From: a virus
Taxonomy: Duplodnaviria; Heunggongvirae; Uroviricota; Caudoviricetes
DNA length: 23,211 nt
Reading direction: 5' to 3' (one strand)
IMG/VR virus record: IMGVR_UViG_2563366999_000003
Coordinates: 1-23,211 of that record
In this document: piece by piece, positions 1 through 23,211 of the stretch
How the letters are laid out: the number at the start of each line of letters is the position of its first letter
Position numbering within the stretch: position 1 is the stretch's first letter
Position numbers and translations under genes: made by a program
Notes under the pieces: model-generated
Seen by the model: only the letters and a program-made list of their open reading frames with translations
Told to the model about the DNA's origin: nothing
The model's database searches: none

Positions 1-418
1 AAGGGTAATGAGGTGCTTTATGACTCTGCCGCCGTCATAAAATGGTATGCCGAAAGGGATGCTGAAATTGAGAACGAAAAGCTGCGCCGGGAAGTTGAAG
101 AACTGCGGCAGGCCAGCGAGGCAGATCTCCAGCCAGGGACTATTGAGTACGAACGCCATCGACTTACGCGTGCGCAGGCCGACGCACAGGAGCTGAAAAA
201 TGCCAGAGACTCCGCTGAAGTGGTGGAAACCGCATTCTGTACTTTCGTGCTGTCGCGGATCGCAGGTGAAATTGCCAGTATTCTCGACGGGATCCCCCTG
301 TCGGTGCAGCGGCGTTTTCCGGAACTGGAAAACCGACATGTTGATTTCCTGAAACGGGATATCATCAAAGCCATGAACAAAGCAGCCGCGCTGGATGAAC
401 TGATACCGGGGTTGCTGA

Positions 419-444
<26 letters not shown>
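1..444 (+). CDS. nu1: Terminase small subunit Nu1, 5'-truncated at window edge (C-terminal ~147 aa)
   Basis: Frame continuous from nt 1 (KGNEVLYDSAAVIKWYAERD...EYIEQSG), stop TAA 442-444. Matches my recollection of the lambda Nu1 C-terminal region. Overlaps the start of A by 26 nt as in lambda. Confidence 0.9.
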
Positions 445-4125
<3,681 letters not shown>

Positions 4126-4145
<20 letters not shown>

Positions 4146-5445
4146 TCTCCCGCATATTGCCAGCATGGCCTTTAATGAGCCGCTGATGCTTGAACCCGCC
4201 TATGCGCGGGTTTTCTTTTGTGCGCTTGCAGGCCAGCTTGGGATCAGCCGCCTGACAGATGCGGTGTCCGGTGACAGCCTGACTGCCGGAGAGGCACCCG
4301 CGACGCTGGCGTTATCCGGTGATGATGACGGACCACGACAGGCCCGCAGTTATCAGGTCATGAACGGCATCGCCGTGCTGCCGGTTTCCGGCACGCTGGT
4401 CAGCCGGACGCGGGCGCTGCAGCCGTATTCGGGGATGACCGGTTACAACGGCATTATCGCCCGTCTGCAACAGGCTGCCAGCGATCCGATGGTGGACGGC
4501 ATTCTGCTCGATATGGACACGCCCGGCGGGATGGTGGCGGGGGCATTTGACTGCGCTGACATCATCGCCCGTGTGCGTGACATAAAACCGGTATGGGCGC
4601 TGGCCAACGACATGAACTGCAGTGCAGGTCAGTTGCTTGCCAGTGCCGCCTCCCGGCGTCTGGTCACGCAGACCGCCCGGACAGGCTCCATCGGCGTCAT
4701 GATGGCTCACAGTAATTACGGCGCTGCGCTGGAGAAACAGGGTGTGGAAATCACGCTGATTTACAGCGGCAGCCATAAGGTGGATGGCAACCCCTACAGC
4801 CATCTTCCGGATGATGTCCGGGAAACACTGCAGTCCCGGATGGATGCAACCCGCCGGATGTTTGCGCAGAAGGTGTCGGCATATACCGGCCTGTCCGTGC
4901 AGGCCGTGCTGGATACCGAGGCTGCAGTATACAGCGGTCAGGAGGCCATTGATGCCGGACTGGCTGATGAACTTGTTAACAGCACCGATGCGATCACCGT
5001 CATGCGTGATGCACTGGATGCACGTAAATCCCGTCTCTCAGGAGGGCGAATGACCAAAGAGACTCAATCAACAACTGTTTCTGCCACTGCTTCGCAGGCT
5101 GACGTTACTGACGTGGTTCCAGCGACGGAGGGCGAAAACGCCAGCGCGGCGCAGCCGGACGTGAACGCGCAGATCACCGCAGCGGTTGCGGCAGAAAACA
5201 GCCGCATTATGGGGATCCTCAACTGTGAGGAGGCCCACGGACGTGAAGAACAGGCACGCGTGCTGGCAGAAACCCCCGGAATGACCGTGGAAACGGCCCG
5301 CCGCATTCTGGCCGCAGCACCACAGAGTGCACAGGCGCGCAGTGACACTGCGCTGGATCGTCTGATGCAGGGGGCACCGGCACCGCTGGCTGCAGGTAAC
5401 CCGGCATCCGATGCCGTTAACGATTTGCTGAACACACCAGTGTAA
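4126..5445 (+). CDS. C: Prohead protease C (S49/ClpP-like), GTG start, 439 aa
   Basis: GTG at 4126 preceded by GAGGAGGAG; product VTAELRNLPHIASMAFNEPLMLEPAYARVFF... matches lambda gpC. The track's upstream-extended ORF from 3991 runs in-frame through the B 3' end and is not the real start. Overlaps B by 20 nt. Confidence 0.9.
4840..5445 (+). CDS. nu3: Scaffolding protein Nu3, in-frame internal start within C (same stop)
   Basis: ATG at 4840 is in frame with C (4840-4126 = 714 = 3 x 238) and gives MDATRRMFAQKVSAYTGL..., the position of lambda Nu3 after applying the window offset. Nested C/Nu3 arrangement is established for lambda. Confidence 0.8.
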   Translation: MDATRRMFAQKVSAYTGLSVQAVLDTEAAVYSGQEAIDAGLADELVNSTDAITVMRDALDARKSRLSGGRMTKETQSTTVSATASQADVTDVVPATEGENASAAQPDVNAQITAAVAAENSRIMGILNCEEAHGREEQARVLAETPGMTVETARRILAAAPQSAQARSDTALDRLMQGAPAPLAAGNPASDAVNDLLNTPV

Positions 5446-5454
5446 GGGATGTTT

Positions 5455-5787
5455 ATGACGAGCAAAGAAACCTTTACCCATTACCAGCCGCTGGGCAACA
5501 GTGACCCGGCTCATACCGCAACCGCGCCCGGCGGATTGAGTGCGAAAACGCCTGCAATGACCCCGCTGATGCCGGATACCTCCACCCGTAAGCTGGTTGC
5601 GTGGGATGGCACCACTGACGGTGCTGCTGTTGGCATTCTGGCGGTTGCTGCTGACCAGACCAGCACCACGCTGACGTTCTACAAGTCCGGCACGTTCCGT
5701 TATGAGGATGTGCTCTGGCCGGATGCTGCCAGCGACGAGACGAAAAAACGGACCGCGTTTGCCGGAACGGCAATCAGCATCGTTTAA
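5455..5787 (+). CDS. D: Head decoration protein D (110 aa)
   Basis: ATG at 5455 ([27 protein letters not shown]...) 6 nt downstream of AGGG; matches lambda gpD. The upstream ATG at 5449 would add MF but has poorer SD spacing. Confidence 0.93.
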
Positions 5788-5804
5788 CCTGACCCTTCAT
5801 CACT

Positions 5805-5829
5805 AAAGGCCGCCTTTGCGGCTTTTTTT
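5805..5829 (+). terminator. Hairpin plus T7 run in D-E intergenic region (intrinsic-terminator-like)
   Basis: AAAGGCCGC-CTTT-GCGGC-TTTTTTT: 5-bp GC stem (5809-5813 / 5818-5822) extendable by A:U and G:U pairs, followed by 7 T at 5823-5829. A second T7 run lies immediately before the E start. Confidence 0.55.
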
Positions 5830-5842
5830 ACGGGATTTTTTT

Positions 5843-6868
5843 ATGTCGATGTACACAACCGCCCAGCTGCTGGCGGCAAATGAGCAGAAATTTAAGTTTG
5901 ATCCGCTGTTTCTGCGTCTCTTTTTCCGTGAGAGCTATCCCTTCACCACGGAGAAAGTCTATCTCTCACAAATTCCGGGACTGGTAAACATGGCGCTGTA
6001 CGTTTCGCCGATTGTTTCCGGTGAGGTTATCCGCTCCCGTGGCGGCTCCACCTCTGAATTTACGCCGGGATATGTCAAACCCAAGCATGAAGTGAATCCG
6101 CAGATGACCCTGCGTCGCCTGCCGGATGAAGATCCGCAGAATCTGGCGGACCCGGCTTACCGTCGCCGTCGCATCATCATGCAGAACATGCGTGACGAAG
6201 AGCTGGCCATTGCCCAGGTGGAAGAGATGCAGGCCGTTTCTGCCGTGCTTAAGGGCAAATACACCATGACCGGTGAAGCCTTCGATCCGGTTGAGGTGGA
6301 TATGGGTCGCAGTGCGGCGAATAACATCACGCAGTCCGGCGGCACGGAGTGGAGTAAGCGTGATAAGTCCACGTATGACCCGACCGACGATATCGAAGCC
6401 TACGCGCTGAACGCCAGCGGTGTGGTGAATATCATCGTGTTTGATCCGAAAGGCTGGGCGCTGTTCCGTTCCTTCAAAGCTGTCAGGGAGAAGCTGGATA
6501 CCCGTCGCGGCTCTCATTCCGAACTGGAGACAGCGGTAAAAGACCTGGGCAAAGCGGTGTCTTATAAGGGAATGTATGGCGATGTGGCCATCGTCGTGTA
6601 TTCCGGACAGTACGTGGAAAATGGTGTCAAAAAGAACTTCCTGCCGGACAACACGATGGTGCTGGGCAACACTCAGGCACGCGGTCTGCGCACCTATGGC
6701 TGCATTCAGGATGCGGACGCACAGCGCGAAGGCATTAACGCCTCTGCCCGTTACCCGAAAAACTGGGTGACCACCGGCGATCCGGCGCGTGAGTTCACCA
6801 TGATTCAGTCAGCACCGCTGATGCTGCTGGCTGACCCTGATGAGTTCGTGTCCGTACAACTGGCGTAA
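5843..6868 (+). CDS. E: Major capsid protein E (341 aa)
   Basis: ATG 5843 gives MSMYTTAQLLAANEQKFKFDPLFLRLFFRESYPFTTEK..., matching lambda gpE in length and sequence. The track ORF from 5816 is an in-frame upstream extension through the terminator hairpin. Confidence 0.95.
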   Translation: MSMYTTAQLLAANEQKFKFDPLFLRLFFRESYPFTTEKVYLSQIPGLVNMALYVSPIVSGEVIRSRGGSTSEFTPGYVKPKHEVNPQMTLRRLPDEDPQNLADPAYRRRRIIMQNMRDEELAIAQVEEMQAVSAVLKGKYTMTGEAFDPVEVDMGRSAANNITQSGGTEWSKRDKSTYDPTDDIEAYALNASGVVNIIVFDPKGWALFRSFKAVREKLDTRRGSHSELETAVKDLGKAVSYKGMYGDVAIVVYSGQYVENGVKKNFLPDNTMVLGNTQARGLRTYGCIQDADAQREGINASARYPKNWVTTGDPAREFTMIQSAPLMLLADPDEFVSVQLA

Positions 6869-6870
6869 TC

Positions 6871-6888
6871 ATGGCCCTTCGGGGCCAT
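6871..6888 (+). other. Perfect 7-bp stem with TTCG loop in E-FI intergenic spacer
   Basis: ATGGCCC-TTCG-GGGCCAT: exact inverted repeat read directly from the sequence, 3 nt after the E stop. No downstream T-run, so not a canonical intrinsic terminator. Confidence 0.6.
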
Positions 6889-6909
6889 TGTCTCTCTGTG
6901 GAGAAGTCC

Positions 6910-7305
6910 ATGACGAAAGATGAACTGATTGCCCGTCTCCGCTCGCTGGGTGAACAACTGAACCGTGATGTCAGCCTGACGGGGACGAAAGAAGAACTGG
7001 CGCTCCGTGTGGCAGAGCTGGAAGAAGAGCTTGATGACACGGATGACACTGCCGGTCAGGACACCCCTCTCAGCCAGGAAAATGTGCTGACCAGGCATGA
7101 AAATGAGGTGGTGTCAGCGCAGCCGGGTACCGTGACTGATACGGCTGATCTGGTCACGGTTGTGGCACTGGTGACGCTGCATACTGATGCACTTCACGCC
7201 ACGCGGGATGAGGCTGTGGCATTTGTGCTGCCGGGAACGGCGTTCCGTGTTTCTGCCAGTGTGGCAGCCGAAATGACAGAACATGGCCTGGCCAGAATGC
7301 AATAA
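6910..7305 (+). CDS. FI: DNA packaging / head assembly protein FI (131 aa)
   Basis: ATG 6910 preceded by GGAGAAG; MTKDELIARLRSLGEQLNRDVSLTGTKEELALRVAELEEELDD... matches lambda gpFI. The track ORF start at 6871 lies inside the hairpin. Confidence 0.9.
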   Translation: MTKDELIARLRSLGEQLNRDVSLTGTKEELALRVAELEEELDDTDDTAGQDTPLSQENVLTRHENEVVSAQPGTVTDTADLVTVVALVTLHTDALHATRDEAVAFVLPGTAFRVSASVAAEMTEHGLARMQ

Positions 7306-7316
7306 CGGGAGGCGCT

Positions 7317-7670
7317 GTGGCTGATTTCGATAACCTGTTCGATGCTGCCATTGCCCGCGCCGATGAAACGATACGCGGGTACATGGGAACGTCAGCCACC
7401 ATGACATCCGGTGAGCAGTCCGGCGCAGTAATACGTGGTGTTTTTGATGACCCTGAAAATATCAGCTATGCCGGACAGGGCGTGCGTGTTGAAGGCTCCA
7501 GCCCGTCCCTGTTTGTCCGGACTGATGATGTGCGGCAGCTGCGGCGCGGCGACACGCTGACCATCGGTGAGGAAAACTTCTGGATAGACCGGATTTCACC
7601 GGATGATGGCGGAAGCTGCCATCTCTGGCTTGGGCGTGGCGTACCGCCTGCCGTTAACCGTCGCCGCTGA
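7317..7670 (+). CDS. FII: Head-tail joining protein FII (117 aa), GTG start
   Basis: GTG 7317 preceded by GGGAGG; MADFDNLFDAAIARADETIRGYMG... matches lambda gpFII. Confidence 0.92.
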   Translation: MADFDNLFDAAIARADETIRGYMGTSATMTSGEQSGAVIRGVFDDPENISYAGQGVRVEGSSPSLFVRTDDVRQLRRGDTLTIGEENFWIDRISPDDGGSCHLWLGRGVPPAVNRRR

Positions 7671-7681
7671 AAGGGGGATGT

Positions 7682-8215
7682 ATGGCCATAAAAGGTCTTG
7701 AGCAGGCCGTTGAAAACCTCAGCCGTATCAGCAAAACGGCAGTGCCCGGTGCCTCCGCAATGGCCATTAACCGCGTGGCCACAACGGCAATGAATCAGTC
7801 GGCGTCACAGGTTGCCCGTGAGACAAAGGTGCGGCGAAAACTGGTAAAGGAAAGGGCCAGACTGAAAAAGGCCACGGTCAAAAATCCGCACGTAAAAATC
7901 ATTGTTAACCGCGGTGATTTACCTGTCATCAAACTGGGGATACGGATCACCGGAAGTCGTCCCAACAGTACGCTACGGGCCGGTCAGCATCGTTATCAGC
8001 GGGCATTTATCCAGCGATTAAAAAATGGTCGCTGGCATGTCATGCAGCGTGTGGCCGGGAAAAACCGTTACCCCATTGATGTGGTGAAAATCCCGATGGC
8101 GGTGCCGCTGACCACGGCGTTTAAACAGAATATTGAACAGATACGGCGTGAACGTTTGCCGAAAGAACTGGAATACGCCCTGAAACAACAACTGAGGATT
8201 GCGATAAAGCGATGA
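7682..8215 (+). CDS. Z: Tail completion protein Z (177 aa)
   Basis: ATG 7682 preceded by AAGGGGGA; N- and C-terminal parts (MAIKGLEQAVENLSRISKTAVPGA... / ...GRWHVMQRVAGKNRYPIDVVKIPMAVPLTTAFKQNIE) match lambda gpZ. The central part looks shorter and different from what I recall. Confidence 0.88.
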   Translation: MAIKGLEQAVENLSRISKTAVPGASAMAINRVATTAMNQSASQVARETKVRRKLVKERARLKKATVKNPHVKIIVNRGDLPVIKLGIRITGSRPNSTLRAGQHRYQRAFIQRLKNGRWHVMQRVAGKNRYPIDVVKIPMAVPLTTAFKQNIEQIRRERLPKELEYALKQQLRIAIKR

Positions 8216-8607
8216 AACATACTGAACTCCGTGCAGCCGTACTGGATGCACTGGAGAAGCATGACACCGGGGCGACGCTTTTTGATGGTCGCCCCGCTGT
8301 TTTTGATGAGGCGGATTTTCCGGCAGTTGCCGTTTATCTCACCGGCGCTGAATACACGGGCGAAGAGCTGGACAGCGATACCTGGCAGGCGGAGCTGCAT
8401 ATCGAAGTTTTCCTGCCTGCTCAGGTGCCGGATTCAGAGCTGGATGCGTGGATGGAGTCCCGGATTTATCCGGTGATGAGTGATATCCCGGCACTGTCAG
8501 ATTTGATCACCAGTATGGTGGCCAGCGGCTATGACTACCGGCGCGACGATGATGCGGGCCTGTGGAGTTCAGCCGATCTGACTTATGTCATTACCTATGA
8601 AATGTGA
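8212..8607 (+). CDS. U: Tail terminator protein U (131 aa)
   Basis: ATGA overlap with Z stop; [54 protein letters not shown]... matches lambda gpU. Confidence 0.94.
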
Positions 8608-8614
8608 GGACGCT

Positions 8615-9355
8615 ATGCCTGTACCAAATCCAACAATGCCGGTGAAAGGTGCCGGGACCACACTGTGGGTTTATAAGGGGAGCGGTGACCCTTATGCGAA
8701 TCCGCTTTCAGACGTTGACTGGTCGCGTCTGGCAAAAGTTAAAGACCTGACGCCCGGCGAACTGACCGCTGAGTCCTATGACGACAGCTATCTCGATGAT
8801 GAAGATGCAGACTGGACTGCGACCGGGCAGGGGCAGAAATCTGCCGGAGATACCAGCTTCACGCTGGCGTGGATGCCCGGAGAGCAGGGGCAGCAGGCGC
8901 TGCTGGCGTGGTTTAATGAAGGTGATACCCGTGCCTATAAAATCCGCTTCCCGAACGGCACGGTCGATGTGTTCCGTGGCTGGGTCAGCAGTATCGGTAA
9001 GGCGGTGACGGCGAAGGAAGTGATCACCCGCACGGTGAAGGTCACCAATGTGGGCCGTCCGTCAATGGCAGAAGATCGCAGTACGGTGACGGCGGCAACC
9101 GGTATGACGGTAACGCCTGCCAGCTCCTCGGTGGTGACAGGGCAGAGCACCACGCTGACCGTGGCATTCCAGCCGGAGGGCGCAACTGACAAGAGCTTCC
9201 GTGCGGTGTCAGCGGATAAAACAAAAGCCACCGTGTCGGTCAGTGGTATGACCATCACCGTGAAAGGCGTTGCTGCAGGTAAGGTCAACATTCCGGTTGT
9301 ATCCGGTAATGGTGAACTTGCTGCGGTTGCAGAAATCACTGTCACCGACAGTTAA
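8615..9355 (+). CDS. V: Major tail tube protein V (246 aa) with C-terminal Ig-like (Big_2-type) domain
   Basis: ATG 8615 preceded by GAGGA (8606-8610); [36 protein letters not shown]... matches lambda gpV. C-terminal about 90 aa (roughly 9090-9355) is Thr/Val-rich, typical of the gpV Ig-like domain. The track start at 8585 lies inside U. Confidence 0.94.
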
Positions 9356-9370
9356 TCCGGAGAGTCAGCG

Positions 9371-9793
9371 ATGTTCCTGAAAACCGAATCATTTGAACAT
9401 AACGGCGTGACCGTCACGCTTTCTGAACTGTCAGCCCTGCAGCGTATTGAGCATCTCGCCCTGATGAAACGGCAGGCAGAACAGGCGGAGTCAGACAGCA
9501 ACCGGAAGTTTACTGTGGAAGACGCCATCAGAACCGGCGCGTTTCTGGTGGCGATGTCCCTGTGGCATAACCATCCGCAGAAGACGCAGATGCCTTCCAT
9601 GAATGAAGCCGTTAAACAGATTGAGCAGGAAGTGCTTACCACCTGGCCCACGGAGGCAATTTCTCATGCTGAAAACGTGGTGTACCGGCTGTCCGGTATG
9701 TATGAGTTTGTGGTGAATGATGCTCCTGAACAGACAGAGGACGCCGGGCCTGCAGAGCCTGTTTCTGCGGGAAAGTGTTCGATGGTGAGCTGA
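9371..9793 (+). CDS. G: Tail assembly chaperone G (140 aa)
   Basis: MFLKTESFEHNGVTVTLSELSALQRIEHLALMKRQAEQAESD... matches lambda gpG; stop TGA 9791-9793. Confidence 0.94.
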   Translation: MFLKTESFEHNGVTVTLSELSALQRIEHLALMKRQAEQAESDSNRKFTVEDAIRTGAFLVAMSLWHNHPQKTQMPSMNEAVKQIEQEVLTTWPTEAISHAENVVYRLSGMYEFVVNDAPEQTEDAGPAEPVSAGKCSMVS

Positions 9794-10209
9794 GTTTTGC
9801 CCTGAAACTGGCGCGTGAGATGGGGCGCCCCGACTGGCGTGCCATGCTTGCCGGGATGTCATCCACGGAGTATGCCGACTGGCACCGCTTTTACAGTACC
9901 CATTATTTTCATGATGTTCTGCTGGATATGCACTTTTCCGGGCTGACGTACACCGTGCTCAGCCTGTTTTTCAGCGATCCGAATATGCATCCGCTGGATT
10001 TCAGTCTGCTGAACCGGCGCGAGGCTGACGAAGAGCCTGAAGATGATGTGCTGATGCAGAAAGCGGCAGGGCTTGCCGGAGGTGTCCGCTTTGGCCCGGA
10101 CGGGAATGAAGTTATCCCTACTTCCCCGGATGTGGCGGACATGACGGAGGATGACGTAATGCTGATGACAGTATCAGAAGGGATCGCAGGAGGAGTCCGG
10201 TATGGCTGA
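9371..10209 (+). CDS. G-T: Tail assembly chaperone GT, made by -1 programmed ribosomal frameshift from G into the T frame
   Basis: Slippery heptamer G GGA AAG at 9769-9775 in the G zero frame; the -1 frame is open from there to TGA 10207-10209 (...GKVFDGELSFALKLAREMGRPDWRAMLAGMSSTEYADWHRF...). Arrangement is established for lambda G/GT. Confidence 0.85.
9769..9775 (+). promoter_or_regulatory. -1 frameshift slippery site GGGAAAG (X XXY YYZ) for G to GT
   Basis: Heptamer in the correct register relative to the G frame (codons GGA 9770-9772, AAG 9773-9775), about 6 codons before the G stop. Same motif as the lambda G-T site. Confidence 0.85.
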
Positions 10210-12769
10210 ACCGGTAGGCGATCTGGTCGTTGATTTGAGTCTGGATGCGGCCAGATTTGACGAGCAGATGGCCAGAGTCAGGCGTCATTTTTCCGGTACG
10301 GAAAGTGATGCGAAAAAAACAGCGGCAGTCGTTGAACAGTCGATGAACCGACAGGCGCTGGCTGCACAGAAAGCGGGGATTTCCGTCGGGCAGTATAAAG
10401 CTGCCATGCGTATGCTGCCTGCGCAGTTCACCGACGTGGCCACGCAGCTTGCAGGCGGGCAAAGTCCGTGGCTGATCCTGCTGCAACAGGGCGGTCAGGT
10501 GAAGGACTCCTTCGGCGGGATGATCCCCATGTTCAGGGGACTTGCCGGTGCGATCACCCTGCCGATGGTTGGTATCACTTCGCTAGCGGTGGCGACCGGT
10601 GCGCTGGCGTATGCCTGGTATCAGGGTGACTCAACCCTGTCTAATTTCAACAAAACGCTGGTCCTTTCCGGTAATCAGGCGGGACTGACGGCAGATCGTA
10701 TGCTGGCCCTGTCCAGATCCGGGCAGGCGGCAGGGCTGACGTTTAACCAGACCAGCGAGTCACTGACGGCGCTGGTGAATGCCGGTGTACGTGGTGGTGA
10801 GCAGTTTGAGGCAATCAGCCAGAGTGTGGCGCGTTTCTCCTCTGCATCCGGCGTGGAGGTGGACAAGGTCGCTGAAGCCTTCGGGAAGCTGACCACAGAC
10901 CCGACGTCGGGACTGACAGCGATGGCGCGCCAGTTCCATAACGTGACGGCGGAACAGATTGCGTATGTTGCTCAGTTGCAGCGTTCCGGCGATGGGGCCG
11001 GGGCATTGCAGGCGGCGAACGAGGCCGCAACGAAAGGGTTTGATGACCAGACCCGCCGCCTGAAAGAGAACATGGGTACGCTGGAGACCTGGGCAGACAG
11101 GACTGCGCGGGCATTCAAATCCATGTGGGATGCGGTGCTGGATATTGGTCGCCCGGACTCCTCTGCTGATATGCTCGCCAAAGCTGAAAAGGCTTTTGAT
11201 GAAGCGGATAAAAAATGGCAGTGGTATCAGAGCCGAAGCCACCGGCGCGGTAAAACCTCAGCATTTCTTGCCAATCTCCGTGGAGCATGGGAGGACAGAG
11301 CGAATGCGCAACTTGGGCTTTCAGCCGCCACGTTGCAGGCCGATCTTGAAAAGGCCAGAGAGATGGCAGCAAAGGACTGGGCCGACTCTGAGGCATCACG
11401 GCTGAAATATACCGAAGAGGCGCAGAAGGCTTACGAACGCCTGCAGACGCCGCTGGAGAAATATACCGCCCGTCAGGAAGAACTGAACAAGGCACTGAAG
11501 GACGGGAAAATCCTGCAGGCAGATTACAACACGCTGATGGCGGCGGCGAAAAAGGACTATGAAGCGACGCTGAAAAAGCCGAAACAGTCCGGCGTGAAGG
11601 TGTCTGCGGGCGATCGTCAGGAAGACAGTGCTCATGCTGCCCTGCTGACGCTTCAGGCTGAACTCCGGACGCTGGAGAAGCATGCCGGAGCAAATGAGAA
11701 AATCAGCCAGCAGCGCCGGGATTTGTGGAAGGCAGAAAGTCAGTTCGCGGTACTGGAGGAGGCGGCACAACGTCGCCAGCTGTCCGCACAGGAGAAATCC
11801 CTGCTGGCGCATAAAGATGAGACGCTGGAGTACAAACGCCAGCTGGCTGCACTTGGCGACAAGGTTACGTATCAGGAGCGCCTGAACGCGCTGGCGCAGC
11901 AGGCGGATAAATTCGCACAGCAGCAACGGGCAAAACGGGCCGCCATTGATGCGAAAAGCTGGGGGCTGACTGACCGGCAGGCAGAACGGGAAGCCACGGA
12001 ACAGCGCCTGAAGGAACAGTATGGCGATAATCCGCTGGCGCTGAATAACGTCATGTCAGAGCAGAAAAAGACCTGGGCGGCTGAAGACCAGCTTCGCGGG
12101 AACTGGATGGCAGGCCTGAAGTCCGGCTGGAGTGAGTGGGAAGAGAGCGCCACGGACAGTATGTCGCAGGTAAAAAGTGCAGCCACGCAGACCTTTGATG
12201 GTATTGCACAGAATATGGCGGCGATGCTGACCGGCAGTGAGCAGAACTGGCGCAGCTTCACCCGTTCCGTGCTGTCCATGATGACAGAAATTCTGCTTAA
12301 GCAGGCAATGGTGGGGATTGTCGGAAGTATAGGCAGCGCCATTGGCGGCGGCGCATCAGCGTCAGGCGGTACAGCCATTCAGGCAGCTGCGGCGAAATTC
12401 CATTTTGCGGCCGGAGGGTTTACGGGAACCGGCGGCAAATATGAGCCAGCGGGGATTGTTCACCGTGGTGAATTTGTCTTCACGAAGGAGGCAACCAGCC
12501 GGATTGGCGTAGGAAATCTTTACCGGCTGATGCGCGGCTATGCCACCGGCGGTTATGTCGGTACACCGGGCAGCATGGCGGACAGCCGGTCGCAGGCGTC
12601 CGGGACGTTTGAGCAGAATAACCATGTGGTGATTAACAACGACGGCACGAACGGTCAGATAGGGCCACAGGCACTGAAGGCGGTTTATGACGTAGCCCGT
12701 AAGGCGGCAATGGATGTTGTGACCGGGCAGATGCGCGATGGTGGTCTGTTCTCCGGAGGTGGACGATGA
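10202..12769 (+). CDS. H: Tail tape measure protein H (855 aa)
   Basis: ATG 10202 just upstream of the T-frame stop; very long ORF with coiled-coil-rich centre and Gly-rich C-terminal region, in the lambda H position. Stop overlaps M start (ATGA). Confidence 0.95.
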   Translation: MAEPVGDLVVDLSLDAARFDEQMARVRRHFSGTESDAKKTAAVVEQSMNRQALAAQKAGISVGQYKAAMRMLPAQFTDVATQLAGGQSPWLILLQQGGQVKDSFGGMIPMFRGLAGAITLPMVGITSLAVATGALAYAWYQGDSTLSNFNKTLVLSGNQAGLTADRMLALSRSGQAAGLTFNQTSESLTALVNAGVRGGEQFEAISQSVARFSSASGVEVDKVAEAFGKLTTDPTSGLTAMARQFHNVTAEQIAYVAQLQRSGDGAGALQAANEAATKGFDDQTRRLKENMGTLETWADRTARAFKSMWDAVLDIGRPDSSADMLAKAEKAFDEADKKWQWYQSRSHRRGKTSAFLANLRGAWEDRANAQLGLSAATLQADLEKAREMAAKDWADSEASRLKYTEEAQKAYERLQTPLEKYTARQEELNKALKDGKILQADYNTLMAAAKKDYEATLKKPKQSGVKVSAGDRQEDSAHAALLTLQAELRTLEKHAGANEKISQQRRDLWKAESQFAVLEEAAQRRQLSAQEKSLLAHKDETLEYKRQLAALGDKVTYQERLNALAQQADKFAQQQRAKRAAIDAKSWGLTDRQAEREATEQRLKEQYGDNPLALNNVMSEQKKTWAAEDQLRGNWMAGLKSGWSEWEESATDSMSQVKSAATQTFDGIAQNMAAMLTGSEQNWRSFTRSVLSMMTEILLKQAMVGIVGSIGSAIGGGASASGGTAIQAAAAKFHFAAGGFTGTGGKYEPAGIVHRGEFVFTKEATSRIGVGNLYRLMRGYATGGYVGTPGSMADSRSQASGTFEQNNHVVINNDGTNGQIGPQALKAVYDVARKAAMDVVTGQMRDGGLFSGGGR

Positions 12770-13095
12770 AAACCTTCCGCTGGAAAGTGAAACCCGGTAT
12801 GGATGTGGCTTCGGCCCCTTCCGTAAGAAAGGTGCGCTTTGGTGATGGCTATTCCCAGCGAGCGCCTGCCGGGCTGAATGCCGACCTGAAAACGTACAGC
12901 GTGACGCTTTCTGTTCCCCGTTGGGAGGCCACGGCGCTTGAGTCGTTTCTGGCTGAGCACGGGGGCTGGAAATCCTTTCTGTGGACGCCGCCTTATGAGT
13001 GGCGGCAGATAAAGGTGACCTGCGCAAAATGGTCGTCGCGGGTCAGTATGCTGCGTGTTGAGTTCAGCGCAGAGTTTGAACAGGTGGTGAACTGA
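12766..13095 (+). CDS. M: Minor tail protein M (109 aa)
   Basis: MKTFRWKVKPGMDVASAPSVRKVRFGDGYSQRAPAGLNADLKTYSVTLSVPRWEA... matches lambda gpM. The last base of its TGA stop is the A of the L start codon (TGATG). Confidence 0.94.
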   Translation: MKTFRWKVKPGMDVASAPSVRKVRFGDGYSQRAPAGLNADLKTYSVTLSVPRWEATALESFLAEHGGWKSFLWTPPYEWRQIKVTCAKWSSRVSMLRVEFSAEFEQVVN

Positions 13096-13793
13096 TGCAG
13101 GATATCCGGCAGGAAACACTGAATGAATGCACCCGTGCGGAGCAGTCGGCCAGCGTGGTGCTCTGGGAAATCGATCTGACAGAGGTCGGTGGAGAACGTT
13201 ATTTTTTCTGTAATGAGCAGAACGAAAAAGGTGAGCCAGTCACCTGGCAGGGGAGGCAGTATCAGGCGTATCCCATTCAGGGGAGCGGTTTTGAACTGAA
13301 TGGCAAAGGCACCAGTACGCGGCCCACGCTGGCAGTCTCTAACCTGTACGGTATGGTCACCGGGATGGCGGAGGATTTGCAGAGTCTGGTCGGCGGAACG
13401 GTGGTCAGGCGTAAGGTTTATGCCCGTTTTCTGGATGCGGTGAACTTCGTCAACGGAAACAGCGAAGCCGATCCGGAGCAGGAGGTGATCAGCCGCTGGC
13501 GCATCGAGCAGTGCAGCGAACTGAGCGCGGTCAGCGCGACCTTTGTGCTGGCCACACCGACGGAAACGGATGGCGCTGTTTTTCCGGGGCGTATCATGCT
13601 GGCCAACACCTGTACCTGGACCTATCGCGGTGATGAGTGCGGTTATAGCGGTCCGGCTGTCGCGGATGAATATGACCAGCCAACGTCCGATATCACGAAG
13701 GATAAATGCAGCAAATGCCTGAGCGGTTGTAAGTTCCGCAATAACGTCGGCAACTTTGGCGGCTTCCTTTCCATTAACAAACTTTCGCAGTAA
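13095..13793 (+). CDS. L: Minor tail protein L (232 aa)
   Basis: MQDIRQETLNECTRAEQSASVVLWEIDLTEVGGERYFFCNEQNEKGEPVTWQGRQYQAYPIQGSGF... matches lambda gpL; Cys-rich C-terminus present. Confidence 0.94.
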   Translation: MQDIRQETLNECTRAEQSASVVLWEIDLTEVGGERYFFCNEQNEKGEPVTWQGRQYQAYPIQGSGFELNGKGTSTRPTLAVSNLYGMVTGMAEDLQSLVGGTVVRRKVYARFLDAVNFVNGNSEADPEQEVISRWRIEQCSELSAVSATFVLATPTETDGAVFPGRIMLANTCTWTYRGDECGYSGPAVADEYDQPTSDITKDKCSKCLSGCKFRNNVGNFGGFLSINKLSQ

Positions 13794-13798
13794 ATCCC

Positions 13799-14542
13799 AT
13801 GACACAGACAGAATCAGCGATTCTGGCGCACGCCCGGCGATGTGCGCCAGCGGAGTCGTGCGGCTTCGTGGTAAGCACGCCGGAGGGGGAAAGATATTTC
13901 CCCTGTGTGAATATCTCCGGTGAGCCGGAGGATTATTTCCGGATGGCTCCGGAGGACTGGCTGCGGGCAGAGATGCAGGGTGAGATTGTGGCGCTGGTCC
14001 ACAGTCATCCCGGTGGTCTGCCCTGGCTGAGTGAGGCTGACCGGCGGCTGCAGGTGCAGAGTGATTTGCCGTGGTGGCTGGTCTGCCGGGGGGAGATTCA
14101 TAAGTTCCGCTGTGTGCCGCATCTCACCGGGCGGCGCTTTGAGCACGGGGTGACGGACTGTTACACACTGTTCCGGGATGCTTACCATCTGGCGGGGATT
14201 GAGATGCCGGACTTTCATCGTGAGGATGACTGGTGGTGTAACGGCCAGAATCTCTATCTGGATAATCTGGAGGCAACGGGGCTGTATCAGGTGCCGTTGT
14301 CAGCGGCGCAGCCGGGCGATGTGCTGCTGTGCTGTTTTGGTTCATCGGTGCCGAATCACACCGCCATTTACTGCGGCGACGGCGAGCTGCTGCACCATAT
14401 TCCTGAACAACTGAGTAAACGAGAGAGGTACACCGACAAATGGCAGCGACGCACACACTCCCTCTGGCGTCACCGGGCATGGCACGCATCTGCCTTTACG
14501 GGGATTTGCAACGATTTGGCCGCCGCATCGACCTTCGTGTGA
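13799..14542 (+). CDS. K: Tail tip assembly protein K (247 aa as called here): N-terminal JAMM/MPN metalloprotease-like domain plus C-terminal NlpC/P60-like domain
   Basis: ORF opens with ATG 13799, 5 nt after the L stop. Contains E19-x-C-G, then H68-S-H70-x7-S78-x2-D81 (complete JAMM motif) and Cys121 (DCYTLF) plus downstream His (NHTAIY) typical of NlpC/P60. From the internal Met49 onward it matches lambda gpK as conventionally annotated. Confidence 0.85.
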   Translation: MTQTESAILAHARRCAPAESCGFVVSTPEGERYFPCVNISGEPEDYFRMAPEDWLRAEMQGEIVALVHSHPGGLPWLSEADRRLQVQSDLPWWLVCRGEIHKFRCVPHLTGRRFEHGVTDCYTLFRDAYHLAGIEMPDFHREDDWWCNGQNLYLDNLEATGLYQVPLSAAQPGDVLLCCFGSSVPNHTAIYCGDGELLHHIPEQLSKRERYTDKWQRRTHSLWRHRAWHASAFTGICNDLAAASTFV

Positions 14543-15081
14543 AAACGGGGGCTGAAGCCATCCGGGCGCTGGCCACACAGCTTCCGTCGTTTCGCCAGAA
14601 ACTGAATGAGGGCTGGTATCAGGTACGGATTGCCGGGCGTGATGCAGGCGAAAATGAATTATCTGCCCGTCTTAATGAACCGCTGGCAAATGGTGCCGTG
14701 ATCCACATCGTACCGCGTCTTGCGGGAGCAAAAAGTGGCGGTGTGTTTCAGGCGGTGCTGGGTGCGGCGTTGATTGCTACGGCAATCTGGATGCCGGGGA
14801 TCAGTATCGCTTTCAGTGACATTCTCTTTTCAATGGGTGCGGCGATGACGCTTGGCGGTGTTGCACAGATGCTGGCACCGAAAGCGAGTACCGCAACAAC
14901 GACCAGCACGGATAACGGAAAGCAGAACACCTATTTCTCATCACTGGATAACATGGTTGCCCAGGGCAATGTTCTGCCCGTTCTGTTCGGTGAAATGCGC
15001 GTGGGGTCACGTGTGGCATCTCAGGAGATCAGTACAGCTGATGAAGGTGATGGTGGTGAAATTGTGGTGATTGGTCGCTGA
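14440..15081 (+). CDS. I: Tail tip assembly protein I (213 aa), ubiquitin-like N-terminus
   Basis: ATG 14440 inside the 3' end of K in another frame (103-nt overlap, as in lambda K/I); MAATHTLPLASPGMARICLYGDLQRFGRRIDLRVKTGAEAIRALATQLP... matches lambda gpI. Confidence 0.92.
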   Translation: MAATHTLPLASPGMARICLYGDLQRFGRRIDLRVKTGAEAIRALATQLPSFRQKLNEGWYQVRIAGRDAGENELSARLNEPLANGAVIHIVPRLAGAKSGGVFQAVLGAALIATAIWMPGISIAFSDILFSMGAAMTLGGVAQMLAPKASTATTTSTDNGKQNTYFSSLDNMVAQGNVLPVLFGEMRVGSRVASQEISTADEGDGGEIVVIGR

Positions 15082-15099
15082 TGGAACATGTTTTATGTG

Positions 15100-15128
15100 A
15101 AACCGCCTGCGGGCGGTTTTGTCGTTTA
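15100..15128 (+). terminator. Hairpin with U-rich tail in I-J intergenic region
   Basis: AAACCGCC-TGCG-GGCGGTTT: exact 8-bp inverted repeat (15100-15107 / 15112-15119) followed by TGTCGTTT. Located 19 nt after the I stop and 14 nt before the J SD. Confidence 0.45.
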
Positions 15129-15141
15129 TGGAGCATGAGGA

Positions 15142-18100
15142 ATGGGTAAAGGCAGCAGTAAGGGGCATACCCCGCGCGAAGCGAAGGACAACCTGAAGTC
15201 CACGCAGTTGCTGAGTGTGATCGATGCCATCAGCGAAGGGCCGATTGAAGGTCCGGTGGATGGGTTAAAAAGCGTGCTGCTGAACAGTACGCCGGTGCTG
15301 GACAGTGAGGGGAATACCAATATCTCCGGCGTCACGGTGGTGTTCCGGGCAGGTGAGCAGGAGCAGACTCCGCCGGAGGGATTTGAATCCTCCGGTTCCG
15401 AGACGGTGCTGGGTACGGAAGTGAAATATGACACGCCGATCACCCGCACCATCACGTCTGCAAATATCGACCGTCTGCGCTTTACCTTCGGTGTGCAGGC
15501 ACTGGTGGAAACCACCTCAAAAGGGGATCGGAATCCGTCGGAAGTCCGCCTGCTGGTTCAGATACAGCGTAACGGTGGCTGGGTGACGGAAAAAGACATC
15601 ACCATTAAGGGCAAAACCACCTCGCAGTATCTGGCCTCGGTGGTGGTGGATAACCTGCCGCCGCGCCCGTTCAGTATCCGGATGCGCAGGATGACACCGG
15701 ACAGCACCACAGACCAGCTGCAGAACAAAACGCTCTGGTCGTCATACACCGAAATCATCGATGTGAAACAGTGCTACCCGAACACGGCACTGGTTGGCGT
15801 ACAGGTGGACTCAGAGCAGTTCGGCAGTCAGCAGGTGAGCCGTAATTATCATCTGCGCGGGCGTATTCTGCAGGTGCCGTCGAACTATAACCCGCAGACG
15901 CGGCAATACAGCGGTATCTGGGACGGAACGTTTAAGCCAGCATACAGCAATAACATGGCCTGGTGTCTGTGGGATATGCTGACCCATCCACGCTACGGCA
16001 TGGGGAAACGTCTTGGTGCGGCGGATGTGGACAAATGGGCGCTGTATGTCATCGGCCAGTACTGCGACCAGTCAGTGCCGGACGGCTTTGGCGGCACGGA
16101 GCCGCGCATCACCTGTAATGCGTACCTGACCACACAGCGCAAGGCGTGGGATGTGCTCAGTGATTTCTGCTCGGCGATGCGCTGTATGCCGGTATGGAAC
16201 GGGCAGACGCTGACGTTCGTGCAGGACCGGCCGTCGGATAAGGTGTGGACCTATAACCGCAGTAATGTGGTGATGCCGGATGATGGCGCGCCGTTCCGCT
16301 ACAGCTTCAGCGCCCTGAAGGACCGCCATAATGCCGTTGAGGTGAACTGGATTGACCCGAACAACGGCTGGGAGACGGCGACAGAGCTTGTTGAAGATAC
16401 GCAGGCCATTGCCCGTTACGGTCGTAATGTCACGAAGATGGATGCCTTTGGCTGTACCAGTCGGGGGCAGGCACACCGAGCCGGGCTGTGGCTGATTAAA
16501 ACGGAACTGCTGGAAACGCAGACCGTGGATTTCAGCGTGGGCGCAGAAGGGCTTCGCCATGTGCCGGGCGATGTTATTGAAATCTGCGATGATGACTATG
16601 CGGGTATCAGCACCGGCGGGCGCGTGCTGGCGGTGAACAGCCAGACCCGGACGCTGACGCTCGACCGTGAAATCACGCTGCCATCCTCCGGTACCACGCT
16701 GATAAGCCTGGTTGACGGAAGCGGCAATCCGGTCAGCGTGGAGGTCCAGTCCGTCACCGACGGCGTGAAGGTAAAAGTGAGCCGTGTTCCTGACGGCGTT
16801 GCAGAATACAGCGTGTGGGGGCTGAAGCTGCCGACGCTGCGCCAGCGCCTGTTCCGCTGTGTGAGTATCCGTGAGAACGATGACGGCACGTATGCCATCA
16901 CTGCCGTGCAGCATGTACCGGAAAAAGAAGCCATCGTGGATAACGGGGCGCACTTTGACGGCGACCAGAGCGGCACGGTGAATGGTGTCACGCCGCCAGC
17001 GGTACAGCACCTGACCGCAGAAGTCACCGCAGACAGCGGGGAATACCAGGTGCTGGCGCGCTGGGACACGCCGAAGGTGGTGAAGGGCGTGAGCTTTATG
17101 CTTCGCCTGACCGTGGCAGCGGATGACGGCAGTGAGCGGCTGGTCAGCACGGTCCGGACGACGGAAACCACATACCGCTTCAGGCAGCTGGCGCTGGGAA
17201 ACTACAGGCTGACAGTCCGGGCGGTAAATGCGTGGGGACAGCAGGGCGATCCGGCGTCGGTATCGTTCCGGATTGCCGCCCCGGCAGCGCCGTCACAGAT
17301 TGAGCTGACGCCGGGCTATTTTCAGATAACCGCCACGCCGCATCTTGCGGTTTATGATCCGACGGTACAGTTTGAGTTCTGGTTTTCTGAAACGAAGATT
17401 TCAGATGTCTCACAGGTGGACAAATCTGCCCGCTATCTTGGTACGGCACTGTACTGGGTAGCCTCCGGCCAGAATATTAAGCCGGGCCATGATTATTATT
17501 TTTATATCCGCAGTGTGAATACCATTGGTAAATCGGCATTCGTGGAGGCTGTCGGCCAGCCGGGTAATAATCCTGAAGAGTATCTCAATTTTTTTGAAGG
17601 GAAAATAAACAGCACCCTGCTGGGGCAGGAGCTGAATGATCGTATTAATGCCTCTGCATTGCGCAGTGAAGTTGAGCAACTGGAGGATGAGGTCAATCAG
17701 CGACTGGAGAGTGATATTGCCGAGGTGACCCAAAAAATCGGGGAAACTGAAAACAGCCTCACGCAGCTGGTTGCTAAAAAAAATGATGAGCAGTCACTGG
17801 CCATATCCCAGGTGAGTCAGAAAGTGGACAACGTCAGTAGCGAACTCACGCAAACGGTCAGTCAGAGTAATGAGGAGAATGCACGCCAGATAGCGCAGGT
17901 TCGTCAGTATGTGGATGAAAAAAGCAGTGAAATCATCTCGACGACAGACAAAAAACTGGGCGAGCAGGAAGCAACAATCCAGCAGATACAAAAGGTTCAG
18001 ACAGACACCAGTAATAACCTGAACAGTATGTGGGCCGTGAAACTGCAGCAGATGCAGGATGGTCGCCTTTACATTGCGGGTATCGGTGCCGGTATTGAGA

Positions 18101-18843
18101 ATACCCCTGACGGTATGCAGAGTCAGGTGCTGCTGGCGGCAGACAGGATTGCGTTCATTAATCCGGAGAACGGTAACACCACTCCAGCACTGGTCACGCA
18201 GGGGGGACAGACGTTTCTCAATGAAGCGCTGATTAAGACCCTTATTGCTCCCACAATTACCAGTGGTGGCAATCCTCCGGCATTTTCCCTGACATCAGAC
18301 GGAAAGCTGACCGCTAAAAATGCGGATATCAGTGGCAGTGTGAATGCGAACTCAGGGACGCTCAACAACGTCACGATAAATGAGAACTGTCAGATTAAGG
18401 GGAAACTGTCCGCCAACCAGATTGAAGGCGATATTGTCAAAACGGTCAGCAAGTCTTTCCCCCGCACGAGCACTTATGCCAGCGGCACCATTACGGTCAC
18501 GATTAGTGATGATCAGAAGTTTGACCGACAGGTCATGATCCCGGCTCTGCTGTTTAAAGGAAGCAGGAAGGAAAATTATGGCAGTAATAATCAACAGTCT
18601 TATGTTTATTCTGTATGCCGTTTGCAGGTAACGAAAAACGGGACAGAAATTTTTAACCAGTCAACAACGGATGCTCCGGCGGTTTTTTCTTCCGTTATTG
18701 ATATGCCTGCGGGGCAGGGAACGTTGACGTTAAAGTTTACGGTCTCTTCTTCAATGGTCAATAACTGGACACCGACAACCAGTATCAGCGATTTGCTTGT
18801 TGTGGTGATGAAGAAATCCACCGCAGGTATCACGATTAGCTGA
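15142..18843 (+). CDS. J: Central tail fibre / host specificity protein J (1233 aa)
   Basis: ATG 15142 preceded by GAGG; N-terminal and central parts ([42 protein letters not shown]...) match lambda gpJ. The product is about 100 aa longer than I recall for lambda J, with an extended coiled-coil segment and a divergent C-terminal region. Confidence 0.95.
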
Positions 18844-18861
18844 ATTTTATAACCCATATAC

Positions 18862-18889
18862 GGGCGCCAGAAATGGCGCCTTTTTTATT
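18862..18889 (+). terminator. Intrinsic terminator downstream of J (tJ-like)
   Basis: GGCGCC-AGAAAT-GGCGCC (self-complementary 6-bp GC stem, 18863-18868 / 18875-18880) followed directly by TTTTTTATT (18881-18889). Confidence 0.7.
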
Positions 18890-18910
18890 GCAGAAAAGCG
18901 AGAGGTAATT

Positions 18911-19510
18911 ATGCGTAAATTATGTGCTGTTATTCTGTCCGCAGTAGTCTGGCTGGTTGCCGCTGGTACGCCAGCGAGCGCAGCAGAGCATCAGTCCACA
19001 CTAAGCGCCGGGTATCTTCAGACCCATACTGATATGCCAGGCAGCGATGACCTGAAGGGCATTAACGTGAAATACCGTTATGAATTTACGGACACGCTGG
19101 GGCTGGTGACGTCATTCAGCTATGCAGGAGACAAGAATCGCCAGCTGACCCGTTACAGCGATACCCGCTGGCATGAAGATTCCGTGCGTAACCGCTGGTT
19201 CAGCGTGATGGCGGGTCCGTCTGTACGCGTGAATGAATGGTTCAGTGCGTATGCGATGGCGGGTGTGGCTTACAGCCGTGTGTCGACCTTCTCCGGGGAT
19301 TATCTGCAGGTGACCGACAGCAAGGGGAAAACGCACGATGTGCTGACCGGAAGTGATGACGCTCGCCACAGTAACACCTCTATGGCGTGGGGAGCTGGCG
19401 TGCAGTTTAACCCGACCGAATCGGTGGCCATTGATGTCGCTTATGAAGGTTCCGGCAGTGGCGACTGGCGCACTGACAGTTTCATCGTAGGTGTCGGTTA
19501 TAAATTCTGA
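18911..19510 (+). CDS. lom: Lom outer-membrane protein (Ail/Lom/OmpX/PagC family beta-barrel), lysogenic-conversion moron
   Basis: ATG 18911 preceded by GAGAGG; signal peptide MRKLCAVILSAVVWLVAAGTPASA followed by AEHQSTLSAGY...; ends with the typical C-terminal aromatic beta-strand (VGVGYKF). Matches lambda Lom. Confidence 0.93.
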   Translation: MRKLCAVILSAVVWLVAAGTPASAAEHQSTLSAGYLQTHTDMPGSDDLKGINVKYRYEFTDTLGLVTSFSYAGDKNRQLTRYSDTRWHEDSVRNRWFSVMAGPSVRVNEWFSAYAMAGVAYSRVSTFSGDYLQVTDSKGKTHDVLTGSDDARHSNTSMAWGAGVQFNPTESVAIDVAYEGSGSGDWRTDSFIVGVGYKF

Positions 19511-19530
19511 TTAGTAGTACAGCGTGATGA

Positions 19531-19558
19531 AAGCCCGCCGGTTCAGGCGGGCTTTTTT
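19531..19558 (+). terminator. Intrinsic terminator downstream of lom
   Basis: GCCCGCC-GGTTCA-GGCGGGC (7-bp GC-rich stem 19533-19539 / 19546-19552) followed by TTTTTT (19553-19558), 21 nt after the lom stop. Confidence 0.75.
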
Positions 19559-19569
19559 GTGGGGTGAAT

Positions 19570-22500
19570 ATGACGGTTAAGATTTCAGGTGTACTGAAAG
19601 ATGGAGCAGGCAAACCGGTACAAAACTGCACCATTCAGCTAAAGGCCAGACGCAACAGCACCACGGTGGTGGTGAACACGGTGGCCTCAGAAAATCCGGA
19701 TGAAGCCGGGCGTTATAGTATGGACGTTGAGTATGGCCAGTACAGCGTCACCCTGCTGGTTGAAGGTTTTCCGCCTTCGCATGCCGGGACCATCACAGTG
19801 TATGAGGATTCAAAGCCGGGTACGCTGAATGATTTTCTCGGCGCAATGACGGAGGATGATGCCCGTCCGGAGGCACTGCGCCGTTTTGAACTGATGGTGG
19901 AAGAGGTGGCGCGTAACGCGTCCGCAGTGGCACAGAATGCGGAAGCCGCGAAGAAGTCAGCCAGCGATGCCAGCACATCTGCCAGTGAGGCGGAAACCCA
20001 TGCGACTGATGCTGCAGACTCAGCACGCGCAGCCAGCACGTCAGCCGGACAGGCTGCATCATCTGCTCAGTCAGCATCTTCCAGCGCAGGAACAGCATCA
20101 ACAAAGGCCACTGAAGCCTCAAAAAGTGCTGCCGCTGCAGAGTCCTCAAAAAGTGCGGCGGCCACCAGTGCCAGTGCCGCGAAAACGTCAGAAACGAACG
20201 CGGCAGCGTCACAACAATCCGCAGCCACCTCAGCATCCACCGCGACCACGAAAGCGTCAGACGCTGCCACCTCAGCCCGGGATGCGGCGGCTTCAAAAGA
20301 GGCGGCAAAATCATCAGAAACGAGCGCAGCCTCGAGCGCCAGTAGTGCAGCTTCCTCGGCTACGGCGGCAGGAAATTCCGCGAAGGCGGCAAAAACGTCC
20401 GAGACGAACGCCAGGGCTTCTGAAACGGCAGCGGAACAGAGTGCCTCCGCAGCAGCAGACTCAAAAACAGCGGCTGCGTCGTCTGCCAGTGCCGCGTCAA
20501 CAAGTGCCGGGCAGGCCTCAGCCAGTGCCACCGCCGCCGGGAAATCGGCGGAAAGCGCGTCGTCATCAGCGACAACAGCTACCGCAAAAGCGACTGAGGC
20601 GACGAATCAGGCTACAGCTGCTAAAAATTCAGCATCGGCAGCAAAATCCTCTGAAACAAATGCAAAGACTTCAGAAGACAATGCCGCTTCCTCTAAGGCG
20701 GCAGCTGCTGAATCTGCAAGTTCTGCGTCTGCATCAGCCACCTCGGCGTCCGCTTCAAAAGATGAGGCGATCAGGCAGGCGTCAGCTGCGAAGGGTAGTG
20801 CTTCAACGGCATCCACGAAAGCAACAGAGGCGGCAGGCAGTGCGACGGCTGCATCTCAGAGCAAAACTGCTGCTGAATCCGCTGCGACCCGTGCGGAAGC
20901 TGCTGCTGATCGTGCTGAAGAGATTGCCGGTGCGGTTGCGATGGAAGACGCAAGCCTTACCACTAAAGGTGTTGTGAAACTTAGCAGTGCTGTCGACAGC
21001 ACCAGTGAATCGCTGGCCGCAACGCCAAAGGCAGTTAAAGCAGTCAATGACAATGCGAACAGCAGGGTGCCATCTGACCGAAAAATTAACGGGAAAGCAC
21101 TGACTGGGGATATCACATTAACGCCGAAAGATATTGGTACTTTAAATTCAGTAACGATGTCTTTCTCTGGCGGGGCTGGGTGGTTCAAACTGGCTACGGT
21201 TACCATGCCACAAGCGAGTTCCATCGTTTACATCACATTGATTGGTGGTGCCGGATACAACGTCGGCTCCCCACAGCAGGCAGGTATTTCAGAACTGGTT
21301 CTACGAGCAGGCAATGGAAACCCCAAAGGGATTACCGGAGCTTTGTGGAAGCGTACAGCCGTCGGATTAACGAATTTCGCCTGGATCAACACATCCGGCG
21401 ATACATATGATATTTACGTTGAGACTGGCAATTATGCGACGAGTGTAAATATCCATTGGGATTGTACTGCAAATGCGTCAGTTTCTGTTTATACATCGCC
21501 AGCCTATTCAGCGAGTAAGCCTTCCGGCGTTACCGATGGTGTTGTTTATACGATGTATAGCTCACATCAGAAACCTACACCATCAGATATTGGAGCACTG
21601 CCAACAACCGGAGGAACAGTTTCAGGTCCGTTGTCTGTTACTGGTGGGATCACCGGGGCACTGAAGGGGAACGCCGATACCGCGACGAAACTTGCGGCAG
21701 CCAAAAAAATTAACGGTGTTAAGTTTGATGGCTCGGCGGATATTAATCTCACGCCGGAAAATATTGGTGCATTTGCCCTACGTGCGACGGGGGCTTATGC
21801 GGATTCGGATGGAGCCGTTCCGTGGAATGCTGAATCCGGTGCATATAATGTCACGCGTTCTGGCGACTCCTGTCTTGTTGCAAACTTTTATACCGGTGTG
21901 GGGAGTTGCCAGACTCTCCAGATTCGCGCTCATTACAAGAATGGCGGTCTGTTTTACCGTTCTTCGCGTGATGGTTATGGCTTTGAGGAAGACTGGACTC
22001 AGATTTATACCAAAAAAGACAGCATTCCGGGAGTAAATACGACAGGTAACCAGAACACTACGGGTAATGCGGCAACAGCTACAAAACTACAGACGGCAAG
22101 AACTATCGGCGGTGTGAGCTTTGATGGTACTGCGAATATTAACTTGCCTGGTGTTAATACGACTGGTAACCAGAGCACTACAGGCAATGCAGCTACTGCC
22201 ACGAAGTTGCAGACAGCGCGTACTATTAATGGCGTGTCGTTTGACGGTTCGGCAAATATTTCTCTGTCACCAGCAAATATTGGTTGCCCGGCATCTCCAA
22301 CTGGCTGGTTAGGCACAGGGAGTAATGGTGCATCAATAACAACGGCTCAGTTAGTGACGATATTGCAGAATAATGGTGCCTTCAATACAAAAGCATGGGT
22401 GGCACGCTGTGCCTGGGCATACGCTGACAGCGCCTCCATACCAGACAGTGAAACAGGCTGCGGCATTATTCCACTGGCGGGGGCGGTGATAGAAGTATTC

Positions 22501-23211
22501 AGCCACAGTGCAACTTATTACACCATTCGAATAACAACAGCCACGACGACAAGTGTCTCTGGCGCACTCACTAATGCGGAATTTATCTATGTGTTTAATG
22601 GCACAGCTTATTCCCCCGGATGGCGTCGTGCACTGAACACAAAGAAACTGCCCACACCGCTTGAAATTGGCGCTTACAGCATATCGGAGATTAACCAACT
22701 CAATAAAAGTTTTATCACGTCATCAAAACTCGAAGGCGGCTCGTTAGATGCAAACTTCCAGACGTTAAGTTGTTATTATTTGCAAATATTCGACATTCAG
22801 ACAACAACCGATAGTCCTAACATGTTCGTAAGTCCGGTTGCTGGTTACAACATGGTATTTCGTTCGACTTCATCCCGTCGATACAAGACGGATATCGAGT
22901 CTTTAGAGAACAGGTACGCGGACGAGTTGTTGAAACTTCGTCCTGTATGGTATCGCTCGACTTGTGAAAGGGACAGAAAGGACTGGGGACATTATGGCCT
23001 TATTGCAGAAGAAGTCGGAGAGATAGCACCGCAATATGTTCACTGGCGTCCTCTTACAGACGAGGATGATCCAGGTATAGCGTCTGATAATGGGATGGTT
23101 GCAGAAGGCGTGATGTATGACCGTCTGGTTGTTCCACTCATTCATCATATTCAGAAACTGACAAAAAGGGTTGAGGAGCTTGAAGCAAAGTTAAAGCTAT
23201 CCGAGCTATAA
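19570..23211 (+). CDS. stf: Side tail fibre protein Stf (1213 aa from ATG 19570): lambda-Stf-like N-terminus, Ala/Ser-rich shaft, fibre repeats, divergent distal tip, C-terminal intramolecular-chaperone-like autoprocessing domain
   Basis: N-terminus MTVKISGVLKDGAGKPVQNCTIQLKARRNSTTVVVNTVASENPDEAGRYSMDVEYGQYSV matches lambda Stf. ATG 19570 has GGGG 5 nt upstream; an in-frame GTG at 19564 would add 2 aa. Uninterrupted ORF to the TAA at the last 3 nt of the window. C-terminal about 115 aa resemble endosialidase-type intramolecular chaperone (peptidase S74) domains. Confidence 0.92.
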   Translation: MTVKISGVLKDGAGKPVQNCTIQLKARRNSTTVVVNTVASENPDEAGRYSMDVEYGQYSVTLLVEGFPPSHAGTITVYEDSKPGTLNDFLGAMTEDDARPEALRRFELMVEEVARNASAVAQNAEAAKKSASDASTSASEAETHATDAADSARAASTSAGQAASSAQSASSSAGTASTKATEASKSAAAAESSKSAAATSASAAKTSETNAAASQQSAATSASTATTKASDAATSARDAAASKEAAKSSETSAASSASSAASSATAAGNSAKAAKTSETNARASETAAEQSASAAADSKTAAASSASAASTSAGQASASATAAGKSAESASSSATTATAKATEATNQATAAKNSASAAKSSETNAKTSEDNAASSKAAAAESASSASASATSASASKDEAIRQASAAKGSASTASTKATEAAGSATAASQSKTAAESAATRAEAAADRAEEIAGAVAMEDASLTTKGVVKLSSAVDSTSESLAATPKAVKAVNDNANSRVPSDRKINGKALTGDITLTPKDIGTLNSVTMSFSGGAGWFKLATVTMPQASSIVYITLIGGAGYNVGSPQQAGISELVLRAGNGNPKGITGALWKRTAVGLTNFAWINTSGDTYDIYVETGNYATSVNIHWDCTANASVSVYTSPAYSASKPSGVTDGVVYTMYSSHQKPTPSDIGALPTTGGTVSGPLSVTGGITGALKGNADTATKLAAAKKINGVKFDGSADINLTPENIGAFALRATGAYADSDGAVPWNAESGAYNVTRSGDSCLVANFYTGVGSCQTLQIRAHYKNGGLFYRSSRDGYGFEEDWTQIYTKKDSIPGVNTTGNQNTTGNAATATKLQTARTIGGVSFDGTANINLPGVNTTGNQSTTGNAATATKLQTARTINGVSFDGSANISLSPANIGCPASPTGWLGTGSNGASITTAQLVTILQNNGAFNTKAWVARCAWAYADSASIPDSETGCGIIPLAGAVIEVFSHSATYYTIRITTATTTSVSGALTNAEFIYVFNGTAYSPGWRRALNTKKLPTPLEIGAYSISEINQLNKSFITSSKLEGGSLDANFQTLSCYYLQIFDIQTTTDSPNMFVSPVAGYNMVFRSTSSRRYKTDIESLENRYADELLKLRPVWYRSTCERDRKDWGHYGLIAEEVGEIAPQYVHWRPLTDEDDPGIASDNGMVAEGVMYDRLVVPLIHHIQKLTKRVEELEAKLKLSEL
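19915..20930 (+). repeat. Low-complexity Ala/Ser/Thr/Lys-rich periodic region of stf (predicted helical shaft)
   Basis: About 340 codons dominated by A, S, T, K, E. The motif AAK(T/S)SET(N/S)A recurs with its K codon at 20182, 20308, 20392 and 20644, i.e. spacings of 126, 84 and 252 nt, all multiples of 42 nt (14 codons). Confidence 0.8.
22030..22269 (+). repeat. Two tandem 120-nt (40-codon) tail-fibre repeats within stf
   Basis: Unit 1 22030-22149 (GVNTTGNQNTTGNAATATKLQTARTIGGVSFDGTANINLP) and unit 2 22150-22269 (GVNTTGNQSTTGNAATATKLQTARTINGVSFDGSANISLS). A more degenerate copy lies upstream (GNADTATKLAAAKKINGVKFDGSADINLTPENIGA, about 21660-21780). Confidence 0.9.

What the first reader, a model, noticed from the sequence alone, without database searches (positions are those of the whole stretch)
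13799..14000. K should start at 13799: the JAMM catalytic Glu lies upstream of the traditionally annotated start
The ORF is open from an ATG 5 nt after the L stop. The complete JAMM/MPN metalloprotease signature is present: E19-x-C-G upstream, then H68-x-H70-x7-S78-x2-D81. As I recall, lambda K is conventionally annotated as 199 aa beginning at the Met that is residue 49 here, which would cut off the strand carrying the catalytic Glu. Tight packing (L stop to K ATG is 5 nt) and domain integrity both favour the 247-aa product, a JAMM plus NlpC/P60 two-domain protein.
Basis: partly seen in the sequence, partly recalled or inferred. Interest (0 to 1): 0.4.

Follow-up and report, generated by a model that had tools for sequence, protein, structure and literature searches.

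The report
Full-length 247-residue tail protein K
The phage tail-assembly gene K in this window does start at 13799 and encodes a 247-residue protein with two protease-like domains. This is already the standard gene model for its relatives; the shorter 199-residue K of the lambda reference record comes from one base missing in that old sequence.

Summary
Observation confirmed. The L gene ends with TAA at 13791-13793. Five bases later, an ATG at 13799 opens a 247-codon frame that runs to 14542. The frame carries E19-S-C-G and H68-x-H70-x7-S78-x2-D81.

Interpretation supported:
- Pfam scores the 247-aa product as a complete Prok-JAB domain plus NlpC/P60. The 199-aa form falls below the JAB cut-off.
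- Across 74 distinct close relatives, codons 1-48 show coding-type selection (pN/pS 0.22 in frame).
- In 79 distant homologues (32-59% identity), P17, E19, C21, G22, N38 and F47 are invariant or nearly so. Met49 is not conserved (13 of 80 sequences).
- AlphaFold models residues 1-48 as a helix and two strands of a JAMM fold (pLDDT 97).

That record lacks one G after position 14266. Every independently sequenced lambda I checked has it.

A second cause of 199-aa calls is that Met49 follows a strong GGAGG, while the true start has no Shine-Dalgarno sequence and abuts the L stop.

Nothing here is new in kind. The two-domain architecture was published by 2006. NCBI's pipeline and a 2025 lambda record already annotate 247 aa. 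The practical value is that 199-aa gpK, still used in recent literature, lacks the catalytic Glu.

The parts
13791..13793 (+). Stop codon (TAA) of tail tip gene L
   Evidence: L is the 232-aa ORF at 13095-13793.
13794..13798 (+). 5-nt L-K spacer (ATCCC) with no Shine-Dalgarno sequence upstream of the K start
   Evidence: Anti-SD duplex energy is +0.7 kcal/mol. The spacer is conserved in 55 of 83 close sequences; a 4-nt variant occurs in 21.
13799..14542 (+). Gene K, full length: 247 aa plus stop, predicted 28.2 kDa
13799..13942 (+). The disputed first 48 codons: helix 3-15 and strands 21-27 and 30-36 of the JAB domain
   Evidence: On its own this piece hits Prok-JAB at E = 4.9e-5. pN/pS is 0.22 in frame, against 7.0 and 2.7 in the other two frames. 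pLDDT is 97-98.
13853..13864 (+). Codons E19-S20-C21-G22, the JAMM catalytic Glu motif
   Evidence: Among 80 aligned sequences: E19 in 79, C21 in 75, G22 in 80. Aligns with P-N-E-A-C-G of the solved JAB domain 2KKS.
13805..14113 (+). JAB/MPN+ (JAMM) metalloprotease-like domain, residues 3-105
   Evidence: Pfam PF14464, 53.2 bits. Foldseek matches PfJAMM1 5LD9/5LDA at rmsd 2.6-2.7 A, and also AMSH, CSN5 and Rpn11.
13927..13931 (+). Internal GGAGG (within codons P43-E44-D45), 11 nt upstream of Met49. It attracts gene callers.
   Evidence: Duplex energy -9.5 kcal/mol. A ribosome-binding site is annotated here in OM418625. Two close relatives have GGAAG instead.
13933..13933 (+). Position equivalent to the G that is missing from reference lambda after J02459:14266
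   Evidence: Alignment A1, site survey, and the 14266 C>CG variant in lambda-gt10 (PMC6760142).
13943..13945 (+). Met49 ATG, the conventional lambda K start. Here it is an internal codon.
   Evidence: Met in only 13 of 80 aligned sequences, Ile in 50. One close relative has ATA.
14000..14041 (+). Codons H68-S-H70-x7-S78-x2-D81, the zinc-binding part of the JAMM motif
   Evidence: H68, H70 and D81 invariant; S69 and S78 in 76 of 80.
14129..14470 (+). NlpC/P60 (C40) papain-like peptidase domain, residues 111-224, with C121, H187 and H199
   Evidence: Pfam PF00877, 48 bits. C121 in 79 of 80, H187 in 79 of 80, H199 in 80 of 80. Foldseek matches MepS/Spr and Acd33800.
14440..15081 (+). Gene I: ubiquitin-like domain, Gly-rich linker and C-terminal plug. 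It overlaps the 3' end of K in another frame. I is the predicted substrate of K.
   Evidence: Pfam Lambda_tail_I covers residues 14-97. The prediction is from Iyer et al. 2006 (PMC1779556).

Best explanation
Gene K of this lambdoid phage is a single 247-codon gene (13799-14542). It encodes an N-terminal JAMM/MPN+ metalloprotease-like domain fused to a C-terminal NlpC/P60 cysteine-peptidase domain.

**Start of translation.** Translation most likely begins at the ATG at 13799. That codon has no Shine-Dalgarno sequence and lies 5 nt after the L stop, so I infer it is reached by ribosomes terminating on L (translational coupling).

**Role of the first 48 residues.** They form helix 1 and the first two strands of the JAMM fold and carry the catalytic Glu (E19). 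A protein starting at Met49 would have a broken metalloprotease domain.

**Why 199 aa is so widespread.**
- Reference lambda lacks a G after 14266, which frameshifts the gene at codon 45.
- Met49 is preceded by a strong GGAGG that gene callers prefer.
- Annotators copy the lambda record.

**Function (inferred, not shown).** K is a non-virion assembly protease of the tail tip. Following Iyer et al. 2006, its JAMM domain probably cuts the ubiquitin-like N-terminal domain off gpI, after the Gly-Gly at residues 100-101.

The confidence given applies to the gene model (start at 13799, two-domain 247-aa product). The functional part is much less certain.
For: **Domains.** Pfam finds a complete Prok-JAB domain only with the long start. 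The solved JAB domain 2KKS aligns from residue 7, including E-x-C-G. The AlphaFold model has pLDDT 97.2 and pTM 0.91 with ordered residues 1-48. Its N-terminal half matches JAMM deubiquitinases and its C-terminal half matches NlpC/P60 enzymes.

**Close relatives.** All 80 IMG/VR loci match through residues 1-246 or 1-247. Variable sites in codons 1-48 fall 6/3/19 by codon position, and pN/pS is 0.22 in frame against 7.0 and 2.7 out of frame.

**Distant relatives.** A scan of 1.84 billion representative proteins shows homologues of 35-60% identity and about 230-260 aa aligning from query residues about 4-10 to their own residues about 4-15. In the 80-sequence alignment E19 is present in 79, G22 and N38 in all 80, P17 and C21 in 75 each, and F47 in 76. 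Met49 is present in 13. In three distant loci, K overlaps or abuts the L stop (-4, -1 and +11 nt), the starts have weak or no SD, and there is no in-frame start codon at the position matching Met49 (the only internal candidates, at residues 62-66, have weak SD).

**The lambda reference.** It lacks one G. The exact reference 56-mer is found in only 4 of 71 matching records: J02459, its RefSeq copy, one UNVERIFIED record and one record whose gene coordinates are the same as the reference's. Independent lambda sequences all have the G and an open 247-aa frame: LC730321, PV340536, KT232076, the imm21 and imm434 hybrids and DE3; so does the lambda-like phage HK630. Lambda-gt10 in MutaMouse also has 14266 C>CG (PMC6760142).

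**Gene-caller choice.** Three of the four contigs checked that carry 199-aa calls have the long frame open; the fourth was too short upstream to tell. The SD energy is -9.5 kcal/mol at Met49 and +0.7 at M1.

**Function.** gpK is absent from virions (PMC10721106). Cryo-EM models of gpI start at residue 101 or 134/135.
Against: - There is no direct evidence on the protein's N-terminus. I found no N-terminal sequencing, and the lambda ribosome-profiling paper was not available.
- The ATG at 13799 has no Shine-Dalgarno sequence, while Met49 has a good one. Some internal initiation cannot be excluded.
- Translational coupling, catalytic activity and the substrate are all inferred.
- The unresolved N-terminus of gpI in cryo-EM could reflect disorder rather than cleavage.
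Confidence: 0.87

Rival explanations
1. Two products. The 247-aa protein is made from 13799. In addition, a 199-aa protein (22.9 kDa) is made by internal initiation at Met49, driven by the GGAGG at 13927-13931. This would be a nested in-frame pair, as seen in other lambda genes.
For: GGAGG pairs with the anti-SD at -9.5 kcal/mol, 11 nt upstream of the ATG at 13943. The motif and Met49 are kept in almost all close relatives. Gene callers and curators pick this start.
Against: - Met49 is Ile in 50 of 80 aligned family members and Met in only 13.
- One close relative has ATA at this codon and two have GGAAG.
- Three distant loci have no in-frame start at the matching position.
- GGAGG here encodes the conserved P-E dipeptide, so protein constraint explains its conservation.
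- The short product would contain a JAB domain without helix 1, two strands and the Glu.
- An 11-nt spacer is longer than optimal (general knowledge).
Confidence: 0.1
2. The traditional model: K is only the 199-aa protein starting at Met49 (13943), and 13799-13942 is untranslated spacer or a separate small ORF.
For: This is the annotation in J02459/NC_001416, DE3, HK630 and the lambda imm21 hybrid. Met49 has a strong SD. In the reference sequence the upstream frame is broken.
Against: - The 48 codons show in-frame purifying selection.
- They match the JAB profile on their own.
- They hold near-invariant family residues.
- They are confidently folded into the domain.
- In this window and in nearly all other records the frame is continuous.
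- A 149-nt untranslated gap would be unlike the overlapping or abutting H-M-L junctions of this gene cluster.
Confidence: 0.03
3. The one-base difference in reference lambda is a real mutation of the laboratory strain, comparable to its known stf frameshift. Laboratory lambda would then make a truncated K with a dead JAMM domain, so the JAMM domain would be dispensable.
For: Four database records carry the deletion. Laboratory lambda does carry at least one real frameshift, in stf (PMC10721106).
Against: Of the four records, two are the same sequence, one is UNVERIFIED, and one has the same K, L and I coordinates as the reference. Independently sequenced laboratory lambda derivatives from the USA, Japan and elsewhere all carry the G, including lambda-gt10. 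This rival concerns lambda only; the window itself has an intact frame.
Confidence: 0.05

Closest known systems
Lambda tail tip assembly protein K (gpK; 'TAPK' of Iyer et al. 2006). NCBI's annotation pipeline names it 'C40 family peptidase'; PHROGs files it under phrog_30.
   Same: About 96% identical DNA and the same L-K-I-J gene order. The JAB + NlpC/P60 architecture is as published (PMC1779556). The 247-aa gene model is already used for mEp460, for a 2025 lambda record and for E. coli prophages. The protein matches phrog_30 end to end.
   Different: It differs only from the reference-lambda gene model (199 aa), which stems from a missing base. Codon 45 is Asp here and Ala in lambda.
Stand-alone prokaryotic and archaeal JAMM/MPN+ proteases that process ubiquitin-like proteins (PfJAMM1, HvJAMM1 desampylase, DSY2949/2KKS)
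   Same: Same fold and the same E...H-S-H-x7-S-x2-D motif. The gene sits next to one for a ubiquitin-like protein with a C-terminal Gly-Gly.
   Different: K is fused to an NlpC/P60 domain and lies in a phage tail operon. It scores far below the desampylase equivalog cut-off (29 against 130 bits). Its presumed substrate is a linear fusion (the ubiquitin-like domain within gpI), not an isopeptide conjugate. Its activity has not been tested.
NlpC/P60 (C40) peptidases such as E. coli MepS/Spr
   Same: Papain-like fold and a conserved Cys-His-His triad.
   Different: K is cytoplasmic and not found in the virion. I saw no sign of a signal peptide, though I did not test for one. A role in protein processing rather than cell-wall cleavage is plausible but unproven.

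Membership tests
JAMM/MPN+ metalloprotease (Pfam Prok-JAB PF14464) | Profile match above the curated cut-off that covers the whole domain | tested here: met
   53.2 bits against a cut-off of 25, residues 3-105 on profile positions 3-113 of 114. The 199-aa form scores 23.9 bits, below the cut-off.
JAMM/MPN+ metalloprotease (Pfam Prok-JAB PF14464) | Motif E-x(n)-H-S/T-H-x7-S-x2-D (as given in PMC300881) | tested here: met
   E19, H68-S69-H70, S78 and D81 are in the translation. All are invariant or conserved in at least 95% of 80 aligned sequences.
JAMM/MPN+ metalloprotease (Pfam Prok-JAB PF14464) | MPN alpha/beta fold | tested here: met
   The AlphaFold model (pLDDT 97.2) matches PfJAMM1 (rmsd 2.6-2.7 A over 108-110 columns), AMSH, CSN5, Rpn11 and 2KKS. 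This is a predicted structure, not a solved one.
JAMM/MPN+ metalloprotease (Pfam Prok-JAB PF14464) | Zinc binding and peptidase or isopeptidase activity | not testable with these tools
   Needs biochemistry. I found no experimental paper on gpK activity.
NlpC/P60 (C40) peptidase (Pfam PF00877) | Profile match above the curated cut-off | tested here: met
   48 bits against a cut-off of 23, residues 111-224 on profile positions 1-105 of 105.
NlpC/P60 (C40) peptidase (Pfam PF00877) | Catalytic Cys and His residues conserved | tested here: met
   C121 in 79 of 80, H187 in 79 of 80, H199 in 80 of 80. Assigning them as the catalytic triad is an inference from the family, not a measurement.
Lambda-type tail tip assembly protein K | Located between the L (Phage_tail_L) and I (Lambda_tail_I) genes, upstream of J | tested here: met
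   Window gene order H-M-L-K-I-J. The same order holds in lambda and in a distant locus.
Lambda-type tail tip assembly protein K | Full-length similarity to family members, including the N-terminus | tested here: met
   phrog_30 matches residues 1-247. Relatives of 247 aa dominate the protein database hits. Distant homologues align from about residue 4-10.
Lambda-type tail tip assembly protein K | Needed for tail assembly but absent from the virion | not testable with these tools
   Reported for lambda gpK in the literature. Not tested for this phage.

The most novel reading that the evidence does not exclude
gpK may be an active, phage-encoded deubiquitinase-like processing enzyme. Its JAMM domain, intact only in the 247-aa form, would clip the ubiquitin-like domain off gpI after Gly100-Gly101, releasing the C-terminal plug that is built into the tail tip. 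One of its two peptidase domains might also make the still-unexplained gpH to gpH* cut. The field's reliance on the truncated 199-aa model would help explain why no such activity has been reported. The gpI half of this idea was predicted in 2006. The new support is circumstantial: one cryo-EM model of gpI begins exactly at residue 101.
Probability: 0.35. Interest if true: 0.6.

Novelty: already known. Interest (0 to 1): 0.25.

Why it matters
The value is practical. Reference lambda (J02459/NC_001416), the records copied from it, and recent structural and review papers still treat gpK as 199 residues. A construct or structure prediction built on that model lacks the catalytic Glu and three secondary-structure elements of the metalloprotease domain. 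Experiments on gpK's role in tail-tip assembly would then start from a broken enzyme.

Pointing to the single missing G after 14266 gives curators a concrete fix. It also makes the 2006 prediction testable: that K processes the ubiquitin-like domain of I.

For this window itself nothing changes, because the 247-aa model is what current pipelines already produce.

Tried and rejected
- **Literature on the lambda K start or the 14266 base.** Searches found no paper that links the missing base to gene K. The only relevant result was a variant table for lambda-gt10 in MutaMouse.
- **Ribosome profiling.** The lambda ribosome-profiling paper is not in the library, whether looked up by DOI or by a guessed PMC id. 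No direct translation data could be consulted.
- **The open frame as evidence.** Rejected as weak on its own: 6-15% by chance.
- **A programmed frameshift in lambda.** Rejected, because every other sequence simply has the extra G.
- **Frameshifted DNA behind the large 199-aa database clusters.** Rejected: in three of the four contigs checked the long frame is open, and the fourth was too short upstream to tell.
- **NCBIfam.** It gave no specific K model. The only hits were a weak desampylase match and a weak phage NlpC match, both below their cut-offs.

Full report
**What is in the window.** The window is the late (head and tail) region of a lambdoid phage or prophage. It is about 94-95% identical to several lambda-like phages over about 21 kb and identical to none of them. 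Around the finding, the + strand carries H (10202-12769), M (12766-13095), L (13095-13793), a 247-codon ORF (13799-14542), I (14440-15081) and J (15142-18843).

L ends with TAA at 13791-13793. Five bases (ATCCC) follow, and the ATG at 13799 opens the frame. The translation contains E19-S-C-G and H68-S-H70-PGGLPWL-S78-E-A-D81. Met49 is the ATG at 13943.

**The open frame alone is weak evidence.** A stop-free run of 48 codons occurs in 6% of off-frame windows here and in 15% of shuffles. I therefore tested the segment in other ways.

**Domain evidence.**
- Pfam scores the 247-aa product as Prok-JAB (53.2 bits, residues 3-105, profile positions 3-113 of 114) plus NlpC/P60 (48 bits, residues 111-224).
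- From Met49 the JAB match drops to 23.9 bits, under the cut-off of 25, and covers only profile positions 63-113.
- The 48-residue piece alone hits Prok-JAB at E = 4.9e-5.
- A solved JAB domain (2KKS) aligns with residues 7-109, pairing its P-N-E-A-C-G with P-A-E-S-C-G here.
- An AlphaFold model built on 80 homologues has pLDDT 97.2 and pTM 0.91. Residues 1-48 form helix 3-15 and strands 21-27 and 30-36.
- Foldseek matches the N-terminal half to PfJAMM1 (rmsd 2.6-2.7 A), AMSH, CSN5, Rpn11 and 2KKS. It matches the C-terminal half to MepS/Spr-type NlpC/P60 enzymes.

**Evolutionary evidence from close relatives.** All 80 related viral loci match through residues 1-246 or 1-247. Among 74 distinct nucleotide sequences, variable sites in codons 1-48 fall 6/3/19 by codon position. 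pN/pS is 0.22 in frame, against 7.0 and 2.7 in the other two frames. The rest of the gene gives 0.11.

**Evolutionary evidence from distant relatives.** A scan of 1.84 billion representative proteins found 2752 relatives. Full-length ones at 35-60% identity are about 230-260 aa long and align from query residues about 4-10 to their own residues about 4-15.

In an alignment of the window's K with 79 homologues of 32-59% identity:

| Position | Sequences with the window's residue (of 80) |
|---|---|
| G22, N38, H68, H70, D81 | 80 |
| E19 | 79 |
| F47 | 76 |
| P17, C21 | 75 each |
| Met49 | 13 (Ile in 50) |

In three distant loci the K start overlaps or abuts the L stop (-4, -1 and +11 nt). The starts have weak or no Shine-Dalgarno sequence, and there is no in-frame start codon at the position matching Met49.

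**Why lambda K is listed as 199 aa.** NC_001416 annotates K at 14276..14875. Aligning it with the window, with mEp460 and with a re-sequenced lambda imm21 hybrid shows that the reference reads GGAGGC-TATTTCC where the lambda-type sequences read GGAGGCGTATTTCC. One G is missing after position 14266. In the reference, the ATG five bases after L therefore opens only a 76-aa ORF that runs out of frame with K.

The exact reference 56-mer occurs in 4 of 71 matching phage records:
- J02459
- its RefSeq copy
- an UNVERIFIED record
- a record whose K, L and I coordinates are the same as the reference's.

Independent lambda sequences all have the G and an open 247-aa frame: LC730321 (48,503 bp), PV340536, KT232076, the imm21 and imm434 hybrids and DE3; so does the lambda-like phage HK630. 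The lambda-gt10 transgene of MutaMouse also shows 14266 C>CG in every copy (PMC6760142). From memory, not from a tool, the commercial lambda cI857 Sam7 sequence is also listed with this insertion. The most likely reading is a 1982 gel-reading error.

**A second cause of 199-aa calls.** Met49 is preceded by GGAGG (13927-13931, -9.5 kcal/mol, 11-nt spacer), while the ATG at 13799 has no Shine-Dalgarno sequence (+0.7). Large database clusters of 199-aa K exist. In three of the four contigs I checked behind them, the 247-aa frame is open; the fourth was too short upstream to tell. The short call is therefore a gene-caller choice. Some curated records copy the lambda start even though their own sequence has the G: DE3, HK630 and imm21, the last with an annotated ribosome-binding site.

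**How it most likely works.**
- *Shown:* one continuous, conserved, selected reading frame that encodes a complete JAMM domain and an NlpC/P60 domain.
- *Inferred:* initiation at 13799 by coupling to termination of L. I base this on the absent Shine-Dalgarno sequence and the conserved abutting junction.
- *Inferred from family knowledge:* E19 activates the zinc-bound water. H68, H70 and D81 bind zinc (motif roles as described for AfJAMM in PMC300881).
- *Function:* gpK is needed for tail assembly but is not found in virions.

Iyer et al. 2006 proposed that the JAB domain of K releases the ubiquitin-like domain of gpI by cutting at its C-terminal glycine. Here gpI has the Lambda_tail_I ubiquitin-like domain at residues 14-97, followed by ...AGAKSGG (G100-G101). 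Cryo-EM models of virion gpI begin at residue 101 (PMC11101478) or at 134/135. That fits cleavage but does not prove it.

**Rivals.**
- *Extra short isoform from Met49.* It cannot be excluded. It is disfavoured because Met49 and the GGAGG are not conserved beyond close relatives, and because the product would carry a broken domain.
- *Start only at Met49.* Contradicted by every comparative test.
- *Real strain mutation in lambda.* Unlikely given the survey, and irrelevant to this window.

**Comparison with what is known, and novelty.** JAB + NlpC/P60 in 'TAPK' was published in 2006, which cites a 2003 NlpC/P60 survey for it. Lambda K was listed among JAMM proteins in 2003-2004 under the accession AAA96551, which I take to be the 199-aa GenBank product. 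The 247-aa model is what NCBI's pipeline gives for the nearest E. coli prophage (99.5% identical), for mEp460 and for a 2025 lambda record.

The finding is therefore correct but already known in substance. What still seems under-appreciated is that the reference record is wrong by one base. A 2020 review quotes '199 in total' and sees only the peptidase domain. I found no paper that states the correction explicitly. I score interest at 0.25.

Noticed in passing
window 14440-14542 (K/I overlap) and 14539: The start of gene I is annotated inconsistently among relatives. Three starts are in use: the ATG at 14440 (lambda style, 103-nt overlap with K), Met14 at 14479 (NCBI pipeline), and the GTG at 14539 (mEp460, PV340536, metagenome calls). 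The Pfam ubiquitin-like domain covers residues 14-97 of the long form. The GTG start cuts the match to profile positions 26-83 of 83, so it probably truncates gpI in the way Met49 truncates K.
   Followed up: partly
window 14737-14742 (codons G100-G101 of I): gpI has a Gly-Gly directly after its ubiquitin-like domain. One cryo-EM model of lambda gpI starts at residue 101 (PMC11101478). This fits the 2006 prediction that the JAMM domain of K removes the ubiquitin-like domain. No experiment was found.
   Followed up: partly
L001 (NC_001416) locus 1134-1364, i.e. lambda 14133-14363: Reference lambda has an unannotated 76-aa ORF between L and K. It is the frameshifted N-terminus of K. PHROGs holds a 76-position family of 'unknown function' (phrog_7305) that matches K residues 1-76. 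It looks like a family built from N-terminal K fragments, i.e. an annotation artefact.
   Followed up: partly
window 15142-18843: The central tail fibre protein J is 1233 aa here, against 1132 aa in lambda by my own recollection. The ORF translation shows a Ser/Gln/Glu-rich repetitive stretch that looks like a coiled coil by eye, in the region before the C-terminal receptor-binding part. This suggests a different host-recognition module. H is 855 aa, against 853 in lambda.
   Followed up: no
window 10202-12769 (H) and literature: The 2025 Ur-lambda paper says it is unknown how the tape-measure protein gpH is cut to gpH*. K is a non-virion assembly protein with two peptidase domains encoded three genes downstream, which makes it an obvious untested candidate.
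   Followed up: no
OR974322.1 and OR474059.1 (L088, L094): Two recent 'lambda' records reproduce the reference's missing G. One is described as an isolate from chicken cloacal swabs and has the same K, L and I coordinates as the reference. The other is flagged UNVERIFIED. They may be reference-guided assemblies or control-DNA contamination rather than independent sequences.
   Followed up: no

Follow-up and report, generated by a model that had tools for sequence, protein, structure and literature searches.

The J gene of this prophage codes for a lambda-type tip attachment protein (gpJ), an ordinary member of a known family, whose alpha-helical shaft (AHS) is about three times as long as that of lambda (~154 versus 53 residues) and is an array of diverged 29-residue repeats. 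We consider it likely that the expanded segment represents the AHS of a long J allele, built of these repeats, in which the extra residues act as a rigid spacer. The longer shaft is a common natural length variant among the prophages of E. coli and not an oddity: the result refines a known protein and does not define a new system, and the repeat structure of the shaft is a modest new description.

J occupies positions 15142-18843 of the window, by which we mean the entire stretch of 23,211 nucleotides analysed here; it lies on the plus strand, as do all the features described below unless otherwise stated. The ORF list and the translation give an intact central tail fibre protein of 1233 residues, which matches the Pfam families FNIII-A_GpJ, Phage-tail_3, Ig_J, Ig_J_second, Phage_Tail_Tip and Ig_GpJ_C. 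In phmmer searches it matches the chains of lambda gpJ (8iyk and related entries) with E=0, residues 1-837 aligning with residues 1-837 of the lambda protein. The hub domains are present (FNIII-A_GpJ, E 9.5e-42; Phage-tail_3, E 2.2e-43), and two consecutive FNIII/Ig domains precede the shaft: Ig_J at residues 610-714 (E 6e-42) and Ig_J_second at residues 716-818 (E 3.3e-38). The shaft is followed by the central straight fibre or beta prism at residues 965-1073 (18034-18360), which is covered by a Phage_Tail_Tip match at residues 945-1073 (E 1.8e-30) and matches the lambda chains 8xcj and 8jvm. The C-terminal receptor-binding domain at residues 1110-1233 (18469-18840; Ig_GpJ_C, E 1.8e-34) aligns near-identically with the PDB entry 9wca, 'A8 gpJ 713' (E 1.5e-146). 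A8 gpJ uses OmpC as its receptor (PMC11338833); given the closeness of the two domains, the same receptor may be used by the J protein reported here. A misassembly or a pseudogene was considered and rejected: the reading frame is uninterrupted, no domain is missing from it, and hundreds of genomes have a J of the same architecture.

The locus has J after the tail genes L, K and I, assigned to the upstream ORFs on position and size only, and before lom (18911-19510; Ail/Lom outer membrane protein; Pfam Ail_Lom, E 9.5e-122) and the side tail fibre gene stf (19564-23211 in the ORF list; more than 1215 residues, running off the window). The same order is observed in lambda, Chlobot, phage 21 and PhiR49_2. 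An ORF on the minus strand at 17410-17733, without a Pfam match, was taken as spurious, and an Rfam search of both strands over 15000-19600 yielded no match.

The shaft spans residues 811-964 (17572-18033) and is the counterpart of residues 809-861 of lambda gpJ, which form the three-helix bundle that links FNIII-2 to the beta prism and refolds on binding of LamB (PMC11101478). A sequence-only reading of this DNA had noted a segment of about 140 residues before the MWAVK motif and had described lambda J as a protein of about 1132 residues with a linker of a few dozen; both descriptions were borne out. Between the conserved block at residue 813 (nt 17578) and MWAVK at residue 963 (nt 18028) there are 139 residues, as against about 38 in lambda, with, in this J, 18 Gln, 17 Ser, 17 Glu, three Gly and no Pro, and the peptide that had been quoted is present as written. 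In the alignment with NC_001416, lambda J measures 3399 nt and 1132 residues, and the stretch that separates the end of the YL..I motif and MWAVK is 39 residues in lambda and 140 in this J. The expansion had been held to explain most of the length difference between the two proteins; the 101 residues by which the shafts differ in fact equal the entire net difference, because small indels in the receptor-binding domain cancel out.

An AlphaFold2 monomer model of J has a helix across residues 811-964, with short breaks at residue 825 and at residues 837-838, which is continuous over residues 839-964 with a pLDDT of 87-97. In the J trimer the long shaft is assumed, by homology to lambda, to form a three-helix bundle. 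Its flanks align with residues 813-837 and 843-862 of lambda. The N-terminal end of the shaft, residues 811-838 (17572-17655), is conserved with lambda in the alignment; in lambda, this end lies beneath the three FNIII-2 domains and keeps them joined (PMC11101478), and it probably has the same role in this J. A 15-residue helical stretch at residues 837-851 (17650-17694) is missing from the phage 21-type J in the MAFFT alignment, in which the placement of gaps inside the shaft repeats is approximate.

Four copies of the 29-residue unit can be delineated in the shaft: repeat 1, residues 859-887 (17716-17802), seen in the lag-29 self-similarity, the repeat stack and the position profile; repeat 2, residues 888-916 (17803-17889), identical to repeat 1 at 10 of the 29 positions and to repeat 3 at 11; repeat 3, residues 917-945 (17890-17976), seen, like repeat 2, in the same three analyses as repeat 1; and repeat 4, residues 946-974 (17977-18063), placed by the lambda alignments and the repeat stack, which spans the junction of the helix with the beta prism and is homologous to residues 845-873 of lambda. 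The self-similarity of the shaft reaches a z of 7.3-8.0 at lag 29 and of 4.3-4.6 at lag 58, the maximum in shuffled sequences being 4.4. The PhiR49_2 allele, with a 69% identical shaft, gives a z of 6.7 at lag 29, and the J of E. coli LH50-c a z of 12.6 at lag 58. When 17 repeats are stacked, positions 1, 4 and 15 are hydrophobic in all of them, and the proportion is 82% at position 19 and 76% at position 8. Searches for direct and tandem repeats in the DNA over 17400-18200 recovered nothing meaningful: the repeats are detectable at the protein level only and are old in this allele.

The segment had earlier been described as a heptad-like coiled coil, of which the helix stands and the heptad does not. 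The hydrophobic period of the shaft peaks at 3.62-3.64 residues (29/8), with a power of 2.3-2.4 that was matched in none of 2000 shuffles, as against a power of 0.07-0.22 at 3.5 residues. The 29-residue unit has eight core positions in a 7+11+11 pattern, which corresponds to 3.63 residues per turn; a helical bundle with this period is predicted to be nearly straight, and not supercoiled in the manner of a heptad coiled coil. Two conserved glycines, Gly867 and Gly940, are shared by this allele and the PhiR49_2 allele, the two long alleles, and could kink the shaft.

The survey of J length variants among lambdoid prophages that the sequence-only reading had proposed recovers discrete classes of 1, 2, 4, 6 and 7 repeats: lambda has one, the phage 21 type two, the J of the window and of PhiR49_2/PhiR40_1 four, and other alleles from E. 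coli prophages six and seven, one 29-mer of the 7-repeat allele being duplicated perfectly in tandem. Across 97 loci the inner shaft measures 39, 67 or 140 residues, and there are further long alleles with other anchor sequences. Counted at a query cover of at least 80% in 5426 complete E. coli genomes, the lambda type is present in 2561 genomes, the phage 21 type in 3550, and long-shaft alleles in at least 750 (PhiR49_2 type, 724; window type, 35; 6-repeat type, 23). The candidate very long J of locus L071 was rejected: it is a normal J of 1159 residues, after which come lom, a duplicate of a 3' portion of J and another lom. Comparison of the two long alleles gives a dN/dS of 0.12 for the AHS and of 0.084 for the repeats, at a dS of ~1.5. 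The saturation of the synonymous sites together with a dN/dS of ~0.1 indicates that the long form is old and under constraint; a recent event is not supported. These data show the shaft alleles to be discrete length classes that are common and under purifying selection. The constraint on the repeats shows the need for a well-formed helix; that length itself is selected does not follow from it.

Shaft length could instead be a selectively neutral polymorphism in repeat number: the shaft would tolerate 29-residue units in any whole number, slippage or unequal recombination would add and remove copies, and length would have no adaptive meaning. Such neutrality would accommodate the coexistence of several shaft lengths at high frequency in E. 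coli prophages; the free combination of the length classes with different clusters of prism and receptor-binding domains; the recent duplication of a single unit, still perfect, in one allele; and the gap between FNIII-2 and the prism in distant J-like proteins, which ranges from 46 to more than 600 residues in 85 proteins from a 50%-identity representative library that is dominated by fragments and usable for this gap only. It sits poorly with the purifying selection on the repeats, with the identical four-repeat length of two alleles that are saturated at synonymous sites, and with the dominance of a few discrete classes rather than a smooth spread. We regard it as unlikely.

Under the reading that we prefer, namely that of a rigid spacer, the arrangement of the shaft is as follows: both its ends are conserved with lambda, the N-terminal one under FNIII-2 and the last repeat joining the beta prism, and the extra repeats lie in between, where the additional 101 residues would serve as the spacer. 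With a rise of 0.15 nm per helical residue, the gain would be ~15 nm, a figure that assumes an uninterrupted straight helix, and the FNIII-to-tip distance would go from ~30 nm in lambda to ~45 nm; with a shaft of ~23 nm, the receptor-binding domain and the tail tube would lie further apart. The longer central tail fibre that had been predicted earlier is a fair inference, the extra sequence falling in the fibre-shaft domain of lambda (PMC11101478). In the structural model of lambda, the shaft keeps the tail tip closed and, upon receptor binding, flips by 180 degrees and partly refolds (PMC11101478). The FNIII-to-tip distance in lambda falls from 29.7 to 13.2 nm on opening, a drop of about twice the 8-nm shaft, as is expected if the shaft folds back. 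With the conserved shaft ends, this receptor-triggered opening would be retained in the long form, provided that a shaft of 23 nm can flip likewise. Changes in shaft length would arise when 87-nt units are gained or lost and through recombination within the conserved flanks.

It is also conceivable, though quite doubtful, that the units are more than inert spacers and represent copies of the receptor-triggered fold-switching element of lambda. The lambda homologue of repeat 4 (residues 845-873) overlaps the stretch 841-861, which turns from helix to beta strands upon binding of LamB (PMC11101478). If the units do switch fold, the four-repeat shaft would, by the geometry of lambda, have ~15 nm more reach before binding and would fold back or collapse after it, bringing the mouth of the tail tube level with the membrane; the number of repeats would then tune both how far the fibre reaches through O-antigen or capsule and the distance of the final approach.

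A further alternative is that side fibres or other accessory proteins use the long shaft as a platform to dock on. The F2-type pyocin offers an example: its very long shaft has a glycine kink to which three trimers of the side fibre attach (PMC13455828). The J homologue of that pyocin has an exceptionally long AHS carrying the side fibres (PMC13455828), its protein (PDB 25vf) is a detectable homologue of this J, and the two glycines conserved between the long alleles would be compatible with such a platform. However, the N-terminal collar domain of the stf product of the window is lambda-like, with 84% identity to the N-terminus of lambda Stf over 160 residues (BLASTP), and in Ur-lambda the collar domain of this type binds the gpV-gpM junction and not the shaft (PMC12617516), which argues against side fibres docking on the shaft. 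Moreover, the surroundings of J are those of the short-shaft phages, with K and I upstream and lom and stf downstream, and in the comparison with the loci of these phages no extra candidate partner gene was seen around J. Docking on the shaft is, on this evidence, very unlikely.

The sequence-only reading had further taken an elevated AT content of the segment as consistent with a module insertion. The segment is indeed richer in AT than the 5' 2.25 kb of J (GC 0.469 versus 0.592) but hardly differs from its immediate flanks (17392-17577, GC 0.484; 18028-18843, GC 0.488). GC drops at 17300-17400 and stays low through the end of J; composition and identity break at about nt 17392, inside FNIII-2, and the change spans the whole of the 3' 1.45 kb. 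J accordingly divides into a conserved 5' part (15142-17391; GC 0.592) with the hub domains, FNIII-1 and the first half of FNIII-2, whose DNA identity in 90-nt windows is 89-100% to lambda, Chlobot and phage 21 and 82-100% to PhiR49_2; and a variable 3' part (17392-18843; GC 0.481), 3' of a mosaic boundary at about residue 751, where the identity to all four of these genes falls to ~50-90%. That a lambda-like J received, by horizontal transfer, an insertion of a coiled-coil module of foreign origin, as the GC of the segment below that of the 5' part might suggest, is scarcely credible: the low GC sets in ~190 nt before the segment and persists across the prism and the receptor-binding domain; the extra residues are additional homologous copies of a unit that lambda J and phage 21 J both contain; all 111 matches of a 176-residue J segment in a search of 5.8 billion proteins are J fragments from Escherichia or Shigella; and the shaft alone, searched against the PDB, matched only apolipoprotein and polycystin, at chance level (E at least 0.2). 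As these 111 matches are all fragments of at most 308 residues, the length survey was built instead from genome and viral contig loci.

As to shaft length, lambda is not representative of the J family, and the discrete sizes of 1, 2, 4, 6 and 7 units offer a natural series for relating shaft length to adsorption, triggering and DNA delivery. Engineered lambda-based delivery particles already swap the C-terminus of J; as a design rule for such particles, the length of the shaft is probably adjustable in 29-residue steps.

Among the known systems, lambda gpJ (PDB 8iyk, 8xci, 8xcj; Ge and Wang, 2024; PMC11101478) belongs to the same family and has the same order of domains: the N-terminal 750 residues share ~97% DNA identity with this J, and the full-length proteins are 84% identical. 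Its shaft has a single repeat as against four, the homologue of repeat 4 being the last 29 residues before and across MWAVK, and is without a clear 3.63-residue periodicity, showing a low-power peak at 3.4; its receptor-binding domain is of the LamB type, whereas that of this J is A8/OmpC-like. The phage 21/Chlobot-type J (1160 residues), the commonest class in E. coli prophages, is 89-91% identical in protein sequence to this J and has the same prism and a similar type of receptor-binding domain. It shares the 29-residue unit (LAEIRTSI... and IQQIQKV...) but has two repeats rather than four; it is 73 residues shorter, i.e. 15+29+29, and has the Gly/Pro-containing NGQLAPD where this J has the continuous 15-residue helix.

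The J of PhiR49_2 and PhiR40_1 (PV340570, PV340560; 1232 residues) and of matching prophages has a shaft exactly as long as that of this J, and its four repeats keep the same register; being 69-71% identical in the shaft and saturated at synonymous sites, it constitutes a separate allele, with a prism (MYMLKVQKTKNG...) and a receptor-binding domain cluster different from those of this J, and it is much commoner than the window allele (724 versus 35 genomes). PhiR49_2 and PhiR40_1 are complete phage genomes (host ECOR13), whose viability is taken from the GenBank records alone; no paper naming PhiR49_2 was found, and neither phage is mentioned in a candidate source paper.

Two more distant systems have comparable shafts. 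PyoF10 (PDB 25vf; PMC13455828), the central fibre protein of the F2-type pyocin, is a J homologue, distant in sequence yet detectably matching this J, with an 'exceptionally long' three-stranded helical shaft between FNIII and a predicted beta prism. Its shaft differs from that of this J in bearing an insertion domain and a glycine kink, the latter binding the side fibres, and is reported to be a canonical coiled coil; the protein lacks a C-terminal receptor-binding domain (PMC13455828). The J-like central fibre protein gp33 of phage T1 (PDB 9l9p; PMC11945409) has a C-terminal part, experimentally unresolved and given as an AlphaFold3 model only, that is reported as visibly longer than that of lambda gpJ (PMC11945409). 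It aligns with this J across the shaft and the prism (E 3.7e-8) and likewise has tandem repeats, the unit there being of 33 residues (three hendecads) as against the 29 of this J.

The window covers the left arm of a lambda-like prophage, whose J gene (15142-18843, plus strand) is an ORF of 1233 aa with the complete gpJ domain set in Pfam: FNIII-A_GpJ, Phage-tail_3, Ig_J, Ig_J_second, Phage_Tail_Tip and Ig_GpJ_C. It matches solved lambda gpJ chains at E=0 (phmmer). 3' of J lie lom (Pfam) and a side tail fibre gene whose product is lambda-like at its N-terminus. The latter ORF (19564-23211, plus strand) is open at the window end, and with >1215 aa within the window is already far longer than lambda Stf; its start is probably the ATG at 19570 (MTVKISG) rather than the GTG at 19564. 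A 107-aa TTG-start ORF antisense to J (17410-17733, minus strand), overlapping the start of the J shaft, lacks a Pfam match and is in all likelihood spurious. None of the complete E. coli genomes carries an identical J (best match 97.9%); the segment considered here, upstream of the MWAVK motif, is 99.4-99.6% identical to prophages of 12 genomes, EPEC E2348/69 among them. The prophage with the closest J match (E. coli 2015C-4136CT1) has, downstream of its tail fibre genes, an NleG-family type III secretion effector gene (L133:12906-13457) and several broken tail-fibre gene fragments.

The sequence-only reading had held that a segment of about 140 residues accounts for most of the length difference from lambda J. 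Its coordinates and its figures for lambda were correct: 139 residues lie between the upstream anchor motif, which begins at aa 813 (nt 17578), and MWAVK, which begins at aa 963 (nt 18028), and lambda J (NC_001416) has 1132 aa. The inner length from YL..I to MWAVK is 39 residues in lambda, 67 in phage 21 and 140 in window J. Large gaps in a four-way alignment of window J, lambda, Chlobot and phage 21 are confined to this interval, and the excess of 101 residues over lambda here is the entire net length difference, because small indels in the receptor domain cancel. The segment is rich in Q, S and E, with three glycines and no proline.

In lambda, the alpha-helical shaft (AHS, gpJ residues 809-861) is a three-helix bundle beneath the FNIII-2 domains, which flips by ~180 degrees upon LamB binding: residues 809-840 become a shorter helix, 841-861 become beta strands atop the prism, and together these changes free the FNIII domains so that the tube opens (PMC11101478). 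Since the segment lies exactly between Ig_J_second (ending at aa 818) and Phage_Tail_Tip (beginning at aa 945), and its ends align to lambda gpJ 813-837 and 843-862, we identify it from sequence as an expanded AHS. In an AlphaFold2 monomer model spanning aa 790-1000, helix extends over aa 811-964, as a single unbroken helix at aa 839-964 (pLDDT 87-97). Model and repeat analysis together show a helical, repeat-built shaft of ~154 residues with lambda-like ends.

The heptad-like coiled coil proposed earlier was not borne out: hydrophobic periodicity peaks at 3.62-3.64 residues (29/8), a peak attained by 0 of 2000 shuffles, and power at 3.5 residues is nearly nil. Self-shift BLOSUM62 comparison gives z of 7.3-8.0 at lag 29 and 4.3-4.6 at lag 58 (maximum 4.4 in 500-1000 shuffles). 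These signals identify the shaft as a 29-residue repeat array, with in-register units starting at I859, I888, I917 and I946. When 17 units from five J proteins are stacked, positions 1, 4 and 15 are hydrophobic in all 17, position 19 in 82% and position 8 in 76%; each unit has eight core positions in a 7+11+11 pattern. As the 29/8 period is very near that of an undistorted helix, nearly straight helices are predicted. The same signal is seen in the PhiR49_2 allele (69% identical; z 6.7) and the J of the E. coli LH50-c prophage (z 12.6 at lag 58). At the DNA level the window shows no repeats, and the copies are therefore old.

Shaft lengths fall into discrete classes across 131 loci, which were drawn from lambda, annotated phages, IMG/VR and a single genome of each species. 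Among 5426 complete E. coli genomes (query cover >=80%), the lambda type with one repeat occurs in 2561, the two-repeat phage 21 type in 3550, the four-repeat PhiR49_2 and window alleles in 724 and 35, and the six-repeat LH50-c type in 23. Long shafts are thus in the minority, yet ordinary. Relative to phage 21, window J carries two additional 29-residue blocks and a 15-residue helical stretch, at the site of which phage 21 has a Gly/Pro-containing stretch. The six repeats of the LH50-c shaft amount to 58 further residues, and an 11-residue insert comes on top. The LH50-c J (1169 aa; L132:2089-6520, NZ_CP100500) lacks the Ig_GpJ_C receptor domain, terminating shortly past the prism (…VYDDNNVLRVRLGRL); two ORFs without Pfam match follow and lom is absent. 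By analogy with T5, receptor binding may reside on a separate protein. Seven repeats are found in the partial J P0112 (538 aa), with one 29-mer (IAEVTKKITASENSITELVAKKSGEQSLA) in perfect tandem duplicate. Such a copy suggests recent duplication of 87 nt, and repeat number is therefore still in flux. In distant J-like proteins the FNIII-2-to-prism gap is proline-free and runs from 46 to >600 residues. Those of 1370-1598 aa (P0222, P0225, P0242 and others) have 423-615 such residues with a hydrophobic period of ~3.555, suggesting very long shafts on another repeat scheme. One IMG/VR contig (L071:763-6405) has a normal 1159-aa J and lom, followed by a second J 3' end (241-aa ORF) and second lom, a local duplication of the J-lom junction. 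Loci L009-L050, with the short lambda shaft and best-segment identities of 93-99% to window J, lie on short contigs, several at ~1-2x coverage, in assemblies from unrelated organisms (Neobacillus, Kitasatospora, Desulfosporosinus, Leeuwenhoekiella, Pseudomonas, Shewanella, Bradyrhizobium and others); they look like lambda DNA contamination.

Many lengths side by side could reflect neutral repeat-number polymorphism, as could the free assortment of shaft classes, which pair with several prism and receptor-domain clusters, as expected if the conserved flanks recombine. Neutrality fits less well with two long-diverged alleles retaining exactly equal length. PhiR49_2 and PhiR40_1, two complete phage genomes in GenBank, have exactly the shaft length of window J. 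Synonymous sites have reached saturation between the two four-repeat alleles (dS ~1.5), with dN/dS of 0.12 for the shaft and 0.084 for the repeats. The long form is old and constrained by purifying selection, and its length has stayed exactly the same.

At 0.15 nm per residue, the window shaft would measure ~23 nm against 8 nm in lambda, adding ~15 nm to a FNIII-to-tip distance of 29.7 nm in lambda (PMC11101478). Given conservation at both ends of the shaft, beneath FNIII-2 and in the final repeat where the prism begins, receptor-triggered opening is probably lambda-like, with the extra repeats probably serving as a spacer. A plausible benefit is reach through O-antigen or capsule to an outer-membrane protein. 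The receptor domain is close in sequence to that of A8 gpJ, which uses OmpC (PMC11338833); phage 21, with a related receptor domain, uses LamB and switches to OmpC by one mutation. The long shaft might instead be a docking site for side fibres, as in the F2 pyocin, where these sit on a very long shaft (PMC13455828); this is unlikely, as window Stf has the lambda collar domain, which binds the gpV-gpM junction (PMC12617516).

Up to nt 17391, J is 89-100% identical to lambda, Chlobot and phage 21 and 82-100% to PhiR49_2 in sliding comparison; from nt 17392, within FNIII-2, identity falls to 50-90% through to the stop codon. GC shifts at the same point, from 0.592 (15142-17391) to 0.484 (17392-17577), 0.469 in the segment and 0.488 in the prism and receptor domain. 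The segment is thus AT-richer than the 5' part of J but hardly differs from its immediate neighbours: low GC marks the entire variable 3' third. The insertion of a foreign AT-rich module is rejected, since the extra residues are copies of a unit already in lambda and phage 21 J, the protein-database matches of the segment are exclusively J fragments from Escherichia or Shigella, and a PDB search with just the shaft gave no real match.

Window J belongs to the gpJ family and carries a lengthened form of a domain already described, and long-shaft J genes are already in databases, annotated gpJ. The searchable literature yielded no account of the 29-residue unit, of its 29/8 periodicity or of discrete classes with 1, 2, 4, 6 and 7 repeats; these amount to a modest new description, of some use in mechanistic tests and in the engineering of lambda-based particles. 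Extended helical shafts are known in relatives, namely the F2 pyocin (PMC13455828) and T1 gp33 (PMC11945409). T1 gp33 carries tandem repeats of 33 residues in its shaft-aligned region (PDB 9l9p chain S, residues ~902-1001; ETEALSREIDQLKAQIGDDIQASLTDIREVIAT), whereas the E. coli J units have 29 residues.

Follow-up and report, generated by a model that had tools for sequence, protein, structure and literature searches.

Residues 960-1132 of the tail tip protein J of phage lambda form a hypervariable specificity region, as described by Maddamsetti et al. with 1207 natural homologues (PMC6646904). Indels in this part of J gather at hot spots at lambda residues 1012, 1048-49, 1077-78 and 1107. Of these, 1012 and 1107 proved essential when lambda gained the use of OmpF in the laboratory, and four substitutions suffice for lambda to add OmpF as a receptor (PMC6646904).

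Natural tips that use the porin OmpC are also on record. Brodel et al. cut into lambda J at residue 964 to attach two natural J C-termini, A8 and 1A2, and the resulting chimeras delivered DNA into cells deleted for lamB and ompC only when OmpC was supplied (PMC11338833). A8 accepts the OmpC of both K-12 and EDL933, whereas 1A2 accepts only the EDL933 type, and 21 of the 23 OmpC variants were covered by one chimera or both (PMC11338833). The Stx2a phage phi330 (vB_EcoS_phi330, PV189401.1) does not plate on the ompC knockout of the Keio collection, and Plac-ompC restores its growth there (PMC12502783). Two structures released on 2026-01-28 show the A8 fibre: PDB 9WCA holds A8 gpJ 713 alone in a closed state, and 9WCB, titled 'Open state of A8 gpJ 713 central tail fiber with OmpC G17 from E. 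coli EDL933', holds the open state with three OmpC chains.

Gene J and its surroundings

The stretch of DNA analysed here (the window, 23,211 nucleotides) is the late, or virion, operon of a lambda-like E. coli prophage, with terminase at one end and the side tail fibre at the other. Gene J, which encodes the tail tip attachment and host specificity protein, occupies positions 15142..18843 on the + strand (1233 amino acids), as assigned from the list of open reading frames, its translation, Pfam and exact-sequence look-ups. It follows H-M-L-K-I and precedes lom and stf in the order of reading frames in the window and in the gene calls of the source contig, the same late-operon position as in lambda, 434 and 21. 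The exact-sequence look-up found the product to be identical to WP_001591739.1 / ELG37095.1 of E. coli KTE84 (GCA_000352465.1), and 16 E. coli entries carry it under the UniRef name 'phage attachment tail tip protein J'. Six Pfam families (FNIII-A_GpJ, Phage-tail_3, Ig_J, Ig_J_second, Phage_Tail_Tip and Ig_GpJ_C) match above their curated cut-offs with E values from 1.8e-30 to 2.2e-43, and the gpJ domain order is complete: FNIII-A, the Phage-tail_3 hub, two Ig/FNIII domains, the tail tip fibre and a C-terminal Ig receptor-binding domain.

Similarity to known phages changes along the protein. The hub and FNIII part (residues 1-750; 15142..17391, + strand) is near-identical in lambda, 434, 21 and the PhiR phages, with nucleotide identities of 91-99% in 150-nt windows. 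It is followed by an extra shaft segment of about 100 residues (residues ~835-937; 17644..17952, + strand), recognised from alignment gaps and from two BLASTP segments against lambda between which residues 850-937 find no match. Lambda J, at 1132 amino acids and with its shaft at residues 809-861 (PMC11101478), lacks these alpha-helical residues, whereas the 1232-residue J of PhiR40_1 has the same extension, with 67% identity in that part, and the J of phage 21 is of intermediate length (1160 amino acids). The extra sequence looks heptad-like. Were it helical, the central fibre would be up to ~15 nm longer.

Downstream of the shaft, Pfam Phage_Tail_Tip and the alignment place the central straight fibre, a beta prism, at residues 945-1073 (17974..18360, + strand). 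It holds the conserved SGGNPPAF motif, which engineers have used as a fusion point (lambda residue 964; PMC11338833). The Ig-like receptor-binding domain, hereafter the tip, comprises the last 149 residues (1085-1233; 18394..18840, + strand), as delimited by the Pfam family Ig_GpJ_C (residues 1110-1233, E=1.8e-34), by sequence identities and by the PDB match.

The interval between J and lom holds a GC-rich, terminator-like hairpin followed by a T run (18862..18891, + strand). Terminators are annotated at the same position in phages 434 and 21, and the hairpin is consistent with expression of lom separately from the late transcript. Lom itself (18911..19510, + strand; 199 amino acids; Pfam Ail_Lom, E=9.5e-122) is an outer-membrane beta-barrel of the Ail/Lom family and is no part of the receptor tip. 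The second host-recognition organ, the side tail fibre Stf, is encoded at 19570..23211 (+ strand; 1213 amino acids from its ATG), as supported by Pfam and the gene call of the source contig, with phage_tail_N at residues 3-136 and an intramolecular C-terminal Peptidase_S74 chaperone at residues 1103-1159. Its residues ~110-470 form a long, repetitive region rich in Ala, Ser and Thr. No tail fibre assembly gene was found 3' of stf on the source contig, where a nitroreductase-like protein and a hydrolase come next.

Operons of this kind are common: about half of the complete genomes (2651 of 5426) contain a late operon of lambda type that spans 80% or more of the window. The window is mosaic. 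Along its first 2.2 kb, J shows 91-99% identity to lambda, 434 and 21, yet over the full 23 kb there is no match above ~94% in any complete E. coli genome. In NZ_CP027550.1 (253929-295229), a J of 3702 nt is 99.6% identical to that of the window over its last 1.3 kb, within a prophage that sits at the lambda attachment site (beside ybhB/bioA) and has a different, short side fibre together with the type III effectors NleG and NleH1-1. The occurrence of the same J allele in this differing prophage indicates that the allele moves between prophage backbones.

The receptor-binding tip and its relatives

The initial annotation proposed that the C terminus of J had diverged from lambda, and the comparison bears this out. 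In BLASTP, identity to lambda J is 93% over residues 1-854 and 51% over the last 300; over the last 149 it drops to 41.2% in tblastn, equally for lambda, HK630 and DE3, far from the identity above 90% that had been named as the finding that would count against the proposal. The peptide quoted as divergent, SKSFPRT...AGITIS, is present at residues 1103-1233 (nt 18448-18840). The quoted framework string, SGGNPPAF...NENC, likewise exists, at residues 1040-1083 (nt 18259-18390); it lies just upstream of the region to which it had been assigned, in the beta-prism fibre rather than in the tip, and divergence from lambda begins far upstream of that region, at about residue 750. Neither chance nor sequencing noise accounts for the divergence, since the reading frame is uninterrupted and two independent assemblies encode this very protein. 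Three indels separate J from lambda: a 4-residue deletion at lambda 1008-1011, a 5-residue insertion after 1053 and a 1-residue deletion at 1106. They fit the lineage-defining indel pattern already described among natural J homologues (PMC6646904).

The closest relatives of the tip are OmpC users. Over the last 149 residues it is 86.6% identical to phi330 and 85.2% identical to PhiR30_1, which equals A8; the receptor of both phi330 and A8 is OmpC. Identity is 73% to phage 21 and 4A7, 70% to the Stx2 phage 1717, ~60% to the 1A2-like tips of Stx2a_1447 and PhiR40_1 (receptor OmpC of the EDL933 type) and ~45% to 434 and mEp460. The alignment to A8, phi330, phage 21 and 1717 is free of gaps over this length, and all four share the three indels relative to lambda. 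The best solved relative is A8 gpJ 713 (9WCA/9WCB, E=1.4e-141); Foldseek matches on a J model were driven by sequence and served only to supply PDB entry titles. Our literature search on the PhiR phage collection (Brenes and Laub 2025) found no receptor data.

The DNA of A8 and 1A2 was taken from a machine-read supplement with dropped bases, and a clean A8 sequence was then obtained from the PDB; its tip is identical to that of PhiR30_1. The machine-read A8 DNA, bases dropped, matches PhiR30_1 and phi330 at 96%, and a blastn search with the error-bearing machine-read 1A2 sequence gave no match. In a frameshift-tolerant alignment, A8 is 97% identical to PhiR30_1 and 1A2 is 94% identical to Stx2a_1447 at comparable positions.

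A neighbour-joining tree of eleven tips places the tip as sister to A8 and phi330 in 163 of 200 bootstraps. These three group with phage 21, 4A7 and 1717 in 179 of 200, and all tips other than lambda and 434/mEp460 form one clade in 200 of 200. Two tips whose binding to OmpC has been verified by experiment, A8 and 1A2-like, thus bracket the tip of the window, with the LamB binder lambda outside, and parsimony assigns it OmpC.

The allele is old and constrained. Relative to the A8 type, dS is 1.10, dN 0.10 and dN/dS 0.09, which points to purifying selection on a long-established allele rather than to a decaying copy. Nucleotide identity to PhiR30_1 is 88-97% at residues 1044-1123, 65-73% at residues 1124-1203 and 87% at residues 1204-1223. 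This profile along the domain marks the tip core as a lineage of its own, the flanks of which may have been homogenised by recombination.

Twenty-two substitutions distinguish the tip from A8: S1110N, T1111S, T1120R, A1135P, L1136V, K1139R, S1141G, R1142K, K1143H, Y1146F, G1147N, V1155W, V1158T, Q1162R, K1165R, T1168Q, P1179Q, A1180G, K1198T, M1205G, V1206A and T1231S. We compared their positions with the four lambda hot spots, mapped onto J through the BLAST alignment with lambda and used in place of lambda loops L1-L4, for which residue ranges are absent from the text of PMC11101478. Hot spot 1 (residues 1109-1112; 18466..18477, + strand; opposite lambda 1012-1015) comes after the 4-residue deletion and carries S1110N and T1111S. 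Hot spot 2 (residues 1135-1158; 18544..18615, + strand; opposite lambda 1038-1056) encloses the 5-residue insertion and 11 of the 22 differences, in a stretch that is identical between A8 and phage 21/4A7 and from which 1717 departs at three residues only. Hot spot 3 (residues 1179-1180; 18676..18681, + strand; opposite lambda 1077-1078) carries P1179Q and A1180G, and hot spot 4 (residues 1205-1208; 18754..18765, + strand; opposite lambda 1103-1107) combines the 1-residue deletion with M1205G and V1206A. Altogether 13 of the 22 differences lie within five residues of a hot spot (Fisher one-sided p=0.019), so that some contacts with OmpC probably differ from those of A8 in 9WCB. This enrichment, together with the changes at residues 1135-1158, allows for a shifted fine specificity, and the tip may differ from A8 in, for example, which OmpC alleles it recognises. 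An AlphaFold2 monomer model of the last 224 residues, built from a 24-sequence alignment, had a mean pLDDT of 55.7, too poor for mapping the loops.

The OmpC of one carrier of the allele was compared with that of EDL933. In E. coli 2015C-4136CT1, the J 3' end is 99.6% identical to that of the window and belongs to a prophage at the lambda attachment site. Its OmpC (L015:3499-4620) is closest to EDL933 OmpC, from which it differs mainly by a surface loop six residues longer, with FGLNRYDER in place of SPL (DDQNFGLNRYDERYIG versus DDQNSPLYIG in EDL933). This OmpC allele is rare: at >=99% identity, it occurs in 9 of 5426 complete genomes, and the six further carriers of the J allele are all absent from those nine. 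With the long-loop allele in 0 of 6 other carriers, there is no one-to-one link between the tip and one OmpC allele.

Candidate receptors

What the data establish directly is that the 3' end of J belongs to the gpJ C-terminal family, is sister to OmpC-binding tips, is intact and is under purifying selection. Beyond this, its 85-87% identity to tips that use OmpC experimentally and its nesting among OmpC binders make it likely, as judged by homology, that this Ig-like receptor-binding domain of the A8/phi330 type recognises the trimeric porin OmpC and not LamB. By analogy with the work on lambda and LamB (PMC11101478; 8XCK/8XCJ) and with the titles of 9WCA and 9WCB, Stf would probably make the first, reversible contact, after which the J trimer would engage a single OmpC trimer, with the distal loops of all three tip domains entering the three extracellular funnels of the porin. 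The tip would then spread, the beta-prism fibre twist, the helical shaft flip and the FNIII strings release, opening the tail tube for ejection of DNA. The range of OmpC alleles that the tip accepts is probably tuned by the 22 substitutions that set it apart from A8.

A change of receptor since the split from A8, by which hot-spot substitutions would have switched the tip to another trimeric porin or outer-membrane protein such as OmpF, PhoE or OmpN, is kept as a possibility because of the hot-spot enrichment and because four substitutions add OmpF in lambda. That few changes at such sites take lambda from LamB to OmpF (PMC6646904) and that the tip core is deeply diverged in nucleotides both speak for it. 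We nevertheless consider it unlikely, as the A8 and 1A2-like tips are only ~60-70% identical to each other and both use OmpC, and as a dN/dS of 0.09 reflects conservation rather than an adaptive burst. The initial annotation had suggested altered specificity, with another porin or another LamB allele as the receptor. Homology supports the first of these and names the porin as OmpC; the second is improbable given that lambda, the sole LamB binder compared, falls outside the clade at 41% identity. Continued use of LamB, perhaps of a divergent allele, would accord with the fold and framework shared with lambda, and our literature search on the receptor used by phage 21, which falls within the larger clade of the tip, returned nothing usable. 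Yet the indels fall exactly at the receptor-deciding lambda positions 1012, 1048-49 and 1107. Lambda-like sequence is absent at both 1012 and 1107, with the 4-residue deletion beside the former, the 1-residue deletion beside the latter and differing residues at each. All receptor-tested tips of the clade, moreover, use OmpC and work in cells deleted for lamB, and we regard retention of LamB as very improbable.

Lambdoid prophages of E. coli are often defective, and many partial J fragments are found in the database, so that J could in principle be a decaying remnant whose tip binds nothing. This is hardly credible for a reading frame of 1233 intact codons within a late operon that is itself intact from terminase to stf, with the dN/dS given above and an identical protein in 16 E. 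coli entries. A further, rather doubtful prospect is that the tip recognises something that neither A8 nor 1A2 does, whether a class of OmpC alleles escaping both, as two of 23 OmpC variants do (PMC11338833), or a different porin. If so, nature would already supply a tip with which lambda-based delivery particles could be retargeted.

Comparison with described tips

The tip is an ordinary allele of an OmpC-binding group that has already been studied, and the J protein is already deposited under the right name. The hypervariable specificity region of J (PMC6646904) and OmpC-binding J tips, the latter through genetics, engineering and structure, were likewise published before. The A8 tip is already in use for directing DNA delivery particles derived from lambda to E. 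coli of the gut, and the practical value of the present allele is modest: a natural A8 variant might widen or shift the range of OmpC alleles that can be targeted. More generally, a virion module that is near-identical to that of lambda can gain a different host range by a swap of only the last ~480 codons of J.

Lambda J (8XCK/8XCJ) shares the architecture of hub, two FNIII domains, helical shaft, beta prism and Ig-like tip and is 93% identical over residues 1-830, but its tip is 41% identical, its shaft is ~100 residues shorter and its receptor is LamB rather than the predicted OmpC. A8 resembles the window J in domain family, in the indel pattern relative to lambda and as its sister group in the tree; it differs by the 22 substitutions, and the A8 construct has a lambda-derived shaft that is ~100 residues shorter than the shaft of the window J. 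Phi330 has the same gene order, J-lom-stf, but belongs to the genus Pankowvirus, with other upstream tail genes and a tail fibre coding sequence annotated at 1042 amino acids. The 1A2 tip, of the Stx2a_1447 / PhiR40_1 type, falls in the same larger clade (200 of 200 bootstraps) yet is without the NNQQS insertion and only ~60% identical. Phage 434 is a further lambdoid phage with a non-LamB tip, and Hantke is said to have reported in 1978 that its J binds OmpC. The 434/mEp460 tip nevertheless lies outside the A8 clade, as distant (~45%) as the LamB-binding tip of lambda, which places OmpC use in two distant tip lineages.

Follow-up and report, generated by a model that had tools for sequence, protein, structure and literature searches.

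The window analysed here (the whole stretch of DNA, 23,211 nt) is the left arm of a lambda-like prophage, a + strand late operon carrying the head and tail genes. The list of open reading frames gives an unbroken + strand chain of lambda type, comprising the large terminase subunit, portal, C/Nu3, D, E, the tail genes, J, lom and stf. This order, running on one strand from terminase to tail fibres, is that of lambda, as in a lambda-type, Q-antiterminated late operon; the positions of the Q gene, pR′ and tR′ fall beyond the 23 kb of the window. Comparison with lambda-like phages and E. coli prophages gave ~94% identity across 86–93% of the window. Of 5426 complete E. coli genomes, 4915 (~90%) matched the 1.6-kb J-lom-stf stretch, and 2298 contained it in full. 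As a lambdoid prophage arm, the window is ordinary and of a very common type.

The J gene (15142–18843, + strand) encodes a tail-tip host-specificity protein of 1233 aa, compared with 1132 aa in lambda. Pfam matches to PF24421, PF24801 and PF12421 (the C-terminal receptor-binding domain) place tip-attachment domains in the protein. Downstream, lom (18911–19510, + strand) encodes a 199-aa precursor of an Ail/Lom-family outer-membrane beta-barrel. The product matched PF06316 (Ail_Lom) over profile positions 1–199 of 199 (E 9.5e-122, 404.5 bits against a cut-off of 23), and this full-length match bears out the assignment to the Ail family made in the initial annotation. The N-terminus, read by eye from the translation, resembles a typical signal peptide (approximately residues 1–24, MRKLCAVILSAVVWLVAAGTPASA/AE). 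A Shine-Dalgarno sequence, GAGAGG, was read at 18900–18905 (+ strand), 5 nt before the ATG. The G+C content of lom (0.550) is close to that of J (0.549) and of the window (0.557), with stf at 0.518.

The side tail fibre gene stf begins with the ATG at 19570 (+ strand) and runs to 23211, with a ribosome-binding site (GGGG) at 19561–19564 on the same strand. Its 1213-aa product has a PF08400 N-terminal domain (E 2e-72) and a C-terminal Peptidase_S74 domain, an intramolecular chaperone domain. This single open reading frame ends at the last base of the window; in lambda, by contrast, stf is accompanied by a separate tfa. The J-lom spacer is 67 nt long, the length originally given, and the lom-stf spacer is 59 nt.

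Each of the two spacers contains a hairpin with the geometry of an intrinsic terminator, namely a G+C-rich stem-loop with a T-run on the transcribed strand. T1 (18862–18889, + strand) follows J and consists of the stem-loop GGGCGCCA-GAAA-TGGCGCCT at 18862–18881 followed by TTTTTTATT, with 8 stem pairs, of which 6 are G-C, and a T6 run. T2 (19529–19558, + strand) follows lom and has the core GCCCGCC-GGTTCA-GGCGGGC at 19533–19552, that is, 7 G-C pairs around a 6-nt loop; A-U pairs extend the stem to 19529–19556 and a T6 run occupies 19553–19558. Folded alone, T1 gave -15.7 kcal/mol (z -3.82) and T2 gave -21.2 kcal/mol (z -4.25), and in neither case did any of 200 shuffled sequences fold as well. 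With these free energies, the terminator hairpins proposed after J and after lom are real. No T-run follows T1 or T2 on the minus strand. A standard terminator scan detected T1 and missed T2, probably because the stem of T2 was extended into its T-run and then failed the scan's own tail rule. Rfam returned no family at its gathering score anywhere in the window, and the weak matches at T1 and T2 (e.g. Trp_leader), with E values of 0.09 or worse, were set aside as generic terminator look-alikes.

A strict scan, demanding a perfect uninterrupted stem, a hairpin energy of -10 kcal/mol or lower and TTTT directly after the hairpin, recovered T2 and was applied to the whole window. It returned five sites, every one of them on the + strand, compared with 0.08 ± 0.28 sites per strand in 60 dinucleotide shuffles. 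T1 and T2 rank highest in stability among them. The others are a terminator-like hairpin in the I-J spacer (15100–15127, + strand; -16.1 kcal/mol, z -3.99), followed by TTTTGTCGTTT; one in the D-E spacer (5808–5829, + strand; -12.6 kcal/mol, z -2.72), followed by T7; and an intragenic hairpin near the start of the C (protease/scaffold) gene (4193–4219, + strand; AACCCGCC-TATGCG-CGGGTT followed by TTCTTTT; -12.5 kcal/mol), which has a weak z-score of -1.71. All five have 4–7 T immediately after the hairpin, and a hairpin with a T-run is present in every spacer of the operon of at least 28 nt (D-E, I-J, J-lom and lom-stf). Because terminator-like hairpins flank J too, J is as ‘insulated’ as lom by the reasoning of the initial annotation.

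The corresponding region of lambda (J-lom-stf, the last also called orf-401; NC_001416, 18903–19650) has the same gene order and the same spacers as the window. Hairpins with T-runs are found in lambda at D-E, E-FI, I-J, J-lom and lom-stf, so that the I-J and D-E hairpins of the window are also present there. The lambda T2, CAGCCCGCCGGAACCGGTGGGCTTTTTTGTGGGGTGAATATG after lom, is almost identical to that of the window. In contrast, the lambda T1 (CGTCCG-GGAA-CGGGCG, then TTTTATTAT) is weak, at -9.7 kcal/mol (z -1.84) compared with -15.7 for the window T1, and its tail contains a fair -10-like TATTAT where the window has TATTGC. The Lom protein of the window is ~45% identical to lambda Lom (represented among our loci by L084, which is lambda DNA), yet the two types of lom allele have a nearly identical 3′ end and T2.

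Comparison with relatives showed that lom is an optional insert between J and stf, as had been proposed. A junction in which J is followed by T1 and then directly by stf was found in at least 83 viral contigs (IMG/VR) and in two Escherichia genomes (L103 and L104). Among 80 of these lom-less contigs that were fetched, the N-terminus of stf was present in 80, the C-terminus of J in 79 and any match to lom in one. In the lom-less form, the J stop codon is followed by the T1 hairpin-TTTTTTATT|TGTGGAGTGARTATG(stf), the stf side beginning TGTGG. In the lom-bearing form the same T1 hairpin-TTTTTTATT is joined to GCAGAAAAGCGAGAGGTAATTATG (beginning GCAG), then to lom, and the T2 hairpin GGGCTTTTT is joined to TGTGGRGTGRRTATG(stf). 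Both ends of the segment gained or lost therefore fall inside T-runs, those of T1 and T2. The unit so defined (18890–19557, + strand, ~668 bp, its ends ambiguous by 1–2 T) begins with a 21-nt leader in which the ribosome-binding site lies, followed by lom and T2; the stf-side segment starts at 19559 in the window. In every arrangement seen, the start codon of stf lies 11–15 nt past a terminator T-run.

Moreover, matching J 3′ flanks (the same J allele over the 66 nt up to the hairpin) were found both with and without lom. Because T1 is kept at the lom-less junctions, and because the same J flanks occur in both states, T1 belongs to the J-stf junction and is a feature independent of lom, whereas T2 is part of the lom unit. 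The description of lom as bracketed by terminators consequently holds in that two canonical, co-oriented terminators flank the gene, the second lying within the unit, and fails in so far as T1 is not specific to lom; nor can T1 serve as a lom-specific insulator, given that in the lom-less relatives the same hairpin stands directly before stf. The lom-bearing form is the commoner (at least 597 Lom matches and at least 119 junction matches versus 83 lom-less matches). The junction alone fits both insertion and deletion of lom and cannot decide between them. At the first codons of stf, every lom-less junction seen (L119–L198) belongs to a single 5′ allele type (ATGGCAGTACAGATTTC.., MAVQISG; GTAAAG at one locus), and the stf alleles of the lom-bearing loci L001–L080 are mostly MAVKISG or MAAVKISG. 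This linkage suggests that the lom-less state arose once and later spread across J alleles through recombination at T1.

The evolution of the two hairpins was examined in 80 viral contigs encoding a Lom 91–97% identical to that of the window, together with ~200 further loci. The T1 stem occurs in the forms GCGCC/GGCGC, GCGTC/GACGC and GCACC/GGTGC, as well as in wobble variants and one variant with a different loop. Across 22 distinct variants the stem positions are 100% paired, three pairs showing compensatory changes, and none of 500 shuffles reached the observed covariation. Two double compensatory changes are independent (GC to AU at pair 5 and CG to UA at pair 6), and a third occurs in L100. 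The pairing of T1 has thus been maintained in evolution and is under selection. T2 varies by single wobble-compatible changes only, without compensatory changes. Between the T-run of T1 and the ATG of lom, 26 of the 27 distinct upstream variants (the window plus the 80 loci) have one and the same sequence, and the 27th has a shortened T-tail.

In L093-type loci T2 is replaced by a non-homologous terminator, GAAGCCCGTGGCGTCACTGCTGCGGGCTTTTTTT (-20.5 kcal/mol, z -3.99). These loci have a different lom 3′ end, a 190-nt spacer and the terminator just before a different stf allele. A lom allele with another C-terminal end (..GYRF) and a lom-stf spacer of ~150–190 nt is shared by L009, L045, L048, L080 and L093, in which the spacer contains an extra hairpin (GCAGTTCACCCCATAAGG-type) ahead of the non-homologous terminator and the different stf allele.

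We searched for a promoter that might serve lom. A scan for the sigma-70 consensus found no + strand site in 14000–23211, and a rough position-weight scan of 18000–18910 gave nothing convincing. The best weight-matrix match, TTGAGA-17-CAGAGT at 18095, lies ~800 nt upstream and has a poor -10 element. Candidate -10 elements picked by eye, namely TATAAC (18848–18853), the T1 tail and AATTAT over the ATG, were rejected for a bad -35 element, the lack of a T at -7 or a start inside lom. The 29 nt from the T1 hairpin to the ATG (18882–18910) are too few for a promoter whose transcript would still include the ribosome-binding site. The gain/loss unit itself, with a leader of just 21 nt, likewise offers no space for a promoter of its own. 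The earlier remark that no sigma-70 promoter is visible in the J-lom spacer is in agreement with both scans. The accompanying suggestion of a lysogenic promoter inside the 3′ end of J is not borne out, since no convincing site was found there and T1 would stop such a transcript before it reached lom. A promoter in J also contradicts the idea of insulation, because its transcripts would meet T1 before lom. Overlap of T1 with a promoter that departs from the consensus or depends on an activator may nevertheless occur.

Morons, as defined by Juhala and Hendrix from HK97 and HK022 (e.g. HK97 gene 15), are extra DNA separating genes that are neighbours in related phages; they have their own promoter, their own terminator and a deviant G+C content and are expressed from the repressed prophage (PMC3594210, Cumby et al. 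2012). The lom unit is such extra DNA, precisely bounded by comparison with L103, L104 and 83 IMG/VR contigs, and has its own factor-independent terminator downstream, T2, inside the unit. However, no promoter could be recognised within the unit, with its 21 nt before the ATG, and its G+C content is not deviant. Like the HK97 and HK022 morons, the lom unit lies within the tail-gene part of the late operon, here between J and stf, and carries its own terminator; unlike them, it has no recognisable promoter, is of ordinary G+C content and sits directly behind a resident terminator. Hence, of the designation ‘insulated moron’, the extra DNA and the terminator stand, while the promoter and deviant composition do not, and the upstream half of the insulation is resident at the J-stf junction.

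Reports on the expression of lom differ. The lambda gene has been reported to be expressed from the prophage and is treated as a moron (PMC7067206, PMC3594210); in a phi24B lysogen, induction made no difference to the expression of lom (PMC3342100). In one microarray study lom was not detected in a lysogen, and its authors state that little is known about the lom promoter (PMC2147009). Our literature search found no mapped lom transcription start or 3′ end and no account of T1, T2 or the lom-less junction. With an efficient T1 and a promoter-less unit, lom should be silent in lysogens, which conflicts with the reported prophage expression.

Taken as a whole, the explanation that we favour, and regard as probable, is that T1 and T2 belong to a set of intrinsic terminators, all facing the same way, in the longer spacers of the late operon (D-E, I-J, J-lom and lom-stf). 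We infer from the sequence that both would terminate unmodified polymerase, and we further infer that Q would override them. During lytic growth, Q-modified polymerase from pR′ would ignore T1 and T2, placing J, lom and stf on one long late mRNA. In the literature, polymerase loaded with Q passes termination sites unaffected for thousands of base pairs (PMC9388147), terminators are read through by Q-loaded polymerase in lytic growth (PMC9388147, PMC7547250, PMC10695390), and the late genes are transcribed from pR′ as one 27-kb mRNA, with lom, stf and tfa non-essential (PMC10695390). In the lysogen, the same hairpins would stop unmodified polymerase arising from leak-through at tR′ or from spurious intragenic starts. 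The lom unit would be optional cargo placed right behind the T-run of the resident T1 and bringing T2 with it, and T2 would restore for stf what T1 provides in lom-less phages, so that stf would always stand just after a terminator. Consistent with this, the corresponding position ahead of a different stf allele is taken by a terminator of non-homologous sequence. Termination is favoured as the selected property because of the T-runs, the strand bias and the compensatory changes. Weighing against this explanation are the weak T1 of lambda and the reports that lambda lom is expressed from the prophage.

The insulation originally envisaged, in which T1 and T2 evolved as a pair to insulate lom, T1 keeps late-operon read-through out of the gene, a lysogenic promoter inside the 3′ end of J drives it and T2 ends the transcript before stf, agrees with the reality of both terminators, with their position on either side of lom and with the location of T2 in the gain/loss unit, as well as with the literature describing lom as a prophage-expressed moron (PMC7067206, PMC3594210). 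We nevertheless consider it quite unlikely. At least 85 junctions without lom have T1 in unchanged form, J is flanked by similar terminators and D is followed by one, and a promoter in J, being upstream of T1, would be terminated by T1. Furthermore, 14000–23211 holds no promoter-like site on the + strand, the best weight-matrix match being the distant one with the poor -10, and the same J 3′ ends are found with and without lom, so that a promoter there would not be lom's own.

The hairpins might instead act mainly after transcription, as 3′-end barriers to exonucleases on cut, Q-antiterminated polycistronic mRNA, with termination incidental; the D, I, J, lom and stf segments would then differ in stability and hence in protein ratio. 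Their position exactly at gene ends in every spacer of at least 28 nt and their conservation in lambda would suit such a role, and the selected pairing of T1 would serve either function. A stabiliser, however, needs no T-run, yet all five hairpins have 4–7 T and none lies on the other strand, and we hold this account, taken as the main function, to be doubtful; protection of this kind and termination of unmodified polymerase can both hold. It is very improbable that the hairpins are primarily recombination boundaries for the exchange of J, lom and stf alleles, without a role in transcription. Such exchange would explain why several distinct J 3′ ends join one essentially invariant T1-to-lom leader, why lom alleles only ~45% identical share nearly the same 3′ end and T2, and why the gain/loss unit ends in T-runs. 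However, the compensatory substitutions in T1 preserve pairing in RNA or DNA rather than sequence identity, and identity is what a patch of homology would require. Before another stf allele the same role is filled by a non-homologous terminator, and all five hairpins lie on one strand. Protection of mRNA 3′ ends and recombination at module boundaries are possible alongside termination and do not exclude it.

We give rather little weight to a more speculative reading. A promoter-less lom unit would ride on the resident terminator, and the prophage would obtain Lom through leaky or regulated, attenuator-like read-through of T1 or from an unconventional promoter overlapping T1; the T-runs of late-operon terminators would be preferred junctions for the gain and loss of cargo in lambdoid phages. 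If this were true, each insertion of cargo at a T-run would automatically keep a terminator before the next structural gene.

Among known systems, T1 and T2 resemble tR′ and the downstream sites read through under Q in their intrinsic-terminator geometry and in being co-oriented with transcription from pR′. The terminator tR′ is experimentally characterised, whereas the literature search found no experimental mapping for T1, T2 or the D-E and I-J hairpins. The terminator-insulator at the end of Tn916 (PMC11658703) is similar in blocking outside transcription and in being overridden by dedicated antitermination. Tn916 is a different element with a different antiterminator, and the likeness is an analogy only.

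The layout is the ordinary, long-known J-lom-stf architecture of the lambda late operon in a relative, and as such is already known; the lom unit reveals no new kind of element. The new detail is modest, consisting of the exact gain/loss unit and the lack of a promoter in it. The value of the analysis is mainly corrective, since the upstream terminator is not a lom device but a standing feature of the J-stf junction and of the late operon. As lom is a classic lysogenic-conversion gene, a unit with a terminator and without a visible promoter sharpens the old question of where lom transcription starts in the lysogen.

Several loci required separate treatment. A search of genome contigs with the N-terminus of stf was discarded as a comparison set, as it returned mostly contaminant lambda DNA in unrelated taxa, only L103 and L104 being informative. 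Lambda-type J-lom-stf DNA (~88% identical to the N-terminal part of the window stf) was present in L084–L092, L094–L102, L106–L108, L110, L114, L115 and L117, which are assemblies, mostly as low-coverage contigs, of unrelated organisms including Leeuwenhoekiella, Shewanella, Desulfosporosinus, Oceanobacillus, Kitasatospora and Bradyrhizobium. This DNA is almost certainly contamination of public genomes with lambda control or ladder DNA.

An apparent third hairpin before stf proved to be the end of an IS200-like element inserted after T2. In L035, L046 (~3640–4370), L059 and L064 this element parts the T2 T-run (..GGGCTTTTTTGTG) from the ribosome-binding site of stf and puts ~0.7 kb between T2 and stf; it has terminal hairpins and a transposase beginning MGNEKSLAHTRWNCK. 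Likewise, the unrelated sequence upstream of T1 in L005 had been taken as a sign that T1 travels with lom and was traced to an IS3-family insertion with a deletion. At 1700–2935 of that locus an IS3-family element (rve and HTH_21 domains) replaces the region from the tail-tube gene V through the end of J, and T1-lom-T2-stf is intact in this decayed prophage. Two copies of the J 3′ end, T1 and lom appeared 1.5 kb apart in L236 (~4950), with an N at the join inside T2; rather than a tandem duplication, the double lom probably reflects two prophages wrongly joined during scaffolding. Finally, in the E. coli chromosomes L082 and L109 (~1340–2935) an insertion of ~1.2 kb splits lom, such that 1.19 kb separates residues 69–141 from residues 138–199; no match to the first 68 residues was found. 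This arrangement resembles the IS5-disrupted lomR of the K-12 Rac prophage.

Follow-up and report, generated by a model that had tools for sequence, protein, structure and literature searches.

Results

The window, a stretch of 23,211 nucleotides, carries a late operon from a lambda-like prophage of E. coli, in which J (15142-18843) and lom (18911-19510) are followed directly, as in lambda, by the side tail fibre gene stf, the last gene of the window (Table 1). The probable start of stf is an ATG preceded by the lom terminator hairpin and then by a Shine-Dalgarno-like GGGGTG sequence; the mechanically called open reading frame opens at GTG 19564, from which residues (aa) are numbered here. The 1213-residue product read from the ATG is identical to a deposited protein (NCBI ELG37097.1, from E. 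coli KTE84); the exact protein is already in databases, and stf is a further example of a known mosaic-fibre type.

Table 1. Features of the stf gene, with residues counted from GTG 19564
Feature	Position	Strand	Basis or remark
stf, side tail fibre gene	19570..23211	+	ORF list and translation; stop is the last codon of the window
N-terminal tail-attachment domain (phage_tail_N, aa 3-136), lambda-like	19570..19971	+	Pfam PF08400
Ala/Ser-rich shaft (aa 126-455)	19939..20928	+	identity to lambda orf-401, codon GC
Conserved junction motif (aa 456-507, ...KGVVKLSSAVDSTSESLAATPKAVKAVNDNANSR...)	20929..21084	+	Mu S match
Domain D1 (aa 508-699), globular	21085..21660	+	common to phi458, Cyrano and SE11-type prophage
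Fibre repeat 1 (aa 700-735, GNADTATKLAAAKKINGVKFDGSADINLTPENIG), recombination junction	21661..21768	+	breakpoints against relatives
Domain B (aa 736-821), gp37_C / Mu S' 324-440 type	21769..22026	+	Pfam PF12604, PDB 8ju3
Two tandem 120-nt (40-aa) fibre repeats, ending SPANIG	22027..22269	+	TRF
Domain A (aa 903-1028), knob of Mu S' / P1 S' / P2 H type	22270..22647	+	PDB 8ju3
Short variable distal tip (aa 1029-1102)	22648..22869	+	predicted C-terminal end of mature fibre
Peptidase_S74 intramolecular chaperone (aa 1103-1215)	22870..23208	+	Pfam PF13884

The proximal part of the fibre is of lambda type. Its attachment domain matches the Pfam model with an E value of 2e-72 (241.9 bits against a cutoff of 26.6) and the 94-residue lambda Stf N-terminus in PDB 9e7m with an E value of 2.4e-50, and residues 3-328 are 83% identical to lambda orf-401. 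The shaft is about 107 residues longer than that of the nearest relative, as judged from a gap against the E. coli 377323_2f prophage. Identity to lambda-like phages, Chlobot and PhiR34_1 among them, is about 94-95% up to position 21056 of the window; there, at the KGVVKLSSA...ATPKAVK junction, the match to most lambda-like phages ends, and similarity to orf-401 ends near aa 501 (about 21040-21066). The end of lambda-like similarity and the break in total GC described below both fall within the conserved junction motif, which matches Mu S residues 105-156.

Beyond this junction the gene is a mosaic, which we traced by a piecewise map against six relatives, a comparison with the SE11-type gene and the identities of individual modules. 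Domain D1, for which no Pfam or PDB relative was found, is 89-90% identical in nucleotides to phi458 and to the SSU5-like phage-plasmid Cyrano and 92% identical in amino acids to SE11. Both similarities break off in repeat 1, which contains a PENIG motif at aa 731: that to phi458 and Cyrano at 21695 and that to SE11 at 21755. Domain B matches gp37_C at aa 751-821 (E value 2.6e-7, 31.1 bits against a cutoff of 22.5) and PDB 8ju3 residues 324-440 (E value 1.4e-21); the gp37_C domain lies internally in stf rather than at the C-terminus. Further breakpoints lie at 22025-22270 in the 120-nt tandem repeats (TRF period 120, 1.9 copies, 73% matches; also recovered as direct repeat family D2; consensus GVNTTGNQxTTGNAATATKLQTARTIxGVSFDGxANIxL) and at about 22625-22660 at a PTPLEIG motif. 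The SE11-type gene lacks aa ~732-870, a gap that falls exactly between two repeat copies. The recurring joints are (T/S)P-x-(D/N/E)-IG motifs and GNAATATKL...NGVxFDG repeats, and stf contains five junction motifs where 0.05 would be expected by shuffling.

The initial annotation had drawn attention to 22270-22870 and had read the sequence from there to the end as a tip unlike that of lambda Stf, swapped in at conserved fibre repeats. The distal part is indeed unlike the lambda C-terminus, since BLASTP against lambda orf-314 gave best E values of 0.18-0.49 and no colinear alignment. The proposed exchange at repeats is borne out insofar as the breakpoints sit at motifs and repeats, but the main boundary lies about 1.2 kb upstream of 22270. 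Judged by sequence comparison, the gene distal to about nt 21056 is part of a fibre-module pool shared with phi458, SSU5/P1-type phage-plasmids, Mu/P2-type myoviruses and T1-like siphoviruses.

Base composition led to a similarly divided outcome. As the initial annotation had stated, the distal sequence has a higher AT content than the head and proximal tail genes: GC is 0.465 in 22270-23211 and 0.466 in 22270-22870, against 0.571 ± 0.018 (mean and sd; minimum 0.530) for all 942-nt windows in 1-17000. The DNA string that it had quoted lies at 22771-22821, and its two peptides are in the stf frame at aa 908-917 (CPASPTGWLG) and aa 1019-1027 (GWRRALNTK). The compositionally distinct module said to begin at 22270 is not found, because no GC step occurs there (0.486 against 0.465 across the split, log-likelihood ratio 0.47). 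GC is not uniform along stf, but in a maximum-likelihood change-point test compared with shuffles the only significant break is at 20957, where it falls from 0.582 to 0.477 (log-likelihood ratio 19.1 against a shuffle maximum of 7.3).

Could the AT-richness nevertheless record a recent, discrete acquisition of the tip alone from an AT-richer donor? The low GC of the segment relative to the head and tail genes, the lowest values in stf (0.39-0.41, at 22640-22860) falling inside it, and similarity breakpoints near 22270 and near 22625 would all fit such an event. We nonetheless consider it improbable, as no change point beyond shuffle expectation lies at 22270 or elsewhere inside 21060-23211, the preceding 1.2 kb is almost equally low (about 0.485), and third-position GC has dropped to about 0.46 already from codon ~126 (nt ~19940), compared with 0.61-0.68 in most head and tail genes. 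Ala/Ser codons account for most of the elevated total GC in the proximal half, with second-position GC of about 0.8 in the shaft. AT-richness is moreover unspecific for a swap because the 3' end of lambda's own stf and its tfa are also low in GC (orf-314 0.517, tfa 0.489), as are the related fibres compared (0.45-0.49). The segment is also not a single module, since knob and tip differ in history and assort independently: E. albertii has a knob of 100% identity but a tip of only 84%.

Position 22270 is, all the same, a true boundary between protein modules, coding for the P of the SPANIG motif, and the predicted catalytic Ser codon starts at 22870. Between them lie knob A and the tip. Domain A matches PDB 8ju3 residues 186-320 (E value 2e-25), a relationship also returned by Foldseek (8ju3, E value 2.7e-8, 42% identity), and tblastn finds it in the fibres of Mu, D108, P7, P1 and P2 at 38-45%; in nucleotides it is 80-84% identical to P1-like and SSU5-like plasmid fibres, stopping at 22625. 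The tip, for which no Pfam or PDB match was found, has the lowest GC of any stf module (0.412) and in distant relatives is the most divergent part (26-47% identity, against 63-73% for domain A and 65-77% for the chaperone domain).

The initial annotation overlooked a Peptidase_S74 domain at the C-terminus. The Pfam model matches aa 1103-1159 of 1215 (E values 4e-8 to 5e-9, 33.8-36.7 bits against a cutoff of 22), and the RSTSSxRYK motif, unchanged in all eight aligned sequences including the window, predicts self-cleavage before Ser1103, with Ser1103 (22870-22872) and Lys1108 (22885-22887) as predicted catalytic residues and Thr1102-Ser1103 as the predicted scissile bond. Across 48 sequences, conservation of S201, S202 and K206 is 90% or more. 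T5 pb1 has the same Ser/Lys spacing and preceding Thr, in Thr1263-Ser1264/Lys1269 (PMC4690869). The sequence from 22270 to the end is thus not receptor-binding tip throughout: the last 113 residues form a predicted self-cleaving chaperone, which would lie outside the mature tip. The monomer modelled with AlphaFold is of poor quality (pLDDT averages 55 and drops below 50 across the tip and through most of the chaperone domain; it is mostly below 50-60 in the chaperone region, where only the terminal helix is confident), and Foldseek returned no fold match for the chaperone region, so that support for the tip and chaperone fold comes from sequence profiles. The C-terminal region weakly matches the C-terminus of 8hqz, 'L-shaped tail fiber assembly' (E value 0.014).

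The window ends at the stf stop codon, and what lies 3' of the gene is inferred from its nearest genome, NZ_CP039404, which is 99.4% identical from 20440 on. There stf is followed by a DUF1653 gene, a hydrolase, three small ORFs and prfC; no tfa, invertase or alternative fibre end was found 3' of stf in this genome, and the absence of tfa or a small accessory ORF here is read from this relative. By contrast, phi458 carries a Pin invertase.

The distribution of the gene bears on whether stf might be a decaying remnant in a defective prophage, its architecture non-functional debris. The full block of domain A, tip and chaperone occurs in just 8 of 5426 complete E. coli genomes, many of the relatives in databases are incomplete, and in the SE11 type the homologue is divided between a pseudogene and a 518-aa ORF. 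Against decay, the reading frame here is unbroken over 1213 codons with the attachment domain and catalytic motif intact, the upstream late operon closely matches isolated phages (Chlobot and PhiR34_1, as above), the distal 2.2 kb is found at 99% identity or more in four genomes, and the 90% cluster of the protein has 99 members; we therefore regard decay as very improbable.

Discussion

Our findings make it probable that stf encodes an intact, self-chaperoned mosaic side tail fibre, in which about 500 lambda-type proximal residues are joined to a distal knob, a tip and an S74 chaperone. In the mechanism that we propose, the chaperone domain would start trimerisation and folding from the C-terminus, and Ser1103, activated by Lys1108, would then cut the Thr1102-Ser1103 bond and release the chaperone. 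Release would bare the short tip as the distal end of the fibre, and with a self-cleaving chaperone, as predicted, no separate Tfa would be needed.

Comparison with known fibres sets this arrangement apart in several respects. Ur-lambda Stf (orf-401 + orf-314), at about 774 residues, shares the attachment domain, the Ala/Ser shaft, the junction motif and the position after J and lom, whereas its C-terminal 314 residues show no similarity to the fibre described here and it relies on a separate Tfa rather than on a predicted self-cleaving chaperone. Domains A and B resemble residues 186-320 (about 42% identity) and 324-440 of Mu S' (gp52, PDB 8JU3), but here their order is reversed, with B (aa 736-856) before A (aa 887-1028) and two fibre repeats between them. 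The fibres of Mu, P1/P7 and P2 terminate in a tip whose chaperones, U/U' or G, are separate proteins; Mu S', P1/P7 S' and P2 H are without the S74 domain that follows the tip here, and the invertible segment of Mu S' and P1 S', with its Gin/Cin/Pin invertase, has no evident counterpart in the nearest genome. The SSU5-like phage-plasmids (Cyrano CYRAN_21 and ~110-kb E. coli plasmids) share 89% nucleotide identity over 20103-21695 and 83.5% over 22025-22625, but Cyrano has A before B, and its similarity ends at 22625, giving way to another C-terminus without this tip and chaperone. T5 pb1 and the K1F endosialidase share the C-terminal S74 domain and the Thr-Ser...Lys (i, i+5) arrangement, although similarity to the solved examples is marginal (8hqz, as above) and the ~290-residue bullet domain of pb1 is unrelated to the tip of about 74 residues.

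The mature fibre would probably make a reversible first contact with a surface glycan (putatively LPS core or O-antigen) rather than with OmpC, and a receptor differing from that of lambda Stf is plausible. For lambda Stf, OmpC has been suggested as the receptor. Engineered lambda-P2 Stf chimeras do function, with their target shifted from OmpC to LPS (bioRxiv 10.1101/2022.09.30.509847), and small siphoviruses are believed, without direct demonstration, to attach to O-antigen through their lateral fibres (BASEL paper).

As the tip is far shorter than the T5 pb1 receptor-binding domain, the receptor-binding surface could instead sit in knob A or B. It is possible, though rather unlikely, that knob A, or A and B together, are the true receptor sites and the segment before the cleavage site a mere cap or stalk. 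Among close relatives it is knob A that diverges most: identity to SE11 is 67% for the knob as a whole and 48% over the 33 residues at its start, compared with 86% for the tip. Domains A and B have their homologues in the part of Mu S' and P1 S' that varies and determines host range, and fibres with two receptor-binding domains, a T5-like tip and an intramolecular chaperone have been described (10.1101/2024.09.12.612763). The ranking is reversed in the more distant relatives noted above, where the tip varies most, and A-type domains lie mid-fibre in Mu, P2, KVP40 and many others, a placement more typical of a shaft element. If the knobs do bind receptors, the fibre would be a multi-site adhesin like the dual-domain T-shaped fibres of the BASEL phages.

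For the self-chaperoned mosaic that we favour, correct annotation is the main value of this work: the gene is best described as a Stf of lambda type that carries a Mu S'-like knob and a predicted self-cleaving S74 chaperone, rather than as a Tfa-dependent lambda Stf orthologue. The module map and recurring junction motifs offer splice points for building chimeric lambda fibres whose folding would need no helper protein, and the rarity of the combination of A, tip and chaperone makes it a candidate for a distinct host range. Since the early 1990s lambda, Mu, P1, P2 and T-even phages have been known to trade fibre modules horizontally, and stf, an ordinary case of phages swapping host-recognition parts, leaves the view of tail-fibre evolution unchanged.

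Single-chain and split lateral fibres have already been described (BASEL paper), and the distal end of stf has split counterparts. A 231-234-aa protein of T1-like phages (e.g. PeterMerian bas05_0029) and of lambdoid phages such as PhiR49_1 contains a homologous tip and chaperone (58% identity over 161 aa, with 65-66% for the chaperone domain), but is encoded by a separate ORF 3' of the fibre gene and has its own N-terminus of ~50 residues, whereas in stf and the SE11 / E. albertii type tip and chaperone are fused in frame behind knob A. Such a fusion invites a 'Rosetta stone' reading, which we rate as doubtful, whereby the separate proteins would be self-cleaving tip subunits docking on the fibre end and Stf would be polyvalent, with lateral sites in B and A besides the terminal tip. 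The 231-234-aa proteins are widespread and go under the names 'tail fiber domain-containing protein' or 'putative lateral tail fiber chaperone'; some annotations make them lateral tail fibre chaperones, others hypothetical proteins.

Module architecture of the side tail fibre

The side tail fibre gene stf closes a lambda-like late operon in which a terminase (419-2344) is followed by the portal, head genes, H, J, lom and a final long ORF, and isolated lambda-like phages (Chlobot, PhiR34_1, 2H10 and others) are ~94-95% identical to the window up to 21056. The likely start codon of stf is ATG 19570, located behind the terminator hairpin of lom and a ribosome-binding sequence, GGGGTG. Within the lom-stf gap, a GC-rich hairpin and the run of T residues behind it (19520-19558; aaagcccgccggttcaggcgggcttttttg) look like an intrinsic terminator directly 5' of this ribosome-binding site. 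Translation from ATG 19570 gives a 1213-aa product with an exact match in NCBI, ELG37097.1 ('phage tail fiber protein [Escherichia coli KTE84]'), which has 99 members in its 90%-identity cluster; the protein is thus already public under a generic name, and its modules are all from well-known families.

Late genes and modules of Stf (residue numbers run from the mechanical ORF start at 19564)
Feature	Residues	Nucleotides	Evidence
Tape measure H		10202-12769
J		15142-18843
lom		18911-19510
Final long ORF (stf)		19564-23211	stop is the window's last codon
Lambda-type attachment domain	3-136	19570-19971	PF08400, E 2e-72; PDB 9e7m
Ala/Ser-rich shaft	126-455	19939-20928	lambda orf-401, 83% identity over aa 3-328
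Junction motif KGVVKLSSA...ATPKAVK	456-507	20929-21084	also in Mu S 105-156
Domain D1	508-699	21085-21660	no PDB relative
Fibre repeat 1	700-735	21661-21768	relatives show breakpoints here
Domain B	736-821	21769-22026	PF12604 gp37_C, 31.1 bits; Mu S' 324-440, E 1.4e-21
Two 40-aa tandem repeats	822-902	22027-22269
Domain A	903-1028	22270-22647	Mu S' 186-320, E 2e-25; Foldseek 8ju3, E 2.7e-8, 42% identity
Short tip	1029-1102	22648-22869	no family detectable
Peptidase_S74 intramolecular chaperone	1103-1215	22870-23208	PF13884, 34-37 bits vs cutoff 22

The initial annotation had singled out 22270-22870 as an AT-rich receptor-binding tip presumably acquired by recombination; the DNA it quoted is found at 22771-22821, and its peptides lie in frame at aa 908-1027. 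A (T/S)P-x-(D/N/E)-IG motif occurs five times in Stf (aa 521, 673, 731, 903 and 1032), against 0.05 occurrences expected by shuffling, and always at a module boundary. The annotated ends accordingly match genuine protein boundaries: the P of SPANIG lies at 22270, and the Ser1103 codon opens at 22870. NCBIfam returned no match, Pfam nothing for D1 or for domain A plus tip, and a PDB sequence search with tip and chaperone only a marginal 8hqz (E 0.014). An AlphaFold2 monomer model of aa 903-1215, built on a 48-sequence alignment, was of low confidence (mean pLDDT 55.5, pTM 0.36) and unusable for tip and chaperone; Foldseek against the PDB with this model found 8ju3 only, for domain A. Literature searches yielded no usable primary description of 8JU3, and none for the endosialidase Ser911/Lys916 numbering.

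Extra Ala/Ser-rich sequence in the shaft, at ~20182-20500, accounts for a length difference of ~107 aa between the window's Stf and its shorter nearest relative, which has 1108 aa in E. coli 377323_2f and in many cluster members. In the coordinates of that relative the two alignment blocks overlap, and the difference is fibre-length variation through internally repetitive sequence.

Base composition of stf

The distal part of stf is AT-rich, as the initial annotation had observed, but it does not form a compositional unit beginning at 22270. GC is 0.465 over 22270-23211, against a mean of 0.571 (sd 0.018, minimum 0.530) across all 942-nt windows of 1-17000, and already 0.485 over the preceding 1.2 kb (21050-22269). 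A likelihood change-point scan showed that GC is not uniform across the gene, with a sole significant break at 20957 (0.582 to 0.477; LLR 19.1 vs a shuffle maximum of 7.3). No internal break above shuffle expectation was detected within 21060-23211, where a split at 22270 gave an LLR of 0.47, and a discrete step there was therefore rejected. Amino-acid composition alone was also rejected as the source of the AT-richness because GC3 is low too, at ~0.46 in stf past codon ~126 compared with 0.61-0.68 in most head and tail genes and 0.55 in I. The drop at synonymous sites precedes the break in total GC, which stays high in the proximal half of the gene because Ala/Ser codons raise GC2 to ~0.8. 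GC is low as well in lambda orf-314 (0.517), in the lambda tail fibre assembly gene tfa (0.489) and, at 0.45-0.49, in the related fibres compared. Distal fibre genes are therefore AT-rich in general, and AT-richness does not diagnose a swap relative to lambda.

Mosaic history of the distal fibre

The expectation that the distal part would differ from lambda Stf was borne out: the tip does not align colinearly with lambda Stf, similarity to orf-401 stops near aa 501, and DNA matches to lambda within stf are confined to 19564-20478 (86%) and 20783-21038 (71%). Six relatives were aligned piecewise by BLAST to map the mosaic. Similarity to phage phi458 covers 19564-21695 (90%). The SSU5-like phage-plasmid Cyrano aligns over two stretches, 20103-21695 (89%) and 22025-22625 (83.5%); its B-type domain lies downstream of its A-type one, the order of Mu S' and the reverse of that in the window. 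T1-like phages match solely at 22930-23161 (76%). In the E. coli SE11 prophage two pieces are similar, 20440-21755 (82.5%) and 22364-23196 (83.5%), and they are almost contiguous in SE11, where the protein runs D1, a single hybrid repeat, A, tip and chaperone. Relative to the window, the SE11 gene is without aa ~732-870 (domain B and one repeat), and both ends of the gap fall within repeat copies. A P1-like origin of the middle part was rejected, its best matches being SSU5-like phage-plasmids with a lambda-type J.

Identities to domain A, tip and chaperone are, respectively, 100%, 84% and 92% in E. albertii P0001, 67%, 86% and 92% in the SE11 prophage, and 63-73% (where domain A is present), 26-47% and 65-77% in more distant relatives; variability is thus highest in domain A between close relatives and in the short tip among distant ones. 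Judged from these alignments, the segment at 22270-22870 is a composite, a feature that the initial annotation missed together with the predicted self-cleaving chaperone. Its proposal of exchange at conserved fibre repeats is supported by breakpoint clusters at 21056, 21695-21755, 22025-22270 and ~22625-22660, which coincide with conserved junction motifs and repeats, but by sequence comparison the main lambda/non-lambda boundary lies 1.2 kb upstream of 22270. Overall, the observation is partly confirmed and the swap interpretation partly supported.

Of 5426 complete E. coli genomes, only 8 carry the full 942-nt block of domain A, tip and chaperone (four at >=99% identity, four of SE11 type), and coverage of the block by any member of the phage collection stays below 80%. 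The two halves of the block are each common on their own: plasmids of the P1-like and SSU5-like kinds are the main carriers of domain A, and hundreds of chromosomal prophages have the chaperone part.

In SE11 the homologue of stf is itself split, consisting of an N-terminal pseudogene plus an ORF of 518 aa (L004, the SE11 prophage, 2880-5708). A second prophage tail-fibre gene, this one complete, comes next together with a DUF4376 protein, giving two fibre loci in tandem. Lambdoid phi458, which has the first 2.1 kb of the window's stf in common, has, 3' of its fibre gene, a 'tail fiber' fragment in inverted orientation, an IS1 and a DNA invertase of the Pin type (L005, phi458, 6085-8084), an arrangement that points to an invertible switch of the fibre tip in a Stf that is otherwise lambda-type.

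A predicted self-cleaving chaperone

The motif RSTSSxRYK is invariant in 8 of 8 aligned sequences (the window included) and >=90% conserved in 48. Ser1103 and Lys1108 are spaced i, i+5, with Thr1102 directly before the serine, the same arrangement as in T5 pb1; in that protein, cleavage between Thr1263 and Ser1264 involves activation of the serine by Lys1269 and is blocked by S1264A (PMC4690869). By analogy, the final 113 residues of Stf would drive trimer folding from the C-terminus and then be released, leaving a mature fibre ending at Thr1102 (position 22869), which nearly equals the annotated end of the segment. In E. coli 377323_2f, the nearest genome (99.4% identity from 20440 onward), stf is not followed by tfa but by DUF1653, a hydrolase, three small ORFs and prfC, which is consistent with self-chaperoning of Stf.

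In T1-like PeterMerian and lambdoid PhiR49_1, the homologous tip and chaperone form their own 231-234-aa ORF 3' of the fibre gene (bas05_0029 at 3839-4534 of L006, and its counterpart at 4587-5291 of L007), and lateral fibres are known to vary between single-chain and split forms (BASEL paper). These proteins, labelled 'putative lateral tail fiber chaperone' or 'hypothetical', have the pre-cleavage tip of Stf and the invariant RSTSSxRYK, and may therefore be self-cleaving distal tip subunits and not trans-acting chaperones.

Function and host-range modules

Stf is most likely a homotrimeric side fibre making reversible first contact with the cell. OmpC is the suggested receptor of lambda Stf. 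Fibres carrying the Mu and P1 relatives of domains A and B recognise LPS. So does the P2 fibre, another relative, and engineered lambda-P2 Stf chimeras are retargeted from OmpC to LPS (bioRxiv 10.1101/2022.09.30.509847). For the lateral fibres of small siphoviruses, binding to O-antigen is assumed (BASEL paper). By analogy with these systems, a surface glycan (LPS core or O-antigen) appears more likely than OmpC as the receptor of the window's Stf.

The first ~825 aa of J (1233 aa in all) share 93% identity with lambda J. An insertion of ~100 aa follows at aa ~830-937, and the last 300 aa share just 51% identity with the lambda receptor-binding end. GC is 0.490 in the 3' part of J (17251-18843) vs 0.594 in its 5' part, and no GC change point in the entire window is stronger than the one at 17317, within J. 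With its divergent J C-terminus and non-lambda distal Stf, the prophage thus has two host-range modules that are both unlike those of lambda.

Follow-up and report, generated by a model that had tools for sequence, protein, structure and literature searches.

The side tail fibre gene of the lambdoid prophage analysed here carries two successive 40-codon units that encode nearly the same peptide in clearly different DNA, which raises the question of how such a pair arose and what has kept its peptides alike. A sequence-only reading of the 23,211-nucleotide stretch that we analysed as a whole (the window) had proposed an old duplication under purifying selection, possibly accompanied by selection against a perfect direct repeat. 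The explanation that we favour, with a probability of roughly 0.82, is that the units are successive copies of a 40-residue shaft module, derived from an old duplication or in-register joining, in which the peptide has been constrained and the silent sites have been randomised.

Organisation of the fibre gene

The features relevant to this question are given below.

19564..23211, plus strand: side tail fibre gene of a lambdoid prophage, 1215 aa (ORF list, Pfam and RefSeq annotation of the A25 locus)
21667..21750, plus strand: unit 0, a solo partial unit comprising module residues 12-39, GNADTATKLAAAKKINGVKFDGSADINL (hmmsearch, tblastn)
21695..22025, no strand: mosaic segment between two homology breakpoints (blastn, array layouts)
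21760..22029, plus strand: knob domain of ~90 residues between unit 0 and unit 1 (PDB 8ju3, Pfam gp37_C, DNA matches)
22005..22316, minus strand: antisense ORF of 103 codons across the repeats (mechanical ORF listing)
22030..22149, plus strand: unit 1, codons 823-862, GVNTTGNQNTTGNAATATKLQTARTIGGVSFDGTANINLP, continuing type (G27, N38, P40)
22150..22269, plus strand: unit 2, codons 863-902, GVNTTGNQSTTGNAATATKLQTARTINGVSFDGSANISLS, terminating type (N27, S38, S40), last unit of the array
22264..22284, plus strand: exit motif LSPANIG, leading from the last unit to the tip domain (regex on the translated ORF)
22270..22625, plus strand: distal tip domain, common to SSU5/P1-like phage-plasmid fibres, 79-84% nt identity (blastn against loci)
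22870..23040, plus strand: C-terminal intramolecular chaperone domain Peptidase_S74, aa 1103-1159 (Pfam, E=4e-8)

The gene starts with a prophage tail fibre N-terminal domain (Pfam phage_tail_N, PF08400, aa 3-136, nt 19570-19971, E=2e-72), and an ORF of the Lom family (18911-19510) was listed upstream of it. In E. coli A25, where the locus is near-identical, RefSeq annotates gpJ, Ail/Lom and tail fibre in this order, so that both the N-terminal domain and the place after J and lom are those of a lambda-type Stf. No separate downstream tfa gene was found: the next gene in A25 encodes a DUF1653 protein, and the window stops at the stop codon of the fibre gene. In place of tfa, the C-terminus of the fibre itself carries the Peptidase_S74 intramolecular chaperone.

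Unit 0 was 68% identical to the query unit when the latter was searched against the window (tblastn, E=7e-9). With N at position 27, it belongs to the terminating units, and the exit motif LTPENIG (21748-21768) comes after it; the pattern L[ST]PxxIG occurs after both other terminating units of the ORF (regex; 21118-21138 and 21748-21768), while the string PANIGCPA was found directly after the last unit in 10 distinct arrays. The knob is related to the fibre domain of Mu S, P1 S and P2 H, with matches to the Mu tail fibre S structure (PDB 8ju3, E=3e-23) and to Pfam gp37_C (E=5e-7), and its DNA was 73-79% identical to Mu, D108, P2-like and P1 fibres.

Divergence of the two units and of their positional counterparts

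Tandem Repeats Finder placed 1.9 copies of a 120-nt period at 22036-22260, with 73% matches and without indels, and both units lie in the frame of ORF 19564-23211 with an exact period of 40 codons and 0% indels. In a codon-by-codon recount, 14 codons were identical, 21 differed only synonymously and five changed the amino acid, in close agreement with the earlier estimate of about 22 and 5; the residue changes (N9S, G27N, T34S, N38S and P40S) were exactly those listed before, and all nine codon pairs cited as examples were present. The 36 differences over 120 nt were distributed as 8, 4 and 24 among first, second and third codon positions. The codon alignment of 22030-22149 against 22150-22269, which had been proposed as a check together with an estimate of dN/dS, yielded 25.5 synonymous differences over 31.5 sites (pS 0.81) and 10.5 non-synonymous differences over 88.5 sites (pN 0.119, dN 0.129; Nei-Gojobori), a strong excess of synonymous change (Fisher p = 8e-13). 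With pS above 0.75, dS is saturated and uncorrectable, hence no dN/dS can be given for the paralogous pair, orthologue comparisons were used instead, and the age of the duplication is bounded from below only.

The extent of this saturation was evident from independent back-translation of both peptides, which gave 84.1 +/- 3.4 identical positions compared with the 84 of 120 observed. Likewise, the longest exact run in the pair was 10 nt, compared with 9.9 +/- 2.8 in back-translated sequences and 11.1 +/- 2.8 when codon columns were shuffled. Silent sites are therefore fully randomised, and all the DNA similarity that is left follows from the shared peptide.

When the repeats were compared with those in related fibre genes, as the sequence-only reading had also proposed, the units paired by position and not within the gene. 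Unit 1 was 89-90% identical at the nucleotide level to unit 1 of phage-plasmid fibre genes (pN 0.00) and unit 2 was 88-91% identical to their unit 2 (pN 0.01-0.02), whereas the neighbouring units 1 and 2 of the window gene shared just 70%. In the same direction, pS between the window and the counterparts in loci L003-L015 was 0.39-0.42 for unit 1 and 0.31-0.44 for unit 2, against 0.81 for the paralogous pair (in the nearest-neighbour comparison, the window units were represented by the identical L001). Hence, the pair does not consist of homogenised, concertedly evolving repeats; since each unit is nearer to its positional counterpart than to its neighbour, the duplication predates the split of the lineages and was not followed by homogenisation.

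Constraint on the peptide could be estimated from these orthologues. Each unit showed 0-1 amino-acid change, with 1-2 non-synonymous differences over 177 sites and 22-27 synonymous differences over 63 sites (Nei-Gojobori), which corresponds to a dN/dS of about 0.01 and, together with the positional orthology, upholds the proposal of an old duplication under purifying selection. The adjacent tip was looser, with 16-21 non-synonymous differences over 269 sites (Fisher p = 4e-4 to 4e-3) and a dN of 0.06-0.08 compared with 0.006-0.011 in the units. Silent divergence between orthologues was also smaller in the units (dS 0.47-0.64) than in the tip (1.0-1.5; p = 0.002-0.03), a difference that one common history with strictly neutral silent sites does not explain.

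Under the explanation that we favour, the duplication (or in-register joining) is older than the split of the lambdoid prophage gene from SSU5/P1-like phage-plasmid fibres. The peptide has since been held nearly invariant while the silent sites were completely randomised, with unit 1 as a unit that continues (followed by GVN...) and unit 2 as one that terminates (N27, then LSPANIG into the tip).

Module exchange and the weighing of alternatives

The gene is mosaic around the repeats. In blastn comparisons with loci L004-L018, the window matched at 20103-21695 (88-95%) and at 22025-22625 (79-84%), with nothing in between, which places one breakpoint inside unit 0 and the other at the start of unit 1. 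The phage-plasmid relatives, which lack the knob in otherwise collinear genes, have 55 nt in place of these 330 nt, resulting in an uninterrupted array of one partial and two full units. Across loci, one and the same tip type was preceded by 2, 2.75 or 3 units. Furthermore, unit 2 of L002 is a hybrid that matches unit 2 of L017 in its 5' part (28/30 nt) and unit 3 of L017 in its 3' part (41/46 nt), which implies the loss of one unit and, hence, that neighbouring units do recombine in this family. The arrays may serve as length-adjustable, in-register adaptors where knob and tip modules are swapped by recombination.

These exchanges bear on the suggestion that silent changes were themselves favoured because recombination would remove a perfect 120-nt direct repeat. 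Recombination between neighbouring units, the range of 2 to 3 units before one tip type and the short longest run in the window pair (10 nt, whereas efficient RecA-dependent exchange generally calls for far longer identity) are all in its favour. However, we consider it very unlikely, as the pair sits at the neutral saturation ceiling and not past it, and neighbouring units in the family have diverged less at their silent sites than randomly paired units (median pS 0.71 vs 0.78, Mann-Whitney p = 0.001), with pS below 0.5 in 26% of 50 distinct neighbouring pairs from related fibres and in 6% of random pairs. Near-identical neighbours also persist, for example in L025 (92% nt identity, 35-nt exact run) and L027 (47-nt run). 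Time alone accounts for the data, and selection against DNA identity is refuted as a necessary cause; with divergence equal to the random expectation and neighbours more alike than random pairs, this part of the sequence-only reading was unsupported. An origin by mosaic assembly, in which the units were joined in register by recombination between two fibre genes and their silent divergence reflects separate ancestries, also seems unlikely. Homology breakpoints at unit positions (21695 and 22025), the occurrence of one tip domain behind arrays with differing unit contents and entry modules, and the presence of the unit in 25 or more otherwise distinct fibre families are all in line with it, but the phage-plasmid relatives already possess unit 1 and unit 2 side by side in this order, so that any such joining must also be old. 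Moreover, it would still require the same purifying selection for peptide identity; it is compatible with the favoured explanation and would alter only the first origin of the pair.

A feature other than the fibre, for example an antisense gene (ORF 22005-22316) or a functional element in the RNA or DNA, is a most improbable source of the conservation. Although the repeats lie within a 103-codon antisense ORF, 24 of the 36 differences fall at third positions of the sense frame, which are saturated, and the constraint thus tracks the sense reading frame only. Related loci were devoid of any stop-free antisense frame (1-12 stops in every antisense frame of seven orthologous or related loci); the ORF was rejected as a gene and is a by-product of repeat composition. 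A tandem pair with a near-constant peptide and scrambled silent sites is, instead, the ordinary signature of an old, constrained module duplication: such a contrast between synonymous and non-synonymous change is usual for old, structurally constrained tandem repeats, and special anti-recombination selection is not needed.

Unit types, spread of the module and relation to known fibres

Within arrays, G27, N38 and P40 mark a unit that is followed by another one, while the last unit is recognised by N27 and a variable end, a rule obeyed by about 97% of over 400 units. Position 27 was G in 96/96 non-last units and in 0/95 last or solo units, and 94/96 non-last units had P40. When an independent set of proteins, some of them from marine metagenomes, was examined, units with G27 were followed by another unit in 148/153 cases, compared with 2/71 for those without it. 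The window pair obeys the rule (G27/P40 in unit 1, N27/S40 in unit 2). As unit 1 is continuing and unit 2 terminating, most of their residue differences reflect the place in the array, and three of the five are position-specific signatures rather than drift. Their position-specific nature had been overlooked in the sequence-only reading.

We tentatively propose, as a possibility that we rate as doubtful, that the unit carries a simple, previously undescribed continue/stop grammar kept from E. coli prophages to marine phages, in which G27 and an NLP end would call for another unit, and N, S or A at position 27 followed by [ST]PxxIG would mark the exit to a knob or tip; recombination could thereby lengthen or shorten the shaft and exchange receptor-binding tips without loss of register. 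No account of such a rule emerged from literature searches. If true, the module would be a natural and predictable splice point for engineering chimeric fibres. In any case, a single residue tells internal from terminal units, and the unit flags shaft segments and module junctions in tail fibre genes that are hard to annotate. It also shows the natural cut-and-rejoin points of fibres (here 21695 and 22025), of use for host-range engineering and prophage fibre annotation.

The consensus of the module was GVNxxGNQxT[TS]GNAATATKLQTARTI[G/N]GVSFDG[ST]ANIxLP, with a shorter pattern GVNxxGNQ..GNAATATKL..R.I.G..FDG..NI. Both window units scored 90-91 bits against the module HMM and carry all 15 invariant columns (G1, V2, N3, G6, Q8, T10, A17, L20, T22, R24, I26, G28, F31, G33 and I37) of an alignment of 24 diverse units (A1) that includes them. 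Arrays of 1-5 copies occur in many unrelated phage tail fibres. The unit matched 2596 database proteins, the 80-aa two-unit segment matched 25 PHROG families, and the unit was present in all but one of 80 viral loci, a set pre-selected by fetching with a repeat-containing query. Matches by tblastn comprised fibres of P1, P7, SSU5, Goslar, 9g and T4-like phages, and further ones of Acinetobacter, Aeromonas, Shewanella, Roseobacter, cyanophage and Bacteroides phages. Judged by these matches, the unit is a promiscuous shaft module whose range extends from P1 and SSU5-like fibres as far as T4-like and marine phages. Searches of Pfam-A and NCBIfam gave no model for the 40-residue unit, and a literature search with its peptide strings returned nothing relevant.

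With regard to structure, the unit profile matched the C-terminal spike of phage L Dec (6e3c, residues 97-131, E=2.5e-4) and the PhiM1 fibre gp47 (8vbx), although the region of gp47 with the motif was left undescribed in the PhiM1 paper. In monomeric Dec the spike is unfolded, and almost all contacts within the trimer are made by this element; AlphaFold2 and CD point to three antiparallel strands in each protomer, in a structure that was modelled and not solved experimentally at atomic level (PMC11398494). An AlphaFold2 monomer model of 21640-22330, based on a 19-sequence alignment, was of low confidence (pLDDT 59.7) and showed only one short hairpin (RTI/VSF) per unit. We infer that the constraint on the unit may stem from packing in an intertwined homotrimer, in which each unit would form one beta-structured shaft segment, by analogy with the homologous trimerisation spike of Dec.

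Tandem beta-rich repeats of some tens of residues have long been known in fibre shafts (PMC1079782). The beaded shaft formed by the "complex" repeats of T4 gp37/gp12 resembles the present array in the kind of tandem repeat, and the Pfam gp37_C match concerns the adjacent knob only. Identity to the unit is 57% in some T4-like distal fibre subunits and 90% over 29 residues in gp37 of Acinetobacter phage 133. The "phage tail fibre repeat" Phage_fiber_2 (PF03406), considered as the family of the unit, was rejected, as neither of the two units nor the 260-aa region matched it at E <= 10; it shares with the unit the occurrence of a short repeat in the same proteins, but has another motif, DSTSESLAATPKAVK..., found at residues 1-28 of P0031. 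Phage L Dec carries one copy of the motif, NAETADKLSTARTI...SFDGSANVTI, in the spike that makes the trimer (PMC11398494), and the PHROG head-decoration family phrog_3018 was also matched by the 80-aa segment; Dec differs, however, in its single unit, its 7-residue insertion and its nature as a capsid protein rather than a fibre. Also among the closest known systems are the tail fibres S/S' of P1/P7 and the fibres of SSU5-like and P1-like phage-plasmids, which have the same 40-residue unit in tandem. Protein identity to the two-unit query was 98% over residues 19-80 in Escherichia phage Cyrano and 84-94% in P1/P7 fibres, and about 270 E. coli plasmid records contained the two units and the tip at 80-88% nt identity. 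The phage-plasmid fibres keep the order of unit 1 and unit 2 and the PANIGCPA tip; their arrays (partial, full, full) are knob-free, whereas the window gene has a lambda-type N-terminus and, behind its partial unit, an inserted Mu/P2-type knob.

The fibre gene and its tandem units

ORF 19564-23211 belongs to a lambdoid prophage and is its lambda-type side tail fibre gene, because it combines a PF08400 N-terminus with an S74 chaperone, has a Lom-family neighbour and shares the gene order of the corresponding region of E. coli A25 (gpJ, Ail/Lom, tail fibre and then host genes as far as ybhB and bioA). The A25 fibre gene was 98.8% identical to that of the window across the 3' 2772 nt; at 3327 nt versus 3648 nt it was 321 nt shorter, and otherwise 94-99% identical. 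The window fibre also contains a long Ala/Ser-rich low-complexity stretch (19894-20958, aa 111-465), whose length varies among close relatives and part of which was absent from the viral locus L001, which carries the same gene. In A25 (L081 7665-12501), the fibre gene was followed by genes for a DUF1653 protein and a hydrolase, ybhB, an InsQ/TnpB-family gene and bioA, and no tail fibre assembly gene was found directly after it. With these genes downstream, the prophage end therefore adjoins the ybhB-bioA region, the part of the chromosome around the lambda attachment site.

Features of the fibre gene and its neighbourhood
18911-19510: Lom-family ORF, immediately upstream of the fibre ORF
19564-23211, + strand: side tail fibre ORF (1215 aa, 3648 nt; ORF list)
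aa 3-136 of the fibre ORF: prophage tail fibre N-terminal domain (Pfam PF08400, E=2e-72)
22030-22149, + strand: unit 1, codons 823-862 of ORF 19564-23211
22150-22269, + strand: unit 2, codons 863-902 of the same ORF
21118-21138, 21748-21768, 22264-22284: exit motif L[ST]PxxIG, after each terminating unit of the window fibre
aa 1103-1159 of the fibre ORF: C-terminal Peptidase_S74 intramolecular chaperone (Pfam)

Tandem Repeats Finder detected an indel-free 120-nt period over 22036-22260 (73% matches). In the codon alignment of the two units, 14 codons were identical, 21 differed by synonymous changes only and 5 changed the amino acid (N9S, G27N, T34S, N38S and P40S, from unit 1 to unit 2), which is within one codon of the approximately 22 synonymous and 5 residue-changing codons counted in the sequence-only reading, whose examples were also correct. 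The units differed at 36 of 120 nt, with 24 of the differences in third positions, and the longest exact run shared was 10 nt. Nei-Gojobori proportions were pS = 0.81 (25.5/31.5) and pN = 0.12 (10.5/88.5; Fisher p = 8e-13), in line with the claim that the protein repeat is conserved while the DNA repeat has drifted. Since pS exceeded 0.75, dS of the pair is undefined and the silent sites are saturated.

As a null model, each codon of both peptides was redrawn independently according to the codon usage of the fibre gene itself. Observed values matched the expected ones for nucleotide identities (84 vs 84.1 +/- 3.4), identical codons at conserved residues (14 vs 12.1 +/- 2.7) and the longest exact run (10 vs 9.9 +/- 2.8, or 11.1 +/- 2.8 with the order of codon columns shuffled). 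The shared peptide imposes all the DNA similarity between the units, and their divergence is at the random level, neither above nor below it. An antisense ORF at 22005-22316 was rejected as a gene, as it is not open in relatives; the third-position pattern showed constraint that tracks the sense frame only.

Age of the duplication and exchange between units

The nearest relatives of the window units were the units in the same position in the phage-plasmid loci L003-L015, both for unit 1 (89-90% nt identity, pS 0.39-0.42, pN 0.00) and for unit 2 (88-91%, pS 0.31-0.44, pN 0.01-0.02). No paralogous comparison approached this similarity, and the copies therefore cluster by position, not by genome. 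The duplication is older than the split of the window gene from the phage-plasmid fibre genes, and no concerted evolution has taken place since. Across both units, orthologues showed 1-2 non-synonymous differences over 177 sites and 22-27 synonymous differences over 63 sites (dN 0.006-0.011, dS 0.47-0.64, dN/dS ~0.01), whilst the adjacent distal tip (22270-22625) had a dN of 0.064-0.083 (16-21 non-synonymous changes in 269 sites). The proposal of an old duplication under purifying selection is upheld by this homologue comparison, in which both the positional match, at 88-91% nt identity, and the orthologue dN/dS are independent of the pair itself. Between orthologues, silent divergence was also lower in 22030-22269 than in the tip (dS 1.0-1.5; Fisher p = 0.002-0.03), which could reflect a later exchange of the unit block, weak silent-site constraint or noise.

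The feature is real and was rightly described, and its main interpretation was right; the added suggestion of selection against a perfect direct repeat is unnecessary, given that the divergence lies at the neutral ceiling and that neighbouring units are more alike than random pairs. Among 50 distinct neighbouring pairs, pS ranged from 0.32 to 0.94, with a median of 0.71 compared to 0.78 for pairs from different loci (Mann-Whitney p = 0.001), and pS was below 0.5 in 26% and 6% of them, respectively. Neighbours in L025 (4684-4923), L027 (3097-3336) and L069 (3085-3324) were 81-92% identical in nucleotides, with exact runs of 35-47 nt, and are apparently young duplications or conversions within other fibre genes; the L025 pair (4684/4804) had 100% protein identity, 92% nucleotide identity and a 35-nt run, and the L027 pair shared a 47-nt run.

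Unit 2 of L002 (3529-3648) was a hybrid with respect to L017 (3205-3444): its first 30 nt matched L017 unit 2 at 28/30 positions and unit 3 at 19/30, its last 46 nt matched unit 3 at 41/46 as against 28/46 for the alternative, and the middle was patchy. The one-unit difference between these loci is consistent with loss or gain through unequal exchange of neighbouring repeats, and recombination between units is a real process in fibre arrays. The PANIGCPA tip followed 2, 2.75 or 3 units, depending on the locus. The overall picture is one of unit birth-and-death, with silent drift afterwards.

Array position and spread of the module

Scanning viral contigs with the translated region yielded 80 loci, a set enriched for the module because the query contained the repeat, and in 79 of them a unit profile search detected the unit within the fibre ORF. 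The 169 arrays held 1-5 units each, often starting with a partial unit (residues 11-40). Among de-duplicated units from these loci, position 27 was G in all 96 units followed by another, and N, A or S, never G, in all 95 last or solo units. At position 40, 94/96 non-last units had P and last ones varied; at position 38, the residue was N or D if another unit followed and mostly S, T or E if none did. In an independent protein set, a 'GV..' unit came next after G27 in 148/153 cases and after non-G27 in 2/71. By these rules, window unit 1 is a 'continuing' unit and unit 2 a 'terminating' one, and three of the five amino-acid changes (G27N, N38S, P40S) are signatures of array position. The exit motif at 21118-21138 is preceded by a degenerate unit, RKINGKALTGDITL, unscored by the unit profile.

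A 230-aa repeat-containing query matched 2596 proteins in a large protein database, including TARA and GOS marine sequences made of the 40-residue unit; the metagenome proteins P0035, P0042, P0043, P0056 and P0107 consisted mostly of 3-5 tandem copies, and several obeyed the G27/N27 rule. An 80-aa segment matched 25 PHROG families, which were tail fibres in nearly every case but included one head-decoration family, and tblastn hits to the unit lay in fibres of P1, P7, SSU5, Goslar, 9g and some T4-like phages, as well as of Acinetobacter, Aeromonas, Shewanella, Roseobacter, cyanobacterial and Bacteroides phages. Judging from these matches, the module is conserved far outside enterobacterial phages. 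The unit had no match to a curated model in Pfam-A or NCBIfam, and PF03406, 'phage tail fibre repeat', was discarded as its identity, being a different motif. The window units are an ordinary example of a tail-fibre shaft module that is widespread and apparently uncurated.

Probable structural role and mosaic organization

In a structure search, a profile from 24 diverse units matched two solved entries, the C-terminal spike of phage L Dec (6e3c residues 97-131) and the PhiM1 fibre gp47 (8vbx residues 313-353), each with a 7-residue insertion. The Dec spike (~36-40 residues) is unfolded as a monomer and accounts for almost every contact in the trimer; its structure is modelled rather than solved at the atomic level, with AlphaFold2 and CD indicating three antiparallel strands per protomer and a packed core (PMC11398494). 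Tandem 'complex' repeats of fibre shafts have an old link to beaded shaft structure (PMC1079782). The AlphaFold2 monomer model of 21640-22330 was poor (pLDDT 59.7), and only a short RTI/VSF hairpin was repeated per unit. We infer, on good grounds, that the unit probably forms part of a trimeric shaft.

The window matched the phage-plasmid loci at 88-95% over 20103-21695, at 79-84% over 22025-22625 and at 75% in the chaperone region. The first and second of these blocks are separated by 330 nt, represented by only 55 nt in the phage-plasmid loci, that code for the last part of a solo partial unit (21667-21750) and a ~90-residue knob related to the Mu S, P1 S and P2 H fibres (PDB 8ju3, E=3e-23; Pfam gp37_C; DNA 73-79%). 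Both breakpoints, 21695 and 22025, are at unit positions, which fits the long-held view, as cited from Sandmeier (1994), of conserved fibre motifs as exchange points. These breakpoints at unit edges and the continue/stop residue rule are the sole mildly new points of this analysis. L019, L028 and L034-L040 carried an inverted second copy of the repeat region downstream of the fibre gene (e.g., L028 6635-6398), a layout that is expected where the alternative ends of a fibre are invertible (Mu G / P1 C-segment type); the P1 and P7 matches sit within annotated invertible segments.

Follow-up and report, generated by a model that had tools for sequence, protein, structure and literature searches.

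The side tail fibre gene at the end of the 23,211-nucleotide viral DNA analysed here (the window) encodes an Ala/Ser-rich shaft whose repeat unit is a single heptad of 7 residues, and not a pair of heptads totalling 14. Very probably, this shaft forms the proximal rod of the fibre, namely a parallel trimeric coiled coil of about 50 heptads whose length evolves by whole heptads. The finding is real but ordinary; a coiled-coil shaft with an Ala/Ser heptad and heptad-quantised length was already published in 2012 (PMC3368898), and the coiled-coil shaft was published again, for lambda itself, in 2025 (PMC12617516). For annotation, it means that a "low-complexity" stretch is a structural protein; it also corrects the claims of a 14-residue register and of 42-nt slippage made in an earlier sequence-only reading of this DNA.

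Gene context and heptad period

In the open reading frame list, stf occupies 19564..23211 on the + strand and encodes 1215 aa from a GTG start, whereas its RefSeq homologue begins at the ATG at 19570. The gene comes after J (15142-18843) and lom (18911-19510) and closes a lambda-like tail module; the series of open reading frames upstream of it is likewise lambda-like. For a 98.9%-identical E. coli locus, the RefSeq annotation lists gpJ and an Ail/Lom family protein, with the 98.9%-identical gene itself annotated as "prophage tail fiber N-terminal domain-containing protein"; no tfa gene follows stf in that near-identical locus.

By sequence comparison, the product is homologous to lambda Stf and carries at its N-terminus a PF08400 domain (Pfam, aa 3-136, E = 2e-72), past which the Pfam search of the stf product returned no model for the shaft. 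Within this domain, aa 3-96 (19570..19851, + strand) match the lambda Stf collar domain of PDB 9e7m/9mgh (E = 2.4e-50) and would provide fibre-to-tail attachment. At its other extremity, the shaft ends in a conserved junction (aa 456-507, ...TTKGVVKLSSAVDSTSESLAATPKAVKAV...; 20929..21084, + strand) that matches residues 105-156 of PDB 8ju3 and 5yvq and is common to Mu tail fibre protein S. The distal part that follows matches Mu S/S' (PDB 8ju3) and has at its C-terminal end, outside the shaft, a predicted Peptidase_S74 intramolecular chaperone domain (Pfam, aa 1103-1159; 22870..23040, + strand). A gp37-like distal tip with a separate Tfa chaperone was not found here, which concerns the exchangeable distal module and not the shaft.

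The shaft itself (aa ~107-463; 19882..20952, + strand), as delineated by column counts, Fourier analysis, and AlphaFold2, carries the pattern x-A-x-x-S-A-x through about 50 heptads without interruption, with a single register spanning aa 113-458. Ala fills 47/51 positions in column 2 and 36/51 in column 6, with Ser at 37/51 in column 5. Overall, the 380 residues of the shaft region include 136 Ala, 85 Ser, and 41 Thr, set against 4 Leu, 2 Ile, and 7 Val; large hydrophobic residues at the a/d positions were not found. Long open reading frames that cross the shaft in other frames or on the other strand are by-products of this composition.

A 3.5-residue periodicity holds exactly, and in phase, across 357 residues. 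For Ala, Fourier analysis gave z = 37.8 at 3.5, 14.5 at 7, and 18.3 at 7/3, while hydropathy gave z = 23.6 at 3.5; no peak was present in the shaft at 3.6, 11/3, 2, or 3. Identity autocorrelation was highest at lag 7 (z = 12) and stood at about 8-9 for lags of 14, 21, 28, and onwards to 56, with the even multiples of 7 having no excess over the odd ones. The contrast between even and odd heptad lags, judged against shuffles of heptad order, similarly ranged from z = -0.3 to +0.25, and Fourier power at 14, 14/3, and 14/5 was at shuffle level or lower (sub-harmonic z ≤ +0.6). Hence the 14-residue register that had been claimed gives way to a period of 7. The heptad-lag analysis also gave weak signals, at lags of 1 and 11-12. 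Among homologues, column-specific conservation is kept down to 35-45% identity, and in the 71 representatives that have a detectable run, the register never shifts.

Proposed architecture of the proximal rod

We propose that three parallel chains would form a continuous, left-handed alpha-helical coiled coil of about 50 canonical heptads. A short linker would separate this rod from the N-terminal collar domain, by which the fibre is clamped to the tail, and the rod would end at the conserved KGxVxLSSA junction, from which the distal receptor-binding part would continue. Its inward stripe would be made of small residues, with the column-2 Ala flanked on the helical wheel by the column-5 Ser and the column-6 Ala, and the rod would act as a spacer about 53 nm long. 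We infer both this core assignment and the spacer role. The AlphaFold2 monomer is helical at aa 100-282 and 287-463, with block-mean pLDDT values mostly at 81-96; its helix doubles back at aa 283-286, so that the model is informative on helicity only, not on the parallel trimer.

The parallel trimeric state would instead carry over from published work on homologues. Ur-lambda Stf was described as trimeric, its residues 102-393 being modelled as a proximal coiled coil from AlphaFold3 segments fitted to cryo-ET data (PMC12617516). Over its first 401 residues (orf-401, NC_001416), Ur-lambda gpStf is 80.5% identical to the window protein with one 105-residue gap, and it shares (i) the PF08400 collar domain, (ii) the x-A-x-x-S-A-x heptads, (iii) the KGxVxLSSA junction, (iv) the position after J and lom, and (v) the first three copies of the motif treated below, at the same 42- and 28-residue spacing. 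Compared to it, the window's rod has 105 additional residues (15 heptads, about 15.5 nm), along with a fourth motif copy. The distal parts also differ, with Mu S-like segments, two 40-residue repeats, and a Peptidase_S74 self-chaperone here versus a gp37-like tip and a separate Tfa in lambda.

A second precedent is PCoil, the region after PF08400 in the collagen-like tail fibre proteins EPclA-D of EHEC prophages, which was found to be trimeric and alpha-helical by SEC-MALLS, CD, and EM (Ghosh et al. 2012, PMC3368898). Its heptad was described as Ala-x-x-Ala/Ser-x-x-Ser, with length differences in multiples of seven (PMC3368898). PCoil has the same place after PF08400, the same Ala/Ser heptad, and almost no Leu/Ile (PMC3368898), whereas it is far shorter (roughly aa 101-245), more charged, and without the AAKTSETNA motif; it is also followed by a collagen triple helix, as opposed to the Mu S-like distal fibre that follows the shaft here. 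EPclA-D-like architecture was present among the homologues found (L010, L012, L039, P0214, and P0233).

The fold-back in the AlphaFold2 monomer falls in the exact middle of aa 100-463, with the two halves paired, and could be taken to mean that antiparallel helical hairpins trimerise into a six-helix bundle of about half the length. Ala-rich faces favour close antiparallel packing, as in "Alacoil" structures. Such a bundle is nonetheless very unlikely, for the following reasons: (i) a midpoint break is what would be expected of a lone chain burying its Ala stripe; (ii) aa 283-286 are unmarked in the sequence, with NARASET being an ordinary in-phase heptad; (iii) the AlphaFold3 fold of full-length lambda Stf likewise contradicts the extended rod seen by cryo-ET (PMC12617516); and (iv) natural 105-residue indels at two positions would break any fixed pairing. 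We judged the AlphaFold2 hairpin to be an artefact.

We consider it hardly credible that the Ala/Ser/Thr-rich stretch is a disordered low-complexity linker or a non-helical fibre, with its periodicity a relic of old DNA duplication. Its extreme composition (136 Ala, 85 Ser, and 41 Thr among 380 residues), the lack of large hydrophobic core residues, and the end of Pfam coverage at aa 136 are what such a linker would display. However, the exact 3.5 phase is kept over 357 residues while DNA repeats are ≤ 13 nt, which is unlike a duplication relic, and the occupancy of column 2 (A in 47/51) is accompanied by conservation that lasts to homologues of 35-45% identity. The confident AlphaFold2 helix points the same way, as do the cooperative, reversible alpha-helical CD transition of the homologous, trimeric PCoil (PMC3368898) and the trimeric bundle and rigid proximal rod of Ur-lambda in cryo-EM/cryo-ET (PMC12617516). 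The suggestion in the sequence-only reading that the apparent low complexity hides a structured, alpha-helical heptad coiled-coil shaft is therefore upheld by the 3.5-residue periodicity, the predicted helix, and the trimeric homologues (PMC3368898, PMC12617516).

Weighing against the trimeric coiled coil itself is a core without Leu, Ile, and Val, which is atypical of coiled coils; PDB 9e7m models only residues 1-94 of lambda Stf, and Ala/Ser-rich shafts of this type are without an experimental structure. Unusually tight packing of heptad coiled coils with Ala at core and flanking positions is known from the alanine-zipper variant of Lpp-56 (E. coli, trimer) and from honeybee/hornet silk (tetramer) (PMC12284834), the radius of Lpp-56 being 6.1 angstroms with larger core residues and 5.2 angstroms with Ala in their place (PMC12284834). 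There is no homology to either; silk is a heterotetramer and Lpp-56 has 56 residues, as opposed to a rod of about 357 residues with a Ser-Ala-Ala stripe here.

Length variation and its DNA junctions

Shaft lengths were compared between fixed anchors, with the conserved shaft-end junction (aa 456-507) as the C-terminal one; this measurement fails in about half of the homologues because their shafts join other distal modules without a KGxVxLSSA junction. Homologues number roughly 5,900, and E. coli genomes have 13,376 matching places. The best 120 homologues listed all have the same shaft length as the window protein and hold no indel information, and length diversity was drawn from IMG/VR loci and 50%-identity representatives, with two collagen-containing proteins excluded from the statistics. 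On this basis, 10/16 of the other shaft lengths differ from that of the window protein by multiples of 7 (P = 1.2e-5), and only 4 of these 10 differences are multiples of 14. Natural alleles form a series with anchor-to-anchor lengths of 276 (lambda or H16), 381, and 486 residues (L017 type), at about 15.5 nm per step, consistent with the anticipated variability in shaft length among relatives. The expected 14-residue blocks did not materialise: lambda Stf, like the closest E. coli alleles, differs by 105 residues, which is 15 heptads and thus an odd number.

In the remaining six of the 16, the length difference is not divisible by 7 and leaves remainders of 2, 2, 4, 6, 6, and 6. For two of the variants with a remainder of 6, there is a one-residue difference at the junction and not in the rod, while a phase shift lies inside the rod in L045, L015, P0138, and P0154. 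Either such breaks are tolerated or these genes are defective. Trimeric coiled coils absorb a shift of 4 as a stutter and shifts of 2 or 6 as beta-layers (Hartmann et al. 2016, PMC4786415), classes that the homologue shifts of +4 (L015), +2 (L045 and P0154), and +6 (P0138) do fit, unlike the window protein, which has no discontinuity; this match has little power because most mod-7 residue classes have some described accommodation.

The window protein exceeds both lambda Stf and the nearest E. coli alleles by 105 residues (15 heptads), at different places. Missing from the four closest E. coli alleles is a 315-nt block of 15 heptads (20130..20444, + strand; aa ~188-292) that carries motif copies 1-3, with a deletion junction at the 5-nt microhomology AGTGC and hence boundaries that are ambiguous by 5 nt. 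Missing from lambda Stf (orf-401) is a different 105-residue block (20479..20793, + strand; aa 306-410) that carries motif copy 4. A pair of 60-nt patches on the + strand, 70-73% identical and 315 nt apart (left, 20125..20184; right, 20440-20499), contains both the deletion junction of H16 and the duplication junction of L017, the latter having a near-perfect 315-nt tandem duplication at a 13-nt microhomology. Such 15-heptad steps at two places might represent a preferred length quantum (105 residues being roughly one supercoil turn by estimate); a 15-heptad super-repeat, sought as an explanation for the recurring 105-residue differences, was not found (z = 0.7 at lag 15).

At the DNA level, shaft autocorrelation was 0.467 at 21, 0.448 at 63, 0.439 at 84, and 0.429 at 42, and the repeat search of the shaft returned only families of 12-37 nt at 60-80% identity. 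The longest exact shaft repeat is a pair of 13-nt direct repeats, CCTCAAAAAGTGC, 27 nt apart (20117..20156, + strand), where L045 has a perfect tandem duplication of 27 nt (+9 aa, out of heptad phase). The rearrangements seen, namely a 315-nt deletion, a 315-nt duplication, a 336-nt deletion, and the 27-nt duplication, all lie at short microhomologies. Rod length would evolve in whole heptads via deletions and duplications at short DNA microhomologies, the products of which would mostly stay in phase because the codon pattern repeats every 21 nt, with selection probably purging most out-of-phase products. The alleles of 276, 381, and 486 residues could be used to test side-fibre reach against adsorption, a question relevant to engineering both host range and adsorption rate in lambda-like phages.

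The recurring motif and the claimed two-heptad unit

Four strict copies of AAK(T/S)SET(N/S)A are present on the + strand: AAKTSETNA at aa 205-213 (20176..20202), AAKSSETSA at aa 247-255 (20302..20328), AAKTSETNA at aa 275-283 (20386..20412), and AAKSSETNA at aa 359-367 (20638..20664). As first reported, these start 42, 28, and 84 residues apart (aa 205, 247, 275, and 359), and their number is beyond chance, with a mean of 0.009 copies, and at most one copy in any single trial, over 20,000 shuffles that preserved the composition of each heptad column. The interval originally given for them, 20182-20661, begins with the Lys codon of copy 1 and ends with the Asn codon of copy 4; the full copies extend over 20176-20664. 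At the DNA level, the strict copies are 66-79% identical. Two looser in-phase copies went unseen because of the strict motif definition, namely the heptad NARASET (20407-20427, + strand), 7 residues past copy 3, and NAKTSEDNA (20659-20685, + strand), 7 residues past copy 4.

The motif would be a recurring variant heptad that has Glu in place of the column-6 Ala and, three residues before this Glu, a Lys or Arg. Indeed, the column-6 Glu is paired with a column-3 Lys/Arg in 6/6 cases (Fisher P = 4.7e-6), and the K/R-x-S-E-T heptad is kept in phase in homologues down to about 65% identity. It is conceivable, albeit doubtful, that K/R-x-S-E-T is not just a relic of duplication but constitutes a functional rod layer, acting, e.g., as an inter-chain Lys-Glu register lock or local flex point, and maybe also as an in-phase recombination site. 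If true, in-phase recombination at this heptad would let phages retune fibre length by whole heptads.

The motif spacings are also a ground for a 14-residue, two-heptad unit whose copy number changes by 42-nt slippage. The strict copies are separated by 42, 28, and 84 residues; strict-motif spacings in homologues are even multiples in 43 cases versus odd in 10 (counted as distinct patterns, which are non-independent and mostly derive from 42-28-84); and distant alleles such as L040 have short runs resembling AAKTSETNAKxSxT 14-mers. However, the copies are in heptad phase because the whole rod is in heptad phase, which alone would yield three even multiples of 7 in one case out of eight, and the evenness of the three gaps here is incidental. 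Beyond the absence of Fourier power at 14, 14/3, and 14/5 and of greater similarity at even than at odd lags, (i) the looser copies lie just 7 residues past copies 3 and 4, (ii) homologues also have motif copies spaced by 35, 49, 63, and 105, (iii) the length difference is 105 residues for lambda and for the nearest alleles, and only 4/10 of all heptad-multiple differences are multiples of 14, and (iv) the DNA has a 21-nt period, no Tandem Repeats Finder array, and no exact repeat longer than 13 nt. A two-heptad unit is accordingly highly improbable, and the 14-residue/42-nt slippage reading is largely refuted.

With respect to the DNA, the proposed check at 21 and 42 nt favours a period of 21 nt (0.467) over 42 nt (0.429), Tandem Repeats Finder detected no array in 19564-22035 at a score of 30 or above, and no 42-nt indel occurs in the homologue sample. 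Copy-number change by slippage in 42-nt blocks thus fails, with no tandem array and a longest exact repeat of 13 nt, but one element of the suggestion stands. In L009, a natural deletion of 112 residues has its junction, GAAACGAACGC, inside motif copies 2 and 4; therefore, the repeated motif can act as a recombination point.

Periodicity of the shaft and its motif

The Ala/Ser-rich shaft of the side tail fibre gene stf (aa ~107-463, nt 19882..20952, +) carries the motif AAK(T/S)SET(N/S)A at aa 205, 247, 275 and 359 (nt 20176, 20302, 20386 and 20638; copies 1-4), i.e., the literal recurrence described in the sequence-only reading, with gaps of 42, 28 and 84 residues, is correct. Shuffling residues within each heptad column yields a mean of 0.009 copies, compared with the 4 observed, and the recurrence is not due to chance. 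The 14-residue register drawn from these gaps did not hold; the period is 7, and autocorrelation, heptad-lag contrast and Fourier analysis show no additional 14-residue period. (i) Identity autocorrelation (aa 118-456) gives z = 12 at lag 7 and z ~8-9 at each further multiple of 7, with no distinction between even and odd multiples. (ii) The even-minus-odd contrast for whole heptads at heptad lags 1-14, set against heptad-order shuffles, lies between z = -0.3 and +0.25. (iii) Fourier power (aa 107-463) peaks for Ala at 3.5 (z = 37.8), 7 (14.5) and 7/3 (18.3) and for hydropathy at 3.5 (z = 23.6), with values at 14, 14/3, 14/5, 3.6, 11/3, 2 and 3 at shuffle level or lower. The DNA-level period is 21 nt (autocorrelation 0.467 at 21, 0.448 at 63, 0.439 at 84 and 0.429 at 42).

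The underlying heptad is x-A-x-x-S-A-x (column 2 Ala 47/51, column 5 Ser 37/51, column 6 Ala 36/51), and ~50 heptads run in one unbroken register. Were heptad phase the sole constraint on the motif, three all-even gaps would be a 1-in-8 outcome. Looser in-phase copies escape the strict definition (NARASET 7 residues past copy 3; NAKTSED 7 past copy 4), and motif spacings in homologues are multiples of 7 in 53/53 cases across 22 distinct spacing patterns, including the odd heptad multiples 35, 49, 63 and 105. The 14-residue register is artefactual, produced by defining the motif narrowly on a lattice of 7-residue steps. Column-6 Glu heptads always have Lys/Arg in column 3 (6/6; Fisher P = 4.7e-6), making the motif a variant heptad with Glu in place of a semi-buried Ala and a basic partner one helical turn earlier.

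Length variation and its DNA basis

Shaft length, measured from TLNDFL on the N side to KGxVxLSSA on the C side, is 381 residues in the window and in 120/120 of the closest database homologues. The distances are 161, 269, 276, 381, 390 and 486 among 80 IMG/VR loci, and range from 59 to 381 in 50%-identity representatives. With two collagen-containing proteins excluded, there are 16 distinct lengths besides 381; 10 of them depart from it by a multiple of 7 (binomial P = 1.2e-5), but just 4 of the 10 by a multiple of 14. Heptad-multiple differences are upheld, and the suggestion that homologues would differ in 14-residue blocks is contradicted, e.g., by differences of 105. Lambda orf-401 (the first 401 residues of lambda Stf; NC_001416) measures 276, a shortfall of exactly 15 heptads (105 residues) relative to the window, through a single gap at window aa 306-410 that leaves motif copies 1-3 in place with their spacing unchanged. 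The four nearest E. coli alleles (98-99% DNA identity) are likewise 105 residues shorter; their gap is sited elsewhere (aa 188-292) and removes motif copies 1-3.

Slippage in 42-nt blocks, as had been proposed, is not supported and lacks a substrate, since Tandem Repeats Finder detects no array over the shaft, the motif copies are 66-79% identical in DNA and the exact direct repeats reach 13 nt at most. The nearest alleles carry a 315-nt deletion at the 5-nt microhomology AGTGC, within a pair of 60-nt patches lying 315 nt apart and 70-73% identical. The homologous locus L017 has a near-perfect 315-nt tandem duplication, its junction a 13-nt microhomology in the same patch pair, that looks like the reciprocal product of this deletion. 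A further locus, L009, has lost 336 nt, and the deletion junction, GAAACGAACGC, falls within motif copies 2 and 4. Microhomologies are mostly in phase, given a codon pattern that recurs at 21-nt intervals; mutation bias and selection would thus both favour whole-heptad changes in length.

Exact 15-heptad differences occur three times, in the nearest-allele deletion, the L017 duplication and the separate lambda gap. No 15-heptad super-repeat is present in the shaft (z = 0.7); by rough estimate, 105 residues approximate one supercoil turn.

Another locus, L045 (IMGVR_UViG_638341084_000008), contains a perfect 27-nt tandem duplication between two 13-nt direct repeats (window 20117 and 20144; equivalent to window 20117-20156), which lengthens the protein by 9 residues and throws the heptad phase off by 2, the 990-aa ORF being otherwise intact. 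Possible readings are a discontinuity that is tolerated, perhaps as a beta-layer, a prophage gene that is defective, or an error of assembly. Register shifts of out-of-phase variants are +2, +4 or +6, all of which trimeric coiled coils are reported to absorb as beta-layers or a stutter (PMC4786415). By eye, the junction sequence SESLAATPKAVKAVNDNA (window 21010-21060, Stf aa ~483-499) is like the A-T-K-x-x-V type "beta-layer" motifs listed for phage fibre proteins, e.g., DHAATKAYVDKA (PMC4786415).

Probable coiled-coil structure and the rod as a possible module

The exact 3.5 periodicity of the small/apolar stripe stays in phase over 357 residues, as is characteristic of a left-handed heptad coiled coil. 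Columns 5, 2 and 6 are neighbours on the heptad wheel (-51, 0 and +51 degrees), from which we infer a buried Ser-Ala-Ala stripe, at a/d/e or g/d/a. AlphaFold2 (monomer, 20-sequence alignment) predicts helix at aa 100-282 and 287-463, with mean pLDDT per 10-residue block mostly 81-96, and folds the chain back at its exact midpoint; we read this modelled fold-back as a lone chain burying its own Ala face. The authors of a 2025 Ur-lambda study report that AlphaFold3 gave them this problem too when applied to full-length Stf, and their cryo-ET shows the proximal rod extended (PMC12617516).

Ghosh et al. 2012 studied EHEC prophage fibres sharing PF08400 with the window Stf, in which the low-complexity region after this domain ("PCoil") receives high PCoils and Marcoil scores. 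It proved alpha-helical, with a CD transition that was both cooperative and reversible; SEC-MALLS showed a trimer, and EM a rod-like shape (PMC3368898). In Ur-lambda, the side fibre is a gpStf trimer comprising a collar domain (1-91), linker (92-101) and proximal coiled coil (102-393), with cryo-EM revealing a trimeric bundle where the rod begins (PMC12617516). The earlier view of a structured, length-variable coiled-coil shaft is thus right, by periodicity, predicted helix and published homologues, and is already in the literature rather than new.

Ala/Ser heptad shafts also occur on N-termini without PF08400, namely in P0141 (1243 aa, S74 at its end), P0145, P0149, P0170, P0171, P0190, P0259 and the 108-kb phage Cyrano (OV696614 23043-25287), and a 3903-aa J-like protein, P0205 (FNIII-A_GpJ and Phage-tail_3), has an Ala/Ser heptad region; the rod would seem to be a module exchanged among fibre types. 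In L010, L012, L039, L070, P0214 and P0233, the heptad rod of the PF08400 fibre is short and richer in charged residues, and collagen-like Gly-X-Y repeats come after it, as in the EPcl proteins described by Ghosh et al. 2012; the C-terminal sequence of L012 and L039 resembles the S74 chaperone region.

The fibre gene and its surroundings

The repeats lie within a single 1215-aa ORF (19564..23211, +), preceded by homologues of J (15142-18843) and lom (18911-19510) and, further upstream, morphogenesis ORFs in lambda-like order. Pfam assigns PF08400 ("prophage tail fibre N-terminal") to Stf aa 3-136 (E = 2e-72) and Peptidase_S74 to aa 1103-1159; a solved-structure search matches aa 3-96 to the lambda Stf collar domain (PDB 9e7m/9mgh, E = 2.4e-50) and some parts of the distal half to Mu tail fibre protein S/S' (PDB 8ju3, 5yvq). 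Together, these matches mark the gene as a mosaic stf, bearing out its original identification.

The S74 intramolecular chaperone forms the Stf C-terminus (window 22870-23211, aa 1103-1215). In a 98.9%-identical E. coli prophage (L081 4834-6333), stf is followed by genes for a DUF1653 protein and a hydrolase, with no tfa gene after it. Lambda Stf works with Tfa, whereas the window Stf has its own S74 domain and probably needs no separate assembly protein to fold and self-cleave. The sole tandem DNA repeat within stf is distal (window 22036-22260, Stf aa 825-899; 120 nt, 1.9 copies, 73% identity), encoding two 40-residue units, NTTGNQ.TTGNAATATKLQTARTI.GVSFDG.ANI.

The J homologue (1233 aa) contains a ~150-residue Glu/Gln/Ser-rich stretch of helical or coiled-coil appearance (EYLNFFEGK...NSMWAVKLQ; window 17578-18048, J aa 813-969). 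Across the shaft, the other frames and the opposite strand also contain long stop-free ORFs, up to 346 aa in length (19793-20314, -; 20067-20531, -; 19937-20977, + in another frame; L082 1248-1868, -). These are by-products of the GCN/TCN/ACN codon run, an annotated example being orf206b ("hypothetical protein") in the lambda RefSeq record.

Follow-up and report, generated by a model that had tools for sequence, protein, structure and literature searches.

Introduction

Since the structures of K1F and T5, self-cleaving C-terminal chaperones have been a textbook route by which trimeric phage fibres fold, and the endosialidase of K1F bears a chaperone of the S74 type. The C-terminal chaperone of this coliphage enzyme (endoNF, PDB 3GW6) is the founding member of Peptidase S74; its carrier is a podovirus tailspike with a sialidase. 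In the T5 fibre protein pb1 the chaperone is severed at Thr1263/Ser1264, with Lys1269 activating the serine, and the S1264A substitution stops cleavage; this IMC contains a central trimeric coiled coil (PMC4690869). Cryo-EM of a BASEL phage, furthermore, found the Pfam-annotated chaperone and coiled coil to be missing from the mature particle (bioRxiv 10.1101/2024.10.28.620165). An ICA domain is also present in metazoan MyRF (PDB 7DC3), a eukaryotic membrane-bound transcription factor in which the domain is not C-terminal and has an unrelated biological role.

Other phages encode a separate chaperone. Lambda (Ur-lambda) has a separate Tfa next to its side tail fibre protein Stf, and the Mu S/S' and P1 S fibres, which are served by the U/U' Tfa chaperones (PDB 8ju3), run on to a tip that is followed by a Tfa gene. 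In artificial lambda-Stf::K1F chimeras a foreign fibre or spike was fused to the N-terminus of lambda Stf at residue 528 (Nature 2024, PMC11338833). Lambda particles carrying the fusion to the K1F endosialidase are functional, and thus the fibre or spike of another phage can assemble on the lambda tail via the Stf N-terminus. Here we describe a natural mosaic that likewise combines an Stf N-terminus with a chaperone-bearing end: a long side fibre of the lambda type, from a lambda-like E. coli prophage, in which no enzyme domain is recognisable and which ends in an S74 chaperone domain of its own that is very probably self-cleaving.

Results

The window ends with an intact lambda-type stf gene

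The stretch of DNA that we analysed (the window, 23,211 nucleotides) corresponds to the first 23211 bases of contig KB733108.1 (GCA_000352465.1), on which stf ends at position 23211. Translation from the ATG at 19570 yields a single unbroken ORF of 1213 aa, with an alternative GTG start at 19564 in the ORF list; as the first-pass annotation had stated, this ORF reaches the last base of the window.

19570-23211, plus strand: stf, the side tail fibre gene (1213 codons plus TAA; ORF list and translation)
23209-23211, plus strand: TAA stop codon of stf, the window's final three bases
19570-19971, plus strand: N-terminal lambda-Stf-type anchor domain, residues 1-134 (PF08400 phage_tail_N, E 2e-72, profile positions 1-134 of 134)

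Upstream of stf lie the gpA terminase, a lambda-family portal and the major capsid protein gpE, followed by the gpV tube protein with its Ig domain, the tape measure protein gpH, gpL, gpK, gpI, gpJ and Lom. The terminase, portal, capsid, tube, tape measure, L, K, I and J genes are all full-length in the window. The name stf is justified by the PF08400 N-terminal domain and by the position of the gene behind this lambda-type morphogenesis module, after J and lom. The description of the tail as otherwise lambda-like is thus borne out by the anchor domain and by the A-to-J, lom, stf module, and the locus shares with lambda the J-lom-stf order, the lambda-type tail genes and a site beside ybhB and bioA.

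The stf reading frame is intact across six assemblies, in which it spans 1108-1213 codons. The full Stf protein is recorded in two NCBI assemblies with precomputed PF08400 and PF13884 annotations; its near-identical homologues carry only the RefSeq name 'prophage tail fiber N-terminal domain-containing protein', and a search of the whole Stf protein against NCBIfam gave no match.

The C-terminus of Stf matches Peptidase S74

The C-terminal sequence of Stf (...FRSTSSRRYKTDIESLENRYADELLKLRPVWYRS...GLIAEEVGEIAPQYVH...GMVAEGVMYDRLVVPLIHHIQKLTKRVEELEAKLKLSEL*) is encoded by the DNA exactly as earlier quoted, and the first-pass annotation had assigned it to an S74-like autoprocessing chaperone. A Pfam search upheld the assignment, with a significant match to Peptidase_S74 (PF13884, 'chaperone of endosialidase') beginning at the predicted serine. 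The match joins Stf residues 1101-1157 to profile positions 1-57 of 58, with a score of 33.8 bits against a gathering score of 22 (E 4e-8 with the whole of Stf); with the last 133 aa alone it likewise exceeds the gathering score (E = 2.6e-9). A match of this strength lies well outside what chance would produce. PHROG tail-fibre families, in turn, span the chaperone stretch up to the Stf C-terminus. The domain ends at the stop codon, i.e. at the extreme C-terminus of the fibre protein.

22870-23208, plus strand: C-terminal intramolecular chaperone/autoprocessing domain (residues 1101-1213, 113 aa)

When 1.84 billion cluster representatives were searched exhaustively with phmmer, 3563 had E <= 1e-3. 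In the best 150 of these 3563 the match is always C-terminal and lies within a few residues of the end, in proteins ranging from 129 to 1477 aa. The closest representatives carry the chaperone, at 68-95% identity, on several different N-termini: other lambda-type Stf N-termini (P0046, P0054), a P2-type tail-collar N-terminus (P0053) and T4 gp34/gp37-like fibres. Of 5426 complete E. coli genomes, 804 contain related coding DNA, for the most part within chromosomal prophages, and four of these have the exact stf allele.

Relationships to solved structures are more distant. A phmmer search of the PDB sequences with the last 133 aa gave one weak match, 8hqz_d (E 0.009). A profile built from 14 homologous sequences matched the C-terminal part of that chain, a solved L-shaped tail fibre, at E 1e-6, in an alignment that pairs RSTSSRRYK with GTSGIEYK and continues into the terminal helix; the same profile did not reach 3GW6 or 4UW8 among the PDB sequences. 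The sequence similarity between the K1F domain and that of Stf lies below direct phmmer detection.

The chaperone domain also occurs unfused to Stf. In the lambda-like PhiR55_1 (L004, 6095-9417), in PeterMerian (L005, 2485-5438) and in many T1-like Drexlerviridae, a chaperone 62-65% identical to that of Stf terminates a protein of its own, 227-231 aa long, whose gene comes second after that for the side or lateral fibre, the two being separated by an ORF of ~90 aa. These proteins are annotated as 'hypothetical', 'chaperone of endosialidase' or 'putative lateral tail fiber chaperone', and one cluster of them (P0023) has 650 member sequences. After self-cleavage ~105 residues would remain, which could serve as a small distal fibre piece or as a chaperone in trans. 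We also considered that stf might have been joined artefactually to a small S74 gene of the separate PhiR55_1 kind, and rejected this since all six independent assemblies show one continuous frame.

stf is followed by host genes and putative cargo, not by tfa

The cis arrangement proposed for Stf makes a prediction about the DNA downstream, where no tfa was found. On KB733108.1 stf is followed by a gene for a 292-aa nitroreductase-DUF1653 fusion, an opposite-strand gene for a 261-aa alpha/beta hydrolase, a 40-aa ORF and the host gene ybhB, and then by bioA and bioB. In the near-identical A25 stretch, none of the 10 ORFs of at least 40 aa downstream of stf matched tail-fibre-assembly families at E <= 0.1. 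No annotated tail fibre assembly protein is present anywhere in the fully assembled related A25 prophage, nor in the displayed downstream region of strain 377323_2f, in which the tail-tip genes between L and stf are annotated as intact. The two-gene arrangement of lambda, with tfa immediately behind stf, is thus missing here, and the absence of tfa together with the S74 profile match supports the earlier proposal of a chaperone fused in cis in place of a separate Tfa.

The A25 prophage lies between ybhC and ybhB and has lambda-like int and xis genes at its far end, an arrangement that equals the classical lambda attB with the J side facing bio. In the window's contig, the nitroreductase-DUF1653 fusion and the opposed alpha/beta hydrolase (L006, 9995-11838) occupy the position of the lambda b region, from stf to the ybhB/bioA end, and they are possibly cargo ('moron') genes. 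The A25 prophage (L008, 36074-37300) has lost all head and most tail-shaft genes, from just past the small terminase to tail gene M; what remains are L, K, I, J and lom, together with an stf that is intact and includes the chaperone domain.

Stf is a mosaic with a Mu/P1-type knob

Between the anchor and the chaperone, Stf has a shaft, a knob and a short segment that precedes the predicted cleavage site.

19972-21009, plus strand: Ala/Ser/Thr-rich shaft, residues ~135-480 (~345 aa; 36% Ala, 24% Ser)
22222-22647, plus strand: knob domain, residues ~885-1026 (Mu S/S' fibre homology, PDB 8ju3_A, E 1.5e-49)
22648-22869, plus strand: pre-cleavage segment, residues ~1027-1100, with which the mature fibre would end C-terminally; the final ~35 residues of this segment and the chaperone are conserved together

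Stf has 1213 aa here and 1108 aa in A25 and 377323_2f, the proteins being otherwise ~98% identical. Pairwise alignment with A25 places the 105-aa length polymorphism in the shaft, at residues 186-290 (window 20125-20439), which suggests from the sequence that the shaft may have been expanded or contracted through repeats. The stretch between the shaft and residue 783 gave no Pfam or PDB match. Residues 783-815 (window 21916-22014) are homologous to Mu S' (8ju3 residues 373-405) and are followed by two copies of a 40-aa fibre repeat, seen in the DNA as a 120-bp tandem repeat at 22036-22260. Both this segment and the knob at 885-1026 are thus shared with the Mu fibre, in an order along Stf that is reversed compared with 8ju3. 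The distal architecture also differs from that of T5 pb1: the mature distal domain of pb1 is bullet-shaped, whereas Stf has a Mu S-type knob and a short cap, and the N-terminal attachment domains of the two proteins are different.

The knob is 89% identical at the amino acid level to that of a fibre encoded by plasmid pAVS0578-B, a P1-type phage-plasmid, and this similarity stops at about residue 1039. The plasmid fibre continues for ~236 further residues past the knob and is followed by tail fibre assembly genes; these fibre and assembly genes sit in an invertible S/U-type region adjoining a recombinase. In Stf, by contrast, ~1039 is followed by 61 residues and then by the S74 domain, from which it follows that the chaperone comes as a cassette together with a short pre-cleavage segment. 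Judged from these alignments, the S74 cassette stands where the plasmid fibres have a tip plus Tfa. More tentatively, and with the odds rather against it, the cassette (~1040-1213) may have replaced 'distal tip plus Tfa' directly behind the 89%-identical knob, in which case the Tfa and S74 strategies would be naturally interchangeable on one knob and ~1039 would be a ready splice point for Tfa-free engineered fibres. A megablast search of a phage collection gave only a partial match, to phage Cyrano, which covers the knob and not the chaperone. The P1-type phage-plasmids that bear the knob are ~90-110 kb in size, with 243 plasmid matches in E. coli genomes.

The Mu-like segments raise the question of whether the fibre still depends on a Tfa-type chaperone supplied in trans, e.g. 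by another prophage of the same genome, with the S74 domain folding only the last short segment. The homology of residues 885-1026 and 783-815 to the Mu S/S' fibre speaks for such a dependence, as does the fact that the 89%-identical knob of the P1-type phage-plasmids precedes tail fibre assembly genes; E. coli genomes, moreover, often hold several prophages with tfa, SE11 being one example. However, the ~236 post-knob residues of the P1-type fibres are absent from Stf, which has the IMC cassette instead, so that the part expected to need Tfa is missing. The prophage region itself is without tfa, and lambda particles with chimeric Stf, including the lambda-K1F fusion, are functional (PMC11338833). 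We therefore regard dependence on Tfa in trans as improbable, and favour folding of the Stf tip by its own S74 domain.

In E. coli SE11, a related lambdoid prophage at ydfJ (L003, 5008-10645) has an interrupted stf, the C-terminal part of which ends in a chaperone ~84% identical at the DNA level. Behind it come remains of a tfa, then another stf-type gene, which is complete, and a gene for a DUF4376 protein, so that both maturation routes lie side by side at this locus.

The predicted cleavage site is conserved

The Ser1101 codon begins at position 22870 of the window, and Ser1101 is position 1 of the PF13884 profile.

22867-22872, plus strand: predicted scissile bond Thr1100/Ser1101 (PF13884 profile position 1, T5 pb1 match, Ser conservation)
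22885-22887, plus strand: Lys1106, predicted general base of a Ser-Lys dyad (five residues past the Ser, as is Lys1269 in T5 pb1; conserved in 145/146)
23116-23205, plus strand: terminal long helix, residues 1183-1212, presumed core of a trimeric coiled coil (AF2 model)

We assessed conservation in an alignment of 148 sequences with pairwise identities of at most ~50%. The blocks that had been picked out by eye at 22870-23211 (~115 codons) are all present and turn out to be the most conserved columns of the family across these 148 diverse sequences. Ser1101 and Lys1106 are each kept in 145 of 146; the G-L-I-A-E-E-V and Y-D-R-L blocks are nearly invariant (G1143 in 147/147, I-A-E-E in 145-147/148, Y1183 in 148/148 and R1185 in 147/148). 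Conservation extends to the residues before the predicted bond, R1098-S1099-T1100 each being present in 134-137 of 140 sequences (R1098 in 134/140, T1100 in 137/140). Of the Ser...Lys motif as first described, the serine that opens the block stood, S1101 being invariant but for a single sequence, and the spacing had to be corrected: SSRRYKTDI reads S-x4-K-x-D-I and not S-x-x-x-K-x-D-I. The adjacent S1102 is replaced by Ala in one homologue. With T1100-S1101-S-R-R-Y-K1106, the Thr-Ser...Lys spacing is identical to that of Thr1263, Ser1264 and Lys1269 in T5 pb1.

An AF2 model of a 133-aa query contains a helix at query residues 103-132, with block pLDDT values of 73-96 over residues 101-133, and is uncertain around the cleavage site. 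This uncertainty, and the fact that no counterpart of the T5/K1F sensor Arg and Asp could be mapped on the Stf sequence, could be taken to mean that the S74-like domain stays uncleaved and forms part of the mature fibre, be it a variant that is degenerate or does not process itself, or a domain with a structural role at the distal end. Yet the Thr-Ser...Lys site is intact and near-invariant over 148 representatives that are at most 50% identical, which is hard to explain without catalytic use, and in a related phage the chaperone and coiled coil are missing from the mature particle seen by cryo-EM (bioRxiv 10.1101/2024.10.28.620165). Retention of the domain is accordingly very unlikely in our estimation, even less likely than a Tfa acting in trans. 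For a self-cleaving Stf chaperone, the nearly invariant R1098 at position -3 is, on conservation, a candidate for a sensor residue.

Discussion

In this study we have dissected the C-terminus of a lambda-type side tail fibre protein. We conclude, with a probability of roughly 85%, that the last 113 residues of Stf are a C-terminal intramolecular chaperone domain of the Peptidase S74 type that cleaves itself off, so that no separate Tfa is needed. This reading relies on membership of the sequence profile, conservation of the catalytic dyad, the C-terminal position of the domain, the absence of tfa and a possibly compatible fold in the AF2 model, which is uncertain near the cleavage site.

By homology to K1F and T5, we infer that the domain would nucleate the Stf trimer, be cleaved and be absent from virions. 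The trimeric coiled coil and the alpha/beta body of the S74 domain would align three Stf chains in register, and the domain would nucleate folding of the distal fibre, starting at its C-terminal end. Correct distal folding would then assemble the active site, upon which Ser1101, activated by Lys1106, would attack the Thr1100-Ser1101 peptide bond in every chain. A 113-residue fragment (~13 kDa) would be released, and the mature fibre would terminate at or near Thr1100. With its chaperone in cis, the phage would need no separate Tfa, and none is encoded in the prophage region.

That stf is a recombinational relic of a decaying prophage, never assembled into particles and with a fused domain that has no current role, is suggested by the A25 prophage, which lacks head genes yet keeps stf, by the broken stf and tfa remnants of the SE11 relative and by the 105-aa variation in shaft length between strains, but we consider it highly improbable given an ORF that is intact at 1108-1213 codons in six assemblies, a window with full-length terminase, portal, capsid, tube, tape measure, L, K, I and J genes, and a chaperone whose functional residues are all intact.

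The first-pass annotation had regarded a fused chaperone on a lambda-like tail as a departure from the usual maturation route, and this overestimated how unusual the architecture is. The self-cleaving module is well understood and often met with in phage fibres; the PF08400 plus PF13884 architecture is common in E. coli prophages and is already annotated publicly, by Pfam, for this exact Stf protein; S74 domains on the fibres of Stx phages were noted as early as 2014 (PMC4122784). Our literature searches found no paper describing a natural lambda-type Stf that is matured by a cis chaperone without Tfa. As databases already annotate the architecture, this gap reflects something not written up rather than something not known. 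The finding has little consequence for basic biology and modest practical value: it documents a natural lambda-type Stf that is predicted to be Tfa-independent, with a precise mosaic junction at ~1039 between a Mu/P1-type knob and a chaperone cassette, and this junction could help in constructing chimeric lambda side fibres for particles that deliver DNA.

Finally, we note some features of the DNA flanking stf. In the 350 bases 3' of the gene, a terminator scan found nothing terminator-like, and a promoter scan found one weak promoter-like match, which is below the shuffled-control number. On the other side, between lom and stf, the window contains a hairpin with a U-run (AAAGCCCGCC-GGTTCA-GGCGGGCTTTTTT, 19529-19558; -21.2 kcal/mol, z -3.4) that ends ~11 bases upstream of the stf ATG. 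This hairpin was missed by a simple terminator scan, which listed a J-lom hairpin at 18862-18881. If both hairpins are terminators, expression of stf would need antiterminated late transcription.
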